DNA of 64,000 bases from Oscillospiraceae bacterium (GCA_009780345.1 WRAG01000006.1:547-64546), one strand, 5' to 3'. Positions 1 to 64,000 are shown, numbered from the stretch's first letter. Made by a program: numbers and translations. Notes: generated by a model not told the origin, from the sequence alone.

Positions 1-1703
1 GTTCCGGGCGCGTCGGTCATAAGCTCCGCCGCGGTTTGCACTTTCGGGAACGCGATAACGTCGCGGATACTCTCGCTGTTCGTCATAAGCATTACCAATC
101 TATCCAGTCCATACGCCATTCCGCCGTGGGGAGGAACGCCGTACTTGAACGCTTCCAACAAAAATCCGAATTTCTCGTTTGCTTCCTCTTTCGACAAGCC
201 AAGCACTTCGAACATCTTACTTTGCAGCTCGGAATTGAAAATTCGAATACTTCCGCCGCCGATTTCGCTTCCGTTCAGCACAATATCATACGCTTTCGCA
301 CGCGCATCTTGCGGCGCAGAATCAAGCAGGTCAATATCTTCGTCCATCGGCGATGTAAACGGGTGATGTTTCGCGACATACCGCTCGTTTTCCTCGTCAA
401 ATTCAAGCAACGGAAATTCCGTCACCCAAAGGAAATTATACTTAGATTTATCAATCAAATCGTACCTTTTCGCAACCTCGAGCCGCAGACTTCCAAGCGC
501 GTCGTACACAATCTCGTTTTTATCGGCGATAATTAGAATCGCGTCGCCCGCCGTCGCCTCGGTTTTCGCCAAAATTCCGGCAATTTCGTCCTCACTTAGG
601 AATTTCGTGATTTGCGAGCGCAGGTTGTCGTCTTCTTCGACAACAATCCATGCCATTCCTTTGGCGCGATAGGTTTTCACGTACTCTGTCAAGTCGTCCA
701 GCACTTTCCGTCCCATTTGCGAGCCAAACCCTTTCGCGACAATCGCGCGAACGCTTCCGCCGGCGTTAATCGCGCCGCTGAATACCTTGAATTCAGCGTT
801 TGCCAAAACGTCCGACAGATCAACAAACTCCATGCCGAATCGCGTGTCCGGCTTGTCCGAACCAAATCTGTCCATCGCCTCGCTGTACGGCAACCGCAAA
901 AACGGCGTCTGCACTTCGACGCCCAAAATCTCGCCGAATAGTAGTTTTAGATACTTCTCGTTCAATTCCATAACCGTGTCGATGTCGACGAACGACATTT
1001 CCAAGTCGATTTGGGTAAATTCCGGCTGCCTGTCCGCGCGCAAATCTTCGTCGCGGAAGCATTTTACGATTTGCATATACCGATCAAACCCCGATACCAT
1101 AAGCAGTTGCTTGTACAGTTGCGGCGACTGCGGCAGGGCGTAAAAATGCCCTTTATGTACGCGGCTTGGCACGATATAGTCCCGCGCGCCCTCCGGCGTT
1201 GACTTTATCAACATCGGCGTTTCGATTTCCAAAAATCCGTTTTGGTCGAAATAATCGCGGGTGAATTTCGCGACCTTATGCCGCATAATTATCTTCTCTT
1301 GCATATCCGGGCGGCGCAGGTCGAGATAGCGATATTTCAAGCGCAGCGCCTCGTTTGTATCAACGTTTTCCTCTATGTAAAACGGCGTAGTTTCCGCCTC
1401 CGACAAAATTTTCAACCCTGTTACGAACACCTCGATGGTTCCTGTTTTAATCTCGGCGTTGACATTGCTCCGCTCGCGCACTTCGCCCGTAATTTCAATA
1501 ACATACTCGGTTTTCAGCGTTTCGGCAAGCTCGAACACCACTTTATCCGACTGATCGTCGAACACGAGTTGAATAATCCCCGTTCTATCCCGCAATTGCG
1601 CGAAAATCAAGCCGCCCAATCTCCGATTCTTCGCAACCCAGCCGTTAAGCGTGACCACTCCGTCGTTTATCGTAACCTCGCCGCACATATGTGTTCTATT
1701 CAT
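1..1703 (-). CDS. aspS: Aspartate--tRNA ligase (3' end runs off window)
   Basis: Not in ORF track (truncated). Reverse strand reads MNRTHMCGE...; contains EGARDYIVPSR, ALPQSPQLYKQLLM, FRDEDLRADRQPEFTQID and PPHGG motifs; ATG overlaps hisS stop. Confidence 0.95.
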   Translation of the reverse strand, partial: MNRTHMCGEVTINDGVVTLNGWVAKNRRLGGLIFAQLRDRTGIIQLVFDDQSDKVVFELAETLKTEYVIEITGEVRERSNVNAEIKTGTIEVFVTGLKILSEAETTPFYIEENVDTNEALRLKYRYLDLRRPDMQEKIIMRHKVAKFTRDYFDQNGFLEIETPMLIKSTPEGARDYIVPSRVHKGHFYALPQSPQLYKQLLMVSGFDRYMQIVKCFRDEDLRADRQPEFTQIDLEMSFVDIDTVMELNEKYLKLLFGEILGVEVQTPFLRLPYSEAMDRFGSDKPDTRFGMEFVDLSDVLANAEFKVFSGAINAGGSVRAIVAKGFGSQMGRKVLDDLTEYVKTYRAKGMAWIVVEEDDNLRSQITKFLSEDEIAGILAKTEATAGDAILIIADKNEIVYDALGSLRLEVAKRYDLIDKSKYNFLWVTEFPLLEFDEENERYVAKHHPFTSPMDEDIDLLDSAPQDARAKAYDIVLNGSEIGGGSIRIFNSELQSKMFEVLGLSKEEANEKFGFLLEAFKYGVPPHGGMAYGLDRLVMLMTNSESIRDVIAFPKVQTAAELMTDAPG

Positions 1704-2976
1704 TGAAAAACGTCCCCCAATCGCTCGTATTAACTAACTCAGCTATTAATACATCTTCTTTTGTTTCACCAGTTTGCATATTTTTAAGATTAACTATGTG
1801 TTTCACCCTTTTATCTTCTCCCAATTCATCATCGCCCAAAACAACCGAATATTTCGCGCCGATTTTGTCGGCGTACTTCATTTGCGCCTTCACACTGCGG
1901 CCTAGTAGGTCGATTTGCACAGATTTGCCGCTTTGCCGCAAGGTATACGCCAACTTTTCCGCCGCTTGCAAAGCCACATCGCCGATGGTCGTAATAAACA
2001 AGTCACAACCGTTGGTTTCAGCTTCCTGCTGTTGTCCTAATATTCGAACAAGCCGCTCTAAGCCCATTGCGAAGCCGATTGCGGGCGTTTCACTTCCACC
2101 GAGGGTAGTGACCAATCCGTCATACCGCCCGCCACCGCACAGCGCGGATTGCGCGCCAAGCGCGTTGCTTGTCAACTCAAACACCGTTTTGGTGTAGTAA
2201 TCCAGCCCGCGCACGATGTTTGGGTCGATATTATAGGTTATGGACAAGTTATCAAGCCCACTTTTCACCGAAGAAAAGTGCGTTTCGCAACTCTCGCACA
2301 AGTGATCCGACACTTTCGGCGCGCCTTGCGCAATTTCGCCGCACACGGGCGATTTGCAGTCGATAATCCGCATAGGATTTTTCTCAAGCCGCCCCAAACA
2401 AGTTTCGCACAGCTTGTCCTTTCGCGCCTCGAAGTGCGCGCGCAATTTCTCGTTATAACTCGGGCGGCAATCGGGGCAGCCGATGCTGTTAATATTTAGT
2501 TCAACCCCGCTCACGCCAAGTCTTTCCAGCAAATTCACCGCCAGCGATATAACTTCAACGTCTACCGTCGCGCGCGCGGCGCCGAACACTTCTACGCCGA
2601 ATTGATGAAACTCGCGCAAGCGCCCCGCCTGCGGCTTCTCATAGCGATAGCAGGGAATGATATAGTACAATTTCGTCGGTTGCGGATTCGCGTAAAGCGA
2701 ATTCTCCAAAAACGCGCGAACAACCGACGCCGTTCCCTCGGGACGCAACGTCATACTGCGCTCGCCTTTGTCCAAAAAGGTGTACATCTCCTTTTGCACA
2801 ACATCGGTAGTGTCGCCGACGCCGCGCTCAAAAAGCTCGGTCGCCTCAAACGTAGGCGTGCGAATTTCGCCGTACCCGAAGTTTTCGCAAACTTCATGTA
2901 TGGTGTTCTCAATCTTGCGCCAAAGCGCCGAATCCTTTGGCAGTATATCTTCCGTCCCTCGTGGCTTATTAATCAA
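1696..2976 (-). CDS. hisS: Histidine--tRNA ligase
   Basis: KPRGTED, LRPEGTA, RYEKPQAGRLREFHQFG, VRGLDYY, GGGRYDGL; TTG start with AGGAG RBS. Confidence 0.97.
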   Translation of the reverse strand: MINKPRGTEDILPKDSALWRKIENTIHEVCENFGYGEIRTPTFEATELFERGVGDTTDVVQKEMYTFLDKGERSMTLRPEGTASVVRAFLENSLYANPQPTKLYYIIPCYRYEKPQAGRLREFHQFGVEVFGAARATVDVEVISLAVNLLERLGVSGVELNINSIGCPDCRPSYNEKLRAHFEARKDKLCETCLGRLEKNPMRIIDCKSPVCGEIAQGAPKVSDHLCESCETHFSSVKSGLDNLSITYNIDPNIVRGLDYYTKTVFELTSNALGAQSALCGGGRYDGLVTTLGGSETPAIGFAMGLERLVRILGQQQEAETNGCDLFITTIGDVALQAAEKLAYTLRQSGKSVQIDLLGRSVKAQMKYADKIGAKYSVVLGDDELGEDKRVKHIVNLKNMQTGETKEDVLIAELVNTSDWGTFFNE

Positions 2977-2999
2977 ATTGCATATCTCCTTTTAAATTG

Positions 3000-3030
3000 G
3001 ATTTTCACGATATTTTGTATCGTGAAAATC
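3000..3030. terminator. Hairpin between FAH gene and hisS
   Basis: gattttcacgata-ttttg-tatcgtgaaaatc, 13-bp perfect stem. Confidence 0.5.
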
Positions 3031-3038
3031 TCACAATC

Positions 3039-3073
3039 ATTGTCAATTGTCAATTGTCAATTATCCATTGTCA
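3039..3073. repeat. Tandem heptamer (ATTGTCA)x5
   Basis: attgtca attgtca attgtca attatcc attgtca, overlapping the FAH stop codon. Confidence 0.85.
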
Positions 3074-3821
3074 ATTGGTTCCTCAACGTTCCGATTCCCT
3101 CGATATAAATCTCAATAACATCGCCGACTTTCATCTCGCCAATACCGGACGGAGTGCCCGTCGCGATTACGTCGCCCGGTTCAAGCGTCATGATTTTCGA
3201 CGCCGCGCTTACCAAAAATTCGATTTTATGTATTAACTGCGCAGTTGTGCTATCTTGCCTCACTTCGCCGTTTAATATTGCGCGAATTGCCGTATTGCTC
3301 GGATCAAACTCGTCCGAAATGATCGGCCCGATTGGGCAGAACGTGTCAAACGACTTCGCGCGCGCCCACTGTCCGTCAATTTTCTGCAAATCCCGCGCGG
3401 TTACGTCGTTTAGGCAAGTATATCCTAAAATATAATCCCGCGCGTCCGATTCCTCGATATTCTTCGCACTCTTGCCGATTACAACGGCAAGCTCCGCCTC
3501 GTAATCAACCTGCGACGAATAATGCCGCGGATAAACGATATTATCGCCAGGGCCGATAACGCTTGTTTGCGCTTTTAGAAAGAACACGGGAAATTCCGTC
3601 GTTTTCATGCCTAACTCCACCGCGTGATCGGCATAGTTAAGCCCCACCGCGATAACTTTACTCGGAACGCACGGCGCAAGCAGCTTCGCGTCGTCAAGCG
3701 GAATGAAGATATCGGTTTTCGTGTGCGCCGCAAATATATCGCCGTCGATTAAGTTGATTTTATCGCCGTCGATATAGCCGTATGTCGGCTTGCCGCCGTA
3801 ATCAATCCTCGCGATTTTCAT
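3057..3821 (-). CDS. Fumarylacetoacetate hydrolase family protein
   Basis: VGLNYADH, VDYEAELAVVIG, NDVTARDLQ, AKSFDTFCPIGP, GDVIATGTPSG. Confidence 0.93.
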   Translation of the reverse strand: MKIARIDYGGKPTYGYIDGDKINLIDGDIFAAHTKTDIFIPLDDAKLLAPCVPSKVIAVGLNYADHAVELGMKTTEFPVFFLKAQTSVIGPGDNIVYPRHYSSQVDYEAELAVVIGKSAKNIEESDARDYILGYTCLNDVTARDLQKIDGQWARAKSFDTFCPIGPIISDEFDPSNTAIRAILNGEVRQDSTTAQLIHKIEFLVSAASKIMTLEPGDVIATGTPSGIGEMKVGDVIEIYIEGIGTLRNQLTMDN

Positions 3822-3928
3822 TTTTTTGCTCCTTCAGTCGCAAAAACGCAGTCCGTCATTAGAGTCCGCCGAGCCGGCGACCGGGACGTTTCCCGGACCC
3901 TCATTAAACAGAAATCCGTTTTGCGGAT

Positions 3929-4537
3929 TTAATGCGTTTCCATTGCCTCCGTGTAAATCTCGTCGATAAACGATTGAAGTTCTTCCTTACCTGTCCGCTT
4001 TTCGGCGGAAAAAGGAATCAAAATCGAATCGCCGTCCAATTTCAGCGTATCGCGTATCAGCGCAAGCTGACCCTCCACCTGCGCTTTCTTGATTTTATCA
4101 AGTTTGGTCGCAATCACGACGGGAACATATCCGCAATGCCGCACCCAATCCATCATTGCGCAATCGTCCACCGACGGCTTGTGCCGAATGTCCACCAATT
4201 GGAAAATTCGAAGCAAATTTTCGCGTTTCGCGAGATATTCCTCAATCATTTTGCCCCATTTTTCCTTTTCAACTTTGGAAACCTTGGCGTAACCGTATCC
4301 CGGCAAGTCCACAAAATTCAACTTATCGTCGATGTTGTAGAAATTCACGGTTGCGGTTTTCCCCGGCGTTCCGGAAGTTCGCGCAAGGTTTTTACGGCTC
4401 AGCAAACAGTTGATAAGCGAAGATTTCCCAACGTTCGACCGCCCGACAAACGCAATCTCGGGCACATCGGTTTTTGGATAATCTCTCTCTTTCGTAACGG
4501 TTGTAATAATCTCTGCTTTTAAAAAATTAATATTCAT
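3929..4537 (-). CDS. engB: Ribosome biogenesis GTP-binding protein YsxC/YihA
   Basis: GRSNVGKSSLIN, DLPGYGY, TKLDK. Confidence 0.96.
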   Translation of the reverse strand: MNINFLKAEIITTVTKERDYPKTDVPEIAFVGRSNVGKSSLINCLLSRKNLARTSGTPGKTATVNFYNIDDKLNFVDLPGYGYAKVSKVEKEKWGKMIEEYLAKRENLLRIFQLVDIRHKPSVDDCAMMDWVRHCGYVPVVIATKLDKIKKAQVEGQLALIRDTLKLDGDSILIPFSAEKRTGKEELQSFIDEIYTEAMETH

Positions 4538-4543
4538 TTGGAT

Positions 4544-4572
4544 ATTATACCTTACAGAATATACAATGTCAA
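4544..4572 (-). promoter_or_regulatory. sigma-A promoter of engB (likely leaderless)
   Basis: TTGACA-17-TATAAT-atccaa-ATG, no SD. Confidence 0.75.
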
Positions 4573-4620
4573 TAATTTATCCTAATTTGTTCCCCCTATG
4601 AGGGGGACGCAGGGGGTGGA

Positions 4621-4744
4621 TAGGGCTCCCGAAAAATGAGAGCCATTGCTCGATTTTTTTGGGAAAGAGGCGCAACCGCCCATAATGTGAGCTTTTGTCG
4701 CGTTTTCTGCGACAAAATGAGCAAAAAGGGCGAGTTGCGACGAC
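4621..4744 (+). repeat. Intergenic repeat family A, copy 1
   Basis: tagggctcccgaaaaatg...tttttggga...cgcccataa...agggcgagttgcgacg; homologous to the reverse complement of 51549..51671. Confidence 0.85.
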
Positions 4745-4746
4745 TA

Positions 4747-6414
4747 TCAATAATTTATCAATATTTCGTGATTGTCACGCTTATTTTGGCTTGCCGCAAC
4801 CTTTTCGGCAACTCCGAAAACCATTCGCATAACTTCCGCAATGTCGGTTACCGCAACAACATCCACGCCCATATTTTCATATCTCTGCTGCCAATTATCT
4901 TGTGGAATAATCACGCGCCGCGCCCCGGCAAGTACTGCCGCGTCTATCTTTTCGCTTACGCCGCCAACGGCGCATATTTTGCCTTTAATCGAAATCTCGC
5001 CCGTCATCGCAAGATAATTATCTACCGGAATCTTCGTAATCGCCGAATAAACGGCGCACAAAATCGCGATTCCCGCCGACGGCCCGTCAACCGGCGCGGA
5101 ATTCGGGAAATTTATGTGGATATTATAATCTTTCGGATTTATGCCGTACCGTTTTTGCAAAATCGTCAGCATATTATAAATGGACGACCGCACGAAGCTT
5201 TGTCCTTTCAGCTTCTGTCCACGGGCTGCAAGTTCTTGCTCGTCCACGATTCCCGTAACCGTCAAAGTGCCGCGTGTCGGAATCGTTTTCTCCGCCACCG
5301 CCTCGATATTCAGCACGGTTCCGACGCTTCCCGTCACCGCCAAGCCGTTCACAACGCCGAAATTTTTGCCGTCGTTCAGCTTTGGTGCAAGCCGCGGCGA
5401 ATGTTTGCCAGCCTTGAGTACGAACTCGATATCTTCGGCGCGTATTATGCTCGGCATACCGCTCGTCGCCGCCACACTTGCGGAAGTTTGCACAATATTA
5501 ACCGCGTCCCGCCCGTTATGCGAATACTTCGCGACCAACGCGGCGTCCGTGTCGCTAATCACAAATCCGCCTTGGCGCGCGGCGTTTTTGGCAATCGTTT
5601 GGATTTCTGCCGTATGAAGGTTTCGGAAAAATATCTCAACACACCGTGAACGAAGCGCCGGCGGAATATCTTCGGGGTTTTTCGTCGTTGCGCCAACAAG
5701 ACGAAAGTCGGCGGGCATCCCTTTTTGAAAAACATGATGAATATGCGGCGGGATACTCCGATCGCCGCCGGCGTAATACGCGCTTTCGAATGTCACTTTG
5801 CGATCTTCCAACACTTTGAGCAGCTTATTCATTTGCGTCGGATGAAGCTCGCCGATTTCGTCGATAAAAAGCACGCCGCCATGGGCTTTGGTAACCATTC
5901 CCGGCTTGGGTTGCGGAACGCCCGCGCTGCCATACGCGCCCGCTCCCTGATAAATCGGATCGTGAACCGAACCGATCAGCGGATCGGCGATTGATCGCTC
6001 GTCAAACCGCATAATTGTCGCGTCCGCCTCGATAAACTTCGCGTCACTTTTAAATGGCGATTGCGCCGCCTTTTTGGCTTCTTCAAGTACTACGCGCGCC
6101 GCGGCGGTTTTGCCGACTCCCGGCGGGCCGTAAATCAGCACGTGCTGCGGATTCGGTCCGCAAAGCGCGGCGGTAAGCGCCTTTAAACCGTCCTCCTGCC
6201 CGATAATATCCGAAAATTCAGTCGGGCGCGTCTTCTCTGAAAGCGGAGCGGTCAACTTAATCTCATTCAGCCGTTTAAGCTTGTCAAGTTCCCGCTTACT
6301 GTCACTTTCAATTGAATTTCTCGCCTGGTTTTTGTTGCGAAGCTGACCGAAAAAATAAAGACCGACAATCACCGAAACCCCGAATTGCGCAAACATTAAA
6401 ACAGTCATAACCAT
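4747..6414 (-). CDS. lonB: Sporulation ATP-dependent protease LonB
   Basis: N-terminal TM, ALCGPNPQHVLIYGPPGVGKT, HDPIYQGAG, Lon protease DGPSAG motif; start placed at the ATG after AGGAG. Confidence 0.9.
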   Translation of the reverse strand: MVMTVLMFAQFGVSVIVGLYFFGQLRNKNQARNSIESDSKRELDKLKRLNEIKLTAPLSEKTRPTEFSDIIGQEDGLKALTAALCGPNPQHVLIYGPPGVGKTAAARVVLEEAKKAAQSPFKSDAKFIEADATIMRFDERSIADPLIGSVHDPIYQGAGAYGSAGVPQPKPGMVTKAHGGVLFIDEIGELHPTQMNKLLKVLEDRKVTFESAYYAGGDRSIPPHIHHVFQKGMPADFRLVGATTKNPEDIPPALRSRCVEIFFRNLHTAEIQTIAKNAARQGGFVISDTDAALVAKYSHNGRDAVNIVQTSASVAATSGMPSIIRAEDIEFVLKAGKHSPRLAPKLNDGKNFGVVNGLAVTGSVGTVLNIEAVAEKTIPTRGTLTVTGIVDEQELAARGQKLKGQSFVRSSIYNMLTILQKRYGINPKDYNIHINFPNSAPVDGPSAGIAILCAVYSAITKIPVDNYLAMTGEISIKGKICAVGGVSEKIDAAVLAGARRVIIPQDNWQQRYENMGVDVVAVTDIAEVMRMVFGVAEKVAASQNKRDNHEILINY

Positions 6415-6457
6415 ATCGCCGCACACGCTCCTATCAATGTAATATTTTCCACAACGA

Positions 6458-6487
6458 TAGTTTTGCCAAAAAAAATAAACCGCAAAC
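6458..6487 (-). promoter_or_regulatory. Putative sigma-F promoter of lonB
   Basis: GTTTG-15-GGCAAAACTA resembles the sigma-F consensus; lonB is sigma-F-controlled in B. subtilis. Confidence 0.5.
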
Positions 6488-6512
6488 GCGGTTTATTTTC
6501 TATTTGTAAGCA

Positions 6513-7238
6513 TTACGTTTCCTCTTTCGCAATCGTCTCAACGCAATAGCCTTTGTGCCCACACTCTGTGCAGGTAAGCCATCTTGCTTTCGTCGTTCCG
6601 CTTGTTCGCATAAGTTTGCTAAACGGCGGTTTAAACACAGCGTTGCACTCGGGACAAATAAACGCCGCGTCTTTGAAGTAATGTTTCGCCAACAATATGC
6701 CAAGCAGCGTTTGAATCGGAAACCACACCACAAACGGAATCCACATTCCCTTGACAATCCACAAAGCAATAAAAGCAAATTGCGGAATGGATAGAAAACA
6801 CGCGGTAACGACCAACTTCCTAAACTTCTTACGTACTTTTTTATTATTTTCCATGATGACACCTATGTCGCTGATTGAATTAACCGGAATGGCTTCCCTG
6901 TCGCCGATACTTTCCTTGATAAGTTTAATCGCTTCAACCTGCTCTTGCTTTTCCTTGATTTCACCGTCAAGTTGCTTTGTGTGTTCGTCAAGCAGCAAGT
7001 TCAAAACTTTCGCCGGTTTTTCGCTTTTTAAAATCCCTTGAATCGAATCAAGCGTAAGCCCCAACGTTCTCAGCATACAGATTAAACGCATTTGAACCAG
7101 ATCATCGTCGGTGTACAGCCGTCTGCCGCCCTCGGTCAGTTCGCTCGGGTGCAAAATTCCTTTTGTATCGTAAAATTGCACGGTTCTGACCGACACGTTA
7201 CACATTTTCGCCATTTCTCCGGTCGTATATTTTGACAT
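6513..7238 (-). CDS. MerR family regulator with C-terminal TM segments and zinc ribbon
   Basis: YTTGEMAKMCNVSVRTVQFYD...GGRRLY; CPEC...CTEC. Confidence 0.9.
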   Translation of the reverse strand: MSKYTTGEMAKMCNVSVRTVQFYDTKGILHPSELTEGGRRLYTDDDLVQMRLICMLRTLGLTLDSIQGILKSEKPAKVLNLLLDEHTKQLDGEIKEKQEQVEAIKLIKESIGDREAIPVNSISDIGVIMENNKKVRKKFRKLVVTACFLSIPQFAFIALWIVKGMWIPFVVWFPIQTLLGILLAKHYFKDAAFICPECNAVFKPPFSKLMRTSGTTKARWLTCTECGHKGYCVETIAKEET

Positions 7239-7261
7239 AGATTTTCACCTCCTCGTAATGC

Positions 7262-7292
7262 ACTTTACAGCATTACCTTACGTCGCAAGCAA
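7262..7292 (-). promoter_or_regulatory. MerR-type promoter with 19-bp spacer
   Basis: TTGCTT-19-TAAAGT upstream of the merR-family gene. Confidence 0.45.
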
Positions 7293-7409
7293 TAGGTTAC
7301 GTTAGGGGATTTTTCGAAAGTTGTCAAAATCTTTGATTTTGTTAACAACTTTCATGAAGATTTTGTGGGTTTCAAAATCTTTATTCCCGTTTTTTTTTAT
7401 TCGCAATTT

Positions 7410-8777
7410 TTACGAACCTCTCGCGCACTCCACATATAATGCGCACTCAACTCGCTTCTTCTGCAACTCACAACTCACCTTGTGCGGCACATTGACGTCG
7501 CCGTTGTAAATCCCCGCGTTCGCGACACAGCCGCCGCCGCAGTAAAACTTCGCGAAACAATCGGAGCAAACATCTTTGGTGTAAACATTGCAACCATTGA
7601 GTTTCGTGCGGATTTCTTCGTTTTGAATCCCATTTTCAATGTCGCCGATTTTGTACTCGATCATACCGACGAACTGATGGCACGGATAAATATCGCCCTC
7701 CGGCGTAACCGCGACGTACTCACAGCCCGCGCCGCAGCCCGACAAACGTTTAATCACGCACGGTCCCTGCTCCAAGTCGATCATAAAATGGAAAAATCGG
7801 AACTCATCGTCCTTTTCCCGCATACGCCGCGCGTATTCCGCCGCCAATCGCTCGTATTCATCAAACAGCCGGGGTAAATGCTCCTCTCGAAGCGCGTACT
7901 CTTTATCGTCCGCAGCGACGGCAGGCTCCACCGATGTTTGCACAAATCCCAAGTCGGCAAGGTGCAAAACATCGGCGGCGAAATCCAAATTATATGCGGT
8001 GTAAGTCCCGCGAACGTAATAGTTGTCTTGATTTCGGCTCTCCGCCATGGTGAGCAGCTTCTTCAAAACCAAATCATACGAGCCTCCGCCGCCCGCGGTC
8101 TTGCGAACTCGGTCGTTTACATCTTTCCGCCCGTCTAAACTTAGCACCACATTGTGCATATTTTCGTTGATATACTTCATATTTTCGTCGTTTAACAAAA
8201 CGCCGTTTGTCGTAATCGTAAACCGAAAATTTTTATCAAATTTCTTCTCAAGCGCGCGCGCGTATTCCACCGTTTTCTTGACAACGCCGAAATTCATAAG
8301 CGGCTCGCCGCCGAAGAAATCGATTTCCAAATTTCGACGGTTCGCCGAATTTGCAACCAGAAAATCCACCGCTCCAAGCGCGATTTCCTCGCTCATAAGG
8401 GCGCGCGAACCCTGATATGCGCCGTCGTCGGCGAAACAATACTTACACCGCAAGTTGCAGTCGTGCGCAACGTGCAAACACATCGCCTTTACCGGCGGCA
8501 GTTCGCCGTCACTCGGCAATATCATTTCCTTGTAAGTATCCTCCGAAAACAACTGCCCCGCACGGGAAAGCGCCAAAATTTCGGTATAAACTTCTCGAAT
8601 TTCATCTGCCGAATATTCGGCGGATAGTTTTTGCAAAATATCGTCACTCAATTCCTCCGCAAGCGGCGGCGTTAAAGCGTTCATAACATCAAAAGCAAGC
8701 TTGTCCACATCGTGGACACAGCCGCTGTAAACATCCAACACAATATATTTCCCGTTCATTTCGAATGAATGTACCAT
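7410..8777 (-). CDS. scfB: SCIFF (ranthipeptide) radical SAM/SPASM maturase
   Basis: CNLRCKYC, DFFGGEPL, SPASM cysteines (GCGAG..YPCHQF..CSDCFAKFYCGGGC); start MVHSF after AGGAG. Confidence 0.94.
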   Translation of the reverse strand: MVHSFEMNGKYIVLDVYSGCVHDVDKLAFDVMNALTPPLAEELSDDILQKLSAEYSADEIREVYTEILALSRAGQLFSEDTYKEMILPSDGELPPVKAMCLHVAHDCNLRCKYCFADDGAYQGSRALMSEEIALGAVDFLVANSANRRNLEIDFFGGEPLMNFGVVKKTVEYARALEKKFDKNFRFTITTNGVLLNDENMKYINENMHNVVLSLDGRKDVNDRVRKTAGGGGSYDLVLKKLLTMAESRNQDNYYVRGTYTAYNLDFAADVLHLADLGFVQTSVEPAVAADDKEYALREEHLPRLFDEYERLAAEYARRMREKDDEFRFFHFMIDLEQGPCVIKRLSGCGAGCEYVAVTPEGDIYPCHQFVGMIEYKIGDIENGIQNEEIRTKLNGCNVYTKDVCSDCFAKFYCGGGCVANAGIYNGDVNVPHKVSCELQKKRVECALYVECARGS

Positions 8778-8828
8778 TTTCGTCGCTCCTAACAAAATGG
8801 GTTGCACTAAGTGCAACCCATTGATTTC

Positions 8829-8984
8829 CTACTTAGATTCTTTTTGTACTCGCTCGCAGCCTTGATTTCCTACTGTGCAAGAAGTTTTGCAAGCCGATTG
8901 ACAAGACGTTTGACACTCGCCGCAACCGCCCTCGCTTGCACTTTCTTTCAAAACTGCTGAGTTCAATGTTTTAATGTGTCCCAT
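8829..8984 (-). CDS. scfA: SCIFF six-cysteine precursor peptide (51 aa, below ORF-track cutoff)
   Basis: MGHIKTLNSAVLKESASEGGCGECQTSCQSACKTSCTVGNQGCERVQKESK; GAGGA RBS. Confidence 0.96.
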   Translation of the reverse strand: MGHIKTLNSAVLKESASEGGCGECQTSCQSACKTSCTVGNQGCERVQKESK

Positions 8985-9014
8985 AATAATTCCTCCTATG
9001 TAAAATTAAAAATG

Positions 9015-9443
9015 TTATCGTCTCTTGCGTTTTTTTGTATTTATTCCCACAATTCCGCCTAGCGCGCCCAAGAAAAATCCCATAACGCCAACAATCAAAG
9101 TATACAGCGTAATCGAAAAATCAAGCATGATCAAACTTCCGAATATATACAAGAATAACGCGTATAAAAGCCCGCAAGTCGCGCCGCTAAGCCAACCTTG
9201 CCGTCTTGATTTGCGCGCCGTAACAAGTCCCGCGAAAAGCACGCTAATCCCTGAAACCGCGATTGTTACCGCCCTTGTCATTTCATCGGGAATGGGCGAA
9301 TAAGTCATAATCACCGCACTTATAAGTATCAGCACAATGGATATAACAAACGCAAGCGCGACTCCTTTAAGAATTTGCTTAAACTCGAACGCGCCGCTGT
9401 CCGAAACCATGTCGCGCGGTGAACTAAGTTCAAATCTTGCCAT
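9015..9443 (-). CDS. TIGR04086-type membrane protein
   Basis: Four hydrophobic helices, GWLSG motif, LGGIVGIN end; usual neighbour of SCIFF/yajC. Confidence 0.75.
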   Translation of the reverse strand: MARFELSSPRDMVSDSGAFEFKQILKGVALAFVISIVLILISAVIMTYSPIPDEMTRAVTIAVSGISVLFAGLVTARKSRRQGWLSGATCGLLYALFLYIFGSLIMLDFSITLYTLIVGVMGFFLGALGGIVGINTKKRKRR

Positions 9444-9500
9444 ATGTAAACCACCTTTCATGTTCTATATCTATGAAAAGTGATTTTTAATTATGACAAA

Positions 9501-10061
9501 TTATGCGTTGTCGCCGCTGTCTTGATATTCCGGTTCGTTATTGTCATCGTCAAAATCAGAGGATACGTTTTTCCCCGAACCCTCTTTTGTAACACGTGAA
9601 ATAGCCGATCTGTCAAGCTGAACAAAAGATTTTTGCGTTCCGATTCCGCTTTCGATCACGTAAGTATCATCTTTAACGCGCACAATTTTCCCATGAATTC
9701 CGCCGATTGACACAACTTCGTCAGAAACTTTAATTGTTGAAACCATTTCTTTGTGCTCTTTGCTTTTCTTACGCTGCGGCCGAATCATAAGGAAATAAAA
9801 CACCGCGATTAGTAAAACAGGCATTAAAATCAACGACATATCAAAGCCGCCAGCTTCTTCCTCTTCCTCTTCGCGCAGTTCTTCCTCAAGCTCGCCACTA
9901 ATTGCCACAATCCCTGTATAGCTGTCGCCGTTTGAATCAACCGCATCGCCATTTTCGTATGCTTCTGTGCCGTTAGGCGGGTCTGCGATAACCTGCGTCG
10001 CCGAAAAAACTACTGTCATCATTAATACTAAAATCATAATTGCAACTATTCTTCTTTTCAT
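9501..10061 (-). CDS. yajC: Preprotein translocase subunit YajC with N-terminal extension
   Basis: FYFLMIRPQRKK, DEVVSIGGIHGKI; extra signal peptide and acidic segment. Confidence 0.85.
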   Translation of the reverse strand: MKRRIVAIMILVLMMTVVFSATQVIADPPNGTEAYENGDAVDSNGDSYTGIVAISGELEEELREEEEEEAGGFDMSLILMPVLLIAVFYFLMIRPQRKKSKEHKEMVSTIKVSDEVVSIGGIHGKIVRVKDDTYVIESGIGTQKSFVQLDRSAISRVTKEGSGKNVSSDFDDDNNEPEYQDSGDNA

Positions 10062-10106
10062 ATTCACATCTCCTTAATTAGTAAGCGCTTCATAAGCGCT
10101 TGGGCT

Positions 10107-10258
10107 TGCTTAAAAAATAGCAATATGCGCAATGGCGAGAGATTTTTTTGTCCAACAAGGCAAATTTTCACAGGCATAATTTGTTTATGGCAAGGAAATT
10201 TAACGAAATTGGGCGGAAAAAGGTCCGCAATTGGGTATGTTGACATTTTTTAAGCAAG
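10107..10258. repeat. IR-bounded palindromic intergenic element
   Basis: cttgcttaaaaaat ... attttttaagcaag terminal inverted repeat with an internal hairpin. Confidence 0.55.
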
Positions 10259-10314
10259 TACTAATCCAGTATACCCTATTTCGGAAAATTTTTCAATACT
10301 TTTTTGAAAAAAAC

Positions 10315-10343
10315 TTGACATAGTTGAAAATCAATAGTATAAT
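10315..10343 (+). promoter_or_regulatory. sigma-A promoter of ptsH
   Basis: TTGACA-17-TATAAT consensus. Confidence 0.8.
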
Positions 10344-10397
10344 AGCTCTACCAAGGCGTATTACGCACAATTTCCACTATGAAATAGGAGCGATATT

Positions 10398-10661
10398 ATG
10401 TTTTTAAAAGAAGTTGTGGTTCAAAATCAAGTTGGGCTTCACGCAAGGCCGGCGACGTTCTTTATTCAAAAAGCGAACGAATACAAATCTAATATTTGGG
10501 TTGAGAAAGACGAGCGCAACGTTAACGCGAAAAGTCTTCTCGGCGTTTTGTCGCTCGGAATTACACGCGGAACAAGCATTACCATAGTCGCGGAAGGTTC
10601 AGATGAAGAAGCTGCTGTGACCGGTTTGGTTGATTTGATTTCTTCTAATTTCGCAGAGTAG
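10398..10661 (+). CDS. ptsH: Phosphocarrier protein HPr
   Basis: GLHARPA (His15), VNAKSLLG (Ser46). Confidence 0.95.
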   Translation: MFLKEVVVQNQVGLHARPATFFIQKANEYKSNIWVEKDERNVNAKSLLGVLSLGITRGTSITIVAEGSDEEAAVTGLVDLISSNFAE

Positions 10662-10743
10662 CGAGCAAGCCTGCTGAACGGACGCGCTGTAAATACAGGA
10701 TATAAGCAAACCTTTGTGCCGCGAGGCATAAAGGTTTATTCTA

Positions 10744-11075
10744 TATAATGAGAGTGTGTTGACGAAATAGCCAAGCTATTTCGTCGCGACACAAAACGCC
10801 GCCAAAAATTTTCACCGAAAATTTTTACACACATCATTGCAATGGGCATTGCTTGAATTTTTCAAATTCAATATGCAAAATCTTTGATTTTGCAGTAGAA
10901 ATGCAAGTATTTCTACTTGCAATACCCATTATAACACAAACTACGTGTTGAAACGAACAGATGAAAGAAAAAATTTCTACAATCGAAATTTTTTCTGCTT
11001 ATTTCGTTATAACACAAACTACGTGTTGAAACGACACAAAGTAATTGTTGGCGTTTTACGCCAACTGTCATTATA
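10744..11075. repeat. MITE-like AT-rich element upstream of uvrC
   Basis: 11/12 terminal IR (tataatgagagt / actgtcattata); 28-bp direct repeat at 10929-10956 and 11007-11034; several small hairpins. Confidence 0.5.
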
Positions 11076-11088
11076 AAGGATTATCACT

Positions 11089-12954
11089 ATGAAAGATTTT
11101 TCAGACAAATTAAAGAATCTGCCTAAAAAGCCGGGCGTCTATCTTATGCGAGATAGTGAGGGGCGCATTATTTACGTCGGCAAGGCGAAGATTCTTAAAA
11201 ATCGAATAAGTCAGTATTTTCAAAAATCCGCCGCGCACTCGCCGAAAACTTTGTCAATGATAGTAAACATTGACGATTTCGACTATATCATAACCGAAAC
11301 CGAGGTCGAGGCGCTGATTTTGGAATGTCATCTTATCAAGCGGCACAAACCGAAGTACAACATTCTGCTCAAGGATGACAAGCACTTCCCATACATCAAA
11401 ATCACGAAAAACGAAGAGTTTCCGCGGATTTTAATAACGCGTAAACACGAAAAAGACGGCGCGCGCTATTTCGGCCCTTTTATGAGCGGTTTCGCGGTAA
11501 AAGATAACGTCGAAATCCTCCGCAAAATCTTTAAAATTCGAACTTGCACCAAGGTTTTCCCCCGTGACTTAGGTAAAGGACGACCTTGCCTGATGTATCA
11601 CATAAACCAATGCGGCGCGCCGTGCGCACGTAAGATTTCCGCCGCCGAATACAACGAAAACATCGCGCAAGCGACCATGATTTTAGAGGGCAAATTCGCC
11701 GACATAACCGCAAGTTTGCAAGAACAAATGCAAGCCGCGTCAGACAACCTCGAATTCGAACGCGCGGCGCGAATCCGCGACAAAATCAAGCATATCAAAA
11801 CTTTGGGCGAAAAGCAGAAAATCACCTCAACGCAGGAGGACAACCGCGATATTTTGGGCTTTTTTCAAGCCGACGACGCGATTTGTGTCCAAATTTTTTA
11901 TATGCGCAACGGCAAAGTCGCGGGCGCGGAATATTTCGTATTTGAAACGCCGGAAGAGTCTGACAGTTGCGAGGTTTTCAGCGAATTCGTGCGGCAATTT
12001 TACTTCAACCTTACAAATATCCCTAAAGAAATCCTGCTTCCTTGCGAGCTAAACGACATGGAAGTTTTCGAGCAGTTCGTCTCCGAAAAAGCGGGACATC
12101 GTATATACGTCAGCGTTCCTAAGCGGGGCGATAAGGCGCGGCTCGTAAAAATGGCAATCGAAAACGCCGAAGAATCCTATCGCCGTCACAAGTTCACCCG
12201 CGACAAAGAGGAAACCGACCAAAACGACGCGCTTGCAGGGCTTATGGAAGTTCTATCGCTCCCCGCGCCGCCGTTTCACATCGAAAGCTACGACATCTCG
12301 AATATCTCCGGCGAAAAAAGCGTTGGCGCTTGCGTGGTATATCAAAACGCAATGCCGCAGCGCAAAAGTTATCGCAAGTTCAACATTAAAACCGTTGACG
12401 GCGCCGACGATTACGCAAGTATGCGTGAGGTCGTCTACCGCCGAATCAATCGCGCGTACGACGAACAGGACAAAATCGCCGCCGGCGAACTTGCGCCGGA
12501 GTTGGCAAAATTTCTGCCGCTTCCCGATTTAATCCTCCTCGACGGCGGACGCGGGCACGTTGCGGTAATCAAAGAACTGCTTGCGACAATGGGCGAGGAA
12601 ATTCCGGTTTTCGGAATGGTAAAGGACGATAAACATCGAACGCGCGGCTTAACGTCCGACACAACCGAGTTCGATATTCCCCGCGACAGCGAAGTTTTCC
12701 GTTTCCTCACGCGATTGCAGGACGAGGTTCACCGATTCGCCATAACCGCCTACCGCAAGCGACACGAGAGCGATATGGTTCATTCCGAACTTGAGGATAT
12801 TCCAAACGTCGGCGCGGCGACGCGGCGCAGGCTTCTAACCCATTTTTCGAATATCGAACGCATTAAATCCGCGACGCTTGACGAGCTTTGCGAGATAATA
12901 AACAAACGTGCCGCGCAAAGCGTGTACGACTATTTCAATAAAAATGCCGAATAA
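11089..12954 (+). CDS. uvrC: Excinuclease ABC subunit C
   Basis: GIY-YIG (PGVYLM..IYVGKAK), UVR domain, ESYDISN, DLILLDGG, HhH. Confidence 0.97.
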   Translation: MKDFSDKLKNLPKKPGVYLMRDSEGRIIYVGKAKILKNRISQYFQKSAAHSPKTLSMIVNIDDFDYIITETEVEALILECHLIKRHKPKYNILLKDDKHFPYIKITKNEEFPRILITRKHEKDGARYFGPFMSGFAVKDNVEILRKIFKIRTCTKVFPRDLGKGRPCLMYHINQCGAPCARKISAAEYNENIAQATMILEGKFADITASLQEQMQAASDNLEFERAARIRDKIKHIKTLGEKQKITSTQEDNRDILGFFQADDAICVQIFYMRNGKVAGAEYFVFETPEESDSCEVFSEFVRQFYFNLTNIPKEILLPCELNDMEVFEQFVSEKAGHRIYVSVPKRGDKARLVKMAIENAEESYRRHKFTRDKEETDQNDALAGLMEVLSLPAPPFHIESYDISNISGEKSVGACVVYQNAMPQRKSYRKFNIKTVDGADDYASMREVVYRRINRAYDEQDKIAAGELAPELAKFLPLPDLILLDGGRGHVAVIKELLATMGEEIPVFGMVKDDKHRTRGLTSDTTEFDIPRDSEVFRFLTRLQDEVHRFAITAYRKRHESDMVHSELEDIPNVGAATRRRLLTHFSNIERIKSATLDELCEIINKRAAQSVYDYFNKNAE

Positions 12955-13015
12955 TCAAAAAACACTTGATATTTCTCGTCAATTTGTGGTATAATATGAC
13001 AAAGAGGTGAAAACT

Positions 13016-13342
13016 ATGTCAAAAGTAATTCACATTACCGAAGAAAGCGCGTTTGAATCGCAGGTTCTAAACGCCGACATTCCTGTTTTGGTTGATTTTT
13101 GGGCTGATTGGTGCGGTCCTTGCAGAATGATAGGTCCGATTTTAGACCAACTTGCCGACGAATTTGACGGTAAGGCAATCATTGTGAAAATCAATGTTGA
13201 CGAGCAGCCGGATCTTGCTCGAAAGTATGATGTGATGACGATTCCGACCGTAATAACATTCAAAAATGGTGAAATTTCAGAAACTTCGACCGGCGCGAAG
13301 CCGAAAAGTGAATTTGAAGAAATGCTAAATAAGCTGATTTAG
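13016..13342 (+). CDS. trxA: Thioredoxin
   Basis: DFWADWCGPC; promoter TTGATA..TGgTATAAT at 12966-12995. Confidence 0.96.
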   Translation: MSKVIHITEESAFESQVLNADIPVLVDFWADWCGPCRMIGPILDQLADEFDGKAIIVKINVDEQPDLARKYDVMTIPTVITFKNGEISETSTGAKPKSEFEEMLNKLI

Positions 13343-13365
13343 CAAGAAAAAAGGGGGACACCCAC

Positions 13366-13815
13366 ATGGCTAGAGATAAAAAGAAAGTTTTATTTAGAAC
13401 CGATCTGTTCGGATTTCACAAGAAAGACGTTTTGTCGTATCTAAAAGAGTACGACCAAACAACGATGGAAAAAATCATTTCTCGCGATACTGAAATACAG
13501 TTGCTGAAAAATGAAATTGTAATGCTGAATGCAAGAATTCCGGATTTAGAACGGCAACAAAATTTGCTTGCCGCCGAACGTGACTTGATTGCGCAAACCC
13601 TTATAGTTGCGAGAGAATCCGCCGACAAAATCATAAATGACGCAAAAGTTGAAGCGGCGAAGAAGCAAGCCGAAATGCAGCAAAATTACACCATGGAAAT
13701 CAATAAACTCGCGACCATTCGAAACGAAATTATACAAATTCGCAAATTCGCGACAGACGCAATCCGCACATTCGAGCGCGAGCTGTCGTCGCTGGAGCAA
13801 TCGACTGTGGAGTAG
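13366..13815 (+). CDS. DivIVA-like coiled-coil protein
   Basis: FRTDLFGFHKKDVLSYL N-terminal motif followed by a coiled coil. Confidence 0.7.
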   Translation: MARDKKKVLFRTDLFGFHKKDVLSYLKEYDQTTMEKIISRDTEIQLLKNEIVMLNARIPDLERQQNLLAAERDLIAQTLIVARESADKIINDAKVEAAKKQAEMQQNYTMEINKLATIRNEIIQIRKFATDAIRTFERELSSLEQSTVE

Positions 13816-13885
13816 GTTTTTGCGCCTATCCGGCACGGGTTTTAGGATATTGTCCTAAAACCCTGCGCCCGTTGGGCGCAAAAGA
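13816..13885. repeat. Minimal family-B palindrome between convergent genes
   Basis: ttttgcgcc..ggttttagga/tcctaaaacc..ggcgcaaaa; right arm matches 27595-27620. Confidence 0.7.
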
Positions 13886-13887
13886 CT

Positions 13888-14754
13888 TTAAACTGCAAGT
13901 TTATCTGATAATTCCGCAAAATCTTCAACGCTGAAAGTTTCGCCCCGCACGTCGGGGCGTTTTTTCATATCTAAAAGCGCCGCTTGCACTTTTTCTTTTT
14001 CAAATTGAAGCTCCGAACTGCCTGCAATCGCGTTCACCAACGTTTTGCGCCTTTGCCCGAATGCCGCTCGCACAAGCGCGAAAAACAGCGCTTCGTCACG
14101 AACCGCAACACTTTTGTTCGGCAAAACCTCTAAATGCACAACGCTCGAGCCAACATTCGGCGGCGGCATAAAGCAATGCGGCGAAACATCTGTGACGATT
14201 GACGGCTTTGTATGATACTGCGCCGCAATTGACAGAGCGCCGTAGTCCTTCCCCCCCGGCTTCGCGCAAATCCGCGCCGCAACTTCTTTTTGCACCATTA
14301 CCGTCAGGCTCTTCAGCCCCGAAAGCGAACTTTCAAGCAGTTTCATAATAATCGGCGTCGTGATATAATACGGCAAATTTGCGGCAACCCGCACGTCAAG
14401 CCCCGCAAAGTGTTCCTCGAATAACCGGTTTATGTCAACCTTTAATATATCATCTGATATTATGTAAACGTTGTCGAATCCCGCGAGATTATGTTCCAAA
14501 ATCGGGATAAGCGCGCGGTCGATTTCAACCGTCACAACTTTTTTTGCGGCGGTTGCCATTTCGAACGTCAAAACTCCCGCGCCCGCGCCGATTTCCAGCA
14601 CCGCGCAATTCGCGTCAACACCTGAGGCGTCAACAATTTGGCGCAAAATATTTTTGTCGATCAAAAAATTTTGCCCCAAGCTTTTACGGAACTGAAAATT
14701 ATGCGATTTTAATATTTCTTTTAAATTTGACCAATTTGCAATTTTATTTTCCAT
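13888..14754 (-). CDS. rsmA: 16S rRNA m6,2A dimethyltransferase KsgA
   Basis: KSLGQNFLID, LEIGAGAG, NLPYYITTP, MVQKEVA, FGQRRKTL. Confidence 0.96.
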   Translation of the reverse strand: MENKIANWSNLKEILKSHNFQFRKSLGQNFLIDKNILRQIVDASGVDANCAVLEIGAGAGVLTFEMATAAKKVVTVEIDRALIPILEHNLAGFDNVYIISDDILKVDINRLFEEHFAGLDVRVAANLPYYITTPIIMKLLESSLSGLKSLTVMVQKEVAARICAKPGGKDYGALSIAAQYHTKPSIVTDVSPHCFMPPPNVGSSVVHLEVLPNKSVAVRDEALFFALVRAAFGQRRKTLVNAIAGSSELQFEKEKVQAALLDMKKRPDVRGETFSVEDFAELSDKLAV

Positions 14755-14786
14755 TTTTTTATTATACCACAACCATAGGCAAACGT

Positions 14787-15875
14787 CTATATTTTTTTGC
14801 GCAAATGCGCTATGGCGAAAACCACTATCGGTAGGGCGATTCCAAGGATTACATTCACCGGAACCGCAATTCCTGCCGAAAATCTGTTCAATTCAAAAAA
14901 GCTATTCGCCAAAACCAGCGCAAGCAAATAAACGCACAAAATAATTGGGGCGGTAAGCTTTCGTGGTTCTTTAATCGGAAGCAGTTTCTTTAAAATGTTG
15001 ACAAAAACGTACATAAATAGCGACACAATCACTAAATCCGCAATCACCCAAAATGTTAGGAATATCGCCTCTAACCGCTCGACAACGTTTAGTATCCGAA
15101 TCGTCTGCACCGCCGTGAAAAACGGCAGGCTTAGCCGCTCGGTCCAGTTTGCGCCTAAAATTCCGATGGTGATAAAAAACGTAATCAGCGCGGATAGCGC
15201 CAATAAAATTCCACTTTTTATGCCGTGCTTTTTGAGGTTCGACATGTCTGTTACACCGCCGCCCAAAAACAAACCGAACGTTAGATAGCTCCAGATTCCA
15301 AGCACAACAAGCGACCCGCGAAGTATCGGAACCGCGTCCATTGTGGTTACAGGAAACAAATTGGCGACCTCGATTGTCGGTAGCGAAACAGCTAAAAGAA
15401 ACACAAACATTCCGGCGAATAAGTATAGCGACAGCTCCGAGAACCGCGCGAATGATTCGAATTTGCCGTACATAAATATCGCGGATAATGCGAGAAGCGT
15501 TATGAGGAAAAATTGCAGCGGTGTGTTCGGTAATATCGACGCCATAAACCGTTCGGCGAACGCGCGAACGTAAAACGCGATTAGTATGAACGTCCAAATT
15601 CCGTAAATCACGGTTATGAGTTTCGCCAAAAACTTGCCGATCACTTTTGTGAACAGGTCGTATAAATCGGTTGCGTGAGATTTCGTGAACATTCGCGAGA
15701 GCATTAAAATAAACAGCAAATAGAATCCGAACGCAAGTAAAATTGAAACCCAGCCCGCTCTGCCCGCTTCGTTTCCGACCAATCGCGGGATGGTTTGTAT
15801 CGCCGACGAAAATGTCGCGACAATTACTATGATTAGCAGCTGCCGAACGCTTATTTTGTTGTTATCGTATTGCAT
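14787..15875 (-). CDS. Spore germinant receptor B subunit (GerAB family)
   Basis: About 10 TM helices, AGWVSILL, ERLEAIFLTFW; in an operon with A and C subunits. Confidence 0.88.
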   Translation of the reverse strand: MQYDNNKISVRQLLIIVIVATFSSAIQTIPRLVGNEAGRAGWVSILLAFGFYLLFILMLSRMFTKSHATDLYDLFTKVIGKFLAKLITVIYGIWTFILIAFYVRAFAERFMASILPNTPLQFFLITLLALSAIFMYGKFESFARFSELSLYLFAGMFVFLLAVSLPTIEVANLFPVTTMDAVPILRGSLVVLGIWSYLTFGLFLGGGVTDMSNLKKHGIKSGILLALSALITFFITIGILGANWTERLSLPFFTAVQTIRILNVVERLEAIFLTFWVIADLVIVSLFMYVFVNILKKLLPIKEPRKLTAPIILCVYLLALVLANSFFELNRFSAGIAVPVNVILGIALPIVVFAIAHLRKKI

Positions 15876-16020
15876 AAAGTACCCCCGCCGTAATTGCCGC
15901 CGCCATAAAGAAAATATATATCGTCATATCCTTGCGCTCTTTTCGTTTGACGTAGTCGATTATATCAACCACCGTGAAAATTCCCGCGATTAGTAGAAAT
16001 CGTATTAACAAATTTACCAA
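15862..16020 (-). CDS. Small 52-aa two-TM protein, putative germinant-receptor D subunit
   Basis: TTG start after GGAGG; MVNLLIRFLLIAGIFTVVDIIDYVKRKERKDMTIYIFFMAAAITAGVLYAIR; overlaps both neighbours. Confidence 0.6.
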   Translation of the reverse strand: MVNLLIRFLLIAGIFTVVDIIDYVKRKERKDMTIYIFFMAAAITAGVLYAIR

Positions 16021-17240
16021 CCTCCATAAATCTCGGACAAATCAACATTCACGACCACATGAATGGGCAAAGTCGCAAGTGTTTCACGCCAATTTTCGCG
16101 CAAGCGTTCCCATCTGTATGGGTGCCGCATACGCAAGCGTTCGCCAAGTCCTAAAAAGTCGCTTCTGTATCGTTGCGAAAGCCCGATAACGCTTTCAATT
16201 TGACTTGTAAACCGCAATTTCGCGAGCCGCTCCACTTCTTCGACTGACGCGCGGGACAAGTTTCTTTGCGCCTCGTTGACATTCGCGGATATATCTGTGG
16301 AAATCGTGATTCCGAGCAACGTGTTCTCGTCAAAATTGAATCCTATCCGCGTGTTGAAGTCGGTAACTCGAATCGAGACGTAACTTTCTTCATGCCGCAC
16401 ATCAATTTCGCCTGCATGTTCGTTTTGCCGAATCAAATTATAGCCCGCCGCTTGGTCGATATCAACAAAGCCCGCGAACCGCCTATCCGCGATAATAGCG
16501 TATCCGCCTAACGCCATGCTTTGCTGACCGTTTTGCGCAACCAACTGAACGTTCGGAACAAGCATATCGCCCGATTCCGAATGTATATTTCTGAAGAAAT
16601 CCGCCAACGTTGTTTCCCGCGATATCGCTGAAACTCCCGAATATTTTCCGAAATTTGAAAGTTTGTCTGCCAGCATAAAATTCTCCGGTAAAGTGTTTAG
16701 CAAATCCTTCGCGCTTGACCCGCGGACGAAATAAATTCGCGCCGAAAGCCGCGCGCCGCTGTCTCTTGCCAAGTAATCCATATACTTCAAAACATCATAT
16801 TTCACCGCATCTTCGCCGATTAGGATGTACGATATATGCGAGCTTAGCACCTCGCGCTCCATCGATCGCCGAATTTCGGCAATCGCGCGCGCGACGGTCG
16901 GTCCTGTGCGGCTTATTGTATTTCCAGCATCCTCGTTTGACGGCGGATCGCCGCCCGCCGCGCCCTCGGCGGCAGCGCCTTCAGCGCCGCCCTCTTCGCC
17001 GCCTGCCTCTTCTTCCATAGGTTCAATTCCGCCACCCTCGGTGTTCGAGTAATTCCGCACCCATGTCACCTCAACGCTGCCGCTAGCAGTTCTATCGATT
17101 CCCATAACGCGTACAATTTCAAGTTGGCTCATCTCTCGTTGGTTGGGCATAACACGAGGCACGCCGACAAAACAGACAGCAAGGCTTATTATGATTAGGA
17201 TGATTCGTTTGGTCATGGGATTTGCTCCTTTTGTTTTCAC
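16014..17240 (-). CDS. Spore germinant receptor C subunit (GerAC family)
   Basis: REMSQLEIVRVMGID, SHISYILIGED, SDFLGLGE..HPYRW; start may be ATG at 17216. Confidence 0.85.
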   Translation of the reverse strand: MKTKGANPMTKRIILIIISLAVCFVGVPRVMPNQREMSQLEIVRVMGIDRTASGSVEVTWVRNYSNTEGGGIEPMEEEAGGEEGGAEGAAAEGAAGGDPPSNEDAGNTISRTGPTVARAIAEIRRSMEREVLSSHISYILIGEDAVKYDVLKYMDYLARDSGARLSARIYFVRGSSAKDLLNTLPENFMLADKLSNFGKYSGVSAISRETTLADFFRNIHSESGDMLVPNVQLVAQNGQQSMALGGYAIIADRRFAGFVDIDQAAGYNLIRQNEHAGEIDVRHEESYVSIRVTDFNTRIGFNFDENTLLGITISTDISANVNEAQRNLSRASVEEVERLAKLRFTSQIESVIGLSQRYRSDFLGLGERLRMRHPYRWERLRENWRETLATLPIHVVVNVDLSEIYGGW

Positions 17241-18670
17241 CTCTTCGTCCTCTTAAAAATCGGTAGCCTTAAAACCGTGTCCTGCGCGATTTTTTTACCC
17301 TCGTTGGCAACATACGGCATCATATAAGGTACGTTGAACGTTTTGATGCTGCAAAAATAGTAAATCAACATTGCGAACCCGATCGCCATACCAAAAAGTC
17401 CCGCTATTTCGGCGATAATCACAAACACGAACCGCACAATTCGGAATGAGTTCGCCATATCTTGGCTTGGGATGATAAACCCGCAAATTGCCGCGATTGC
17501 GATAACCACAACTACTACCGGCGATATGAGTCCCGACACCATTGCCGCTTCGCCGACGATTAATCCGCCGACGATGGATACTGCCGCGCCGATTGTGTTC
17601 GGAAGCCGAATTCCCGATTCGATCATCACCTCAAACGCCAGCAGCATAAATAGAACTTCCATAAACACGGTCAGCGGCACTTCCTGCTTACTTCGAATTA
17701 TAGAAATCGCGAGTTGCGTCGGTATCATTTCGTGATGAAACGTTCCGACGGCGACGTAAAGCGCCGGCAGGATTATTGTTATAAATATGCAAACATACCG
17801 CAAAATCCGAATCAGCGAACCCACGAAATAATTGTGCGAATAATCTTCCGGCGCTTGGAAAAACATATTAAATACCACCGGAACCATGTAAACATAGGGA
17901 AATCCGTCAATGATCAGCCCGATTTTTCCCTCCGCAAGGTTGGCGCACAGTTTGTCGGGCCGCTCGGTATATAAAACTTGCGGAAATATCGAATATTTGT
18001 TGTCGCCGAGCTGCTCCTCGACGCACGCGGTGGAGGTTATATCGTCAATGTTTATCGAATCTATCCTGTCGAGCACCTGTTGGAGCATCTTTTTGTCCGT
18101 CGTTCCGTCGAGATACAAAATTGCGACGTCGGTTCGGGTCACGTTTCCGATGGATTTTTGCAAGATTTTCAGCCGCGGGTCGCGAATTCGCCGTCGAATC
18201 AGCCCTGTATTCATTCGAAGGGCTTCGGTGAACGCGTCTTTCCCGCCTTTGATTACGTTTTCGTCAATCGGCGGGCTGATTCCGCGCAGCTGGAACCCTT
18301 TCATCTCGAAAATAACCATATCGCTCGTATCGTCGAACATAAGTGCGACATGACCGTTTAGCAGGTCGGTCGCGACTTCCGCAACGTCAGTTTTCACTTC
18401 CTGTGACGCGTGATAAACCGTGCCGTGGTTGATAAGCTCGATAATTTCGGCGGAACTCTTCGCGCGAGATAAAACATCCGCTTGGTTCAGCGGTTTTAGC
18501 AAAACTTCCGAAACCATTTGCGTATTCGCCATTCCCTCGACATACGCAACTGTCGCGGGGAGGTTTCGGTTGCTGTTAATATAAATATCGGTAAACAACG
18601 CGTCGCCGCACTCGAGAAATATTTCCTCAAGCCGCGCGCGCGTAGTTTGGGTTGTAGCGGTCGTTACCAT
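17237..18670 (-). CDS. Spore germinant receptor A subunit (GerAA family)
   Basis: GGKDAFTE, TERPD, FFQAPEDY, ESGIRLP, SIVGGLIVGEAA. Confidence 0.93.
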   Translation of the reverse strand: MVTTATTQTTRARLEEIFLECGDALFTDIYINSNRNLPATVAYVEGMANTQMVSEVLLKPLNQADVLSRAKSSAEIIELINHGTVYHASQEVKTDVAEVATDLLNGHVALMFDDTSDMVIFEMKGFQLRGISPPIDENVIKGGKDAFTEALRMNTGLIRRRIRDPRLKILQKSIGNVTRTDVAILYLDGTTDKKMLQQVLDRIDSINIDDITSTACVEEQLGDNKYSIFPQVLYTERPDKLCANLAEGKIGLIIDGFPYVYMVPVVFNMFFQAPEDYSHNYFVGSLIRILRYVCIFITIILPALYVAVGTFHHEMIPTQLAISIIRSKQEVPLTVFMEVLFMLLAFEVMIESGIRLPNTIGAAVSIVGGLIVGEAAMVSGLISPVVVVVIAIAAICGFIIPSQDMANSFRIVRFVFVIIAEIAGLFGMAIGFAMLIYYFCSIKTFNVPYMMPYVANEGKKIAQDTVLRLPIFKRTKR

Positions 18671-18687
18671 GCAATACACCTCGAGGT

Positions 18688-18717
18688 TAGTATTGCGATA
18701 ATTTCCATATTTTATGC
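18688..18717 (-). promoter_or_regulatory. Putative sigma-G promoter of the ger operon
   Basis: GCATA-18-AATACTA matches the sigma-G consensus. Confidence 0.65.
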
Positions 18718-18718
18718 A

Positions 18719-18748
18719 AAAAAAGACGAGCTTTCGCTCGTCTTTTTT
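18719..18748. terminator. Intrinsic terminator after the SLH gene
   Basis: aaaaaagacgagc-tttc-gctcgtctttttt. Confidence 0.75.
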
Positions 18749-18771
18749 AATTATTTAAGAATTAGAGAAGA

Positions 18772-21345
18772 TTAGTCTTCGTCTTCCTCGTCATCTTCCT
18801 CTTCGTCGTCTGCTTCTTCATCATCTTCCACGTCTTCTTCATCTACTTCTTCCGGAAGAGTAGTAACAGGCTCGTCACCAAGCTCAAGAGTATCCCAGTC
18901 GATGTTTAAGAAGTTTCCAAGTCTGTACATCATAACAGCAGCTTCCGCGCGAGTAGCGTTATCAGTCGGTCCGAATCTTCCATCCGGGAATCCAGTGATA
19001 ATTCCAGCCGCGTACATAGCTGTAACAGCCGCGTTTGCGTAACCCGCGATTTGTGCAACGTCGTTAAACGCCAAAGTGCGAGGTTGCGGAGTCATTCTAG
19101 GACCAAACGCTCTGTAAATCATAGTCGCCAAATCTTGACGAGTGATGTTCAATCCAGTACCGAATTGATCATCAGCAATACCCATAACGATACCTTCTCT
19201 AACTGCAGTGTTAACGTAGTTAGTGTACCATCTGCCCGCAGCAACGTCGCTAAACGGACCGGTTGTAACAGTTGGGTTGATTCCTTTAAATCTCAACAAG
19301 ATCGCAACAAATTGCTCACGAGTGATGTTGTAGTTCGGTCCGAATCTGTCTGCGCTAATACCGTTGATAACGCCAGCACGTGCAAGAGTGCAGATTGCAT
19401 CAAATGCCCAAGCTACTCCACCGATATCAACGAAATCACAGCAATCATCTGGATCCGGATCTGGTCCTGGACCAGGACCTGGTCCAGGACCTGGTCCCGG
19501 TCCTGGTTGTCCCGGAGGTCCTGTTGTGATTGGCGGTGGAGCTTGGTTCACGATTTGGAATCTGTTTTGACCTTCAGTCACAGGAGTGTAACCGTCAATC
19601 GTAACTGTGTAGAATCCAACCGGGAAGTTAGCTCGCGGTAAAGTAAACGTAATAGTGTTTCCAGCGATAGTGATTGTAGCGTGCTCTGTTACATCTACAT
19701 TTGCAGAGTTTCTGATTTCAATGTCAGCTGCTGTAACACTACCTAAAGCGCCACCGAATACGATAGTAACAGGTCTATCTCTGTTAACACGAGGAGTAGT
19801 AATTACGAATTGGTTAGCACTTGCAGGAATAACTGTCAAGTAAACAGGGATAGTTAAATCTGAAGGCACATACCAAGCCGGAATAGTTGTAGCTCCAAGA
19901 GTTCCGGCAGGAGTTACAGGTCTAGCATAACCTACACGAACTCTTCTAAAAGTCTCAAAATTAACGTTTGTCGGTTCTGTAACCCATTCAATGTCAAGAG
20001 TAGCTTCACGAGGTTCGCCCGGTAATAATGCTCCGGTTTCAGGGTTGCGAAGTCTGTATTCTACTTCCGCATCTCTGCCTGCAAGTTGAGCAACCCAATT
20101 AGTAATTGCAGTACCTGCTACAGTAGCAAGTTCAATTACTTCCGGCTCAATGATTGATTGAACAATTCTTTGTCCGGCAGGTCCAACAGTCAAAACAGCG
20201 TGAACATTAATCGGATGCGAAAGACCAGTTACAACAGCAGTACCGGTAGCTTGAACTGTATCACCTTCTTCTCCTAAATCCAATGTGCCTGACAAATTAG
20301 GATTCCAAGTAATAGTAGCAGTTTGATTTGTCAACGAACCTACGTTAACCGTCGCCGTTGTCGGAAGAGCTTCCATACCAGCAGCAATAGCTTCAACAAG
20401 AGTATCGATAGTAACATCATCAGCGTGATCAATCTCTCTTTCGAAGGGACCCGGTGCTGTATGGATTGTTCCAAGACCGATATTACCTGTAAGGGTAAAT
20501 GTGCCAGCAGTTGCGCCAGTAACAGTTACAGTCCAGTTATGTGGAGCAGTTCCAAGTCCGGTGAATGCGCTTGCAACAAGGTCGATTCCTGCAAACGGAG
20601 AACCTGACGGAAGTGAAACCGTACCTGTAAGTGTTTGTGCCACTTGGTTCGGATTAAATCCTGTCCAAGCGATGTTAACATTGCCTGCGCCAGCCGGGAA
20701 TAAAGTCGGAAGTGCTGGAGCAGTTCCGCCAACAACAGTTGTTGTAGCGTTCAACATGTTAGTAGCCGCCACAAGGTCAGCACCGTCAACATTTGTTGTA
20801 CGCTCGATGTTTAGAACAAGATTTTGAGCTGTAATAGTAAAACCAGCAAGTTCATAAAAATACCAGCTTATAGTTGTTGAAATCGGAGTAGTACCCGGGT
20901 CAGCTACTCGTAAAGTAACATTACCAAACGATGGAGCAGCTACAGGACCTGCCAAAGATAAAAACTGTATGTCCATACCTCTAGTAGCAGCTCTTACATC
21001 TGCCGAACGTACACCAGCAGCGCCTGAAGTCGGATCATCAGTCCAACGATTCGCACCTGAGTACGGCAAACCAGCAGCATCAGCGAACGCGTGACCAGTC
21101 ACGTGAGCCGGGTTAAAACCAAAACGCGCTCTTCCTCCGCTTGCTTGAACCCCACCTGACGTACTAATCGTCAGAGTGATATCAGTAGTTCCGCCTGCCG
21201 GAACCATAACAGTTAAAGCATTGTTAGCGACACCCGTGCCCGTAAAGCTAAGAGTTGTCGCACTTGCAACTACGGTTAAAGGTAATACGCTCAAAACCAT
21301 TACCATGCAAACCAATAGTGCAAGCATTTTTTTAGTGAATTTCAT
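18772..21345 (-). CDS. Cell-surface protein: cohesin-like N-domain, Ig-like domains, PG linker, three SLH domains, acidic tail
   Basis: Signal peptide; (PG)n linker; SLH motifs FGPNYNITREQ, NITRQDLA, NATRAEAA. Confidence 0.85.
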   Translation of the reverse strand: MKFTKKMLALLVCMVMVLSVLPLTVVASATTLSFTGTGVANNALTVMVPAGGTTDITLTISTSGGVQASGGRARFGFNPAHVTGHAFADAAGLPYSGANRWTDDPTSGAAGVRSADVRAATRGMDIQFLSLAGPVAAPSFGNVTLRVADPGTTPISTTISWYFYELAGFTITAQNLVLNIERTTNVDGADLVAATNMLNATTTVVGGTAPALPTLFPAGAGNVNIAWTGFNPNQVAQTLTGTVSLPSGSPFAGIDLVASAFTGLGTAPHNWTVTVTGATAGTFTLTGNIGLGTIHTAPGPFEREIDHADDVTIDTLVEAIAAGMEALPTTATVNVGSLTNQTATITWNPNLSGTLDLGEEGDTVQATGTAVVTGLSHPINVHAVLTVGPAGQRIVQSIIEPEVIELATVAGTAITNWVAQLAGRDAEVEYRLRNPETGALLPGEPREATLDIEWVTEPTNVNFETFRRVRVGYARPVTPAGTLGATTIPAWYVPSDLTIPVYLTVIPASANQFVITTPRVNRDRPVTIVFGGALGSVTAADIEIRNSANVDVTEHATITIAGNTITFTLPRANFPVGFYTVTIDGYTPVTEGQNRFQIVNQAPPPITTGPPGQPGPGPGPGPGPGPGPDPDPDDCCDFVDIGGVAWAFDAICTLARAGVINGISADRFGPNYNITREQFVAILLRFKGINPTVTTGPFSDVAAGRWYTNYVNTAVREGIVMGIADDQFGTGLNITRQDLATMIYRAFGPRMTPQPRTLAFNDVAQIAGYANAAVTAMYAAGIITGFPDGRFGPTDNATRAEAAVMMYRLGNFLNIDWDTLELGDEPVTTLPEEVDEEDVEDDEEADDEEEDDEEDED

Positions 21346-21402
21346 GTTTTATCCTCCCTATATCCTTAATAAATAAATTAATTATTTCTCGACGCATACA
21401 GA

Positions 21403-22530
21403 CTAATCACGCCCGTAATTGTTAATCAACACGGAAACCATTTCCGCAGTTGTGCCATTCCAAAAATCAATCATATTCAACAAGCCAGACAGACTAATGT
21501 TCCCTTCCCCACGAACATCAAATGATAACAACATACGCGGAGTTATATCTATTGGAACACTACTTCCATCGACTAACATGCCGTTCCACAAGCCTACTGC
21601 GATCAGAATATCAGTCATTGTAATTATATCGTCTGAATCCAAAGCGCCGTGCGCTCCATAAAACGCAAGCTTTCTTCCAATATGATTTCCTTCAAACAGT
21701 TCAAAATCTATAGCCGGCAAATCTCCAATCGTAGCAGGAGTCCACTCGACCAATCCGTCGAATGCGTGCAACTGTGGTGACCAGAACCAGTATTGATTTG
21801 CAACTCCCGGAATATAAGGAACAAAATCCTCATAACTGTCATCCGTAAGTCCTATTCTAACCAAAATTCTGCTCCAATCACTGTGGTCGCTCATCCAACT
21901 AATAACTCCATCCAAGTCAGGGAATAAATCATCCGAAGCCAATACTATTACATCATAAACTTCCGGCCCCTGCCTTCGCTCAATTGTTACTGTAAGATCT
22001 TGTGATGTAACAGTCAAGCCGGCAAGGTCATAATAATACCAACTTATAGTGGTTGTAACCGAAGTATCACCCGGATCAGCTACTCGTAAAGTAACTGATC
22101 CAAGGTTAGCAACATTAACCAAACCACCCAAGCTTAGATAGTTTATATCGACCCCTCTGGTATACGCTCCCACATTTTCTGAGCGCACAGTCGCGGTGCC
22201 TAAAGTCGGGTCATCAGTCCAACGATTAAGACCGGAAAATTGCAAATTTCCGACCGTAGGGGAAGCAACGCTTACCCCAGTCATGCGAGTCTGCTCAAAA
22301 CCAAAACGCAGTCTTCCACCGTTCGACTGAACTTCACCTGATGCATTAATCGTCAATGTGATATCAGTAGTTCCGCCTTCCGGAACTCTAACAGTTAAAG
22401 TGTTGTTCACAACACCTGCACCGCCAAAGCTAAGAGTTGTCGCAGCATCTGCAACTACCGTTGAAGGCAATACAGTTAAAATCATTACCATGCAGACCAG
22501 CAGTGCAAGTATTTTTGTAGAGAATTTCAT
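21403..22530 (-). CDS. Secreted protein: cohesin-like domain plus X-module/dockerin-like domain
   Basis: N-half paralogous to the SLH protein N-domain; C-half paralogous to the C-terminus of 22573..23880; duplicated GALDSDDIITMTD..WNG / FDVRGEGNISLSG..WNG. Confidence 0.65.
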   Translation of the reverse strand: MKFSTKILALLVCMVMILTVLPSTVVADAATTLSFGGAGVVNNTLTVRVPEGGTTDITLTINASGEVQSNGGRLRFGFEQTRMTGVSVASPTVGNLQFSGLNRWTDDPTLGTATVRSENVGAYTRGVDINYLSLGGLVNVANLGSVTLRVADPGDTSVTTTISWYYYDLAGLTVTSQDLTVTIERRQGPEVYDVIVLASDDLFPDLDGVISWMSDHSDWSRILVRIGLTDDSYEDFVPYIPGVANQYWFWSPQLHAFDGLVEWTPATIGDLPAIDFELFEGNHIGRKLAFYGAHGALDSDDIITMTDILIAVGLWNGMLVDGSSVPIDITPRMLLSFDVRGEGNISLSGLLNMIDFWNGTTAEMVSVLINNYGRD

Positions 22531-22572
22531 ATTTTATTCTCCTTAAATATTAATATTATACCTACACACAGA

Positions 22573-23880
22573 CTAACGTCCGTAAGTGTTAAGCAACTCA
22601 GAAACCATTTCAGAAGTTGTGCCATTCCAGAAGTTGATAATATCCAACAACCCGTTCAAGCTAATTTCGCCTGTGCCAGCAACATCAAATGACAACAACA
22701 TTTGTGGAGTAATGTCTATTGCAACACCATTTCCGTCAACCAACATACCGTTCCACAAACCTACAGCAACAAGAACGTCAGCCATCGTAACTACATCGTC
22801 TGAATCCAAAGCAGTATATGCTCCGTAGAATGCGATAGTTCTATCAGTATTATCTCCGGTAAACGGCTCAAACTCTATAGTCGGTACATCTCCGGCTGAA
22901 GCTGGAGTCCACTCAACTAATCCGTCAAACGCTTGTAACTGTGGAGACCAGAACCAGTATTGGCTCGTCGCGCCAGAAATATTAGGTACAAAGTCAGCAT
23001 AGGTTTCGTCGCCAAGGTCGATTCTAACTATAACTCTGCTCCATGCACTATGGTCAGTCATCCAGCTGATTTCTCCGTCCAAATCAGCGAACAAATCAGA
23101 AGCCAATGTTATTATGTCATAAACTGGCGGTCCTTCAATTACATCAACTGCCCAATAAACGTTTACTGTAGTTGTATCACCATAGTAATCAGTAACAGTA
23201 ACCACGATTACTCCGTTTGCAATAGTGTCATCAAAGCCACCTGCAGGTGCAGTAACAATCATGTTTCTTCCGGTAAATGAAACAGTAGCGCCGTCCGGCA
23301 ATGTGCTTGCGCCGGCGTCAAGTGCTAATGTAAACTCAGACATGTCACCACCGGTAACAGCAGCAACAATATCTCTGCTAGCTTGTGCTGCTCCAAGTCC
23401 AAAAATTGTAGGATACGCCGCAGAACCGATATCTTCGCCTGTAAGAACAGGAATTTCAGTATTTACAAGCGCGATACCAACATTTGATTGAGCAGTTGCG
23501 CCTTCTCCACTAATCCAAAGCGCGTATAACATGTTTGAACGGATAAAGTCAGATGTTGCACGAATTTGCAATGTTCCGCTTTGTGTTGCTTCGTCAAACT
23601 GATTAACGTAAGACAAGCTAGAACCTGCAAAAGGCGTGTTTACATCAGCTGCCGCCGCTACATTCCACATCATAACTGTAGTTTGGTGCCCCGCAGCAGG
23701 ATTGTTGTCGTTGTACGTAACCGTGTAGTCAACGTAAATTGTACGAGTAGCCACACTCCACGTAACTTCGTCAATCGTCACCGCTAAATTCGCAAAAGCG
23801 GTTGCACCCATAACTGCCAATACCATTGCCACTACTACTACTAAACTTAAAACTTTCCACAACTTACTATTTCTCTTCAT
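22573..23880 (-). CDS. Secreted beta-rich protein with C-terminal X-module/dockerin-like domain
   Basis: Signal peptide MKRNSKLWKVLSLVVVVAMVLA after GGAGG; ALDSDDVVTMAD..WNG / FDVAGTGEISLNG..WNG. Confidence 0.65.
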   Translation of the reverse strand: MKRNSKLWKVLSLVVVVAMVLAVMGATAFANLAVTIDEVTWSVATRTIYVDYTVTYNDNNPAAGHQTTVMMWNVAAAADVNTPFAGSSLSYVNQFDEATQSGTLQIRATSDFIRSNMLYALWISGEGATAQSNVGIALVNTEIPVLTGEDIGSAAYPTIFGLGAAQASRDIVAAVTGGDMSEFTLALDAGASTLPDGATVSFTGRNMIVTAPAGGFDDTIANGVIVVTVTDYYGDTTTVNVYWAVDVIEGPPVYDIITLASDLFADLDGEISWMTDHSAWSRVIVRIDLGDETYADFVPNISGATSQYWFWSPQLQAFDGLVEWTPASAGDVPTIEFEPFTGDNTDRTIAFYGAYTALDSDDVVTMADVLVAVGLWNGMLVDGNGVAIDITPQMLLSFDVAGTGEISLNGLLDIINFWNGTTSEMVSELLNTYGR

Positions 23881-24293
23881 TTTTAATCCTCCCTTAAGTG
23901 TTTCTCTATTTTCAAGATTGCATAAATAACTCCTCATAAGGTTATAAGCCTAAAAACATATTTGGCTTAACTATTCCTCCTTCCTTAGTGATATATATTG
24001 AAAATGCCGACACAAGTGGGTTTACACCACCTGGCCTTTATTATTTTTCGATATTAAGTGCCTAAATTCTCGCACATTTGTACCTATTATACAATGTTTT
24101 TGAAAATATTTCAATACTTTTTTTAAAATTTTTATATAAATTTGCAAGTTTTTTTTGAGCAACTTGCACAAAAATTCATGTAACCATTGAAACATAAGAC
24201 TTTGAGGAGTTTGTAAAATTTATAAATTTTTTAAAAATTTTATAAATTTAATATTCCCATATTTGAAATTTTTATCTTTTGCAAAATTTTCTT

Positions 24294-25202
24294 CTAAATT
24301 CGGCTAATTTCGTTGGCAAAAACCGTCGCCGCAACTGCTCCGTCCGCCGCCGCGGTTAAAACCTGCCGCAAAAGCTTGTCCCGAATATCGCCGACAGCAT
24401 AAATTTTGTCAACGTTTGTACGCATATTTTCGTCGGTAATAATATGCCCGCTCGGCGATAAAACAACCAAATCCCTAACCAACGCAGTTTGCGGCGCGGT
24501 TCCGACCGCGACGAATAGGCCGCTGACTTCAACATTACCTGAAAAACCGGTTTTCACGTTCTCGACGGTGACACTTTCCACCTTTTCACCTAAAATTTCG
24601 GTAACAACGCTGTCGAACACCGTTTCAATCTTCGGTTCAGCCGAGATTTTCTTCGCAAGCACGCTGTCCGCCCGCAAAACGTCACGCCGATGAATCAAAT
24701 ACACCTTGTTGCAGAAGCGCGCGAGGAAAAGCGCGTCCTCTGCCGCCGTATTTCCGCCGCCGACAACCGCAACGTCCTTACCTTTATAAAACGCGCCGTC
24801 GCAAGTCGCGCAATACGAAACGCCGCTTCCGATAAGCTGTTTTTCCCTCGGAATTCCGAGCGGTTTCGGATTCGCGCCCATCGCGAGAATAATTCCGCGC
24901 GAAGCATGCTCGCCTTTCGACGTTTTAACGATTTTCGCGTCATTTTCGATTGAAATTTGCAGAATTTCTTCATATACAATATTGACATCAAATTTTCTCG
25001 CGTGCGCTTCGAACTTGTATGCCAAATCAGGTCCGCTTATAAAATCAACCATTCCCGGATAATTTTCGATTTCGTAGGTGGACACAACCTGCCCGCCCGC
25101 AAACATTCGCTCGAACACAACAACGTCAAGCCCCGCCCGCGCGGCATAAATCGCCGCCGACAAACCAGCCGGCCCCGCACCGATAATAATTAGATCATAC
25201 AT
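24294..25202 (-). CDS. trxB: Thioredoxin reductase
   Basis: IIGAGPAG, GVSYCATCDG, VGGGNTA. Confidence 0.95.
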   Translation of the reverse strand: MYDLIIIGAGPAGLSAAIYAARAGLDVVVFERMFAGGQVVSTYEIENYPGMVDFISGPDLAYKFEAHARKFDVNIVYEEILQISIENDAKIVKTSKGEHASRGIILAMGANPKPLGIPREKQLIGSGVSYCATCDGAFYKGKDVAVVGGGNTAAEDALFLARFCNKVYLIHRRDVLRADSVLAKKISAEPKIETVFDSVVTEILGEKVESVTVENVKTGFSGNVEVSGLFVAVGTAPQTALVRDLVVLSPSGHIITDENMRTNVDKIYAVGDIRDKLLRQVLTAAADGAVAATVFANEISRI

Positions 25203-25206
25203 ATAT

Positions 25207-26184
25207 TTATCGCCCCTCAAACTCAAAATATATATCGTATTCCGAAAATAATTCCCGCAATTGCTCTTCTGAATACCCGCGAGCAGTCATAACAAACACC
25301 GCCGTCGCAACCGCGTCCGCCCTTGCGGCAGTCGAGCCAACAACCGACACGGCATACAACTCTGACGGGCAACATTCTTTACTTCTCGCCGGTCTTCCCG
25401 TCCACGGATCTATAATATGGTGATAAATTTGGAGACCTTCAATAAAATATCTCTCATATATGCCACTCGTCACAATCGCCGAATTCCGCGATTCAACAAC
25501 TTTCCAATACTCGCCGCGCGGGGCGAAAGCGCGTTGCAGTCCGATATTAAACGCCCGATTGCCGAACACAACAATATCGCCGCCGAAATCTACGATTCCC
25601 CAACGAGCGCCGCGTTCTCGCAAAACTTCCGCCGCAATGTCGGCGGCGTATCCTTTCGCGATACTTCCCAAATCAATCCGAATCTCGTCCGCGGCTTTGC
25701 TCACCGTTCCGTCGGCGTGCAGCGTAATTCCACGGAAATCCACAAACGGAAGCAAGACGGCAAGTTCGTTCTCTCTCGGCACTCTCGGTTCGCCTCGAAA
25801 GTCCCACAAATCCATAACACTCGCAACCGTAATATCAAACGCTCCGTCCGACAGTTCCGAAATGCCCCGCGCAATCGTCAAAATTTCGAAAAGATGCGGC
25901 GATATGGCAATCCGCTCGCCCGCCGCGGCGCGGTTTATCGCTGAAACCTCGGAATTTTCGTCAAAATAATCGGTTATCCGCTTGATTTCCCACGCTTCAG
26001 CAAACGCCGCGTTTATCGCGTCACGCGCGGAATTTCCACGACCATGAATTCGAATTGTCGCCATGGTATCCATCAAAAATTCGGTTTGCGAAATTTCCGC
26101 GCCTGAATTATTATTACCAATTACAACTGCGGCTACACAAACCAGCACAAATATTACGGTTAAAATTAGTTTCAATTTTTTCAT
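25207..26184 (-). CDS. apbE: FAD:protein FMN transferase (ApbE)
   Basis: GAFDITV, DLGSIAKGYAAD, TSGIYERYF, HHIIDPWTG, ADAVAT. Confidence 0.92.
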   Translation of the reverse strand: MKKLKLILTVIFVLVCVAAVVIGNNNSGAEISQTEFLMDTMATIRIHGRGNSARDAINAAFAEAWEIKRITDYFDENSEVSAINRAAAGERIAISPHLFEILTIARGISELSDGAFDITVASVMDLWDFRGEPRVPRENELAVLLPFVDFRGITLHADGTVSKAADEIRIDLGSIAKGYAADIAAEVLRERGARWGIVDFGGDIVVFGNRAFNIGLQRAFAPRGEYWKVVESRNSAIVTSGIYERYFIEGLQIYHHIIDPWTGRPARSKECCPSELYAVSVVGSTAARADAVATAVFVMTARGYSEEQLRELFSEYDIYFEFEGR

Positions 26185-26226
26185 GCTTCCATTATATATT
26201 ACGCGTACTATTTTTGCAAGCAAATG

Positions 26227-26255
26227 TTGACAATTCTTTCGATAAGGTATATAAT
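26227..26255 (+). promoter_or_regulatory. sigma-A promoter of proB
   Basis: TTGACA-17-TATAAT. Confidence 0.75.
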
Positions 26256-26288
26256 TGAATTCGCGTAAAAACCGAAAGGAAGATTCAT

Positions 26289-27062
26289 ATGAAAGAATTC
26301 AAAAGAATAGTAGTTAAAGTCGGAACTTCAACTCTAACCCACGAAAGCGGCAAGCTAAACCTGCGCCGCGTTGAAATGTTAACCCGCGTGCTATCCGACT
26401 TAATGAATCAAGGATTGGAAATCGTTCTTGTGACAAGCGGCGCGATTGGCGTCGGCGTTGGAAAAATGGGATTGTCGGAACGTCCGACAGAAGTGCCGCA
26501 AAAACAGGCAATGGCGGCGGTCGGGCAAGGACAGCTTATGTCAATTTACGACAAATTTTTCTCGGAGTATTCGCAAACTTGCGCACAGGTTTTGCTTACT
26601 CGCGACGTTTTGGACGACGAAGATCGGCGCAACAACGCGATTAACGCATTTTCAACCATGTTCGAATACGGAATTATCCCAATCGTCAACGAAAACGACG
26701 TGATTTCAACTTTTGAGATCAATTTCGGCGATAACGACACACTATCCGCATATGTCGCACGACTTGTGAGCGCCGACCTTCTTATTATATTGTCGGATAT
26801 CGACGGACTTTACGATAAAAATCCGAAAGAAAACCCCGACGCGATGGTTATTCCTGTGGTTTACGAGATTACCGATAAAATTACATCTCTCGCCGGCGAT
26901 ACGAGCGGCAAATTCGGAACAGGCGGAATGGTTACCAAAATCAAAGCCGCCGAAATCGCGACAAAATACGGCATTAACATGATTATCGCGAACGGAAGTA
27001 AGTTGGACGAACTTTACGATATTTTCGACGGAAAATCGGTGGGCACGCTGTTTACGGCGTAG
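26289..27062 (+). CDS. proB: Glutamate 5-kinase (no PUA domain)
   Basis: VVKVGTSTL, TSGAI, NEND, FGDNDTLSA, GTGGMVTK. Confidence 0.96.
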   Translation: MKEFKRIVVKVGTSTLTHESGKLNLRRVEMLTRVLSDLMNQGLEIVLVTSGAIGVGVGKMGLSERPTEVPQKQAMAAVGQGQLMSIYDKFFSEYSQTCAQVLLTRDVLDDEDRRNNAINAFSTMFEYGIIPIVNENDVISTFEINFGDNDTLSAYVARLVSADLLIILSDIDGLYDKNPKENPDAMVIPVVYEITDKITSLAGDTSGKFGTGGMVTKIKAAEIATKYGINMIIANGSKLDELYDIFDGKSVGTLFTA

Positions 27063-27329
27063 AACTGTAACTTTAATAGTTTGAAACCAATATAAAAACC
27101 GCCGAAAAGGCGGTTTTTTTATACTATAAATTTTTATAATTAACTTTGTCAAGGACTAGCCCTTGACAATCCCACAAGTTTTTGTGCGTCAAAAACTTAA
27201 CTAAAACCGTCGCCCTCCCCGCCGCGACCCTCCCCGACAAAAAGCGTCGGGCGGGTACCCCGCCGGCGGAACCGCGGGCGATCATTAGTGCAATCAACAC
27301 ACTCTGCTCAAACAACATCTCGCGCTTTT

Positions 27330-27620
27330 AGGCACGGGCCGTTCTCGAACGGAAGCGGCGTTCGTATAAACTAATCTTTCCGCGAATGCGGCTATCTCGC
27401 CAAAATGGCGGCGCGCTTTTGATAGCGCCATAGCGCGTTTGCGCCGCTGTTTTGGTAAAACTTTTTCAAAAGTTTTTCGGGGTGTGTCGAGGGTATTCGA
27501 TAATACCCTTGACGACCTTAGCTCGCGCCCGCAGGCGCAAAATGGTTTTAGCCCTGCCGCCGCAGCGGCAAAAATGGTTTTTAGGGCAACGCCATAAAAC
27601 CCCGCGCCCGTTGGGCGCAA
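27330..27620 (-). repeat. Intergenic composite repeat family B
   Basis: Reverse complement aligns with 36352..36660; 40-bp core at 27408-27447. Confidence 0.8.
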
Positions 27621-27657
27621 TAAAAAAACCGCTCTCTCAAGCGGTTTTTTTATTAGC

Positions 27658-28317
27658 CTAACACCTGCAAACCACGTCGCACATCAAATTACTCCACGTT
27701 TCGCAATCGACAACGCAGTCAACAACTAATCCTCTCTTCCTTTGATAAGCTTTCACCGCGTGTGCGGTTTTATTATCGAAAATTCCGTCTAACTCGCCGA
27801 CATCGTAGCACAAATGCCTCAAAACGTCTTGCAACACAAACACGTACACTCCACGACTTCCATGTCTCACCATAGGATATCCACCTGTTTTGCAAGCGGA
27901 TTTTCCGCGGCGATTATCAAAATGAACCCAACTCGGCGTGTTTAACACATGATCGACAAAGCTCAATATTCTCGAGTGATTCGCATGCCTTCTCATGTGC
28001 AATCTTTCGGTGTTGCAAAGATTTTGCCCCACATCGAAAGCGACGCCGGCGTAATGTTGCGACTGCTGGCTATGTCCGCCCTCAAACGGACGTCTGAAGC
28101 CGCTTCCGACACGAATCGGCTTTCCGTACGAACTTCTGAACCTATTCCACGCTTGCATCGCGCGCTTTTCTGTCCATAAGATGTCACTTCTGCTTGTTCC
28201 GCGAAACTCTCGAACCGTTAGTGTGTTTCCGGTTATATACGGCATGGTTTCACCGTCACAGCGGAAATATGTTTCAATTCGGTTGGTATCGTTGTTATAA
28301 ATTTTTATAATTGGCAT
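27658..28317 (-). CDS. Peptidase M15-like plus peptidoglycan-binding domain protein
   Basis: GSGFRR..SQHYAGVAFD..WVHFD; GELDGIFD..AVKAYQ PG-binding motif. Confidence 0.75.
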   Translation of the reverse strand: MPIIKIYNNDTNRIETYFRCDGETMPYITGNTLTVREFRGTSRSDILWTEKRAMQAWNRFRSSYGKPIRVGSGFRRPFEGGHSQQSQHYAGVAFDVGQNLCNTERLHMRRHANHSRILSFVDHVLNTPSWVHFDNRRGKSACKTGGYPMVRHGSRGVYVFVLQDVLRHLCYDVGELDGIFDNKTAHAVKAYQRKRGLVVDCVVDCETWSNLMCDVVCRC

Positions 28318-28328
28318 ACGCTACCTCC

Positions 28329-30830
28329 TTACACCAGCAAACTACGCTGATCCAATACCGCATACCATGTTATCGGGCCGATAATTCCGTCGGCGACAAG
28401 TCCTTGCCAACGCTGAAACGCGCGAACCGCTTCTTCGGTTCTTGGTCCGAAGATTCCGTCAACGGCAATGAGCGGCAAGTTCGGATTTAACGCGCGAACA
28501 TCTACCAACGCTTGCTGCATAAACCGCACATCGTCGCCGCGAGAGCCGTTGCGCAGGAAAACTCCGGGATACGGACGATTCGCGTTTGGCGGTGTCGGCG
28601 GCGGAGTGGTGGGCGCAATAGGATTGCCCGCAAGTATACTTGCATAAACTTCCACAATTCGGTTCCATGTAAGCGGACCGATAATTCCGTCGGGATTTAA
28701 TCCGTACTGCCGCTGAAACGCGCGAATCGACGCATCTGTAAGCGGGCCGAAGATTCCGTCCGCGGTTAACGCAGGCACATTCGAGTTCACCCTGCTGATC
28801 GCGGTGAGATATGTCTGCATAAGCCGCACATTGTCGCCTCTCGCGCCTTGCCGAATCAACGTTCCCGGATATGGTGGGGGAACAAATGGTCCCGGTGGTG
28901 GGGGCGGCGGTGTAACAGGCGGCGTTGGAGGCACCACAGGCGGCGTGGTCTCACTTCCGTCCTGCAAAGATTCGTAAACGTCGAAAATCTTATTCCAGGT
29001 AATAGGCCCGACAATTCCGTCCGGAACTAAGCCGAACTCTCGTTGGAACGCGCGAACCGACGTATCTGTAAGCGGCCCGAAGATTCCATCCACGTTTAGT
29101 GGCGGTATACTTTGGAAAGATCTGCTTATCGCGGTGATATAAGATTGAATAATTCGCACATTTTCGCCGCGCGAGCCTTGCCGGGTCAGCACTCCCGGAT
29201 ACGGCGGACGAACCCAGCTCGGCGTCCCCGGCGGAGTAACAACAGGCGGATGCGGAATATTGGTGTTTCGGTCGATTCCTCTGTAAACTTCGTATAATCT
29301 GCCCCAAGTAAGCGGGCCGACAATTCCGTCAACGTTCAATCCGAAACGGCGTTGAAATTCTCTGATCGAATTTAACGTGCGCGCGTCAAAAACGCCATCC
29401 TCGATAACCGACGGAACTTCGGGATAAAATCGCGATACGATATTGAGGATAAATTGCAGCTGCAGAACATCCGTGCCGCGGGAACCGCTCCGCAAGACGA
29501 CATTCGGCGGACGCTCGCCAATAGTATTTCTTATTCCCTCGGAAGTCAACTCCGCAAGATCGGTTACCGCGACAAATATGAAATTTATTCGATTCCATGT
29601 CGCGGGACCGACCACTCCGTCGACAGTTAAGTTGAACGTGCGTTGAAACGCCCGAACCGCGGCATCGGTTTGCGCGTCAAACGTTCCGTTCGGGGTTTCG
29701 ATTCGAGGAATCGCGGGGAAATTTACCCGAACTCGGTTAAGCATATTTTGCATTCGCCGCACAGAGTCACCGCTGCTACCTAATCGCAACGCGGTTCCGG
29801 GGTAAGATGCGGCAATTCCGCCGATATTATTGCTGGTAATCAACTCAACATCCCGCGGATAGTACGAGCGCAAAATTTCAAGCGGCGATAGACCGCGATT
29901 GGCAAGGGTTACAGACCCCCATTGCGACATACCGGGGCAAGTTGCGGTGGTTCCGTTGCAAAACTCGGTGAAAAACGGATCTTCAAAACCGATTCGGCGA
30001 ACGTATGTATTGAAAACTTGGTCAACCATTTGACTGATGTTTTGGAAAACCTGCCCGCCGTATACGAACATCATATCGTTTCGGGTGGAATTGGTTATGT
30101 CGAAATTATATCCGCGGCTCCTGTACCACTCGGTGTAAATCCTGTTCAAGGTGAATGTTACAATAGCGTGGATATTTGCCAGTATTGCGTTCCGCGGCCA
30201 CGTTGCATAAATTTCGTGCGAGGTGACGTTTTTTATGTAATCGGCGAAACGGACGCGGACGTTTCTCGCCGACGTGTTGGAAAAATGTCCGAGGTGAACC
30301 GTTATAAACTCGGGAATTCGAACGCCTGTGCCGATTGTTCCGCCAACTGTCGCCGCACTAGCTGCCATTAGCGGAGGATCAATCGCCGCCATAACGTTTT
30401 CACCCGATTCAGGCGCGGGCGGCGGCGGAACGGCTTGCAAATGAGGTTCCTTGCTTAAAAGCGCGTGCTGCGGAACGTCTATGTACTCGTCGGTTTCAAC
30501 CATATTGCCACTCGAAAGCGGCGTCAACTCTTCGGTTAGAATGGAAGTTTCTCCATCCTCGACGTAAATGCCGCTTATGTGCCGCGTCACATATCCCGGA
30601 GCTTTTATAACAACATCGTATGTAGAATATGGAATTCCTTTGTAATTCGGCATAAGCGTATATTGTTTATCCGGTGCGCTTAGGCGGAATATGCCCGATT
30701 CTCCGCTTTCGTCTGTTGTACCTTGATGAATTATTCTTCCGTTGGGATTTGAGACAATGACCGTTGCGCCCGGTATCGGCAGCGCGTCATATGCGGTATG
30801 AACCTCAACCTTTAAATATCCCGTACCCAT
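28329..30830 (-). CDS. sleC: SleC-like spore cortex-lytic enzyme with about five PG-binding domains
   Basis: IPEFITVHLG, FADYIKNV..EIYATWP, NRIYTEWYRSRGYNFDIT, CPGMSQWGS; repeated DGIFGPLT..VRAFQ..GL..DGIVGP.TW. Confidence 0.8.
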   Translation of the reverse strand: MGTGYLKVEVHTAYDALPIPGATVIVSNPNGRIIHQGTTDESGESGIFRLSAPDKQYTLMPNYKGIPYSTYDVVIKAPGYVTRHISGIYVEDGETSILTEELTPLSSGNMVETDEYIDVPQHALLSKEPHLQAVPPPPAPESGENVMAAIDPPLMAASAATVGGTIGTGVRIPEFITVHLGHFSNTSARNVRVRFADYIKNVTSHEIYATWPRNAILANIHAIVTFTLNRIYTEWYRSRGYNFDITNSTRNDMMFVYGGQVFQNISQMVDQVFNTYVRRIGFEDPFFTEFCNGTTATCPGMSQWGSVTLANRGLSPLEILRSYYPRDVELITSNNIGGIAASYPGTALRLGSSGDSVRRMQNMLNRVRVNFPAIPRIETPNGTFDAQTDAAVRAFQRTFNLTVDGVVGPATWNRINFIFVAVTDLAELTSEGIRNTIGERPPNVVLRSGSRGTDVLQLQFILNIVSRFYPEVPSVIEDGVFDARTLNSIREFQRRFGLNVDGIVGPLTWGRLYEVYRGIDRNTNIPHPPVVTPPGTPSWVRPPYPGVLTRQGSRGENVRIIQSYITAISRSFQSIPPLNVDGIFGPLTDTSVRAFQREFGLVPDGIVGPITWNKIFDVYESLQDGSETTPPVVPPTPPVTPPPPPPGPFVPPPYPGTLIRQGARGDNVRLMQTYLTAISRVNSNVPALTADGIFGPLTDASIRAFQRQYGLNPDGIIGPLTWNRIVEVYASILAGNPIAPTTPPPTPPNANRPYPGVFLRNGSRGDDVRFMQQALVDVRALNPNLPLIAVDGIFGPRTEEAVRAFQRWQGLVADGIIGPITWYAVLDQRSLLV

Positions 30831-30947
30831 TTTATCAGCTCCTTTTCGGTCTTTTGACCATTATTATTTAATTTTTCATACAATCATAATATAGTTAAAT
30901 AAAAAAAACGTTACAATTGTAACCACAATCATAACGTTTTTCTTTTT

Positions 30948-32303
30948 TTAGCGAAGTAAGCGCGCTTGCTCAAACAATTTCTCTCTATCATTCAGCTCAG
31001 GATTTTCCAGTACGATATCCAGTAATTTCTTCAAAACATCGCCAATCTCTTTTCCCTCGGGAACGCCAAGTTCAATCAAATCTCGCCCACCTATCGCAAG
31101 ATCGGCAATCGTGAGCGCCTCTTGGTTTTCCTTGATTTCAAAGTAGATTTTTCGCAGGTCGGCGGCAAGTTTTTGCCGTTCGCCTGAATATTCGGGGTTT
31201 TGCGACAATGTATCCGCGATTTTCAAGTCCAACAAATCTAAAAACAGCGTATCATCGACTTTTTCGGAGTGTTTGAGCAGCTTATTAATCGCGCGTTTGA
31301 CGGCTTTTTTTTCAGGATTGATTTGCGTGTCGTGATATTTTACAAGCGGCAAAACGGCGTCCTTGATTTTGTTGCTGTACTTTAGGCGACTTAGGAAATT
31401 TTGCGCAAGTTCAACCGAAATTTCGCCGTGCCCGTAAAAATGATCAACGCCGTCTTCGTCTGTCGTGCGCGTCGCGGGCTTTCCCCAATCGTGCAACAAC
31501 GCCGCAAGGCGAACGTTCAACCGCTTCGGCGTGTTTTCCACCGCACGCAGCGTATGCTCGCCGACGTCGTAAATATGGTACTTCGTATTTTGCTCTGTCG
31601 CGAAACACTGCACAAATTCGGGAAATATAAACTCGCCCAACCCGGTATTTACAATGGTTTCAAGGCGGCGCGGATTATCGGATAACAATATTTTATCAAG
31701 TTCGGCGCGAATTCGTTCGGCGCTTATATTTTGGATAAGCTGAGCATTCAAGCAAATGGCGTCGTAGGTTTTCGGCTCGATTTCGAACCCAAGCTGCGCC
31801 GCGAAGCACACGGCGCGCAACATGCGAAGCGCGTCCTCGCGAAATCGCAGGCTCGCGTCGCCGACACAGCGGATCATGCCATGCCGCAAATCATCAATAC
31901 CATCGTATAAGTCGATAAGTCCGCCGCTTTCGTTGTACGCCATTGCGTTTATCGTAAAATCGCGCCGCGCGAGATCGTCGGACAAGTTTGGCGTAAATAT
32001 AACGCTGTCCGGTCGGCGATTATCGGTGTAATCACCGTCGATACGGTAGGTTGTGACTTCAACAATATCATTACTGCCGAATATCACGCCGACGGTACCA
32101 TGTGCAGAGCCGATGTCTACGCTTTTCGGGAAGATTTCGAACAATTGCACAGGCAACGCGTTGGTGGTAACGTCCCAATCGTTCGGTTCTTTTTCAAGCA
32201 GCAAATCCCGAACGCACCCGCCAACAATGTAACCCTCGAATCCGTTGGTTTCGAGGGTTTTTAGAATATATATAACATTTTCGGGCAATTTAAACATTTT
32301 CAT
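30948..32303 (-). CDS. cca: CCA-adding tRNA nucleotidyltransferase with HD domain
   Basis: VGGCVRDLL, DWD, RRDFTINAMA, EDALRMLRA, LLHDWGK. Confidence 0.92.
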   Translation of the reverse strand: MKMFKLPENVIYILKTLETNGFEGYIVGGCVRDLLLEKEPNDWDVTTNALPVQLFEIFPKSVDIGSAHGTVGVIFGSNDIVEVTTYRIDGDYTDNRRPDSVIFTPNLSDDLARRDFTINAMAYNESGGLIDLYDGIDDLRHGMIRCVGDASLRFREDALRMLRAVCFAAQLGFEIEPKTYDAICLNAQLIQNISAERIRAELDKILLSDNPRRLETIVNTGLGEFIFPEFVQCFATEQNTKYHIYDVGEHTLRAVENTPKRLNVRLAALLHDWGKPATRTTDEDGVDHFYGHGEISVELAQNFLSRLKYSNKIKDAVLPLVKYHDTQINPEKKAVKRAINKLLKHSEKVDDTLFLDLLDLKIADTLSQNPEYSGERQKLAADLRKIYFEIKENQEALTIADLAIGGRDLIELGVPEGKEIGDVLKKLLDIVLENPELNDREKLFEQARLLR

Positions 32304-32307
32304 AAAC

Positions 32308-33486
32308 TCACCGTTGTTCACGTTCGTCGTCGTACGTTTTTTTCACTATTTCATATCGATCCACCGAACGTTGTATCACCTTATTCCATGGCAAAAATAC
32401 TTCTTCGGCGGCAGTTGCGGCGATTGTTTCGAGATTCTCACGATTCGAGAACGCCTTTTGTATGGCTTCCGCCACACTTTCGGCAGTTTCGGCGGCGAAA
32501 AAGCCGGTAACTTCGTCTTCTAAAATCTCGGAAGTTGAGCTTCCGCGCACCACTACCGACGGGCAAGAACAAGCCGCCGCCTCGCGCACAACAAGCGGCG
32601 CGTTGTCGTATACCGACGGAAACAGAAACAAATCCGAGCGGGTATAATAAGCTTTCAACATCTCTCGATCATTCACCCGTCCGGCGAAGTGTATAACGTC
32701 GTCAAGCCCTTTATCCGCCGCAAGTTTTTGCGCTTTCGGCAAATCTTCGCCGTCACCCACGAAAATCATACGAAATTCGAACTGTTGCCGCCGTAGAATG
32801 TCAAGCGCTTCGATTATCAGTCCGATATTTTTGTACATCATCATTCGCCCGACAAAAAGCATGGTCGGAACGTCATTCGGCAGGTTAAACCGCGTTTCAA
32901 TGTCCGCCAAAAATTCGGGATTAACGTTTCCTTGCGAGAAATCGGTTCCGTTCGGCATCACTATATATTCGCCGTCGTAGCCGTGTTCGTTTAGGTATTC
33001 GCCCGTGCCGCGGCTAACCGTCCATACTTCGTTCGCGGCGCGAATGTTGTTATACGCAAAGCGCAAAATGTTGTTTTGCAACAACTTCCCAGGAACGGCG
33101 CGCTTAATATCAAAATCCCATTTCGTATGCTGCGTAAACACGATCGGAACTTTCAAAAAATACCGAAGCTCGCGCGCGATGGTCATGGCGGTAAACGGGC
33201 TGTGAACATGAAGAATATCAATGTTCATCTTCTTCAATTTCGAAGCCAGCGTCGGAATAAACGGATGCCCCGCGCGGTATTCGGCATACGGCAAGCCAAT
33301 CGACACAAACCGATAAACGGGGAAAGGATAATTGTATTTCGCCTTCGGCACCTGCGGCGCGATAACGATACAATCACCGTAATCTCCTTCGTACAAGGAT
33401 TTAGCGTATCCCAAAGCACACTTACTTACGCCGTCCACCATAGGCGGGAAAGAATCCGTAATTATAGCAACATTCAATATGCTCAC
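32308..33486 (-). CDS. GT4 family glycosyltransferase
   Basis: TDSFPPMVDGV, HVHSPF, LFVGR, FPSVYDNAPLVVREAAA. Confidence 0.9.
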   Translation of the reverse strand: MSILNVAIITDSFPPMVDGVSKCALGYAKSLYEGDYGDCIVIAPQVPKAKYNYPFPVYRFVSIGLPYAEYRAGHPFIPTLASKLKKMNIDILHVHSPFTAMTIARELRYFLKVPIVFTQHTKWDFDIKRAVPGKLLQNNILRFAYNNIRAANEVWTVSRGTGEYLNEHGYDGEYIVMPNGTDFSQGNVNPEFLADIETRFNLPNDVPTMLFVGRMMMYKNIGLIIEALDILRRQQFEFRMIFVGDGEDLPKAQKLAADKGLDDVIHFAGRVNDREMLKAYYTRSDLFLFPSVYDNAPLVVREAAACSCPSVVVRGSSTSEILEDEVTGFFAAETAESVAEAIQKAFSNRENLETIAATAAEEVFLPWNKVIQRSVDRYEIVKKTYDDEREQR

Positions 33487-33492
33487 CTCTCG

Positions 33493-33597
33493 GTTTGCGT
33501 GAAATCACGCAATCTTCCGCCGAAAACGCATGGTCGGGTATCTTGTATACACGCTCCCATGCGTTTTCGACGAAATATCACGTAATTTGACGCAAAC
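33493..33597 (+). repeat. Intergenic repeat family C, copy 1 (105 bp)
   Basis: gtttgcgt...acgcaaac termini; near-identical reverse complement at 43040..43144. Confidence 0.88.
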
Positions 33598-33635
33598 TTA
33601 GTTTGTGCTTTTGTAATTTCACGCAAATTCGCAAA

Positions 33636-34193
33636 TTAGCGAACTCGCTTGATAATATGATACCCAAACACCGACGGGACGATTTCGCTTATTTCGCCCA
33701 CCGCAAGGGCGAACGCCGCGTCTTCAAATTCGGGAATCATTTCACCTCTGCCAAATGTATATCCACCCGGGAACATAGCCGTGCCGGGGTCAATCGAGAA
33801 TTCCCACATTAACTCGTCAAAGTCGATTCCCGCCCAAAGCGCTAATTCAATAGCCTCGGCTTGCTCATATGTTTCAACCAAAATATGCTTCGCCGTAATA
33901 TGTCCGATTACATATACGGTGTAGTTATCGCTATCCCATTCAACGACAAAGCCGAACGTTTCCATCATTGCTCGAAGAGGAATGAAAGTTCGATCGTTGT
34001 AGATCATAGGTTCGATAGGATTTCCCCGGTCGTCGTTAAGCTCCATTGGAAAGTCCATAAAATATACGTTAATCCCGCCGCGGGCAATATTAATCGTCTC
34101 CAAAGCCGGCGCGGCAAAAACCGAGCCTATAACCAAAGCCGTTACGATAACTCCTACCAAAAATCCTTTGAAATTCTGTTTGATAATTTTCAT
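33636..34193 (-). CDS. Secreted protein: copper-amine-oxidase N-like (stalk) domain plus parvulin PPIase
   Basis: YNDRTFIPLRA..VEWD; AKHILV, SIDPG, MIPEFEDAAF, FGYHIIKR. Confidence 0.85.
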   Translation of the reverse strand: MKIIKQNFKGFLVGVIVTALVIGSVFAAPALETINIARGGINVYFMDFPMELNDDRGNPIEPMIYNDRTFIPLRAMMETFGFVVEWDSDNYTVYVIGHITAKHILVETYEQAEAIELALWAGIDFDELMWEFSIDPGTAMFPGGYTFGRGEMIPEFEDAAFALAVGEISEIVPSVFGYHIIKRVR

Positions 34194-34322
34194 TTGTACA
34201 CTACCTTTCGCTCATTTTATTATAATTTTAATGGTAGTATATCACATTCGCGCAAAAATTACAATATGTAAATTAATTGTAAATTAATTGACATTATCTT
34301 ACGATTGTGATATTTTAGAATT

Positions 34323-35117
34323 ATGATAAATATTACGAGTAAAGATAATAAAATATTGAAACATACGAAGAAGCTTTGGCGTTCTTCATATCGTGCGAAG
34401 TCGGGCGAGTTTGTCGCGGAGGGCGAGCGATTATGCGCCGAGGCGCTGACTTACGGCAAACCTCAAATTTCCTATGCCATTTTGACCGACGAGTTTGTGC
34501 GGCAAAACGTGAATTTTCAAAAAAAGCTTGACGATTTGGGCGTTTGCGTATATACTGTATCCGAAAAGCTGTTTTCGATGGTTTCGCAAACAACCACTCC
34601 GCAAGGAGTTTTGTTGGTGATTCGTATTCCTGATGGCAAAGCGCCGAACTTCGCGGATTTGAGTCGGGTTTTGATACTTGATGGAATTAACGAACCGGGG
34701 AATATGGGAACGATTATCCGAACCGCCGACGCATTTGGATTTTCGACGATTGTGTTGTGCAACAGTTGCGTGGATATCTATAATCCTAAGGTTGTGCGCT
34801 CTAGTATGGGCGGAATTTTTCGGACGAAGTTTATTAATGCGCCAAATGTTTCAGAAACCATAGAAAGCATAAAAAACGCAGAATTTCAAGTGGTTGCGAC
34901 TGCGATAGAAGAAGCGGTTGATATAAATACCGTTCATTTCACCGAAAAATGCGCGCTTATTATCGGAAACGAGGCGAGCGGCGTATCGGACGAGCTTTTA
35001 ACATTGTCCGACAAGAAGGTGAAAATTCCAATGGCGAACGAAACAGAATCGTTAAACGCCGCGGTGGCGGCAGGGATTGCGATGTTCAAAGGATGGAGCG
35101 ATATAAATGGAAAATAA
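34323..35117 (+). CDS. TrmH/SpoU family RNA methyltransferase
   Basis: EPGNMGTIIRTADA, IIGNEASG, IPM..ESLNAAVA. Confidence 0.93.
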   Translation: MINITSKDNKILKHTKKLWRSSYRAKSGEFVAEGERLCAEALTYGKPQISYAILTDEFVRQNVNFQKKLDDLGVCVYTVSEKLFSMVSQTTTPQGVLLVIRIPDGKAPNFADLSRVLILDGINEPGNMGTIIRTADAFGFSTIVLCNSCVDIYNPKVVRSSMGGIFRTKFINAPNVSETIESIKNAEFQVVATAIEEAVDINTVHFTEKCALIIGNEASGVSDELLTLSDKKVKIPMANETESLNAAVAAGIAMFKGWSDINGK

Positions 35118-36351
35118 TATACTTTATCAGCTTTGGTTGAACTTGCGTTTAGGACATGATCATTATAAGGTGGATAAGGCGATTCGCCTGTTTGACAGCG
35201 CGGAAAACATTTATCACGCCGAAAAATTGGATAAATCGAGAATTTTTCATCTTGGGCTTGGTTCGCTTTTCGCATTTCGAGATAAAAGTTTAGACGAGGC
35301 AAAGCGAATCGTCGAAGAATGTGAAAAAAAGAACATTCAGATGATTACCATGGACGATGAGCGGTATCCCAAGCGATTGCGGCAAATCCCGGGGCATCCG
35401 AGCATACTGTACGTTAAAGGCGAACTTCCGGACATTGACAATCTTGTCACAATCGGGATTGTCGGAACGCGGATTTGCACGCCGTACGGACAAAAAATGG
35501 CGCACGATATAGCATACGAGCTTTCAAAGTGCGGCGTTTTGATTGTTTCGGGAATGGCGGACGGAATTGACCGTTGCGCGCATGTTGGCGCGCTTAAAGC
35601 GGGCAAGCCAACTGTTGCGGTGCTTGCGGGCGGTGTTGATGTGATTTATCCCCGCACGAACAAGGATTTGTATGATAAAATTCAAGAGCCCGGTTTTGGC
35701 GCTGTAATTGCCGAAGAGCCGCCGGGATATCCGACAAAAGGGTTTAAATTTCCGATTCGCAACCGAATTATTGCCGGACTTTCGATGGGGTCGGTTATTG
35801 TTGAAGGTTTGAACCGAAGCGGCGCGCGACATACCGCGAATTACGCGCTTGAATTTAATCGCGACCTATTCGCCGTGCCGCATAACGCAAGCACGTCGAC
35901 GGGACAACTGCCTAACCGCTTAATCGGTGACGGCGCGAAGATTACGCGCGGCGCGTTTGACGTTTTATCGGAATATTTGGCGGAATATCCTGAATTGTTA
36001 GTAAATAATCTTGACAAAGACAGTATTCCGGAGTATGAGTATAGAGATTACAGCGCAGATAAGCGACGAGGCGGCGGCATGCGAAAACAAGCGGCACCTG
36101 CGCAACCGAAACCGACTGCGCCGATTGTTAAGCCAAAACCGGCAAGCGTTGAGCAAATTCCTAAATACAGTGAGTTGAATAACACCGAGCAAATGATTGT
36201 AAAATACATATACGATCACGACACAACGCATATAGACGAAATTATACGAGGAAGCGAACTTGATGTTACCGCAGTAAATAGCGGCGTTATGATGTTGCAA
36301 ATGAAAGGTGTAATTGCCGAGTTACCGGGGAAGAAATATACGTTGGCGTAG
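35107..36351 (+). CDS. dprA: DNA-processing protein DprA
   Basis: IVGTR, VSGMADGID, FPIRNRIIAGLS; upstream of topA. Confidence 0.95.
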   Translation: MENNILYQLWLNLRLGHDHYKVDKAIRLFDSAENIYHAEKLDKSRIFHLGLGSLFAFRDKSLDEAKRIVEECEKKNIQMITMDDERYPKRLRQIPGHPSILYVKGELPDIDNLVTIGIVGTRICTPYGQKMAHDIAYELSKCGVLIVSGMADGIDRCAHVGALKAGKPTVAVLAGGVDVIYPRTNKDLYDKIQEPGFGAVIAEEPPGYPTKGFKFPIRNRIIAGLSMGSVIVEGLNRSGARHTANYALEFNRDLFAVPHNASTSTGQLPNRLIGDGAKITRGAFDVLSEYLAEYPELLVNNLDKDSIPEYEYRDYSADKRRGGGMRKQAAPAQPKPTAPIVKPKPASVEQIPKYSELNNTEQMIVKYIYDHDTTHIDEIIRGSELDVTAVNSGVMMLQMKGVIAELPGKKYTLA

Positions 36352-36812
36352 GGGTTTTTGCGCCTGCGGCGCAAGTTTTTAGGGCGTTGCCCTAAAAACC
36401 ATTATTCAGAGCAAGGCTCTGTAGTCTTTTGCCCTTGTCAGGGCAGGACGACAAGGATTTATCGAAATCCTTGTCAATCCACGAAAAACTTTTAAAAAAG
36501 TTTTACAAAACAGGCGGCGCAAACGCGCTATGGCGCTATTAAAAGCGCGCCGCTTAATTGAGGATTGCAATCAACATCCATTTAGTCAAGTACGTACGGC
36601 GGCAAAAGCCGCAATCTCGACTGACAGCGACATTTCATCTCGCTAATCTTTCCGCGAACGCGGTTAGCTAACCAATGCTTTTATCGTCGCCGCTCGCGGC
36701 ACAAATCGCCGTTTTTTGGCGTTTGTGATCGCCAGGCGACCGGGATTATTAAGGGTAGAACCCTTAATGCCCGTCCGGCAGGACACAATGCCCGCAGAGC
36801 CTCGCTCTGAAA
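36352..36812 (+). repeat. Intergenic composite repeat family B between dprA and topA
   Basis: 40-bp core at 36514-36553; ttcagagc..ggctctg / cagagcctcgctctgaa IR; blocks shared with the 27.4-kb and 39-kb copies. Confidence 0.8.
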
Positions 36813-36875
36813 AAGAGCTACAAAGGCTTCGCTCTAACAAAATTTGATATTAAAGACCATAAGGAGATCACATAA

Positions 36876-38984
36876 ATGCCAAAAAAATATTTAGTTATTG
36901 TAGAGTCGCCTGCTAAGGCGAAAACTATTAAGAAATATTTGGGAAGTAACTACAGCGTTCTCGCGTCAATGGGACATTTGCGGGACTTGCCCAAAAGTCA
37001 GTTCGGCGTGGATATCGAAAATAATTTCGAGCCGCGCTATATTAATGTGCGCGGGAAAGCGCCGCTTATCAACTCGCTTAAAAAAGAGGCGAAAGCGGCG
37101 GATAAAGTGTTTCTCGCAACCGACCCTGACCGTGAGGGCGAGGCGATTTCGTGGCATTTGGCGCATCTTTTGGGGATTGACGAAAAATCCGATTGCCGAA
37201 TCGCGTTTAACGAAGTTACCAAGACCGCTGTAAAAGCGGCGGTAAAAGAAGCGCGCGCGATTGATTTGGATTTGGTGGACGCGCAACAGGCGCGGCGGAT
37301 TTTGGATAGAATCGTGGGTTATCAGTTGAGTCCGCTGCTTTGGAAAAAGGTAAAACGAGGGCTTAGTACAGGACGTGTTCAGTCGGTTTCAACTCGGTTG
37401 ATTGTTGATCGCGAGGCGGAAATTGACGCGTTCGTAAGCGAGGAATATTGGACGATTGACGCGCATTTGACGAACGACGGCGGAAAGTTGCCGTTTATCG
37501 CGAAGTTTCACGGAACGGCTGATGGGAAGAAGTATCCTTTGCCGGACGAGGAAACAGTACGCGGAGTTGAGAAAGATATTAAGGGCAAGGATTATACGGT
37601 GAAATCGGTTAAACGTTCGGAGAAGAAGCGAAATCCCGCGCCCCCGTTTACGACGAGTACGTTGCAGCAGGAAGCGTCACGGAAGCTTAATTTTATGGCG
37701 CGGCGCACAATGATGGCGGCACAACAGCTTTACGAGGGAATCGACATCAAGGGAAAAGGTTCGGTTGGTTTGATAACTTACATGAGAACCGATTCACTGC
37801 GGATTGCGACGGACGCGCAGAATGAGGCGCGTTCGTTTGTCGCGCAAACTTATGGAAATGAATTTATCCCCACGACACCGAGGGTTTACAAATCGAAAAA
37901 AGCGGCGCAAGACGCGCATGAGGCGATTCGCCCCACAACTATGGAATTCGCGCCGGACGATATTAAAGCTTCGCTGACCGCCGATCAATACAAGCTTTAC
38001 AAGCTGATTTGGAATCGCTTTTTGGCGTCGCAGATGTCGAGCGCGATTTTGGATGCTGTTTCATCCGATATTTCGGTTGGGAATTATATTTTTCGGGCGA
38101 CGGGTTCGACGATAAAATTTCCCGGGTTTATGAAAGTTTATATCGAGGGAAAAGACGGCGACGAGGAAAAAGAAGGCAAATTACCGGTGCTTACCGAGGG
38201 ACAAATGCTTAAATTGAAAGAATTGGTAAGTAAGCAGCATTTTACGCAACCGCCGCCGCGATATACCGAGGCGACGTTGATTCGCGCGATGGAAGAAGAG
38301 GGGATTGGACGTCCGAGTACGTATGCGCCGACCATTACTACCATTACGGCGCGCGGATATGTCGCGCGAGACGGGAAAAACCTGTTTCCGACCGAGCTTG
38401 GAAAAATTGTTACCGATTTAATGAAAGATAATTTTAAAGATATTGTCAACATTGAGTTTACCGCGCATATGGAAGAGCGGTTGGACGAAGTGGAGCATGG
38501 GAATACCGATTGGAAAAGTATTTTAAGTGACTTTTACACGCCGTTTGCCGCGACTTTGGCGGAGGCAGAGGAGAAAATCGGACATATTGAGATTAAAGAC
38601 GAGGAATCTGACATTCCTTGCGAAAAATGCGGACGAATGTTGGTTTATAAACAGGGGCGGTTCGGGAAGTTCCTTGCTTGTCCGGGGTATCCCGAGTGTA
38701 AGAACACTAAGTCGATTACCGAGGAGGTTCCGGGAGTTGTTTGCCCGAAGTGCGGCGGGAAGATTTTGGCAAAGAAGTCGAAAAAGGGCATAAAATACTA
38801 TGGTTGCGAGAAAAATCCGACCTGCGACTTTATGACATGGGACGAGCCGACGGCGGAAAAATGTCCGAAGTGCGGCGATATGGTGCTGAAAAAGCGGGCA
38901 TTCCGCGGGAAAGGTCCATTGCAGATGGTGTGTTTGAGCGAGAATTGCGATTACAAGGAAATGGTGAAGAAGAAGGAGAATTAG
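36876..38984 (+). CDS. topA: DNA topoisomerase I
   Basis: IVESPAK, ATDPDREGEAI, GRVQS, ITYMRTDS, C-terminal zinc ribbons. Confidence 0.98.
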   Translation: MPKKYLVIVESPAKAKTIKKYLGSNYSVLASMGHLRDLPKSQFGVDIENNFEPRYINVRGKAPLINSLKKEAKAADKVFLATDPDREGEAISWHLAHLLGIDEKSDCRIAFNEVTKTAVKAAVKEARAIDLDLVDAQQARRILDRIVGYQLSPLLWKKVKRGLSTGRVQSVSTRLIVDREAEIDAFVSEEYWTIDAHLTNDGGKLPFIAKFHGTADGKKYPLPDEETVRGVEKDIKGKDYTVKSVKRSEKKRNPAPPFTTSTLQQEASRKLNFMARRTMMAAQQLYEGIDIKGKGSVGLITYMRTDSLRIATDAQNEARSFVAQTYGNEFIPTTPRVYKSKKAAQDAHEAIRPTTMEFAPDDIKASLTADQYKLYKLIWNRFLASQMSSAILDAVSSDISVGNYIFRATGSTIKFPGFMKVYIEGKDGDEEKEGKLPVLTEGQMLKLKELVSKQHFTQPPPRYTEATLIRAMEEEGIGRPSTYAPTITTITARGYVARDGKNLFPTELGKIVTDLMKDNFKDIVNIEFTAHMEERLDEVEHGNTDWKSILSDFYTPFAATLAEAEEKIGHIEIKDEESDIPCEKCGRMLVYKQGRFGKFLACPGYPECKNTKSITEEVPGVVCPKCGGKILAKKSKKGIKYYGCEKNPTCDFMTWDEPTAEKCPKCGDMVLKKRAFRGKGPLQMVCLSENCDYKEMVKKKEN

Positions 38985-39000
38985 GACGAATGCCCTAAGG

Positions 39001-39885
39001 CACAAAAACTTTTGAAAAAAGTTTTGCAAAATTTGCGCCTGCGGCGCGGGATTTGTAGGACTTTGCCCTAAAACCCATTATTCAGAGCGAGGCTCTGCGG
39101 GCATCGTGTCACTGATTCGGCAAAAAGCGCCGAGGAAACGGCATAATGTAATGCCACGCGCTAAAGCGCGGGCTGCCGTTACCGGACGGGCGATAAGGGC
39201 TCTGCCCTTATCAATCCCGGTCGCCTATGGACGCAAACGCCAAAAAACGGCGACAACAGTTGAAACTCCTCGCATAAAGCGCTTCGGAGGGCTAAATCTC
39301 TAAGCAGTAAACTGCTAAGAGCTTTATGCCAAGCCGGCGACGATAAAACTGGGTTAGCGAACCGCATTCGCGGTAAATGAGACTTAGCTTGCGTATTATG
39401 CAAGCTGTAGTCGAATTATCCAGTGAGCGTAAGCGAGTCGGGAAAGATTAGCGAGATATAACACCGTTTCAGTCGAGATTGCGGCTTTTGCCGCCGCACA
39501 TGCTAAACTGAGAAGATATTGTTTGCAGTCCTCATATAGCGGCGCGCTTTTAATAGCGCCATAGCGCGTTTGCGCCGCAAGGTTGGCATAAAGGCTCTTA
39601 GCAGTTTACTGCTTAGAGTTTTAGCCCTCCGAAGCGTTGTTTGCGAGGAGTTTCATTATTTTTTTTGAAAAAATTTTTGGGGCTTGAGGCAGAACCGTCG
39701 AAATCTTGATTTCGCGAACGGTTCGTCCTTAAGGGTTTCCCAAGAAAACGAGTCGTTTGTTGACGAAGTTTGATTGGTCGAAACCTACTGCAAGGGTGTC
39801 AACACACCCTTGTCGTCCTGCGCTGACAAGCGCAAAACACTCGCCGCCGCAGCGGCAAAAAGGGTTTTTAGGGCAAATGTCCTTG
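39001..39885. repeat. Large composite family-B element with nested inverted repeats
   Basis: tgccctaaaa / ttttagggca near the termini; ~72-bp IR 39261-39332 / 39583-39655; core 39539-39578. Confidence 0.8.
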
Positions 39886-39923
39886 ACAAAGTAAAAATAA
39901 TGATATAGAAAGGATTGGTTAAA

Positions 39924-41339
39924 ATGAAGAAAGTTATAGCTTTATTTGTTATGTTGATAATGGTTTTTTCTGCTATTACCGCATTTGCAGATGGACCGGA
40001 GTTTAATCGGCTTTGGTTTATGCAAAATATTATCGCCGACAATAATTTGTATGCGGAAGTTGACGGAGAATATCTTTTCGCGCTTGCGCTTAGGGAAATT
40101 TTAGATAATCATCCCGAGCTTTACGAATTGGCGGCGCGGGCGATGCTTTCGGGGATTGACGAGAATTCGGTTTTCCGAAACAGAGAGGAAACGCGCGATT
40201 GGTTTGAGGCGCTTGAAGGAGAGTTTGGCGGAATCGGGGTTCATGTGCTGCAAGTTGCGCGGGGGCTTTTGATAACCGGACTTATTCCCGGCGGCGCGGC
40301 GATGGACGCGGGAATAATGCTTGACGACGTTATAATCGCGGCGAATGGCACATCTTTTGAAGGACTTACGCAAGATCAGATGGTTAGCCATGTTCGCGGC
40401 GAGGTTGGATCTGAGGTTCAAATTTCAGTTCGACGTTCGGGAGAGCATTACCCGCTTAACTTCACGGTTACGCGGAGGATTGTGGAAGAAGTTCCGGTAA
40501 TATATGAAATTTTAGAAGATTATGACATTATGCATTTGAGAGTTCTAACGTTTAACTCAAGAACCGATACATACGTTGAAGCGGCACTTGCGGCGGCTGA
40601 CGAGGCGGGAATCACGAAAATTTTGTTGGATTTGCGCAATAACGCCGGCGGATTTATGGAGCAAGCAGTTCTGCTTGCGAATAGGTTTGTATATGGCGAA
40701 CGAGTGATTGTGACCGAGCGATATAGAGAAGGAGTGGACGATGAAGTTTTCGTATCTTCCCTTGTTTATAAGAAGTACGACGTTGTTGTGCTTGTGAACG
40801 AACGTTCGGCGTCAGCGGCAGAGGTTGTCGCGGGCGCGATTGCCGACAACGAAGTCGGCCCTGTTGTTGGAACCCGCACGTTCGGAAAAGCGACTATTCA
40901 ACGGTGGAACACAATGCCGTGGGGCGAGTCAATCGTATATACGATTGCACATTATTTAACGCCCAACGGATATTTCATACATGGAAACGGAATTATTCCT
41001 GACGTTTTGGTTACAAACACACCGGAGAGGTTTAATGTTGAGGAATTCGGAAGATTTTCGTTCGAGGCTGACTATTGGTTAGGGTCTCGAGGCGAGAATG
41101 TAAGGCTTGCGAGAGAGGCGCTTAGGGTTCTTAACATACATATCAGCGATGTTTACAGCGAGTATTTTGACGAAAATTTGCGAGATGCGTTGATTACGTT
41201 TCAGTATAGCGCGGGACTTTATCAAAGCGGAATGCTTTGCGTAAATACGCAAGTAAATTTGTATATTCGGTTGCAAAACGCCATGGTTGTTGTGGATAGG
41301 CAGTTTGAAGTCGGACTTAGACTTTTGTCGGAGATGTAA
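39924..41339 (+). CDS. S41 carboxyl-terminal protease (CtpA-like): PDZ plus PG-binding domain
   Basis: FGGIG, LDLRNNAGG, SASAAEVVAG, GTRTFGK. Confidence 0.9.
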   Translation: MKKVIALFVMLIMVFSAITAFADGPEFNRLWFMQNIIADNNLYAEVDGEYLFALALREILDNHPELYELAARAMLSGIDENSVFRNREETRDWFEALEGEFGGIGVHVLQVARGLLITGLIPGGAAMDAGIMLDDVIIAANGTSFEGLTQDQMVSHVRGEVGSEVQISVRRSGEHYPLNFTVTRRIVEEVPVIYEILEDYDIMHLRVLTFNSRTDTYVEAALAAADEAGITKILLDLRNNAGGFMEQAVLLANRFVYGERVIVTERYREGVDDEVFVSSLVYKKYDVVVLVNERSASAAEVVAGAIADNEVGPVVGTRTFGKATIQRWNTMPWGESIVYTIAHYLTPNGYFIHGNGIIPDVLVTNTPERFNVEEFGRFSFEADYWLGSRGENVRLAREALRVLNIHISDVYSEYFDENLRDALITFQYSAGLYQSGMLCVNTQVNLYIRLQNAMVVVDRQFEVGLRLLSEM

Positions 41340-41442
41340 AATCAGGCACGCCTGCACCATAAAAAACACGAAATGTGAACAAATTGTAAAAATTTGGCAA
41401 AAACTATTGACAAAAAAATTTAATATTCGAAAATCACCTTTG

Positions 41443-41468
41443 AAAGCCTGCGAATGCAGGCTTTTTTT
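41443..41468 (+). terminator. Intrinsic terminator after the ctpA-like gene
   Basis: aaagcctgc-gaat-gcaggcttttttt. Confidence 0.75.
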
Positions 41469-41583
41469 GTGCTTTTGAAAGATTTTGCAAAATTTGGAAA
41501 ATGTTGTTAACTGAACCCTTTCTCGTGCTAAAGTGTGTTTGTGAAGCGCATCACAAAAAATTTTTCAAGGAGGTTTGGGAATT

Positions 41584-42117
41584 ATGGAATACCCAAAAGT
41601 CGGCAAAATCGACGACACATATGAAGTTGAAAACGCCGAAAAGACGCAAGAAACTGCGAAAGCGGACGAGACAGAGTACGCAAACGACTACGAAGCGGCA
41701 AACGAAGAGCGATTCATTCAATTTCTTCAAAACTTACCCGAAGTTCAGGAGCTTATCCGAGGATACTGCAAATACGAAAGAGAAGTTGCAGACAATATGA
41801 TGCGGGAAGATTTTGAGAAAATTAAAGAAGCTTATCCCGAGGTTAAAGCGACCTGTGTCGCGGACTTGGGCGAGGAATATTGCAAACTTGTCGCGATGCA
41901 ATATGATCCTGTTGTCGCGTATGAAGCAGTTCGGGCGAAAGCTTTGCGAGAAACGAAAAATCCGCCGCCGTATATCGGCGCAGTCAACAACACAGACGGC
42001 GAGGAAAAAGATTATTATTCTCCCGAAGAGGTGGACAAGCTTACTCGTGAGGATTTTAGAAAAAATCCGAGGTTGCTTGATGTTGTTCAACGATCAATGC
42101 GGAAGTGGGCGGAGTAA
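41584..42117 (+). CDS. Putative capsid scaffolding protein
   Basis: Acidic helical protein directly before the capsid gene, basic C-terminus (RSMRKW); AAGGAGG RBS. Confidence 0.6.
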   Translation: MEYPKVGKIDDTYEVENAEKTQETAKADETEYANDYEAANEERFIQFLQNLPEVQELIRGYCKYEREVADNMMREDFEKIKEAYPEVKATCVADLGEEYCKLVAMQYDPVVAYEAVRAKALRETKNPPPYIGAVNNTDGEEKDYYSPEEVDKLTREDFRKNPRLLDVVQRSMRKWAE

Positions 42118-42178
42118 ATCTGCCTAAAAGAGTACAAATTGTATCAAAAAAATCAAAATTCAAAGGAGAGATTTAAAA

Positions 42179-43009
42179 ATGGCTTATTCAAAATTTAAAC
42201 CAACTGTATGGAGCGAAAACATACAACGGCAATTGGAAGGGCACTTAGTTCTAAAGCAAGACTGTGATTTTGGGTATGACGGCGACGCGAAACGCGGTGA
42301 GAAAGTTAAAATTTTGGGAATCGGACGTCCGACGGTGGGCGATTACACCGGCGACGACATAGGCGCACCCGAAACGGTTGACGGAACCGCTATGTTCCTT
42401 GAAATCGACCAGGCAAAGTTTTTTAACTTTATGATTGACGACGTTGACCGAGCGCAAGCAATAAACGGACTTATGGAATCACTTGTCAAGGAAAGCGCGG
42501 CGGCGCTTGCAACCGAGGCGGATTCGCATATCGCTAAAGTTATCTACGAGGAAGCGATTGACACGACTACCGATAACGCGACACCGAGCACGAAAATTGC
42601 CACCGCCGAAGCGGCGAAGAAAATGGTTGACAAAGCGTTCGAACGACTTTGGGCGAACGGCGTTCAGACAAACGACACGATTACAATCACTATTTCGCCG
42701 TGGTTCTATAACCTGTTTAAAGATAGGTTGACCGAACTTGCGAGCAACAACGTTGATCTGATCAGACAAGGCGCGATTGGGATGTACAACAACGCGCTTG
42801 TGCGATTATCGAACAATTTGCATAATGACGGAACCGACGATTTTATGATTGTTCGAACAAACAACGCTATCGCTTACGCGGGTCAGATTGATGAGACCGA
42901 AGCTTATCGCCCCGAAGGATTGTTTGCCGACGCGGTGAAAGGACTTTACACCTACGGCGCGAAAGTAGTTCGTCCGAAGGAAATGGTAGTACTAAGAGCG
43001 CATAAGTAG
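42179..43009 (+). CDS. Major capsid protein (P22-coat-like, HK97 fold)
   Basis: FKPTVWS, GEKVKI, IDQAKFFNFMIDDVD, FADAVKGLYTYGAKVVRP. Confidence 0.85.
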   Translation: MAYSKFKPTVWSENIQRQLEGHLVLKQDCDFGYDGDAKRGEKVKILGIGRPTVGDYTGDDIGAPETVDGTAMFLEIDQAKFFNFMIDDVDRAQAINGLMESLVKESAAALATEADSHIAKVIYEEAIDTTTDNATPSTKIATAEAAKKMVDKAFERLWANGVQTNDTITITISPWFYNLFKDRLTELASNNVDLIRQGAIGMYNNALVRLSNNLHNDGTDDFMIVRTNNAIAYAGQIDETEAYRPEGLFADAVKGLYTYGAKVVRPKEMVVLRAHK

Positions 43010-43039
43010 GCAGTTCAGAGGACAAGTAACATAAATTAT

Positions 43040-43144
43040 GTTTGCGTCAAATTGCGTAAGATTTCGTCGAAAACGTGAGGGAGCGTGTATATAAAATACC
43101 TGACCTCGCGTTTTCGGCGGAAGATTGCGTGATTTCACGCAAAC
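43040..43144 (-). repeat. Intergenic repeat family C, copy 2
   Basis: Reverse complement of 33493..33597. Confidence 0.88.
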
Positions 43145-43164
43145 CCCGAAAGGAGATGAACAGT

Positions 43165-43533
43165 TTGACTTGGTATGACATAAAATTAATTACACTACAA
43201 AAGATGTTTGCGTTGAATGGAGATCGAATTGTTGAGGACGACACCACCATGCCATATCTTTCAGCGATGCCTTATACTTGCAACGAAGGTTTGTCACTTT
43301 TGTACGCTGACGATGATAAGATTACACCGGTGACGCCTGACGATTACGAGTTTAAGTTGGACGATAAGGGCGCGGAATTGCTTCCGCTTTACATGGCATC
43401 GCAACTTTATAAAGACGAGGATGTCGGACTTGCCGCGATTTACCGCAACGAGTTCGAAGTTGGGCGAGAGCAGTATCTGCGAAGTGGTCAATCTGACGTT
43501 GGCGCGGCAAAGGTGGTGCGGCTTCGTGGTTAG
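43165..43533 (+). CDS. Putative head-tail adaptor
   Basis: MTWYDIKLITLQKMF...LLPLYMASQLYKDED..YRNEFE; position after capsid; AAGGAG RBS then TTG. Confidence 0.55.
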   Translation: MTWYDIKLITLQKMFALNGDRIVEDDTTMPYLSAMPYTCNEGLSLLYADDDKITPVTPDDYEFKLDDKGAELLPLYMASQLYKDEDVGLAAIYRNEFEVGREQYLRSGQSDVGAAKVVRLRG

Positions 43534-45496
43534 GTTTAACGTTCCGCCGACCGTTGGGCGCAAAGTGCTGAACATTGATAACTTTCGCGGTGTGGACTTA
43601 ACCAGTTCGCCAACGCAAGTAAGTTTATCACGGTCGCCCGAGGCGATAAATATGATACGTGACTCTGTCGGCAGTATACGCAAACGTATGGGCTATGAGA
43701 AAGTCGGAGAGTTTTCGAACAGAATACAAGGTGTATATACCTACAACGGAGAAACCATTATTCACGTGGGGCGGCGGCTTTTTGATATAAATGGAAATGA
43801 AATCGCCGATACGAATCACGCGATTGCGGCTTCCTCAAATTTTGTCGGATTTGAAATGGGCGGCAAGTTATATATCAAAGGTGTTACCGTCGGTGGCGCC
43901 GGCACCGGATACTTTGTATATGACGGAGAAACGATAAGACATGTTTCCGCCGCCGAGGTTGCATATGTTCCGCATGTGTTTGCCGGCAAAGGATTTGGCG
44001 GCGGAACGGCGTTAGTAACTCCGCAGGGCGGCGAGTTTGTGGAACCTTTTAATTTGATTGGATATAGATGGTCAGAAACTTTTGGCGGTGATATGCCGCT
44101 TTTTGACTTAGGAGGATCTGCTTTCGCGGACCTTGCAAGAAACACCACCTCTATAATAAGTGTTGAAATATTACAATCAAACGGCGAATGGGAAGAGCGC
44201 CCAGCCAACGCTTCCACAACTCCGGGAAATCCTCATAGAGTTCATTTTTGGACGCATATTACACGACCGTCGTATGTATTACTTGGCGAAGACTGGCTAC
44301 GAATTACTGCAGAATATAGACCCGCCGCAATTCCCGACAATGTAAGATCGTTCACGAGAACCAATATCATAGGATTTTCCGGTGTAAACGGAGCACGAAA
44401 CGTGGCACTTTTTACCGGTGATAGCGAAAATCCAAATCGGTTCTTCTATTCAAAGGAGGATAATCCGACTTACGTTCCCGATACAAATTTTACTGTTATC
44501 GGCGAACCGAACTCGGCGATTATGGGATTTTCTACTGTGGATGGCAGGCTTGCGGTACATAAAGACGGACGTGAGGACGTTGCGGTTTATATGTGCCAGG
44601 GCGAGTTTGACAAAGGCGATGACGGTATTTTGAAAACCATTTTTCGCACAATTGGCAGCGTAAAAGGCGACGGCGCAATTTCGCGGCGGTGTTTTTCGTC
44701 GTTGGATAACGACCCGCTATTCCTTACCCGAAACGGAGTGTTCTCGCTTACCGCCCGCGATATAATGGGCGGAATAATCGCGCAATCACGGAGTTATTTC
44801 GTAAACGGCGCGCTTAGAAACTTCTCGCCCGACGATCTCGCAACTGCGCACGCTTGCATTTATCGAGATTTTTATATGCTTTGCGTTGGCGGGCAAGTGT
44901 ATGTGCTTGACGGACTGCAAAAATCATACGAGCGGAACGAGCCGCAATCGGCTTTCCAGTACGAGTGCTATGTTTTGGACAATATAAAGGCTGATTTCAT
45001 GTGGACGCAAGGGGATGATTTGTATTTTGCGCATAATTCAGGCGGAGGGGGCGCGGGAGCAAGCGCGGTTTACAAATTTTTCTCGGATTCCGGCAATATA
45101 GAACATTTTAACGACGACGGCGAAGCGATTGAGTCATATTGGGATTTGCCCGAGCTGTACGGAAATTTATTTTATCGTAAAAAGACATTTATATATTTAG
45201 CGGTTCAGCTTGACGCGGCAATTGCGACCGGGCTTGAATTGTGGGCGCAAGTTCGCGGGTTTTGGAGGAAAATCGGCGAAAACTTCGTCCGCGGACGATA
45301 TTTTAGTTGGAGCAACATCAAGTGGAGCAGATGGACGTGGTCAACCGATAGAACAACTCGCACGCTTAGCCGAAAGTTCAGAATAAAAAAGGTGGATAAG
45401 GCGAGGTATCGTTTAATGAACAGAAATTTAAACGAACCGTTCGCGATTTACAGCGTCGCGCTTGAATACACCGAAAACGGAAAATACCAAAGATAG
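43526..45496 (+). CDS. Putative podoviral tail nozzle (tail tubular B / stabilisation protein)
   Basis: About 656 aa, beta-rich; IDNFRGVD..RSP..NM..G..RKRMG N-terminal pattern; gene order. Confidence 0.6.
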   Translation: MVRFNVPPTVGRKVLNIDNFRGVDLTSSPTQVSLSRSPEAINMIRDSVGSIRKRMGYEKVGEFSNRIQGVYTYNGETIIHVGRRLFDINGNEIADTNHAIAASSNFVGFEMGGKLYIKGVTVGGAGTGYFVYDGETIRHVSAAEVAYVPHVFAGKGFGGGTALVTPQGGEFVEPFNLIGYRWSETFGGDMPLFDLGGSAFADLARNTTSIISVEILQSNGEWEERPANASTTPGNPHRVHFWTHITRPSYVLLGEDWLRITAEYRPAAIPDNVRSFTRTNIIGFSGVNGARNVALFTGDSENPNRFFYSKEDNPTYVPDTNFTVIGEPNSAIMGFSTVDGRLAVHKDGREDVAVYMCQGEFDKGDDGILKTIFRTIGSVKGDGAISRRCFSSLDNDPLFLTRNGVFSLTARDIMGGIIAQSRSYFVNGALRNFSPDDLATAHACIYRDFYMLCVGGQVYVLDGLQKSYERNEPQSAFQYECYVLDNIKADFMWTQGDDLYFAHNSGGGGAGASAVYKFFSDSGNIEHFNDDGEAIESYWDLPELYGNLFYRKKTFIYLAVQLDAAIATGLELWAQVRGFWRKIGENFVRGRYFSWSNIKWSRWTWSTDRTTRTLSRKFRIKKVDKARYRLMNRNLNEPFAIYSVALEYTENGKYQR

Positions 45497-45508
45497 GAGG
45501 ATAAGATT

Positions 45509-46465
45509 ATGAAGATGAAAAGAATTACCAATGCGGATTTGCACGGAAGAGGCGTTTGGAATCAACCTGATACGCCGGGGCTAGACAGACTTGAAATGCA
45601 AAGAAAAGTTGAGGAAATCGCGCGCGAGGTTATTATTCCGGTGATAAACGATAATTCCGACACTTTTGAGCAATTTGCAGAAAACACAGATAACCGTCTT
45701 GACGAGAAAGCAGATAAAACCGACCTGCAAAGTCAACTCGACGAGAAAGCAGACCGATCAGAGCTTGCCGCCGAACGCACCGCACGAATTGCAGGCGATA
45801 ATGAGTTGCAAACGAACCTTAACGCGCATAGCGCCGACAACGTGCGGCATATCAACGTACAAGAACGTGCTAACTGGAACAATATGACACCAATTACTAT
45901 GTTTAACACACACAACAATGATAACGTGCGGCATATCACAGGAGCAGAACGCAATAGTTGGAACAATATGACCCCGGTTTCAACGTTTAATGCGCATGAT
46001 AATAACAATGTGCGGCATATCACGGCGCAAGAGCGAACCAATTGGAACAGTATGACGCCTATGTGGGTATTCGGCAATCATACTAACGATTTCGAAAAGC
46101 ATTTAAGTTTAACCGACCGTGAAACTTGGAACGCTAACATTAAAATGCTTGACGAAGTTCTAGACAATGTTAGAACTATCGCCGCCGGAGGAACCGGCGG
46201 ATTTGCCGGAGGTTGGAACGCAGGCGCAGGCAACGGCGGCGCAGTAGGGCGCACCGCAATGGCGGAGCATGGATTTGCCGGAGGCGCAAGCGCAAGGTCA
46301 ATGTCAAATAACAATATACAGTTAGGCAGCGGTGAAAATATAGACGAATTAACGTTTCAAGTCTACCAATTCTGTATGATGAACTCGGACGGAACCATTC
46401 CGCCCGAGCGAATTCCGCAAATCGGCGATATTTCTGCGTCGCTAACCGCGATATTGGGGGTGTAA
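45509..46465 (+). CDS. Putative tail fibre
   Basis: KAD coiled coil, four 28-aa HxxxNxRHITxxERxxWN repeats, Gly-rich C-terminus. Confidence 0.65.
   Translation: MKMKRITNADLHGRGVWNQPDTPGLDRLEMQRKVEEIAREVIIPVINDNSDTFEQFAENTDNRLDEKADKTDLQSQLDEKADRSELAAERTARIAGDNELQTNLNAHSADNVRHINVQERANWNNMTPITMFNTHNNDNVRHITGAERNSWNNMTPVSTFNAHDNNNVRHITAQERTNWNSMTPMWVFGNHTNDFEKHLSLTDRETWNANIKMLDEVLDNVRTIAAGGTGGFAGGWNAGAGNGGAVGRTAMAEHGFAGGASARSMSNNNIQLGSGENIDELTFQVYQFCMMNSDGTIPPERIPQIGDISASLTAILGV
45827..46132 (+). repeat. 84-bp coding tandem repeat (x4)
   Basis: Units start at 45827, 45911, 45995 and 46079. Confidence 0.85.
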
Positions 46466-46468
46466 GCG

Positions 46469-47020
46469 ATGAATAACGAAAATTTGACAATCGCCGAACA
46501 ATTAACTGCGGTGAATGATGTTAAGCACGAAATAAAAGACGCATTGGTTGATAAAGGCGTAGATATGACGAATGTTCCGTTTACCGAATACCCTTTGAGA
46601 GTCAAGGAAATACAAGGCGATGGAGTTGAACAAAATTTTCTCGATTTCGCGAACGGTAATAGTCATATAACCCTGCCAAAAGGACTTACTCGTTTAAGAC
46701 CATTTCTGTTCAACCCTCAATGTATAGAAATTTGGCGCGTCACGATTCCGGAAGGTGTAACATCAATAGAGTGGGGCTCTTTTACTAACACTCAAATAGG
46801 GCAAGTTGATTTCCCGAATAGCCTTGTAACTATAAATGGCTGGGCGTTTGAAAACTCCTCACTTTTTGGAGACATTAATCTTGGTAGCAATATTCAGTCG
46901 ATTGGAACCGACGCGTTTGTCGGAACTTGGGTTCAATCAATTACTATCAACAGGCCGCCGGGAAGCGTTAGTGGCGCGCCGTGGGGCGCGACGAACGCGA
47001 CGGTTATGTGGACAGGATAA
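46469..47020 (+). CDS. BspA-type leucine-rich repeat protein (possible receptor-binding)
   Basis: VTIPEGVTSIEWGSF, FPNSLVTINGWAF, SIGTDAF; GAPWGATNATV end. Confidence 0.75.
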   Translation: MNNENLTIAEQLTAVNDVKHEIKDALVDKGVDMTNVPFTEYPLRVKEIQGDGVEQNFLDFANGNSHITLPKGLTRLRPFLFNPQCIEIWRVTIPEGVTSIEWGSFTNTQIGQVDFPNSLVTINGWAFENSSLFGDINLGSNIQSIGTDAFVGTWVQSITINRPPGSVSGAPWGATNATVMWTG

Positions 47021-47067
47021 CAAAGCAGAATATATTCAATTGTAGAATTATAGAAAGGAGTGAGATT

Positions 47068-47229
47068 ATGCAAAAACTAAAAATGTTCAGACTCGTCGCC
47101 GAGGACGGAAAAATTTTGACCGACGGCAAGTTAAAAGGTTCGGTTGTCGATGTTTTGGAGGGAAAAGTTCAAGATTGGATGGAAATTGAAAACGAGGACG
47201 AGGAATTTGAAAATAAGGAGGAAAATTAA
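47068..47229 (+). CDS. Small phage-type hypothetical protein (53 aa)
   Basis: AAGGAG RBS; MQKLKMFRLVAEDGKILTDG...WMEI. Confidence 0.65.
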   Translation: MQKLKMFRLVAEDGKILTDGKLKGSVVDVLEGKVQDWMEIENEDEEFENKEEN

Positions 47230-47990
47230 TGAAAGTATTTTTAGATCCAGGGCATAACTTCGCCCCGCCTGATACCGGAGCAACCGGATTCGGGCTGCGC
47301 GAGCAGGATGTTACGTTTCAGGTTGCCGATACCGTTCGAGCGCTATTGGAACTTAGCGGCGTAGACGTTCGAATGAGCCGAAATAATCTAACCGACATTC
47401 TCGGACGAACGGTTACCGAAAGCCTTACGTTGCGCGCGCAAGGAAGCGACGACTTCGGCGCGGATTATTGCGTGTCAATTCATTGCAACGCCGGCGGCGG
47501 GATTGGCGCCGAAACTTATGCGTTTGTCAGCGGCAGTTTTGGCGATCAATTGGCGCAAAAAATTCAAGCACAACTGGTAAATATGGGCATGAGAAACCGC
47601 GGCGTTAAATACTCACAAGATTTGTTTATGTTACGCCGTCCGAAAGCGCCCGCGGTGCTCGTAGAGCTTGGATTTATCGACAACGCGAACGATAACGACA
47701 TTCTGCGAAATCGACAGTTTGATCTCGCCGAAGCGGTAACGAAAGGCATTTGCGAGCAGCTAAATATCGATTATAAAGGAGGCGAAGATGACGTGACAGA
47801 TGTTGTTGATACTACTGACACTAATGATGTTACTGATACAACAGAACATTGGGCGAAACAATATCTTGACAGCTTAACGGCGGCAGGCATTGTGGAAAAT
47901 CCCGAAAAGTGGGAAGATTTCGATAATCCGGTAACAAAAGGCTTGCTGCTTGCGCTGGTTGATAAAATGATGGATAATCTGAAAGGATGA
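47229..47990 (+). CDS. N-acetylmuramoyl-L-alanine amidase (Amidase_3, endolysin-like)
   Basis: FLDPGH, E..V, SIHCNA, AVLVELGFIDN; C-terminal HWAK SLH-like bit; no signal peptide. Confidence 0.88.
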   Translation: MKVFLDPGHNFAPPDTGATGFGLREQDVTFQVADTVRALLELSGVDVRMSRNNLTDILGRTVTESLTLRAQGSDDFGADYCVSIHCNAGGGIGAETYAFVSGSFGDQLAQKIQAQLVNMGMRNRGVKYSQDLFMLRRPKAPAVLVELGFIDNANDNDILRNRQFDLAEAVTKGICEQLNIDYKGGEDDVTDVVDTTDTNDVTDTTEHWAKQYLDSLTAAGIVENPEKWEDFDNPVTKGLLLALVDKMMDNLKG

Positions 47991-48101
47991 GAGATCGTGC
48001 AAAACGAAAGACAAAATTGGTTTAAAGAATGGGGATTTTTAATACTGAAAATCCTTAAAAAAATATTAAACTTCATAAAACACTAAAGAGAGGTGAAAAA
48101 C

Positions 48102-49193
48102 ATGAGCAATAATAACAGGCATCAGTTCTTCGCGCCGGGAAGTACGCCGAATACTTTGGTTCCGCGATACGGATATATGAGTCCGCAAAACAGAATGTAC
48201 CAAGATTCGAATTTTCAGAATCGTATTCCGGTCGGTTCGGTCGTTCACACGACAGGCGGCACATACCAACTGACGAGCAACGGCGGTCAGCGGGTTCAAC
48301 CGCAGCCCGCTCCGAACTTCATGTCGCAGAATAACTTCCAAACGCAAGCGCATGCCAACAATATGCGACAGCTTCAAACAAACGCGCTGCATTCCGCGAT
48401 TGCGCAAAATAATTTTGCGGCGCAGCAGAGAGTGCAGGACTATAACAATATGCGCCGCGAAGTGAATCAAACCGCCGAAGAACGGGCGAGACAAGCGTAT
48501 GTTCAGCGACTGCGTTCAATGAACAGTTTGCCGCGCTTACTGCAAGCGCAAGGAATTTCGGGCGGCGCGGCGGAAAGCACCGCCGCAAGAATGTCGAGCA
48601 ATTTCGATAATTTGCAATTCGGCATCATGCAAAATCGCGATAACGAACTTTTCAACATTCAAAACCGAATCGCGCAAGCGAGAACGCTTGCCGCGCAAAA
48701 CGAAGCGAATATCAGAAGTCAGCACGCAATGCAGCAAATGCAACTAGAGCAAAATCTTGAAGATCGGCGTATGCAAGCGTTTGACCGCGAGCGAGCGGAT
48801 TGGGAACGTCAACGACAGGAGATGATTGCGACAATTCCGCAACATTACGACGATTTCCAAGCGCATATCAACTATTTAAGAGCAGTTGGCGACCCATACA
48901 ACTTGATTCCGCACGTTACAATGGCAAGAAATGAGAAGATCAGAAATCAAGAGTTGGAAACAGAGTCACGACAGGCGGAAGACGAAGCAAGATTCAATCA
49001 ATACTTAACAACCATTCAAGCTCTTCCGCCGCATATGATCTGGAATCATATGTTGCATTACGAGCCGAATAGTTGGGTTTACAATGTACTTCGAGGATTT
49101 TACGAAGCAGCGATAGAGCGCGAACGGCTGATAAGGCAAAACATCGAAACGCACAACGCAAACACCGCCCATAGATGGGGACTTGTTCGGTAA
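48102..49193 (+). CDS. Q/N/R-rich helical protein, possible internal virion/ejection protein
   Basis: ARQAYVQ..LP..LQAQGISGGAAES pattern, helical composition, last gene of the cassette. Confidence 0.4.
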   Translation: MSNNNRHQFFAPGSTPNTLVPRYGYMSPQNRMYQDSNFQNRIPVGSVVHTTGGTYQLTSNGGQRVQPQPAPNFMSQNNFQTQAHANNMRQLQTNALHSAIAQNNFAAQQRVQDYNNMRREVNQTAEERARQAYVQRLRSMNSLPRLLQAQGISGGAAESTAARMSSNFDNLQFGIMQNRDNELFNIQNRIAQARTLAAQNEANIRSQHAMQQMQLEQNLEDRRMQAFDRERADWERQRQEMIATIPQHYDDFQAHINYLRAVGDPYNLIPHVTMARNEKIRNQELETESRQAEDEARFNQYLTTIQALPPHMIWNHMLHYEPNSWVYNVLRGFYEAAIERERLIRQNIETHNANTAHRWGLVR

Positions 49194-49200
49194 GAGAACA

Positions 49201-49246
49201 GTCAATTTAAAAAATGCCCTGCTAGCAGGGCATTTTTTAAATTGAC
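49201..49246. terminator. Perfect palindrome closing the phage-like cassette
   Basis: gtcaatttaaaaaatgccctgct/agcagggcattttttaaattgac; overlaps the -35 of the next gene. Confidence 0.8.
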
Positions 49247-49305
49247 AAATAACAAAACAAATGTTACAATGCTAACTGATATATGTACAGAACGGAGCAT
49301 ATTAA

Positions 49306-49704
49306 ATGTATTTAACCAAAGAGTGCGACTACGGTATAAGGGTGATTCGAGCTTTAGCGACGGGAAATAAGAAAACCGTAAAAGAAATATGCGGCTCAGA
49401 GCTTATTCCTAAGCAGTTTGGATATAAAATCTTAAAAAAGTTAGAACATGCCGGCTTTTTGCGAAGCATACGCGGCTGCGACGGCGGATATCAATTAATC
49501 AAACCTCCTGATACTTTTACGATTTTTGACATAGTATCCGCAGTCGATCAAAGCTTGTTTATAACCGACTGCCTGCGAAAAGATAATGACTGCAATTTCA
49601 AAAGCAGAGCACAAGTTTGCGCTGTTCATCTAGAATTCGAGCGCATACAAAAAGAATTATCCACCGAATTGAAACGATATACCATAGCTGAACTGATGTC
49701 ATAA
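49306..49704 (+). CDS. Rrf2 family transcriptional regulator
   Basis: DYGIR, KILKKL..AG..SIRGCDGGY, three C-terminal Cys; TTGACA-17-TACAAT promoter at 49242-49270. Confidence 0.92.
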   Translation: MYLTKECDYGIRVIRALATGNKKTVKEICGSELIPKQFGYKILKKLEHAGFLRSIRGCDGGYQLIKPPDTFTIFDIVSAVDQSLFITDCLRKDNDCNFKSRAQVCAVHLEFERIQKELSTELKRYTIAELMS

Positions 49705-49745
49705 AACATCATAAAAAAAGAGCCAAATTCGGCTCTTTTTTAGTT

Positions 49746-50279
49746 CTATAACAGTAATATCCCCAAAATCGCGGAGATAAGTATAATCAACACAGGATTT
49801 ATCTTTTTAACGAATGACAGCGAACCCGCAACCATGAAAATCGCGACACTTGCGGCGACATTACGAACATCGCCGAACGGCGACATCATAAAAAACGTAT
49901 ATCCCGCACTTGCGATAAGCCCAATGGTTACAGGGCGAACGCCGTGCAGTATGCTTTGCGTCAAGCTAGCTTGGTAGAATTTTTTGAAAAAATGAGCAAC
50001 CAACAAAACCAGTATAAACGACGGCGCGATCAGTCCTATTATCGCCGCAACGGCTCCAATAGGTCCCGCCATTGCGTAACCAACGTATCCCGCCGCGTTC
50101 GCACCCATAGGGCCGGGACTTATCTGTGTAACCGCGACAATATCCGCGAATTCGTAAAGCGTCATCCATCCCCGGTTTACAACCTCGTATTGAAGCAACG
50201 GAATAATCGCGTACCCGCCGCCAAACCCAAGCAACCCGAGCATAAAAAACACCCAAAACAACTCTAAAAGTATGGTCAT
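49746..50279 (-). CDS. Short-chain chromate transporter subunit
   Basis: FGGGYA, QISPGP. Confidence 0.9.
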   Translation of the reverse strand: MTILLELFWVFFMLGLLGFGGGYAIIPLLQYEVVNRGWMTLYEFADIVAVTQISPGPMGANAAGYVGYAMAGPIGAVAAIIGLIAPSFILVLLVAHFFKKFYQASLTQSILHGVRPVTIGLIASAGYTFFMMSPFGDVRNVAASVAIFMVAGSLSFVKKINPVLIILISAILGILLL

Positions 50280-50830
50280 GACTTATCATTCTCCTTCCCA
50301 CGCTTAAAAAGGAAAATTAAAAGCCCGGCAACCGCGCCGAATAGTATGATATAAACTTTATTGATTCTCAACACAACTGCCGCAACGATTGCAACAATCA
50401 AAAGTACGATACCGATCCAATTTTTGATTGTTCGCCTGCCTAAATCAAACGCGAGATGTAAAAGCATAGCCGAAAGTCCGATAGTTACCCCACGAAACGC
50501 CCTTTTAACATAAACATTCTCCACCGCCGCGGGAAGTACTGCCGCAACCGTAAATATCGCTATTAACGACGGCAGGATAACGGCAAACGCCGCAATAAGC
50601 GAGCCGAATATTCCGCCGACTTTATATCCAACGTAAAATGCAACTTTTACGATAATCATTCCCGGCAAAGTTTGCGCTACCGCGAAAATATCCAAAATTT
50701 CGTCCCTTGAAATCCAATCACGCTTGTCCACAACCTCACGCTCAATAAGCGGAAGCATAACAAGCCCTCCGCCTACTGTAACCACCGATGTTTTAAAGAA
50801 AATCCAAAATAGTTGCAGATTCTTTTTCAT
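50276..50830 (-). CDS. Short-chain chromate transporter subunit
   Basis: TVGGGLVM, AQTLPG. Confidence 0.9.
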   Translation of the reverse strand: MKKNLQLFWIFFKTSVVTVGGGLVMLPLIEREVVDKRDWISRDEILDIFAVAQTLPGMIIVKVAFYVGYKVGGIFGSLIAAFAVILPSLIAIFTVAAVLPAAVENVYVKRAFRGVTIGLSAMLLHLAFDLGRRTIKNWIGIVLLIVAIVAAVVLRINKVYIILFGAVAGLLIFLFKRGKENDKS

Positions 50831-50964
50831 AAATTTCGAGAACTCCTCGCCACATCGCTATTCTACACCATCAACTGTAAGTTGTCAATGATTTCCTAAT
50901 TTTGCGCCCTCGGAGATGACCTCTAAAAAACGAAAGCGGTAAATTACCGCCTTAATTATAAAAA

Positions 50965-51525
50965 TCACATATCATTAAAATACCTCACTATCCCCGAAAA
51001 TATCCCCCACGCAAGTTTGCGTTGATACTCCTCGGTTCGAAGCATTGCCGCCTCGGCGGGATTGCTTAAAAACCCACACTCCACCAACACCGCCGGAACC
51101 ATTGAGTTTTTCAACACGAAAATTTGCGTATTCACCGGTTTAATCTCCCGCGGATTATCTTCTCCAACCGCTTGCGCAATCCCTGCCCTTATGCTCGTCG
51201 CAAGCGTTTGACTTCCCTCGTTTGAAGTGCTGTAAAACACCTGCGCGCCGCTATATCGGCTATCAGCGAACGTGTTCATATGTATGCTGATAAACATATC
51301 GGCATTTGATTCGTCTCTATCGCGAACACGCTCAAGCAAGTCGCTGCGCCGCTGCGTCATTCCGGCGGGACGATCAGGGTCAAACGTTCCGCGGTCGTCA
51401 TATCGGGTAAGAATCGCAACCCCGCCGCTTTGCTCGATAAACTCTTGAAGTTTCAGCGCAATCGCAAGGTTTATCTCCTTTTCGATTGTTCCATGCCCCG
51501 ACGCCCCGTCGTCAATCCCTCCATG
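50965..51525 (-). CDS. cwlD: 3' segment of interrupted germination-specific amidase CwlD
   Basis: HGGIDDGASGHGTIEKEINLAIA..LTR..ISIHMN..GAQVFY..VLVECGFLSNPAEA..YQRKLAWGIFSGIVRYF; no start or RBS of its own. Confidence 0.85.
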   Translation of the reverse strand, partial: HGGIDDGASGHGTIEKEINLAIALKLQEFIEQSGGVAILTRYDDRGTFDPDRPAGMTQRRSDLLERVRDRDESNADMFISIHMNTFADSRYSGAQVFYSTSNEGSQTLATSIRAGIAQAVGEDNPREIKPVNTQIFVLKNSMVPAVLVECGFLSNPAEAAMLRTEEYQRKLAWGIFSGIVRYFNDM

Positions 51526-51548
51526 AGGAGCGTACGCATAAGTACAAC

Positions 51549-51671
51549 CGTCGCAACTCGCCCTCGAACTCGTTTTCGTACAAAAATCGTCCGAAAAGCT
51601 TCGTCTTATGGGCGTTTTGCTCCTTTATCCCAAAAAATTTCGGCTAAAGCCTGCATTTTTCGGGAGCCCTA
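51549..51671 (-). repeat. Intergenic repeat family A, copy 2
   Basis: Homologous to 4621..4744; fills the gap between the att arm and the recombinase stop. Confidence 0.85.
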
Positions 51672-53354
51672 CTAAAAATTCCACACAATTTTGATTTCCC
51701 TCGGCACATTTTTATCGCCAACCTTGCCGACATAAATCGTTTTGATAAATCCACCCACGATTTCGTGAGTAAGTTTATCAATCCGCGAATACTTGACGAT
51801 TATCTTCTCTTTAATATTGTCGTCAGCTAATCCCTGCTTGATAGCTTCAATTTCCATATCAATCCTTGAAACACGCTCGTTGAAGGTATCAATGCTATCC
51901 TGCGCGGTTTTGCTAAACTGAATAAATTGCTCCGATGTGATAATTCCGTCAACTCGGTCGGAATAAAGCAACTCTATAACCTTATTCTTCTTTTCGAGTT
52001 GCGCCGCAATGTCCGACTTCTCCTTCGCAAGCTTATCCAACTTGCGTTGCTTACCGGCGTCGTCAACCTTGATTTTCGCGGAATCGTGATATTCAGTCAG
52101 CAATTTATTGACCTCAATCAAGACAATATCCTCTAACGCGTCAAATCGAATAGACTTTCCGTTATCGCAAACATCAGTTGAATTGTTATAGGTTCGGCAC
52201 TTCAGATACCGAAATCCGCCCTTGTTCTCCGGTGTGTTCACCTTTGTCAGCGTATTTTCGCAAACACCGCAGAACACTTTTCCGTTAAAGATATGCTTCT
52301 CGCCTGTTCGCTTATCGGGACGAGTTCTCGTGGAAAGTTTCGCTTGAACTCGCTCCCAAATATCCATACCAATAATCGGCTCGTGCGCATTGAAAGTCCG
52401 TGTCCACTTATCACGAGAATGAATCCGCCGCTTTTTATTCTTATAACTGATATTCTCGGTTTTGTTTTGGCAAAGCGTTCCGATATATTCCTCTTTGCGA
52501 AGTATGTAGTAAATCGTGTCATTCGTCCACATATTGCCCGTAACGCGCTGGCGATTACTGTCGCGATTGCTGTATTTTGAACCTTTCGATTTTTTGTAAT
52601 TAGCCGGATTGAGGATTCCGCGATTATTCAAATTTTGAGCAATCGTTAAATATCCCATACCGTTCAAGAACATATCGAAAATCTCGCGAACAACTTCCGC
52701 CGCTTCCTCGTCAATCACAAGATGATTTTTATCAAGCGGGTCGCGCATAAACCCGTACGGCGCGAACGAACCCGTCCACTCGCCGTTCTGCTTTTTGTGA
52801 TTGAGCGTTCGGCGAATATTATCCGATAAATCTTCGAGATACCATTCGTTAATCAGTCCGTTGATTTGCCGCGATTTTTTGTTTCCCTTAATATCGGTAT
52901 CGGCGTTGTCAACAATCGAAACAAATCGGATATTCCATTCCAAAAATTTATCGTGGATATATTTTTCAACCATTTCCAACTCACGACTAAAACGCGATTG
53001 AGTTTTGCATAAGACAATATTAAATTTTTGTTCTTCCGCATCTGCGATTAGCTTGTTCCACTCGGGGCGACTTTTGTCCGCGCCCGAATAATCTTCATCG
53101 CAGTAAATTTTATAAACATCCCAGCCCTTTTCCATTGCATACGCGACAAGCATGGATTTTTGATTCTGTATGCTTTCACTTTCATCCGTCGCGTTACGCT
53201 TGTCCCTGTCCTCGTCCGACAGGCGGACGTAAATTGCCACTTTGCTGAGTTGTCCAAATCTCTGATTTGGCGAACAACTCGTACTTGAAGATTTCCCAAG
53301 AACGCAAGACGGGCTTTTGTCGCCGCGTGATTGGTTGAAATCCACCGTGTTCAT
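51672..53354 (-). CDS. Large serine recombinase (SpoIVCA/CisA/TndX-like)
   Basis: IYVRLS (catalytic Ser), SIQNQ, D..YSG..RP, SRFSR, APYGF, HEPII, zinc ribbon CGVC..C, coiled coil. Confidence 0.95.
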   Translation of the reverse strand: MNTVDFNQSRGDKSPSCVLGKSSSTSCSPNQRFGQLSKVAIYVRLSDEDRDKRNATDESESIQNQKSMLVAYAMEKGWDVYKIYCDEDYSGADKSRPEWNKLIADAEEQKFNIVLCKTQSRFSRELEMVEKYIHDKFLEWNIRFVSIVDNADTDIKGNKKSRQINGLINEWYLEDLSDNIRRTLNHKKQNGEWTGSFAPYGFMRDPLDKNHLVIDEEAAEVVREIFDMFLNGMGYLTIAQNLNNRGILNPANYKKSKGSKYSNRDSNRQRVTGNMWTNDTIYYILRKEEYIGTLCQNKTENISYKNKKRRIHSRDKWTRTFNAHEPIIGMDIWERVQAKLSTRTRPDKRTGEKHIFNGKVFCGVCENTLTKVNTPENKGGFRYLKCRTYNNSTDVCDNGKSIRFDALEDIVLIEVNKLLTEYHDSAKIKVDDAGKQRKLDKLAKEKSDIAAQLEKKNKVIELLYSDRVDGIITSEQFIQFSKTAQDSIDTFNERVSRIDMEIEAIKQGLADDNIKEKIIVKYSRIDKLTHEIVGGFIKTIYVGKVGDKNVPREIKIVWNF

Positions 53355-53397
53355 TGCAACCCTCCAAACAAAGCGACTATTGAATCTTGGGTGTATA

Positions 53398-53544
53398 TTA
53401 ACATAGCTCCACCTCGTTTGCCAAGTCTTTTTTTATTAAATTTGAAATTTTCCGATTTATTATCTCGGCAAGTTCCGTCTTATCTTGGGTGGAAATTATG
53501 TTGATGATTTTGTATTCAACCTTTTTCGATGTGTTATTTTTCAT
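53398..53544 (-). CDS. 48-aa basic ORF upstream of the recombinase (candidate directionality factor)
   Basis: MKNNTSKKVEYKIINIISTQDKTELAEIINRKISNLIKKDLANEVELC; GGGAG RBS. Confidence 0.5.
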   Translation of the reverse strand: MKNNTSKKVEYKIINIISTQDKTELAEIINRKISNLIKKDLANEVELC

Positions 53545-53774
53545 AAGAAATCACACTCCCAAAATGCAATTTGATTCCCTACAATTTTATTATTATTTGT
53601 GCGCTTGTATTCCTTTTTGTACATCGCACCTTCCTCTCATTCTTTAGATTCGCATCGACATCAGCAAATAAATTCGCTATAATCAATACGAGTTAATTAT
53701 AATTCATTTTGCAAACAAGGCCAATGCTTTTATGTAAAACGCAATCGATTTTAACAAGGAGGACAAAGTTTAAT

Positions 53775-53969
53775 ATGAATGTCAAAAATAATTACGAATC
53801 ACCATTTCCGACAAGGTTGCGGAAATTAATTGAAGAAAAACGGACGAGCCAAAAATCGCAGATTTCGCTGGAGTTACAAGTCAGTCGGTCGCACAATGGA
53901 AAGATGGAAAAGCAATCGCAGAGGGGAAAAAATTTTGGAAAATGGTTGAATATTTACAACGCGCGATAA
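53775..53969 (+). pseudogene. Frameshifted XRE-family HTH repressor remnant
   Basis: FPTRLRKLIEEKRTSQK continues in another frame as IADFAGVTSQSVAQWKDGK; AGGAGG RBS. Confidence 0.65.
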
Positions 53970-54298
53970 AAGAATATCGCAATTATGAAACGGTGAGTCA
54001 AAATGAGTTTTGCGGCGCAATTCCCGATGTAGTCGGAGCAGAAAACGAAGGAAGATTTCTGGTCGAAAGTTTTGGCAAGTCGATTATCAGGGCGAATTAG
54101 GTGTCAATTTTTTGTACATATCAAGCGGTGGATTTATTTAAGAAGATTATTGAGGATTTGCCTGAGGATTTTTGGTAAAAATCCATTGGGTTGAATTGAA
54201 ATTAACGGCGAGATTTTTTTGCTGATTCAGAACAAGCAACGCGGTAAACATTGAGAAATATCCGTACGCCGCACGCCGAGTCAACGCGTGCAATAGGG

Positions 54299-54835
54299 CG
54301 TTTATAGAATTCACAAGCAATGCACGTGGTCACCTACTGTGCGGCACTTCACAAAAATTTCCTGTCAGAATCTTTTGGTGAAGTTGCTTGTTGGGAAGTA
54401 TCCCAAACCCTCGAAGTCGTCCGCAAAAATCGGACGATTTTCAAGCCGCTTCGCGTCTGCTAAACGTTCAAATTTCTACAAAATTTGAACGTTGAAAAAC
54501 TGTAAAAACGAGTGAAGCTTTCACGATTAGTTTTTCTGAATTAGCAAAAATTTATTTCAAATGTTTTGAGGAAACCTTTAAAAATTTTTGTAGTTTTTTT
54601 CAAACCTTTTCATCGAAAATTATAACATTTATTTTTGAATTTTTCAAAAATATCAGCAGGCGCAAAGCGGCTTAAAAAGTAAAAATCGCCACAATCAACT
54701 TATGACGATTTTTGATTTACTGGGAGTTTTATGACAAATCCTCAACAAGTGCTTTTGTAGTTTTACCGAATAGGTAAATTTGCAAAAAGTTAGCGTGTGT
54801 TACAACACATGCATTGCTTGCGAGTTCTGCAAACG
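54299..54835. repeat. IR-bounded non-coding element downstream of hsdR
   Basis: 23/28 inverted repeat at 54299-54326 / 54808-54835, internal hairpins, no long ORF. Confidence 0.5.
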
Positions 54836-54871
54836 ACATTTTTATAAAATATTAAAAATATTTAGAATAAT

Positions 54872-57800
54872 TTAATTATCTGCCCACATTTCACACTGGG
54901 TCATAACTGTTGAGATTACATCTTCCACGCCTTCCGGCGGATATTTATATTTTTTAAGAAGTCGTTTAACCATACGTCGCATATCAGCGCGAGCAGATTC
55001 TTTTTTCTGCCAATCAATAGTACGACTTTTACGAAGCAAATCTGTAAGCTCTTGTGTCATTTCAATAAGAACATCATTTTGATAAAAATCTTTTATTGCC
55101 GTTGATTTTGTAAGCGCGTCATAAAAAGCCAATTCCTCATAGGACAACCCAAGTTCATCGCCTTCTTCTTGCGCTGTTGTCATATCTTTTGCCATTTTCA
55201 TCAACTCAGCGATTACTTCCTCGTTAGAAATCATACCATTTATATACTCTTTAATCAAGCGGGACATCATTTCAGAAAACTTTTCCGATTTTACGAAATT
55301 GGTTTTTCGATAAAGTGAAATTTGTTCCGCTAATAGTTTTTTAAGTATCTCAACCGCCAAGTTGCGTTCTTCCATATTCGCAATTTCAGCAAGAAACTTC
55401 GAGTCAAATAACGAAAATTCTTTGTCAATATCCGAAAACAAATTGATTACGCCTTTACTTTGAATGCTCGCTTTTAAAAGTTCGTTCACACGTTCGTTGA
55501 TTTCTTTGAGCGACAAAGGTTTGTCTTCGCTGGAAATGCGAGTTAAAAGTGTGCGTACAGTTTCAAAATATGCCGCTTCAAGTCTTTGTTGCGAATTCAA
55601 CAATGAACGACAAAGCGACAATGCTTGACGTAACAACATTGATTCTTTGATATATTCTTCTTTTTGTTTTTCTTTGTCGATTGCAGATAAGAAATTTACA
55701 CCGCCGCTAATAGTCTTTGCTCTTTGCAAGTCAGTAGATTTATCGTCCATAAATTCTGAATGATCAAATCCGTGCAACAAGTCTCGACAAACTTCCAATT
55801 TTTCAATAAATTTCGGCAAGGCGGTTTTGGCAATATCTTGTTCGCTATAATTTTGCTTGTCGCGTTTAGTGTAGTCGTTCATCGCTTGCTTTAATGCGCC
55901 TGCGATACCGACATAATCCACAACCAAACCACCCTCTTTTTCCTTATAAACACGGTTGACGCGCGCGATTGCCTGCATAAGATTGTGTCCGGACATTGGT
56001 TTATAGACATACATTGTTGCAAGGGATGGCACATCAAATCCTGTCAGCCACATATCCACAACAATAGCAATTTTCAACGGGTCATCGTCGTCTTTAAATT
56101 TCTTTGCCATTTCGTCTTTGTGTCTTTTGTTTCCGATAATCCCTCGCCATTCTTCGGGGTCTTTATTATCAGAAGTCATTACAACGCCGAGTTTTTCGTT
56201 CCAATTCGGCCTCATTTGTAATAACTTTTTATAAATATCCATTGCAATCGGGCGTGAATATGCTACAATCATTGCTTTACCGGTTAATTCATACTGTCGA
56301 TTTTCTTCATAGTGCTTAATGATATCTTCGCATAGTGTAGTTATGGTTTGTTCGTTGCCGAGAATAGAATCCATTTTCCCAAGTTCTTTTTTACTTTTTT
56401 CAATCGCGTGTGGTTCAGCGTTTGCTGCCATAATTTCATATTCGACATCAATAAGTCGTAAAATATCTTCGTCAAGTTTCAGGTGAATAACACGGCTTTC
56501 GTAATAAACGGGACGTGTCGCGCCATCTTCAACCGCCTGCGTCATATCATATACATCAATATAATCGCCGAAAACTTCAATAGTTGAACGGTCTTTTGAG
56601 GAAATTGGGGTTCCTGTAAATCCTATGTAAGTTGCGTTCGGTAAACTTTCGCGAATAATTAGTCCGAATGATTTTTTGATTTGCCCTTCCACGCTCACTT
56701 TTTCGTCAACAAATTGACTGCGATGCGCTTCGTCCGCGATAACAACTATATTTCGGCGATCTGAAAGAACGTCAAACGATTCCTCGAACTTTTGCGCCGT
56801 AGTAAATATGATACCATTAGCTTCTCGCCCTGCTAACAATTCTTTCAAATTTGCACGGCTTGTAGCGCGTTCCGGAGTTTGTCGAAGAAAATCGGCGCAC
56901 TTTGAAAACTGTCCATAAAGTTGGTCGTCAAGGTCATTTCGATCGGTTAATACGACAATCGTTGGTGAATTAAGTGCATCTTGCAACAATTTTGCGTAAA
57001 ACACCATTGACAACGACTTGCCACTACCTTGCGTATGCCAAAACACACCGCCTTTGCCATCTGTTTCAGTAGCTTTTGCAGAAGATGTCACAGCCTTACA
57101 AACCGCAAAATATTGGTGATAAGCGCCTAAAATTTTTGCATCGTCAGAAAAACAGATGAAATTCTTAATAATATCGAGTAAACGCGCTTTGTTAAATATT
57201 CCTTCAATTAAGGTATCATAATCCGCATACTGTGTGCTTTCGTAACTACCGTCTTTACTTTTCCATTCCATAAAACGGTCTTCGCTTGCCGTAATGGTTC
57301 CGGCTTTTGATATTGCAAGGTCACTTGTTATCAAAAAAGCGTTATAAGTAAACAAAATTGGGATTTCGTGCATATAATTGCGAAGTTGATTGTATGCTTC
57401 ACTTACATCGGCTTCCTCGCGCGACGGTGATTTCACCTCAAACACCACCAACGGCAAACCGTTTATAAATATAATAATATCCGGGCGTTTTGTACTATTT
57501 TCTGAAATAGTCCATTGATTAGCGACAATAAAACTATTTTTACCGGGGTTTTCAAAATCTATCAGTCGTACCAAGGTCGCATGTTGTTCGCCGTTGTCGA
57601 AATAATTTACTTCAACACCGTTTTGAAGGTAATCCGTAAACTGTTTATTCTTTTGTATAAGAGCGCCGCTTCCGAAGTCGCGTAATTTGGCGACCGCCTC
57701 ACTTAACGCACTTTCCGGCAGTTTCGGATTAACACGCCGCAGAGCTGACATAAGCTCGTCTAAATAAAGCGCATCAGAATAATCCCGCGCCACATCCGGT

Positions 57801-57880
57801 CCGTAAATATGCGTATAGCCCAACGTGTTACGAAGTATTTCAATTATAGCATTTTCGTAGTTAGCTTCGGTGAACGACAT
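54872..57880 (-). CDS. hsdR: Type I restriction enzyme R subunit
   Basis: RPDIIIFINGLPLVVFEVK, WHTQGSGKS, DEAH, GFTGTP, MWLTGFDVP, QAIARVNR. Confidence 0.96.
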   Translation of the reverse strand: MSFTEANYENAIIEILRNTLGYTHIYGPDVARDYSDALYLDELMSALRRVNPKLPESALSEAVAKLRDFGSGALIQKNKQFTDYLQNGVEVNYFDNGEQHATLVRLIDFENPGKNSFIVANQWTISENSTKRPDIIIFINGLPLVVFEVKSPSREEADVSEAYNQLRNYMHEIPILFTYNAFLITSDLAISKAGTITASEDRFMEWKSKDGSYESTQYADYDTLIEGIFNKARLLDIIKNFICFSDDAKILGAYHQYFAVCKAVTSSAKATETDGKGGVFWHTQGSGKSLSMVFYAKLLQDALNSPTIVVLTDRNDLDDQLYGQFSKCADFLRQTPERATSRANLKELLAGREANGIIFTTAQKFEESFDVLSDRRNIVVIADEAHRSQFVDEKVSVEGQIKKSFGLIIRESLPNATYIGFTGTPISSKDRSTIEVFGDYIDVYDMTQAVEDGATRPVYYESRVIHLKLDEDILRLIDVEYEIMAANAEPHAIEKSKKELGKMDSILGNEQTITTLCEDIIKHYEENRQYELTGKAMIVAYSRPIAMDIYKKLLQMRPNWNEKLGVVMTSDNKDPEEWRGIIGNKRHKDEMAKKFKDDDDPLKIAIVVDMWLTGFDVPSLATMYVYKPMSGHNLMQAIARVNRVYKEKEGGLVVDYVGIAGALKQAMNDYTKRDKQNYSEQDIAKTALPKFIEKLEVCRDLLHGFDHSEFMDDKSTDLQRAKTISGGVNFLSAIDKEKQKEEYIKESMLLRQALSLCRSLLNSQQRLEAAYFETVRTLLTRISSEDKPLSLKEINERVNELLKASIQSKGVINLFSDIDKEFSLFDSKFLAEIANMEERNLAVEILKKLLAEQISLYRKTNFVKSEKFSEMMSRLIKEYINGMISNEEVIAELMKMAKDMTTAQEEGDELGLSYEELAFYDALTKSTAIKDFYQNDVLIEMTQELTDLLRKSRTIDWQKKESARADMRRMVKRLLKKYKYPPEGVEDVISTVMTQCEMWADN

Positions 57881-57905
57881 AGGATGACCACCTTCTTCTT
57901 TATTA

Positions 57906-58370
57906 TCATTGATTGCTATAGTAACATCTCTTAACTTCATCTCCAAACTTATCAAAAACCCACTCAATGCCTTTTTCTCCATATCTAATAACAATATATT
58001 TTGGAATATTATCGGTATGCCATCTTAGCCTGTCTTGATATTCATTATATTCAGCTAATGTAGGATTATAGTATGAAGCGAAGAAAGGGTTATAGGTTGA
58101 CGTTTGTTGCATTTGTGGTCTTGGCTGATTGATAAAATTTTTAGCGGCAAGCATTGCATTGTAAACCACAATTTCTTTTTCATAATGCTCTTCGGTTTTT
58201 CCCAGTCTATAAACGGGGGCAAAAATATTCGATGAATTTATTGCAATTAAATTGTCGTCCCGAAAATTTCAATCTTCTTTTAATTCAACTGCATTTTTGC
58301 CGATAGTTATAATAAAATCAACTACATCTTGTGGTGTAACATTGAAACTCCAATAATTATTATTTATCAT
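57906..58370 (-). pseudogene. Hypothetical gene with in-frame TGA at codon 34
   Basis: GAGG RBS, ATG at 58370, TGA at 58269-58271; same frame continues into ORF 57906..58169. Confidence 0.5.

Positions 58371-64000: not shown

Follow-up and report, generated by a model that had tools for sequence, protein, structure and literature searches.

A candidate podovirus-derived, gene transfer agent-like particle system divided between two chromosomal loci in a termite-gut Clostridia lineage

We found that the phage-type cassette at positions 41584-49193 of the window, the 64,000-nucleotide stretch of Oscillospiraceae bacterium DNA analyzed here, is one of two loci and not the stand-alone unit proposed in the first-pass annotation. 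Its partner, on contig C3, carries the only terminase and portal detected in the genome. The two loci hold complementary, single-copy gene sets that appear to be co-regulated by matched promoters. We consider it probable that the cassette supplies the head, tail and lysis functions of a chromosome-resident, podovirus-derived particle system, a gene transfer agent (GTA)-like, or viriform, candidate of the FpGTA type.

The window locus (contig C6) consists of nine uninterrupted ORFs, all on the plus strand and most preceded by Shine-Dalgarno sequences, for scaffold-like, major capsid, P22 gp4-like adaptor, podovirus nozzle, fibre, leucine-rich-repeat (LRR), 53-aa acidic, Amidase_3 endolysin and Q-rich proteins. 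Upstream lies the gene of a secreted S41 C-terminal processing protease with PDZ and PG_binding_1 domains (39915-41339, plus strand; Pfam Peptidase_S41 7e-39, PDZ 2e-8), a conserved host neighbour outside the particle system. An intrinsic terminator-like hairpin with a T-run (41442-41465, plus strand) stands between them and would insulate the cassette from upstream transcription; a comparable hairpin and T-run can be read by eye in the relatives L050, L054 and L066, the last of which has a different upstream gene (MGMT-type, not S41). A bidirectional terminator-like hairpin (49201-49246) closes the cassette. It is followed by a host Rrf2 regulator gene (49306-49704, plus strand; Pfam Rrf2 1e-26), which has its own promoter-like site at 49242-49270 and also lies outside the particle system. 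The earlier description of nine intact, co-oriented ORFs between two terminators, with S41 upstream and Rrf2 downstream, was thus borne out by ORF, Pfam and hairpin evidence. As had also been claimed, no portal, terminase, integrase or replication gene was found within 41.3-49.3 kb, and searches around the cassette for a flanking direct repeat (att) and for a tRNA found none. Further downstream, a large serine recombinase at 51672-53354 is part of a separate element.

The first gene of the cassette (41584-42117, plus strand) encodes a 177-aa protein that we named scaffold-like from its position directly upstream of the capsid gene. It matched no family significantly, the sole match being to Pfam DUF7729 (E 0.014, under its cut-off), and weak homologues occupy the same position in most related loci. 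The major capsid (head) protein (276 aa; 42179-43009, plus strand) was recognized by phrog_267 (4e-40), is single copy in the genome and shows 33-37% identity to its counterparts in Aeribacillus, deep-sea thermophilic D6E, Streptomyces, Clostridium perfringens and Mycobacterium phages. The next ORF is open from a GTG at 43075 (152 aa) and gives a 125-aa product from the ATG (43156-43533, plus strand). The predicted fold of this protein (AF2 model, pLDDT 85.5) had as its top Foldseek PDB matches the P22 gp4 and Sf6 gp7 adaptors (TM 0.51-0.57, probability 0.84-0.89, E 0.4-0.6). The initial guess of a head-to-tail adaptor is therefore supported by fold, with a match of moderate strength. As aligned, the protein is about 75 residues shorter than its 192-204-aa homologues.

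The start of the 656-aa nozzle/hub gene (43526-45496, plus strand; phrog_3287 2e-20) overlaps the adaptor stop. Its AF2 model (pLDDT 83, pTM 0.82) matched cyanophage A4 tail (2e-19), the T7 portal-tail complex (2e-16) and P22 gp10 (3e-16) in Foldseek, within a list of matches spanning E 2e-19 to 1e-12 in which the T7 gp12 nozzle was named at rank 24. The sequence also matches gp15 of Bacillus phage Page. The model thus points strongly to a podovirus nozzle fold, as in T7 gp12 and P22 gp10, in agreement with the role first guessed for this protein. Directly after it comes a 318-aa tail fibre gene (45509-46465, plus strand; tail fibre PHROGs 1e-10 to 1e-7) with three 84-nt tandem repeats at 45819-46070, in the same order as gp15-gp16 of phage Page. 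A BspA-type LRR protein of 183 aa (46469-47020, plus strand; Pfam LRR_5 9e-17) follows, for which we infer a receptor-binding role. Together with the P22-family portal of the partner locus, the gp4-like adaptor, identified with moderate confidence, and the gp10/gp12-like nozzle make up a tail machine of the P22/T7 podovirus type.

The 53-aa acidic protein (47068-47229, plus strand) has a good ribosome binding site ahead of its start. We considered it as a holin and rejected it, its translation being acidic and devoid of a hydrophobic segment. Since no cassette ORF has such a segment, no holin is visible in the cassette. The 253-aa product of the next gene (47229-47990, plus strand) is an N-acetylmuramoyl-L-alanine amidase of the endolysin type (Pfam Amidase_3 1e-35, phrog_435 3e-48). 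Finally, an ORF open from 48093 encodes a Q-rich coiled-coil protein of 363 aa from the ATG (48102-49193, plus strand). It had no family match in Pfam/PHROG searches. A homologue in L053 is 51% identical, and more distant ones (25-37% identity) are encoded downstream of the nozzle gene in L060, L086, L095, L096, L137 and L138. The protein is probably a virion or ejection component.

The prediction that portal and terminase would be encoded elsewhere was confirmed by a search of the whole assembly, a metagenome-assembled genome (MAG) of 59 contigs and 2.05 Mb. Both lie on C3 between host genes, namely pstB/phoU and an aldo-keto reductase, and are preceded by the promoter motif that also stands before the cassette. 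This operon spans 69.9-78.5 kb, so that the two operons together come to roughly 16 kb by the sum of their coordinates. Its products are an 82-aa small-terminase-like protein, a large terminase, the portal, a DUF6973 protein, a holin-like protein with three transmembrane segments and proteins with lysozyme domains. Two regulator genes adjoin it, one for a small HTH protein (c1) and a divergent one for an XRE protein. The initial observation that no att repeat, holin or repressor is visible holds at the cassette, whereas the partner locus does have an XRE-type regulator. The packaging ORFs are intact. The large terminase, with ATPase and nuclease domains, is the single Terminase_3 match in the genome, and Terminase_6N, TerL_ATPase, Phage_portal and HK97 capsid gave no match genome-wide. 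The single P22-type portal (PF16510 1.3e-6, 27.7 bits against a cut-off of 26.1; phrog_156 4e-17) is 48% identical to the portal adjoining the capsid homologue in L002, and its homologues at 72-76% identity are full length. From hydropathy, a 120-aa protein with three hydrophobic segments is a candidate holin. The terminase and portal genes are separated by a 569-nt member of a host repeat family with 82 genomic matches, and this insertion could be polar. When the ORFs of 20 related phage-like loci were compared with the genome, its phage-type genes were matched at two places only, the cassette and the C3 locus; the MAG is 96% complete, and therefore further loci may be missing. Both loci lie between host genes and hold packaging, head, tail, lysis and regulator genes only, without replication, integration or excision functions, as is the case for viriforms. 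No integrase, replication gene, att repeat or tRNA was seen at either.

The two loci are further linked by their promoters. Ahead of the scaffold gene, at 41504-41534 on the plus strand, lies a 31-nt motif, TTGTTAACTG-N7-TCTCGTGCTAAAGT, with a sigma-A-like -35 and an extended -10 element. The motif in the form TTGTTAACTG-N7-TCTCGTGYTAWAGT occurs at exactly two sites in the 2.05-Mb genome, this one and one ahead of the small-terminase-like ORF on C3. The chance expectation is about 0.05 sites for the regular expression, which was built from the window and five relatives. A reversed-motif control gave no site in the genome, and allowing up to five mismatches revealed no further one. Orthologues of the cassette promoter can be aligned among relatives.

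The host genome is the sole member of its GTDB family, and all close relatives of the cassette are short metagenome contigs. The S41-to-scaffold junction without a portal recurs in two of these, both diverged: L050, a separate contig that repeats the order from S41 and scaffold to amidase (capsid 97%, S41 91% aa identity), and L054 (capsid 82%; S41 59% by tblastn, 57% in the codon alignment). An upstream portal was seen in none of the eight relatives with a capsid identity of at least 75%; among them and the other relatives, no full prophage was seen at the S41 site. By comparison, a portal lies at most 5 kb upstream of the capsid in 58 of the 69 GTDB loci that have more than 3 kb of upstream sequence. 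In distant homologues, terminase, portal, scaffold and capsid are usually adjacent, often in islands of 9-17 kb, and some are spread over tens of kb. The split thus falls exactly at the portal-scaffold boundary, which is contiguous in those relatives.

In comparison with L050, dN/dS was 0.02-0.12 in eight cassette genes at a dS of 0.33-0.48, the Q-rich gene not being comparable. The values were 0.10 for the scaffold-like gene, 0.03 for the capsid, 0.057 for both adaptor and nozzle, 0.115 for the fibre, 0.108 for the LRR gene and 0.024 for the amidase (79 codons held by L050). They are similar to that of the flanking S41 gene (0.078 at a dS of 0.67) and show that the compared cassette genes are under purifying selection. 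Taken with the S41 junction of L050 and L054, they also point to inheritance with the host. Absence from relatives, a full prophage at this site and neutral evolution, which the first-pass annotation had set against a domesticated or GTA-like podoviral module, are thus not what we found, and the module is supported by the C3 partner, the matched promoter, the shared junction and the low dN/dS.

The same genomic evidence would fit a phage-derived particle that is maintained by selection and transfers no genes, such as a particle for killing or lysis in the manner of PBSX or one for protein delivery, any packaged DNA being incidental in each case, and none of this evidence bears on the fate of the DNA. 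The LRR protein and the fibre could serve targeting in such a particle, and the FpGTA authors, in the part of their Discussion available to us, leave this reading open for their own system (PMC12946183). However, an intact large terminase and an intact portal have been kept, which counts against a killer particle because packaging, not killing, needs them. Moreover, neither locus shows a gene for toxin-like cargo. We consider a particle of this kind rather unlikely.

Still less probable, in our opinion, is that the loci are inert debris, either the halves of one old prophage separated by a chromosomal rearrangement or remnants unrelated to each other, intact by chance or recency. Cryptic prophage fragments are common, and some wear is visible, namely the inserted repeat that separates the terminase gene from the portal gene and the shortened adaptor. 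In addition, no holin was recognized, and one relative (L052) has a Bro-N gene and lacks the scaffold gene. Nevertheless, none of the nine cassette ORFs or of the packaging ORFs is interrupted, and the frameshifts, truncations, relaxed selection and leftover integrase or att site of a decaying prophage were not found beyond this partial wear. The low dN/dS, the truncated junction common to relatives and the ameliorated GC content (0.464 and 0.460 at the two loci, 0.458 in the genome) also argue against debris. So does the promoter motif common to both loci and absent from the rest of the genome, because unrelated remnants would not have it and neutral decay should erase it. That a contiguous prophage was wrongly split over two of the 59 contigs, as the adjacency of portal and scaffold in most homologues could suggest, is highly improbable, since each locus is embedded in a long contig and flanked on either side by host genes, L050 repeats the cassette arrangement on a separate contig, and contigs of an independent study (run X2) span pstB-XRE-c1-TerL and portal-DUF6973 with identical sequence. 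A further independent contig, about 92% identical (runs X4/X5), also bridges pstB-XRE-c1-TerL.

For the GTA-like system that we favour, we propose the following working. The XRE protein would keep c1 off. On relief, c1 or a host factor would fire the two matched promoters. Terminase, portal, scaffold and capsid would then produce small, DNA-filled heads, the DNA possibly being that of the host, while adaptor, nozzle, fibre and LRR protein would form a short tail, and the amidase would free the particles through lysis for a possible transfer. More tentatively, this termite-gut Clostridia lineage may own an active podovirus-type GTA whose domestication kept a late-gene switch from the phage, made up of an XRE repressor with a small RinA-like activator, and placed a late promoter before both halves, so that two unlinked operons fire together. 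If this is true, the promoters are expected to co-evolve within each genome.

By analogy of gene layout, FpGTA of the gut bacterium Faecalibacterium prausnitzii appears to be the closest published system, and a podovirus-like GTA in two operons has thus already been described (Borodovich et al., Nat Commun 2026, PMC12946183). In the part of that paper available to us, the two operons lie 125 kb apart: FpGTA I comprises TerS, TerL, portal, scaffold, capsid and several hypothetical proteins, and FpGTA II comprises baseplate, fibre, RBP, holin and endolysin (PMC12946183). Particles, DNA of 8.4-8.9 kb and proteomics are reported there (PMC12946183), whereas the system described here is known from its genes. 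Compared by gene content with this description, both systems reside in Clostridia, are limited to podovirus-type genes for head, packaging, short tail and lysis, lie in two unlinked operons without replication or integration genes, and have the family gene order portal, scaffold, capsid, and an endolysin (here Amidase_3) in the tail/lysis operon. Unlike in FpGTA as described, the break here falls between portal and scaffold, the capsid is joined to the tail and lysis genes, no holin was recognized beside the amidase, the three-segment 120-aa protein being at C3 instead, and the host belongs to a family-level-distinct termite-gut lineage. The likeness is drawn from gene layout and not from the sequences of the FpGTA reference proteins (capsid RCH50849.1, portal RCH50851.1). 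No Faecalibacterium name occurs among the 120 best relatives of the L002 capsid, and no Faecalibacterium record among the best 80 of 478 GTDB capsid relatives.

The RcGTA-type GTAs of Alphaproteobacteria are likewise phage structural and packaging genes kept by the host at more than one locus, co-regulated and without replication genes. RcGTA is siphovirus-like and controlled by the host regulators CtrA and GafA. The system described here shares with it phage-derived structural and packaging genes at more than one host locus and the lack of replication genes. However, RcGTA belongs to an unrelated sequence family, and here a phage-type XRE and a small HTH regulator were retained. PBSX of Bacillus subtilis is one contiguous, myovirus-like prophage region, whereas here the genes are of podovirus type and divided between two loci; common to both are a Gram-positive host and chromosome-encoded phage-like particle genes. 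In the available part of the FpGTA paper, PBSX particles are described as defective, chromosome-encoded and phage-like, as packaging host DNA and leaving the cell by lysis, and as killers (tailocin) (PMC12946183). Homologous capsid, portal and nozzle genes and the nozzle-fibre order are shared with phage Page and with contiguous TerL-portal-scaffold-capsid-nozzle loci (L055, L060, L062, L072 and others). The Page genes, in contrast, are contiguous and accompanied by replication genes (FtsK/SpoIIIE-like protein, replication initiator, helicase loaders). Unlike temperate podovirus and prophage loci, the system described here is split and has no replication genes or integrase. Among such loci, the last ORF of L001 is a candidate integrase-like gene, and L082 and L062 each have an ORF resembling it.

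The cassette comprises nine unbroken ORFs, all on the plus strand (41584-49193). Family scans identified a major head protein (42179-43009; phrog_267, 4e-40), a virion structural protein (43526-45496; phrog_3287, 2e-20), a tail fibre (45509-46465; several tail fibre PHROGs), an LRR protein (46469-47020; LRR_5, 9e-17) and an endolysin (47229-47990; Amidase_3, 1e-35; phrog_435, 3e-48). The first ORF, a 152-aa ORF, a 53-aa ORF with an acidic product and a Q-rich ORF gave no significant match in these scans, nor did the Q-rich protein yield an informative Atlas match. Terminator-like hairpins lie at both ends (41442-41465 and 49201-49246), and the cassette is bordered by a gene for a secreted S41 protease on one side and by an Rrf2 regulator on the other, with dprA and topA farther upstream and two chromate-transporter genes downstream. 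Neither a flanking direct repeat (att) nor a tRNA was found at the ends, every cassette ORF lacked a hydrophobic segment, and no holin was present beside the amidase. The first-pass annotation had described nine intact, co-oriented ORFs bracketed by terminators and host genes, with no att repeat or holin, and this description was accurate, since ORFs, hairpins, flanks and the absence of repeat, tRNA and hydrophobic segment all agree. The S41 protein was ruled out as a prohead protease, as it has a signal-peptide-like N terminus (read from sequence) and PDZ and PG-binding domains of the envelope-protease type. The fibre gene contains three tandem 84-nt (28-aa) repeats (45819-46070) with a mutual identity of 68-71%.

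The 656-aa virion structural protein, modeled with AlphaFold2 from 30 homologues (pLDDT 83, pTM 0.82), matched podovirus tail hubs and nozzles, namely those of cyanophage A4 (1.9e-19), the T7 portal-tail complex (1.6e-16; the gp12 nozzle was named at rank 24) and P22 gp10 (2.6e-16). Among annotated homologues, gp15 of Bacillus phage Page is the closest; its gene is followed by a fibre gene, in agreement with the nozzle-fibre order of the window. The nozzle-like role proposed in the first-pass annotation was thus borne out by fold. A 691-aa ORF was ruled out as the portal, being a nozzle by fold and a homologue of Page gp15, not of the Page portal gp4. The 152-aa ORF most likely starts at position 43156 and encodes 125 aa. 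The top matches of the model of this shorter product (pLDDT 85.5) were the adaptors P22 gp4 and Sf6 gp7 (TM 0.51-0.57, probability 0.84-0.89), but with E-values of 0.4-0.6, and we assign it as a putative adaptor with moderate confidence, as had been suggested before. In an alignment with nine more distant homologues (192-204 aa), the adaptor-like protein (43156-43533) of the window's clade (7 sequences) was missing a stretch of about 75 residues that the nine possess. Complex prediction for this protein and the portal described below gave scores of 0.00 and 0.00 and no answer either way. The first ORF is labeled as a candidate scaffold by its position and by a weak similarity to the pre-capsid ORF of relatives.

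The first-pass annotation had predicted that portal and terminase would be encoded elsewhere. The genome (G000) is a MAG of 2.05 Mb in 59 contigs, 96% complete, with the window on contig C6. As a guide we used the metagenomic scaffold MT836592 (L002), which, judged by gene position and homology, carries TerS, TerL, portal, scaffold, capsid, two small ORFs, a nozzle homologue and an ORF cut by the contig end. Its portal retrieved an intact ORF, 48% identical, on a second contig, C3, next to an intact large terminase gene, and the orphan locus was thereby found. In gene order, this locus (within stretch L006 of C3) starts with phoU and pstB on the minus strand, followed by an XRE HTH regulator gene, also on the minus strand, and, divergent from it, c1 (101 aa). 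An 82-aa TerS-like ORF then overlaps the start of the large terminase gene (Terminase_3, 7e-46, plus Terminase_3C), and after a gap of 569 nt (L006 7555-8122, that is, G000 C3:71554-72121) come genes for the portal (P22_portal; phrog_156), for a DUF6973 protein, for a 120-aa product in which three segments are hydrophobic, and for a set of lysozyme-domain and membrane proteins that is duplicated in part. The locus closes with an aldo-keto reductase gene in convergent orientation. The 82-aa ORF matched phrog_15261 (unknown function) and no terminase family.

Whole-genome scans gave a single Terminase_3 match, at this locus, and none for Terminase_6N, TerL_ATPase, Phage_portal or HK97-capsid; the window's capsid is the sole capsid homologue in the genome. 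When all ORFs of 20 related phage-like loci were compared with the genome, phage-type matches were confined to C3 69-74 kb and C6 42-49.7 kb. Each locus thus supplies what the other lacks, and the split between them falls exactly at the portal/scaffold boundary. Both have the GC content of the genome. A contig from another study, identical to the C3 locus, bridges pstB, the XRE gene, c1 and the start of TerL (L006 3295-6229), a second identical contig from public runs spans portal to DUF6973 (L006 9366-10231), and one of about 92% identity spans pstB to TerL (L006 4275-7348). Three portal homologues (76, 72 and 73% identity) measure 523-554 aa.

In the C3 locus, the terminase-portal gap is occupied by one member of a modular, intergenic repeat family of the host with 82 matches across the genome, and another member is found between a response-regulator-like ORF (by reading) and phoU (L006 2706-3300). 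Summed contig depth over the repeat stretches of the locus was 20- to 60-fold higher in metagenome runs, and no Rfam family matched at L006 positions 2000-9000. The packaging operon ends in two copies, and part of a third, of a unit of about 1.5 kb (L006 11219-14422; G000 C3:75.2-78.4 kb). Each unit encodes a proline-rich or lysozyme-domain protein and an N-terminally membrane-anchored protein, with repeat identities of 74-94%.

Ahead of the scaffold gene, a hairpin plus T-run and a sigma-A-like promoter with an extended -10 are common to the window and five metagenomic relatives (L050, L051, L053, L054 and L066). A regular expression derived from these six sequences was run on both strands of the genome (4.1 Mb) and matched exactly twice, at window 41504-41534 and at C3:69865-69895, which precedes the TerS-like ORF by about 80 nt; about 0.05 matches would be expected by chance (hand calculation). 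The two sites agree at each of the 24 specified positions, and their consensus, TTGTTAACTG-N7-TCTCGTGYTAWAGT, had no third site in the genome at up to 5 mismatches; at 3 mismatches or fewer there were 2 forward and 0 reverse sites, and 0 with a reversed control pattern. Across another 3.76 Mb of retrieved loci, the regular expression hit only those sequences of the five relatives from which it was derived. In relatives of greater divergence, the orthologous promoter before the scaffold gene departs from the genome's pair, as in L053 (GTGATAAC...GTGCTATGAT). The case for the two operons forming one regulon rests above all on this promoter identity.

A candidate regulator is c1, which has its own promoter (TTGACA-17-TATATT). 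In L042, L068, L072 and L146, a c1 homologue precedes the packaging genes, and in L093 one lies farther off. No Pfam or PHROG family matched c1, even at E up to 10; its sole family signal was a sub-threshold RinA-family match (E 0.09), and its nearest Atlas clusters are small HTH regulators. We regard a role of c1 as late activator as a lead, not a finding.

The window's genome is the sole member of its GTDB family, and a capsid homologue was detected in 17 of the 61 genomes searched (itself included, plus 60 of the same order), all others being at most 52% identical. Viral contigs scanned with the portal and with the nozzle gave no close relatives. A metagenome scan returned 21 loci, eight of them with a capsid at 75-97% identity; these close relatives are short contigs of unknown organisms. 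An upstream portal was seen in none of the eight, several of which carry little or no upstream sequence. L050 has S41 and then scaffold through amidase in the same order as the window, and L054 has S41 (59% by tblastn), scaffold and capsid. In L066, an opposite-strand MGMT-type gene precedes the same hairpin and promoter, and in L052 (81-1943; capsid 86%) an opposite-strand Bro-N domain gene lies upstream and the scaffold gene is absent before the capsid gene. L051 and L053 have about 200 nt of upstream sequence or less, and L065 and L067 begin within the capsid gene. At capsid identities of 67% or lower, L055, L056, L060, L062 and L068 have a same-strand portal upstream of the scaffold, adjoining it in four of the five and 3.3 kb away in L062.

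Nei-Gojobori dN/dS values (own script) between the window and L050 were 0.10 for the scaffold, 0.03 for the capsid, 0.057 for both adaptor and nozzle, 0.115 for the fibre, 0.108 for the LRR protein and 0.024 for the amidase (79 codons), and 0.078 for the flanking S41 gene (188 codons); dS was 0.33-0.48 for cassette genes and 0.67 for S41. Against L053, where dS was saturated, values were similar (0.05-0.10) for capsid, adaptor, nozzle and amidase, and 0.36 for the scaffold. As relatives have the portal-less junction too, this selection acted on the split form. The S41-scaffold junction kept in L050 and L054, with no full prophage seen there, and the dN/dS range of 0.024-0.115 against L050 speak against the refuting conditions named in the first-pass annotation, namely absence from close relatives, a full prophage at this site in relatives, or neutral evolution.

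Gene transfer agents (GTAs) have long been known almost solely from Alphaproteobacteria. Judging from its genes, the cassette makes up half of a particle system of podovirus origin that occupies two loci, is co-regulated and is maintained by selection. The packaging locus on C3, the matched promoters and the purifying selection support the earlier reading of a domesticated, GTA-like podoviral module. The weaker points of this reading are the host repeat between terminase and portal, the shortened adaptor, the lack of a holin beside the amidase, the neighbours that vary in L066 and L052, the short contigs of the close relatives, and an assembly that is a MAG. The two-locus system is most likely a GTA resembling FpGTA of Faecalibacterium prausnitzii. 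In an article of January 2026, Borodovich et al. (PMC12946183) name FpGTA the first podovirus-like GTA-like element; it is also the first GTA from a gut commensal. Its operon I (10.5 kb) encodes TerS, TerL, portal, scaffold, capsid and hypothetical proteins, and operon II (5.5 kb), 125 kb away, encodes baseplate, fibre, RBP, holin and endolysin; the particles, of about 40 nm, hold 8.4-8.9 kb of host DNA (PMC12946183). Unlike in FpGTA as described there, the break point in our system is at the portal/scaffold boundary. On genomic grounds, we propose that the system works like FpGTA. The parts of that description available to us make no mention of a unique shared promoter motif beside a phage-type regulator pair (PMC12946183), and among the GTA articles listed in literature searches, judged by title and abstract opening, none describes such a system in termite-gut Clostridia. 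A system of the FpGTA kind would reach a distinct, uncultured lineage of termite-gut Clostridia, with another way of splitting its genes. The unique promoter motif common to both loci, beside a retained phage-type regulator pair, gives a direct way to test how such particles would be turned on.

A GTDB scan with the capsid alignment gave 478 relatives, the best 80 of which were all 40-60% identical and came nearly all from Clostridia-type Firmicute MAGs, plus a few isolates. A portal was found within 5 kb upstream of the capsid in 58/69 loci (those with more than 3 kb of upstream sequence), and a nozzle homologue within 4.5 kb downstream in 48/57 (those with more than 4.5 kb downstream). In 16 loci, the capsid was flanked on both sides by ORFs with homologues elsewhere in the window's genome, 8.6-17.1 kb apart, which suggests short islands rather than full prophages, with the caveat that the right-hand "host-like" gene is an amidase, perhaps the element's own, in at least three (L091, L114, L142). 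Among five searched genomes whose capsid had no adjacent portal, four had a portal homologue elsewhere. On the complete chromosome of an Anaerofustis sp. (L075 and L155; G061 C1:1.595-1.635 Mb), the capsid gene is near 1.605 Mb, the terminase gene near 1.616 Mb and the portal gene near 1.626 Mb, and in a Eubacteriaceae MAG (L120, L156-L158; G062 C2:7-80 kb) the distance from the capsid is about 48 kb for the portal and about 55 kb for the terminase. In both genomes, host-like genes separate the three, which are spread over 20-55 kb. The split is thus a repeated feature of this family, one that a replicating phage could not tolerate. A crude test found no word of 14 nt or more common to the capsid-side and terminase-side upstream regions of these two genomes. 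Taken together, the homologues suggest that the module is common across Clostridia as short islands and in scattered form, which bears on how much of the horizontal gene flow in gut communities is capsid-mediated.

A faecal virome yielded two related scaffolds of about 10 kb, L001 (MT836833) and L002, labelled 'Bacteriophage sp.' and unannotated, which could be phage fragments or host DNA bearing a GTA-type island. L002 holds a whole TerS-TerL-portal-scaffold-capsid-nozzle module. In L001, matches to the window are limited to adaptor, nozzle and fibre, and the last ORF is integrase-like by reading of the sequence. The 120 best relatives of the L002 capsid included one named Acidaminobacterium chupaoyuni (74%) and no Faecalibacterium.

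Finally, the window contains a separate element. A CwlD-like Amidase_3 gene on the minus strand is in two pieces (50965-63550), a C-terminal one at 50965-51360 (profile positions 55-173 of 174) and an N-terminal one, an 80-aa ORF near 63310 that ends just past DAGHG. The approximately 12 kb of lower-GC DNA between them carries a large serine recombinase gene at one end (51672-53354), type I restriction-modification ORFs (54872-61772, by reading) and an ATPase-like ORF. This insert resembles a skin-type intervening element, interrupting a spore-cortex gene and carrying a putative defence system.
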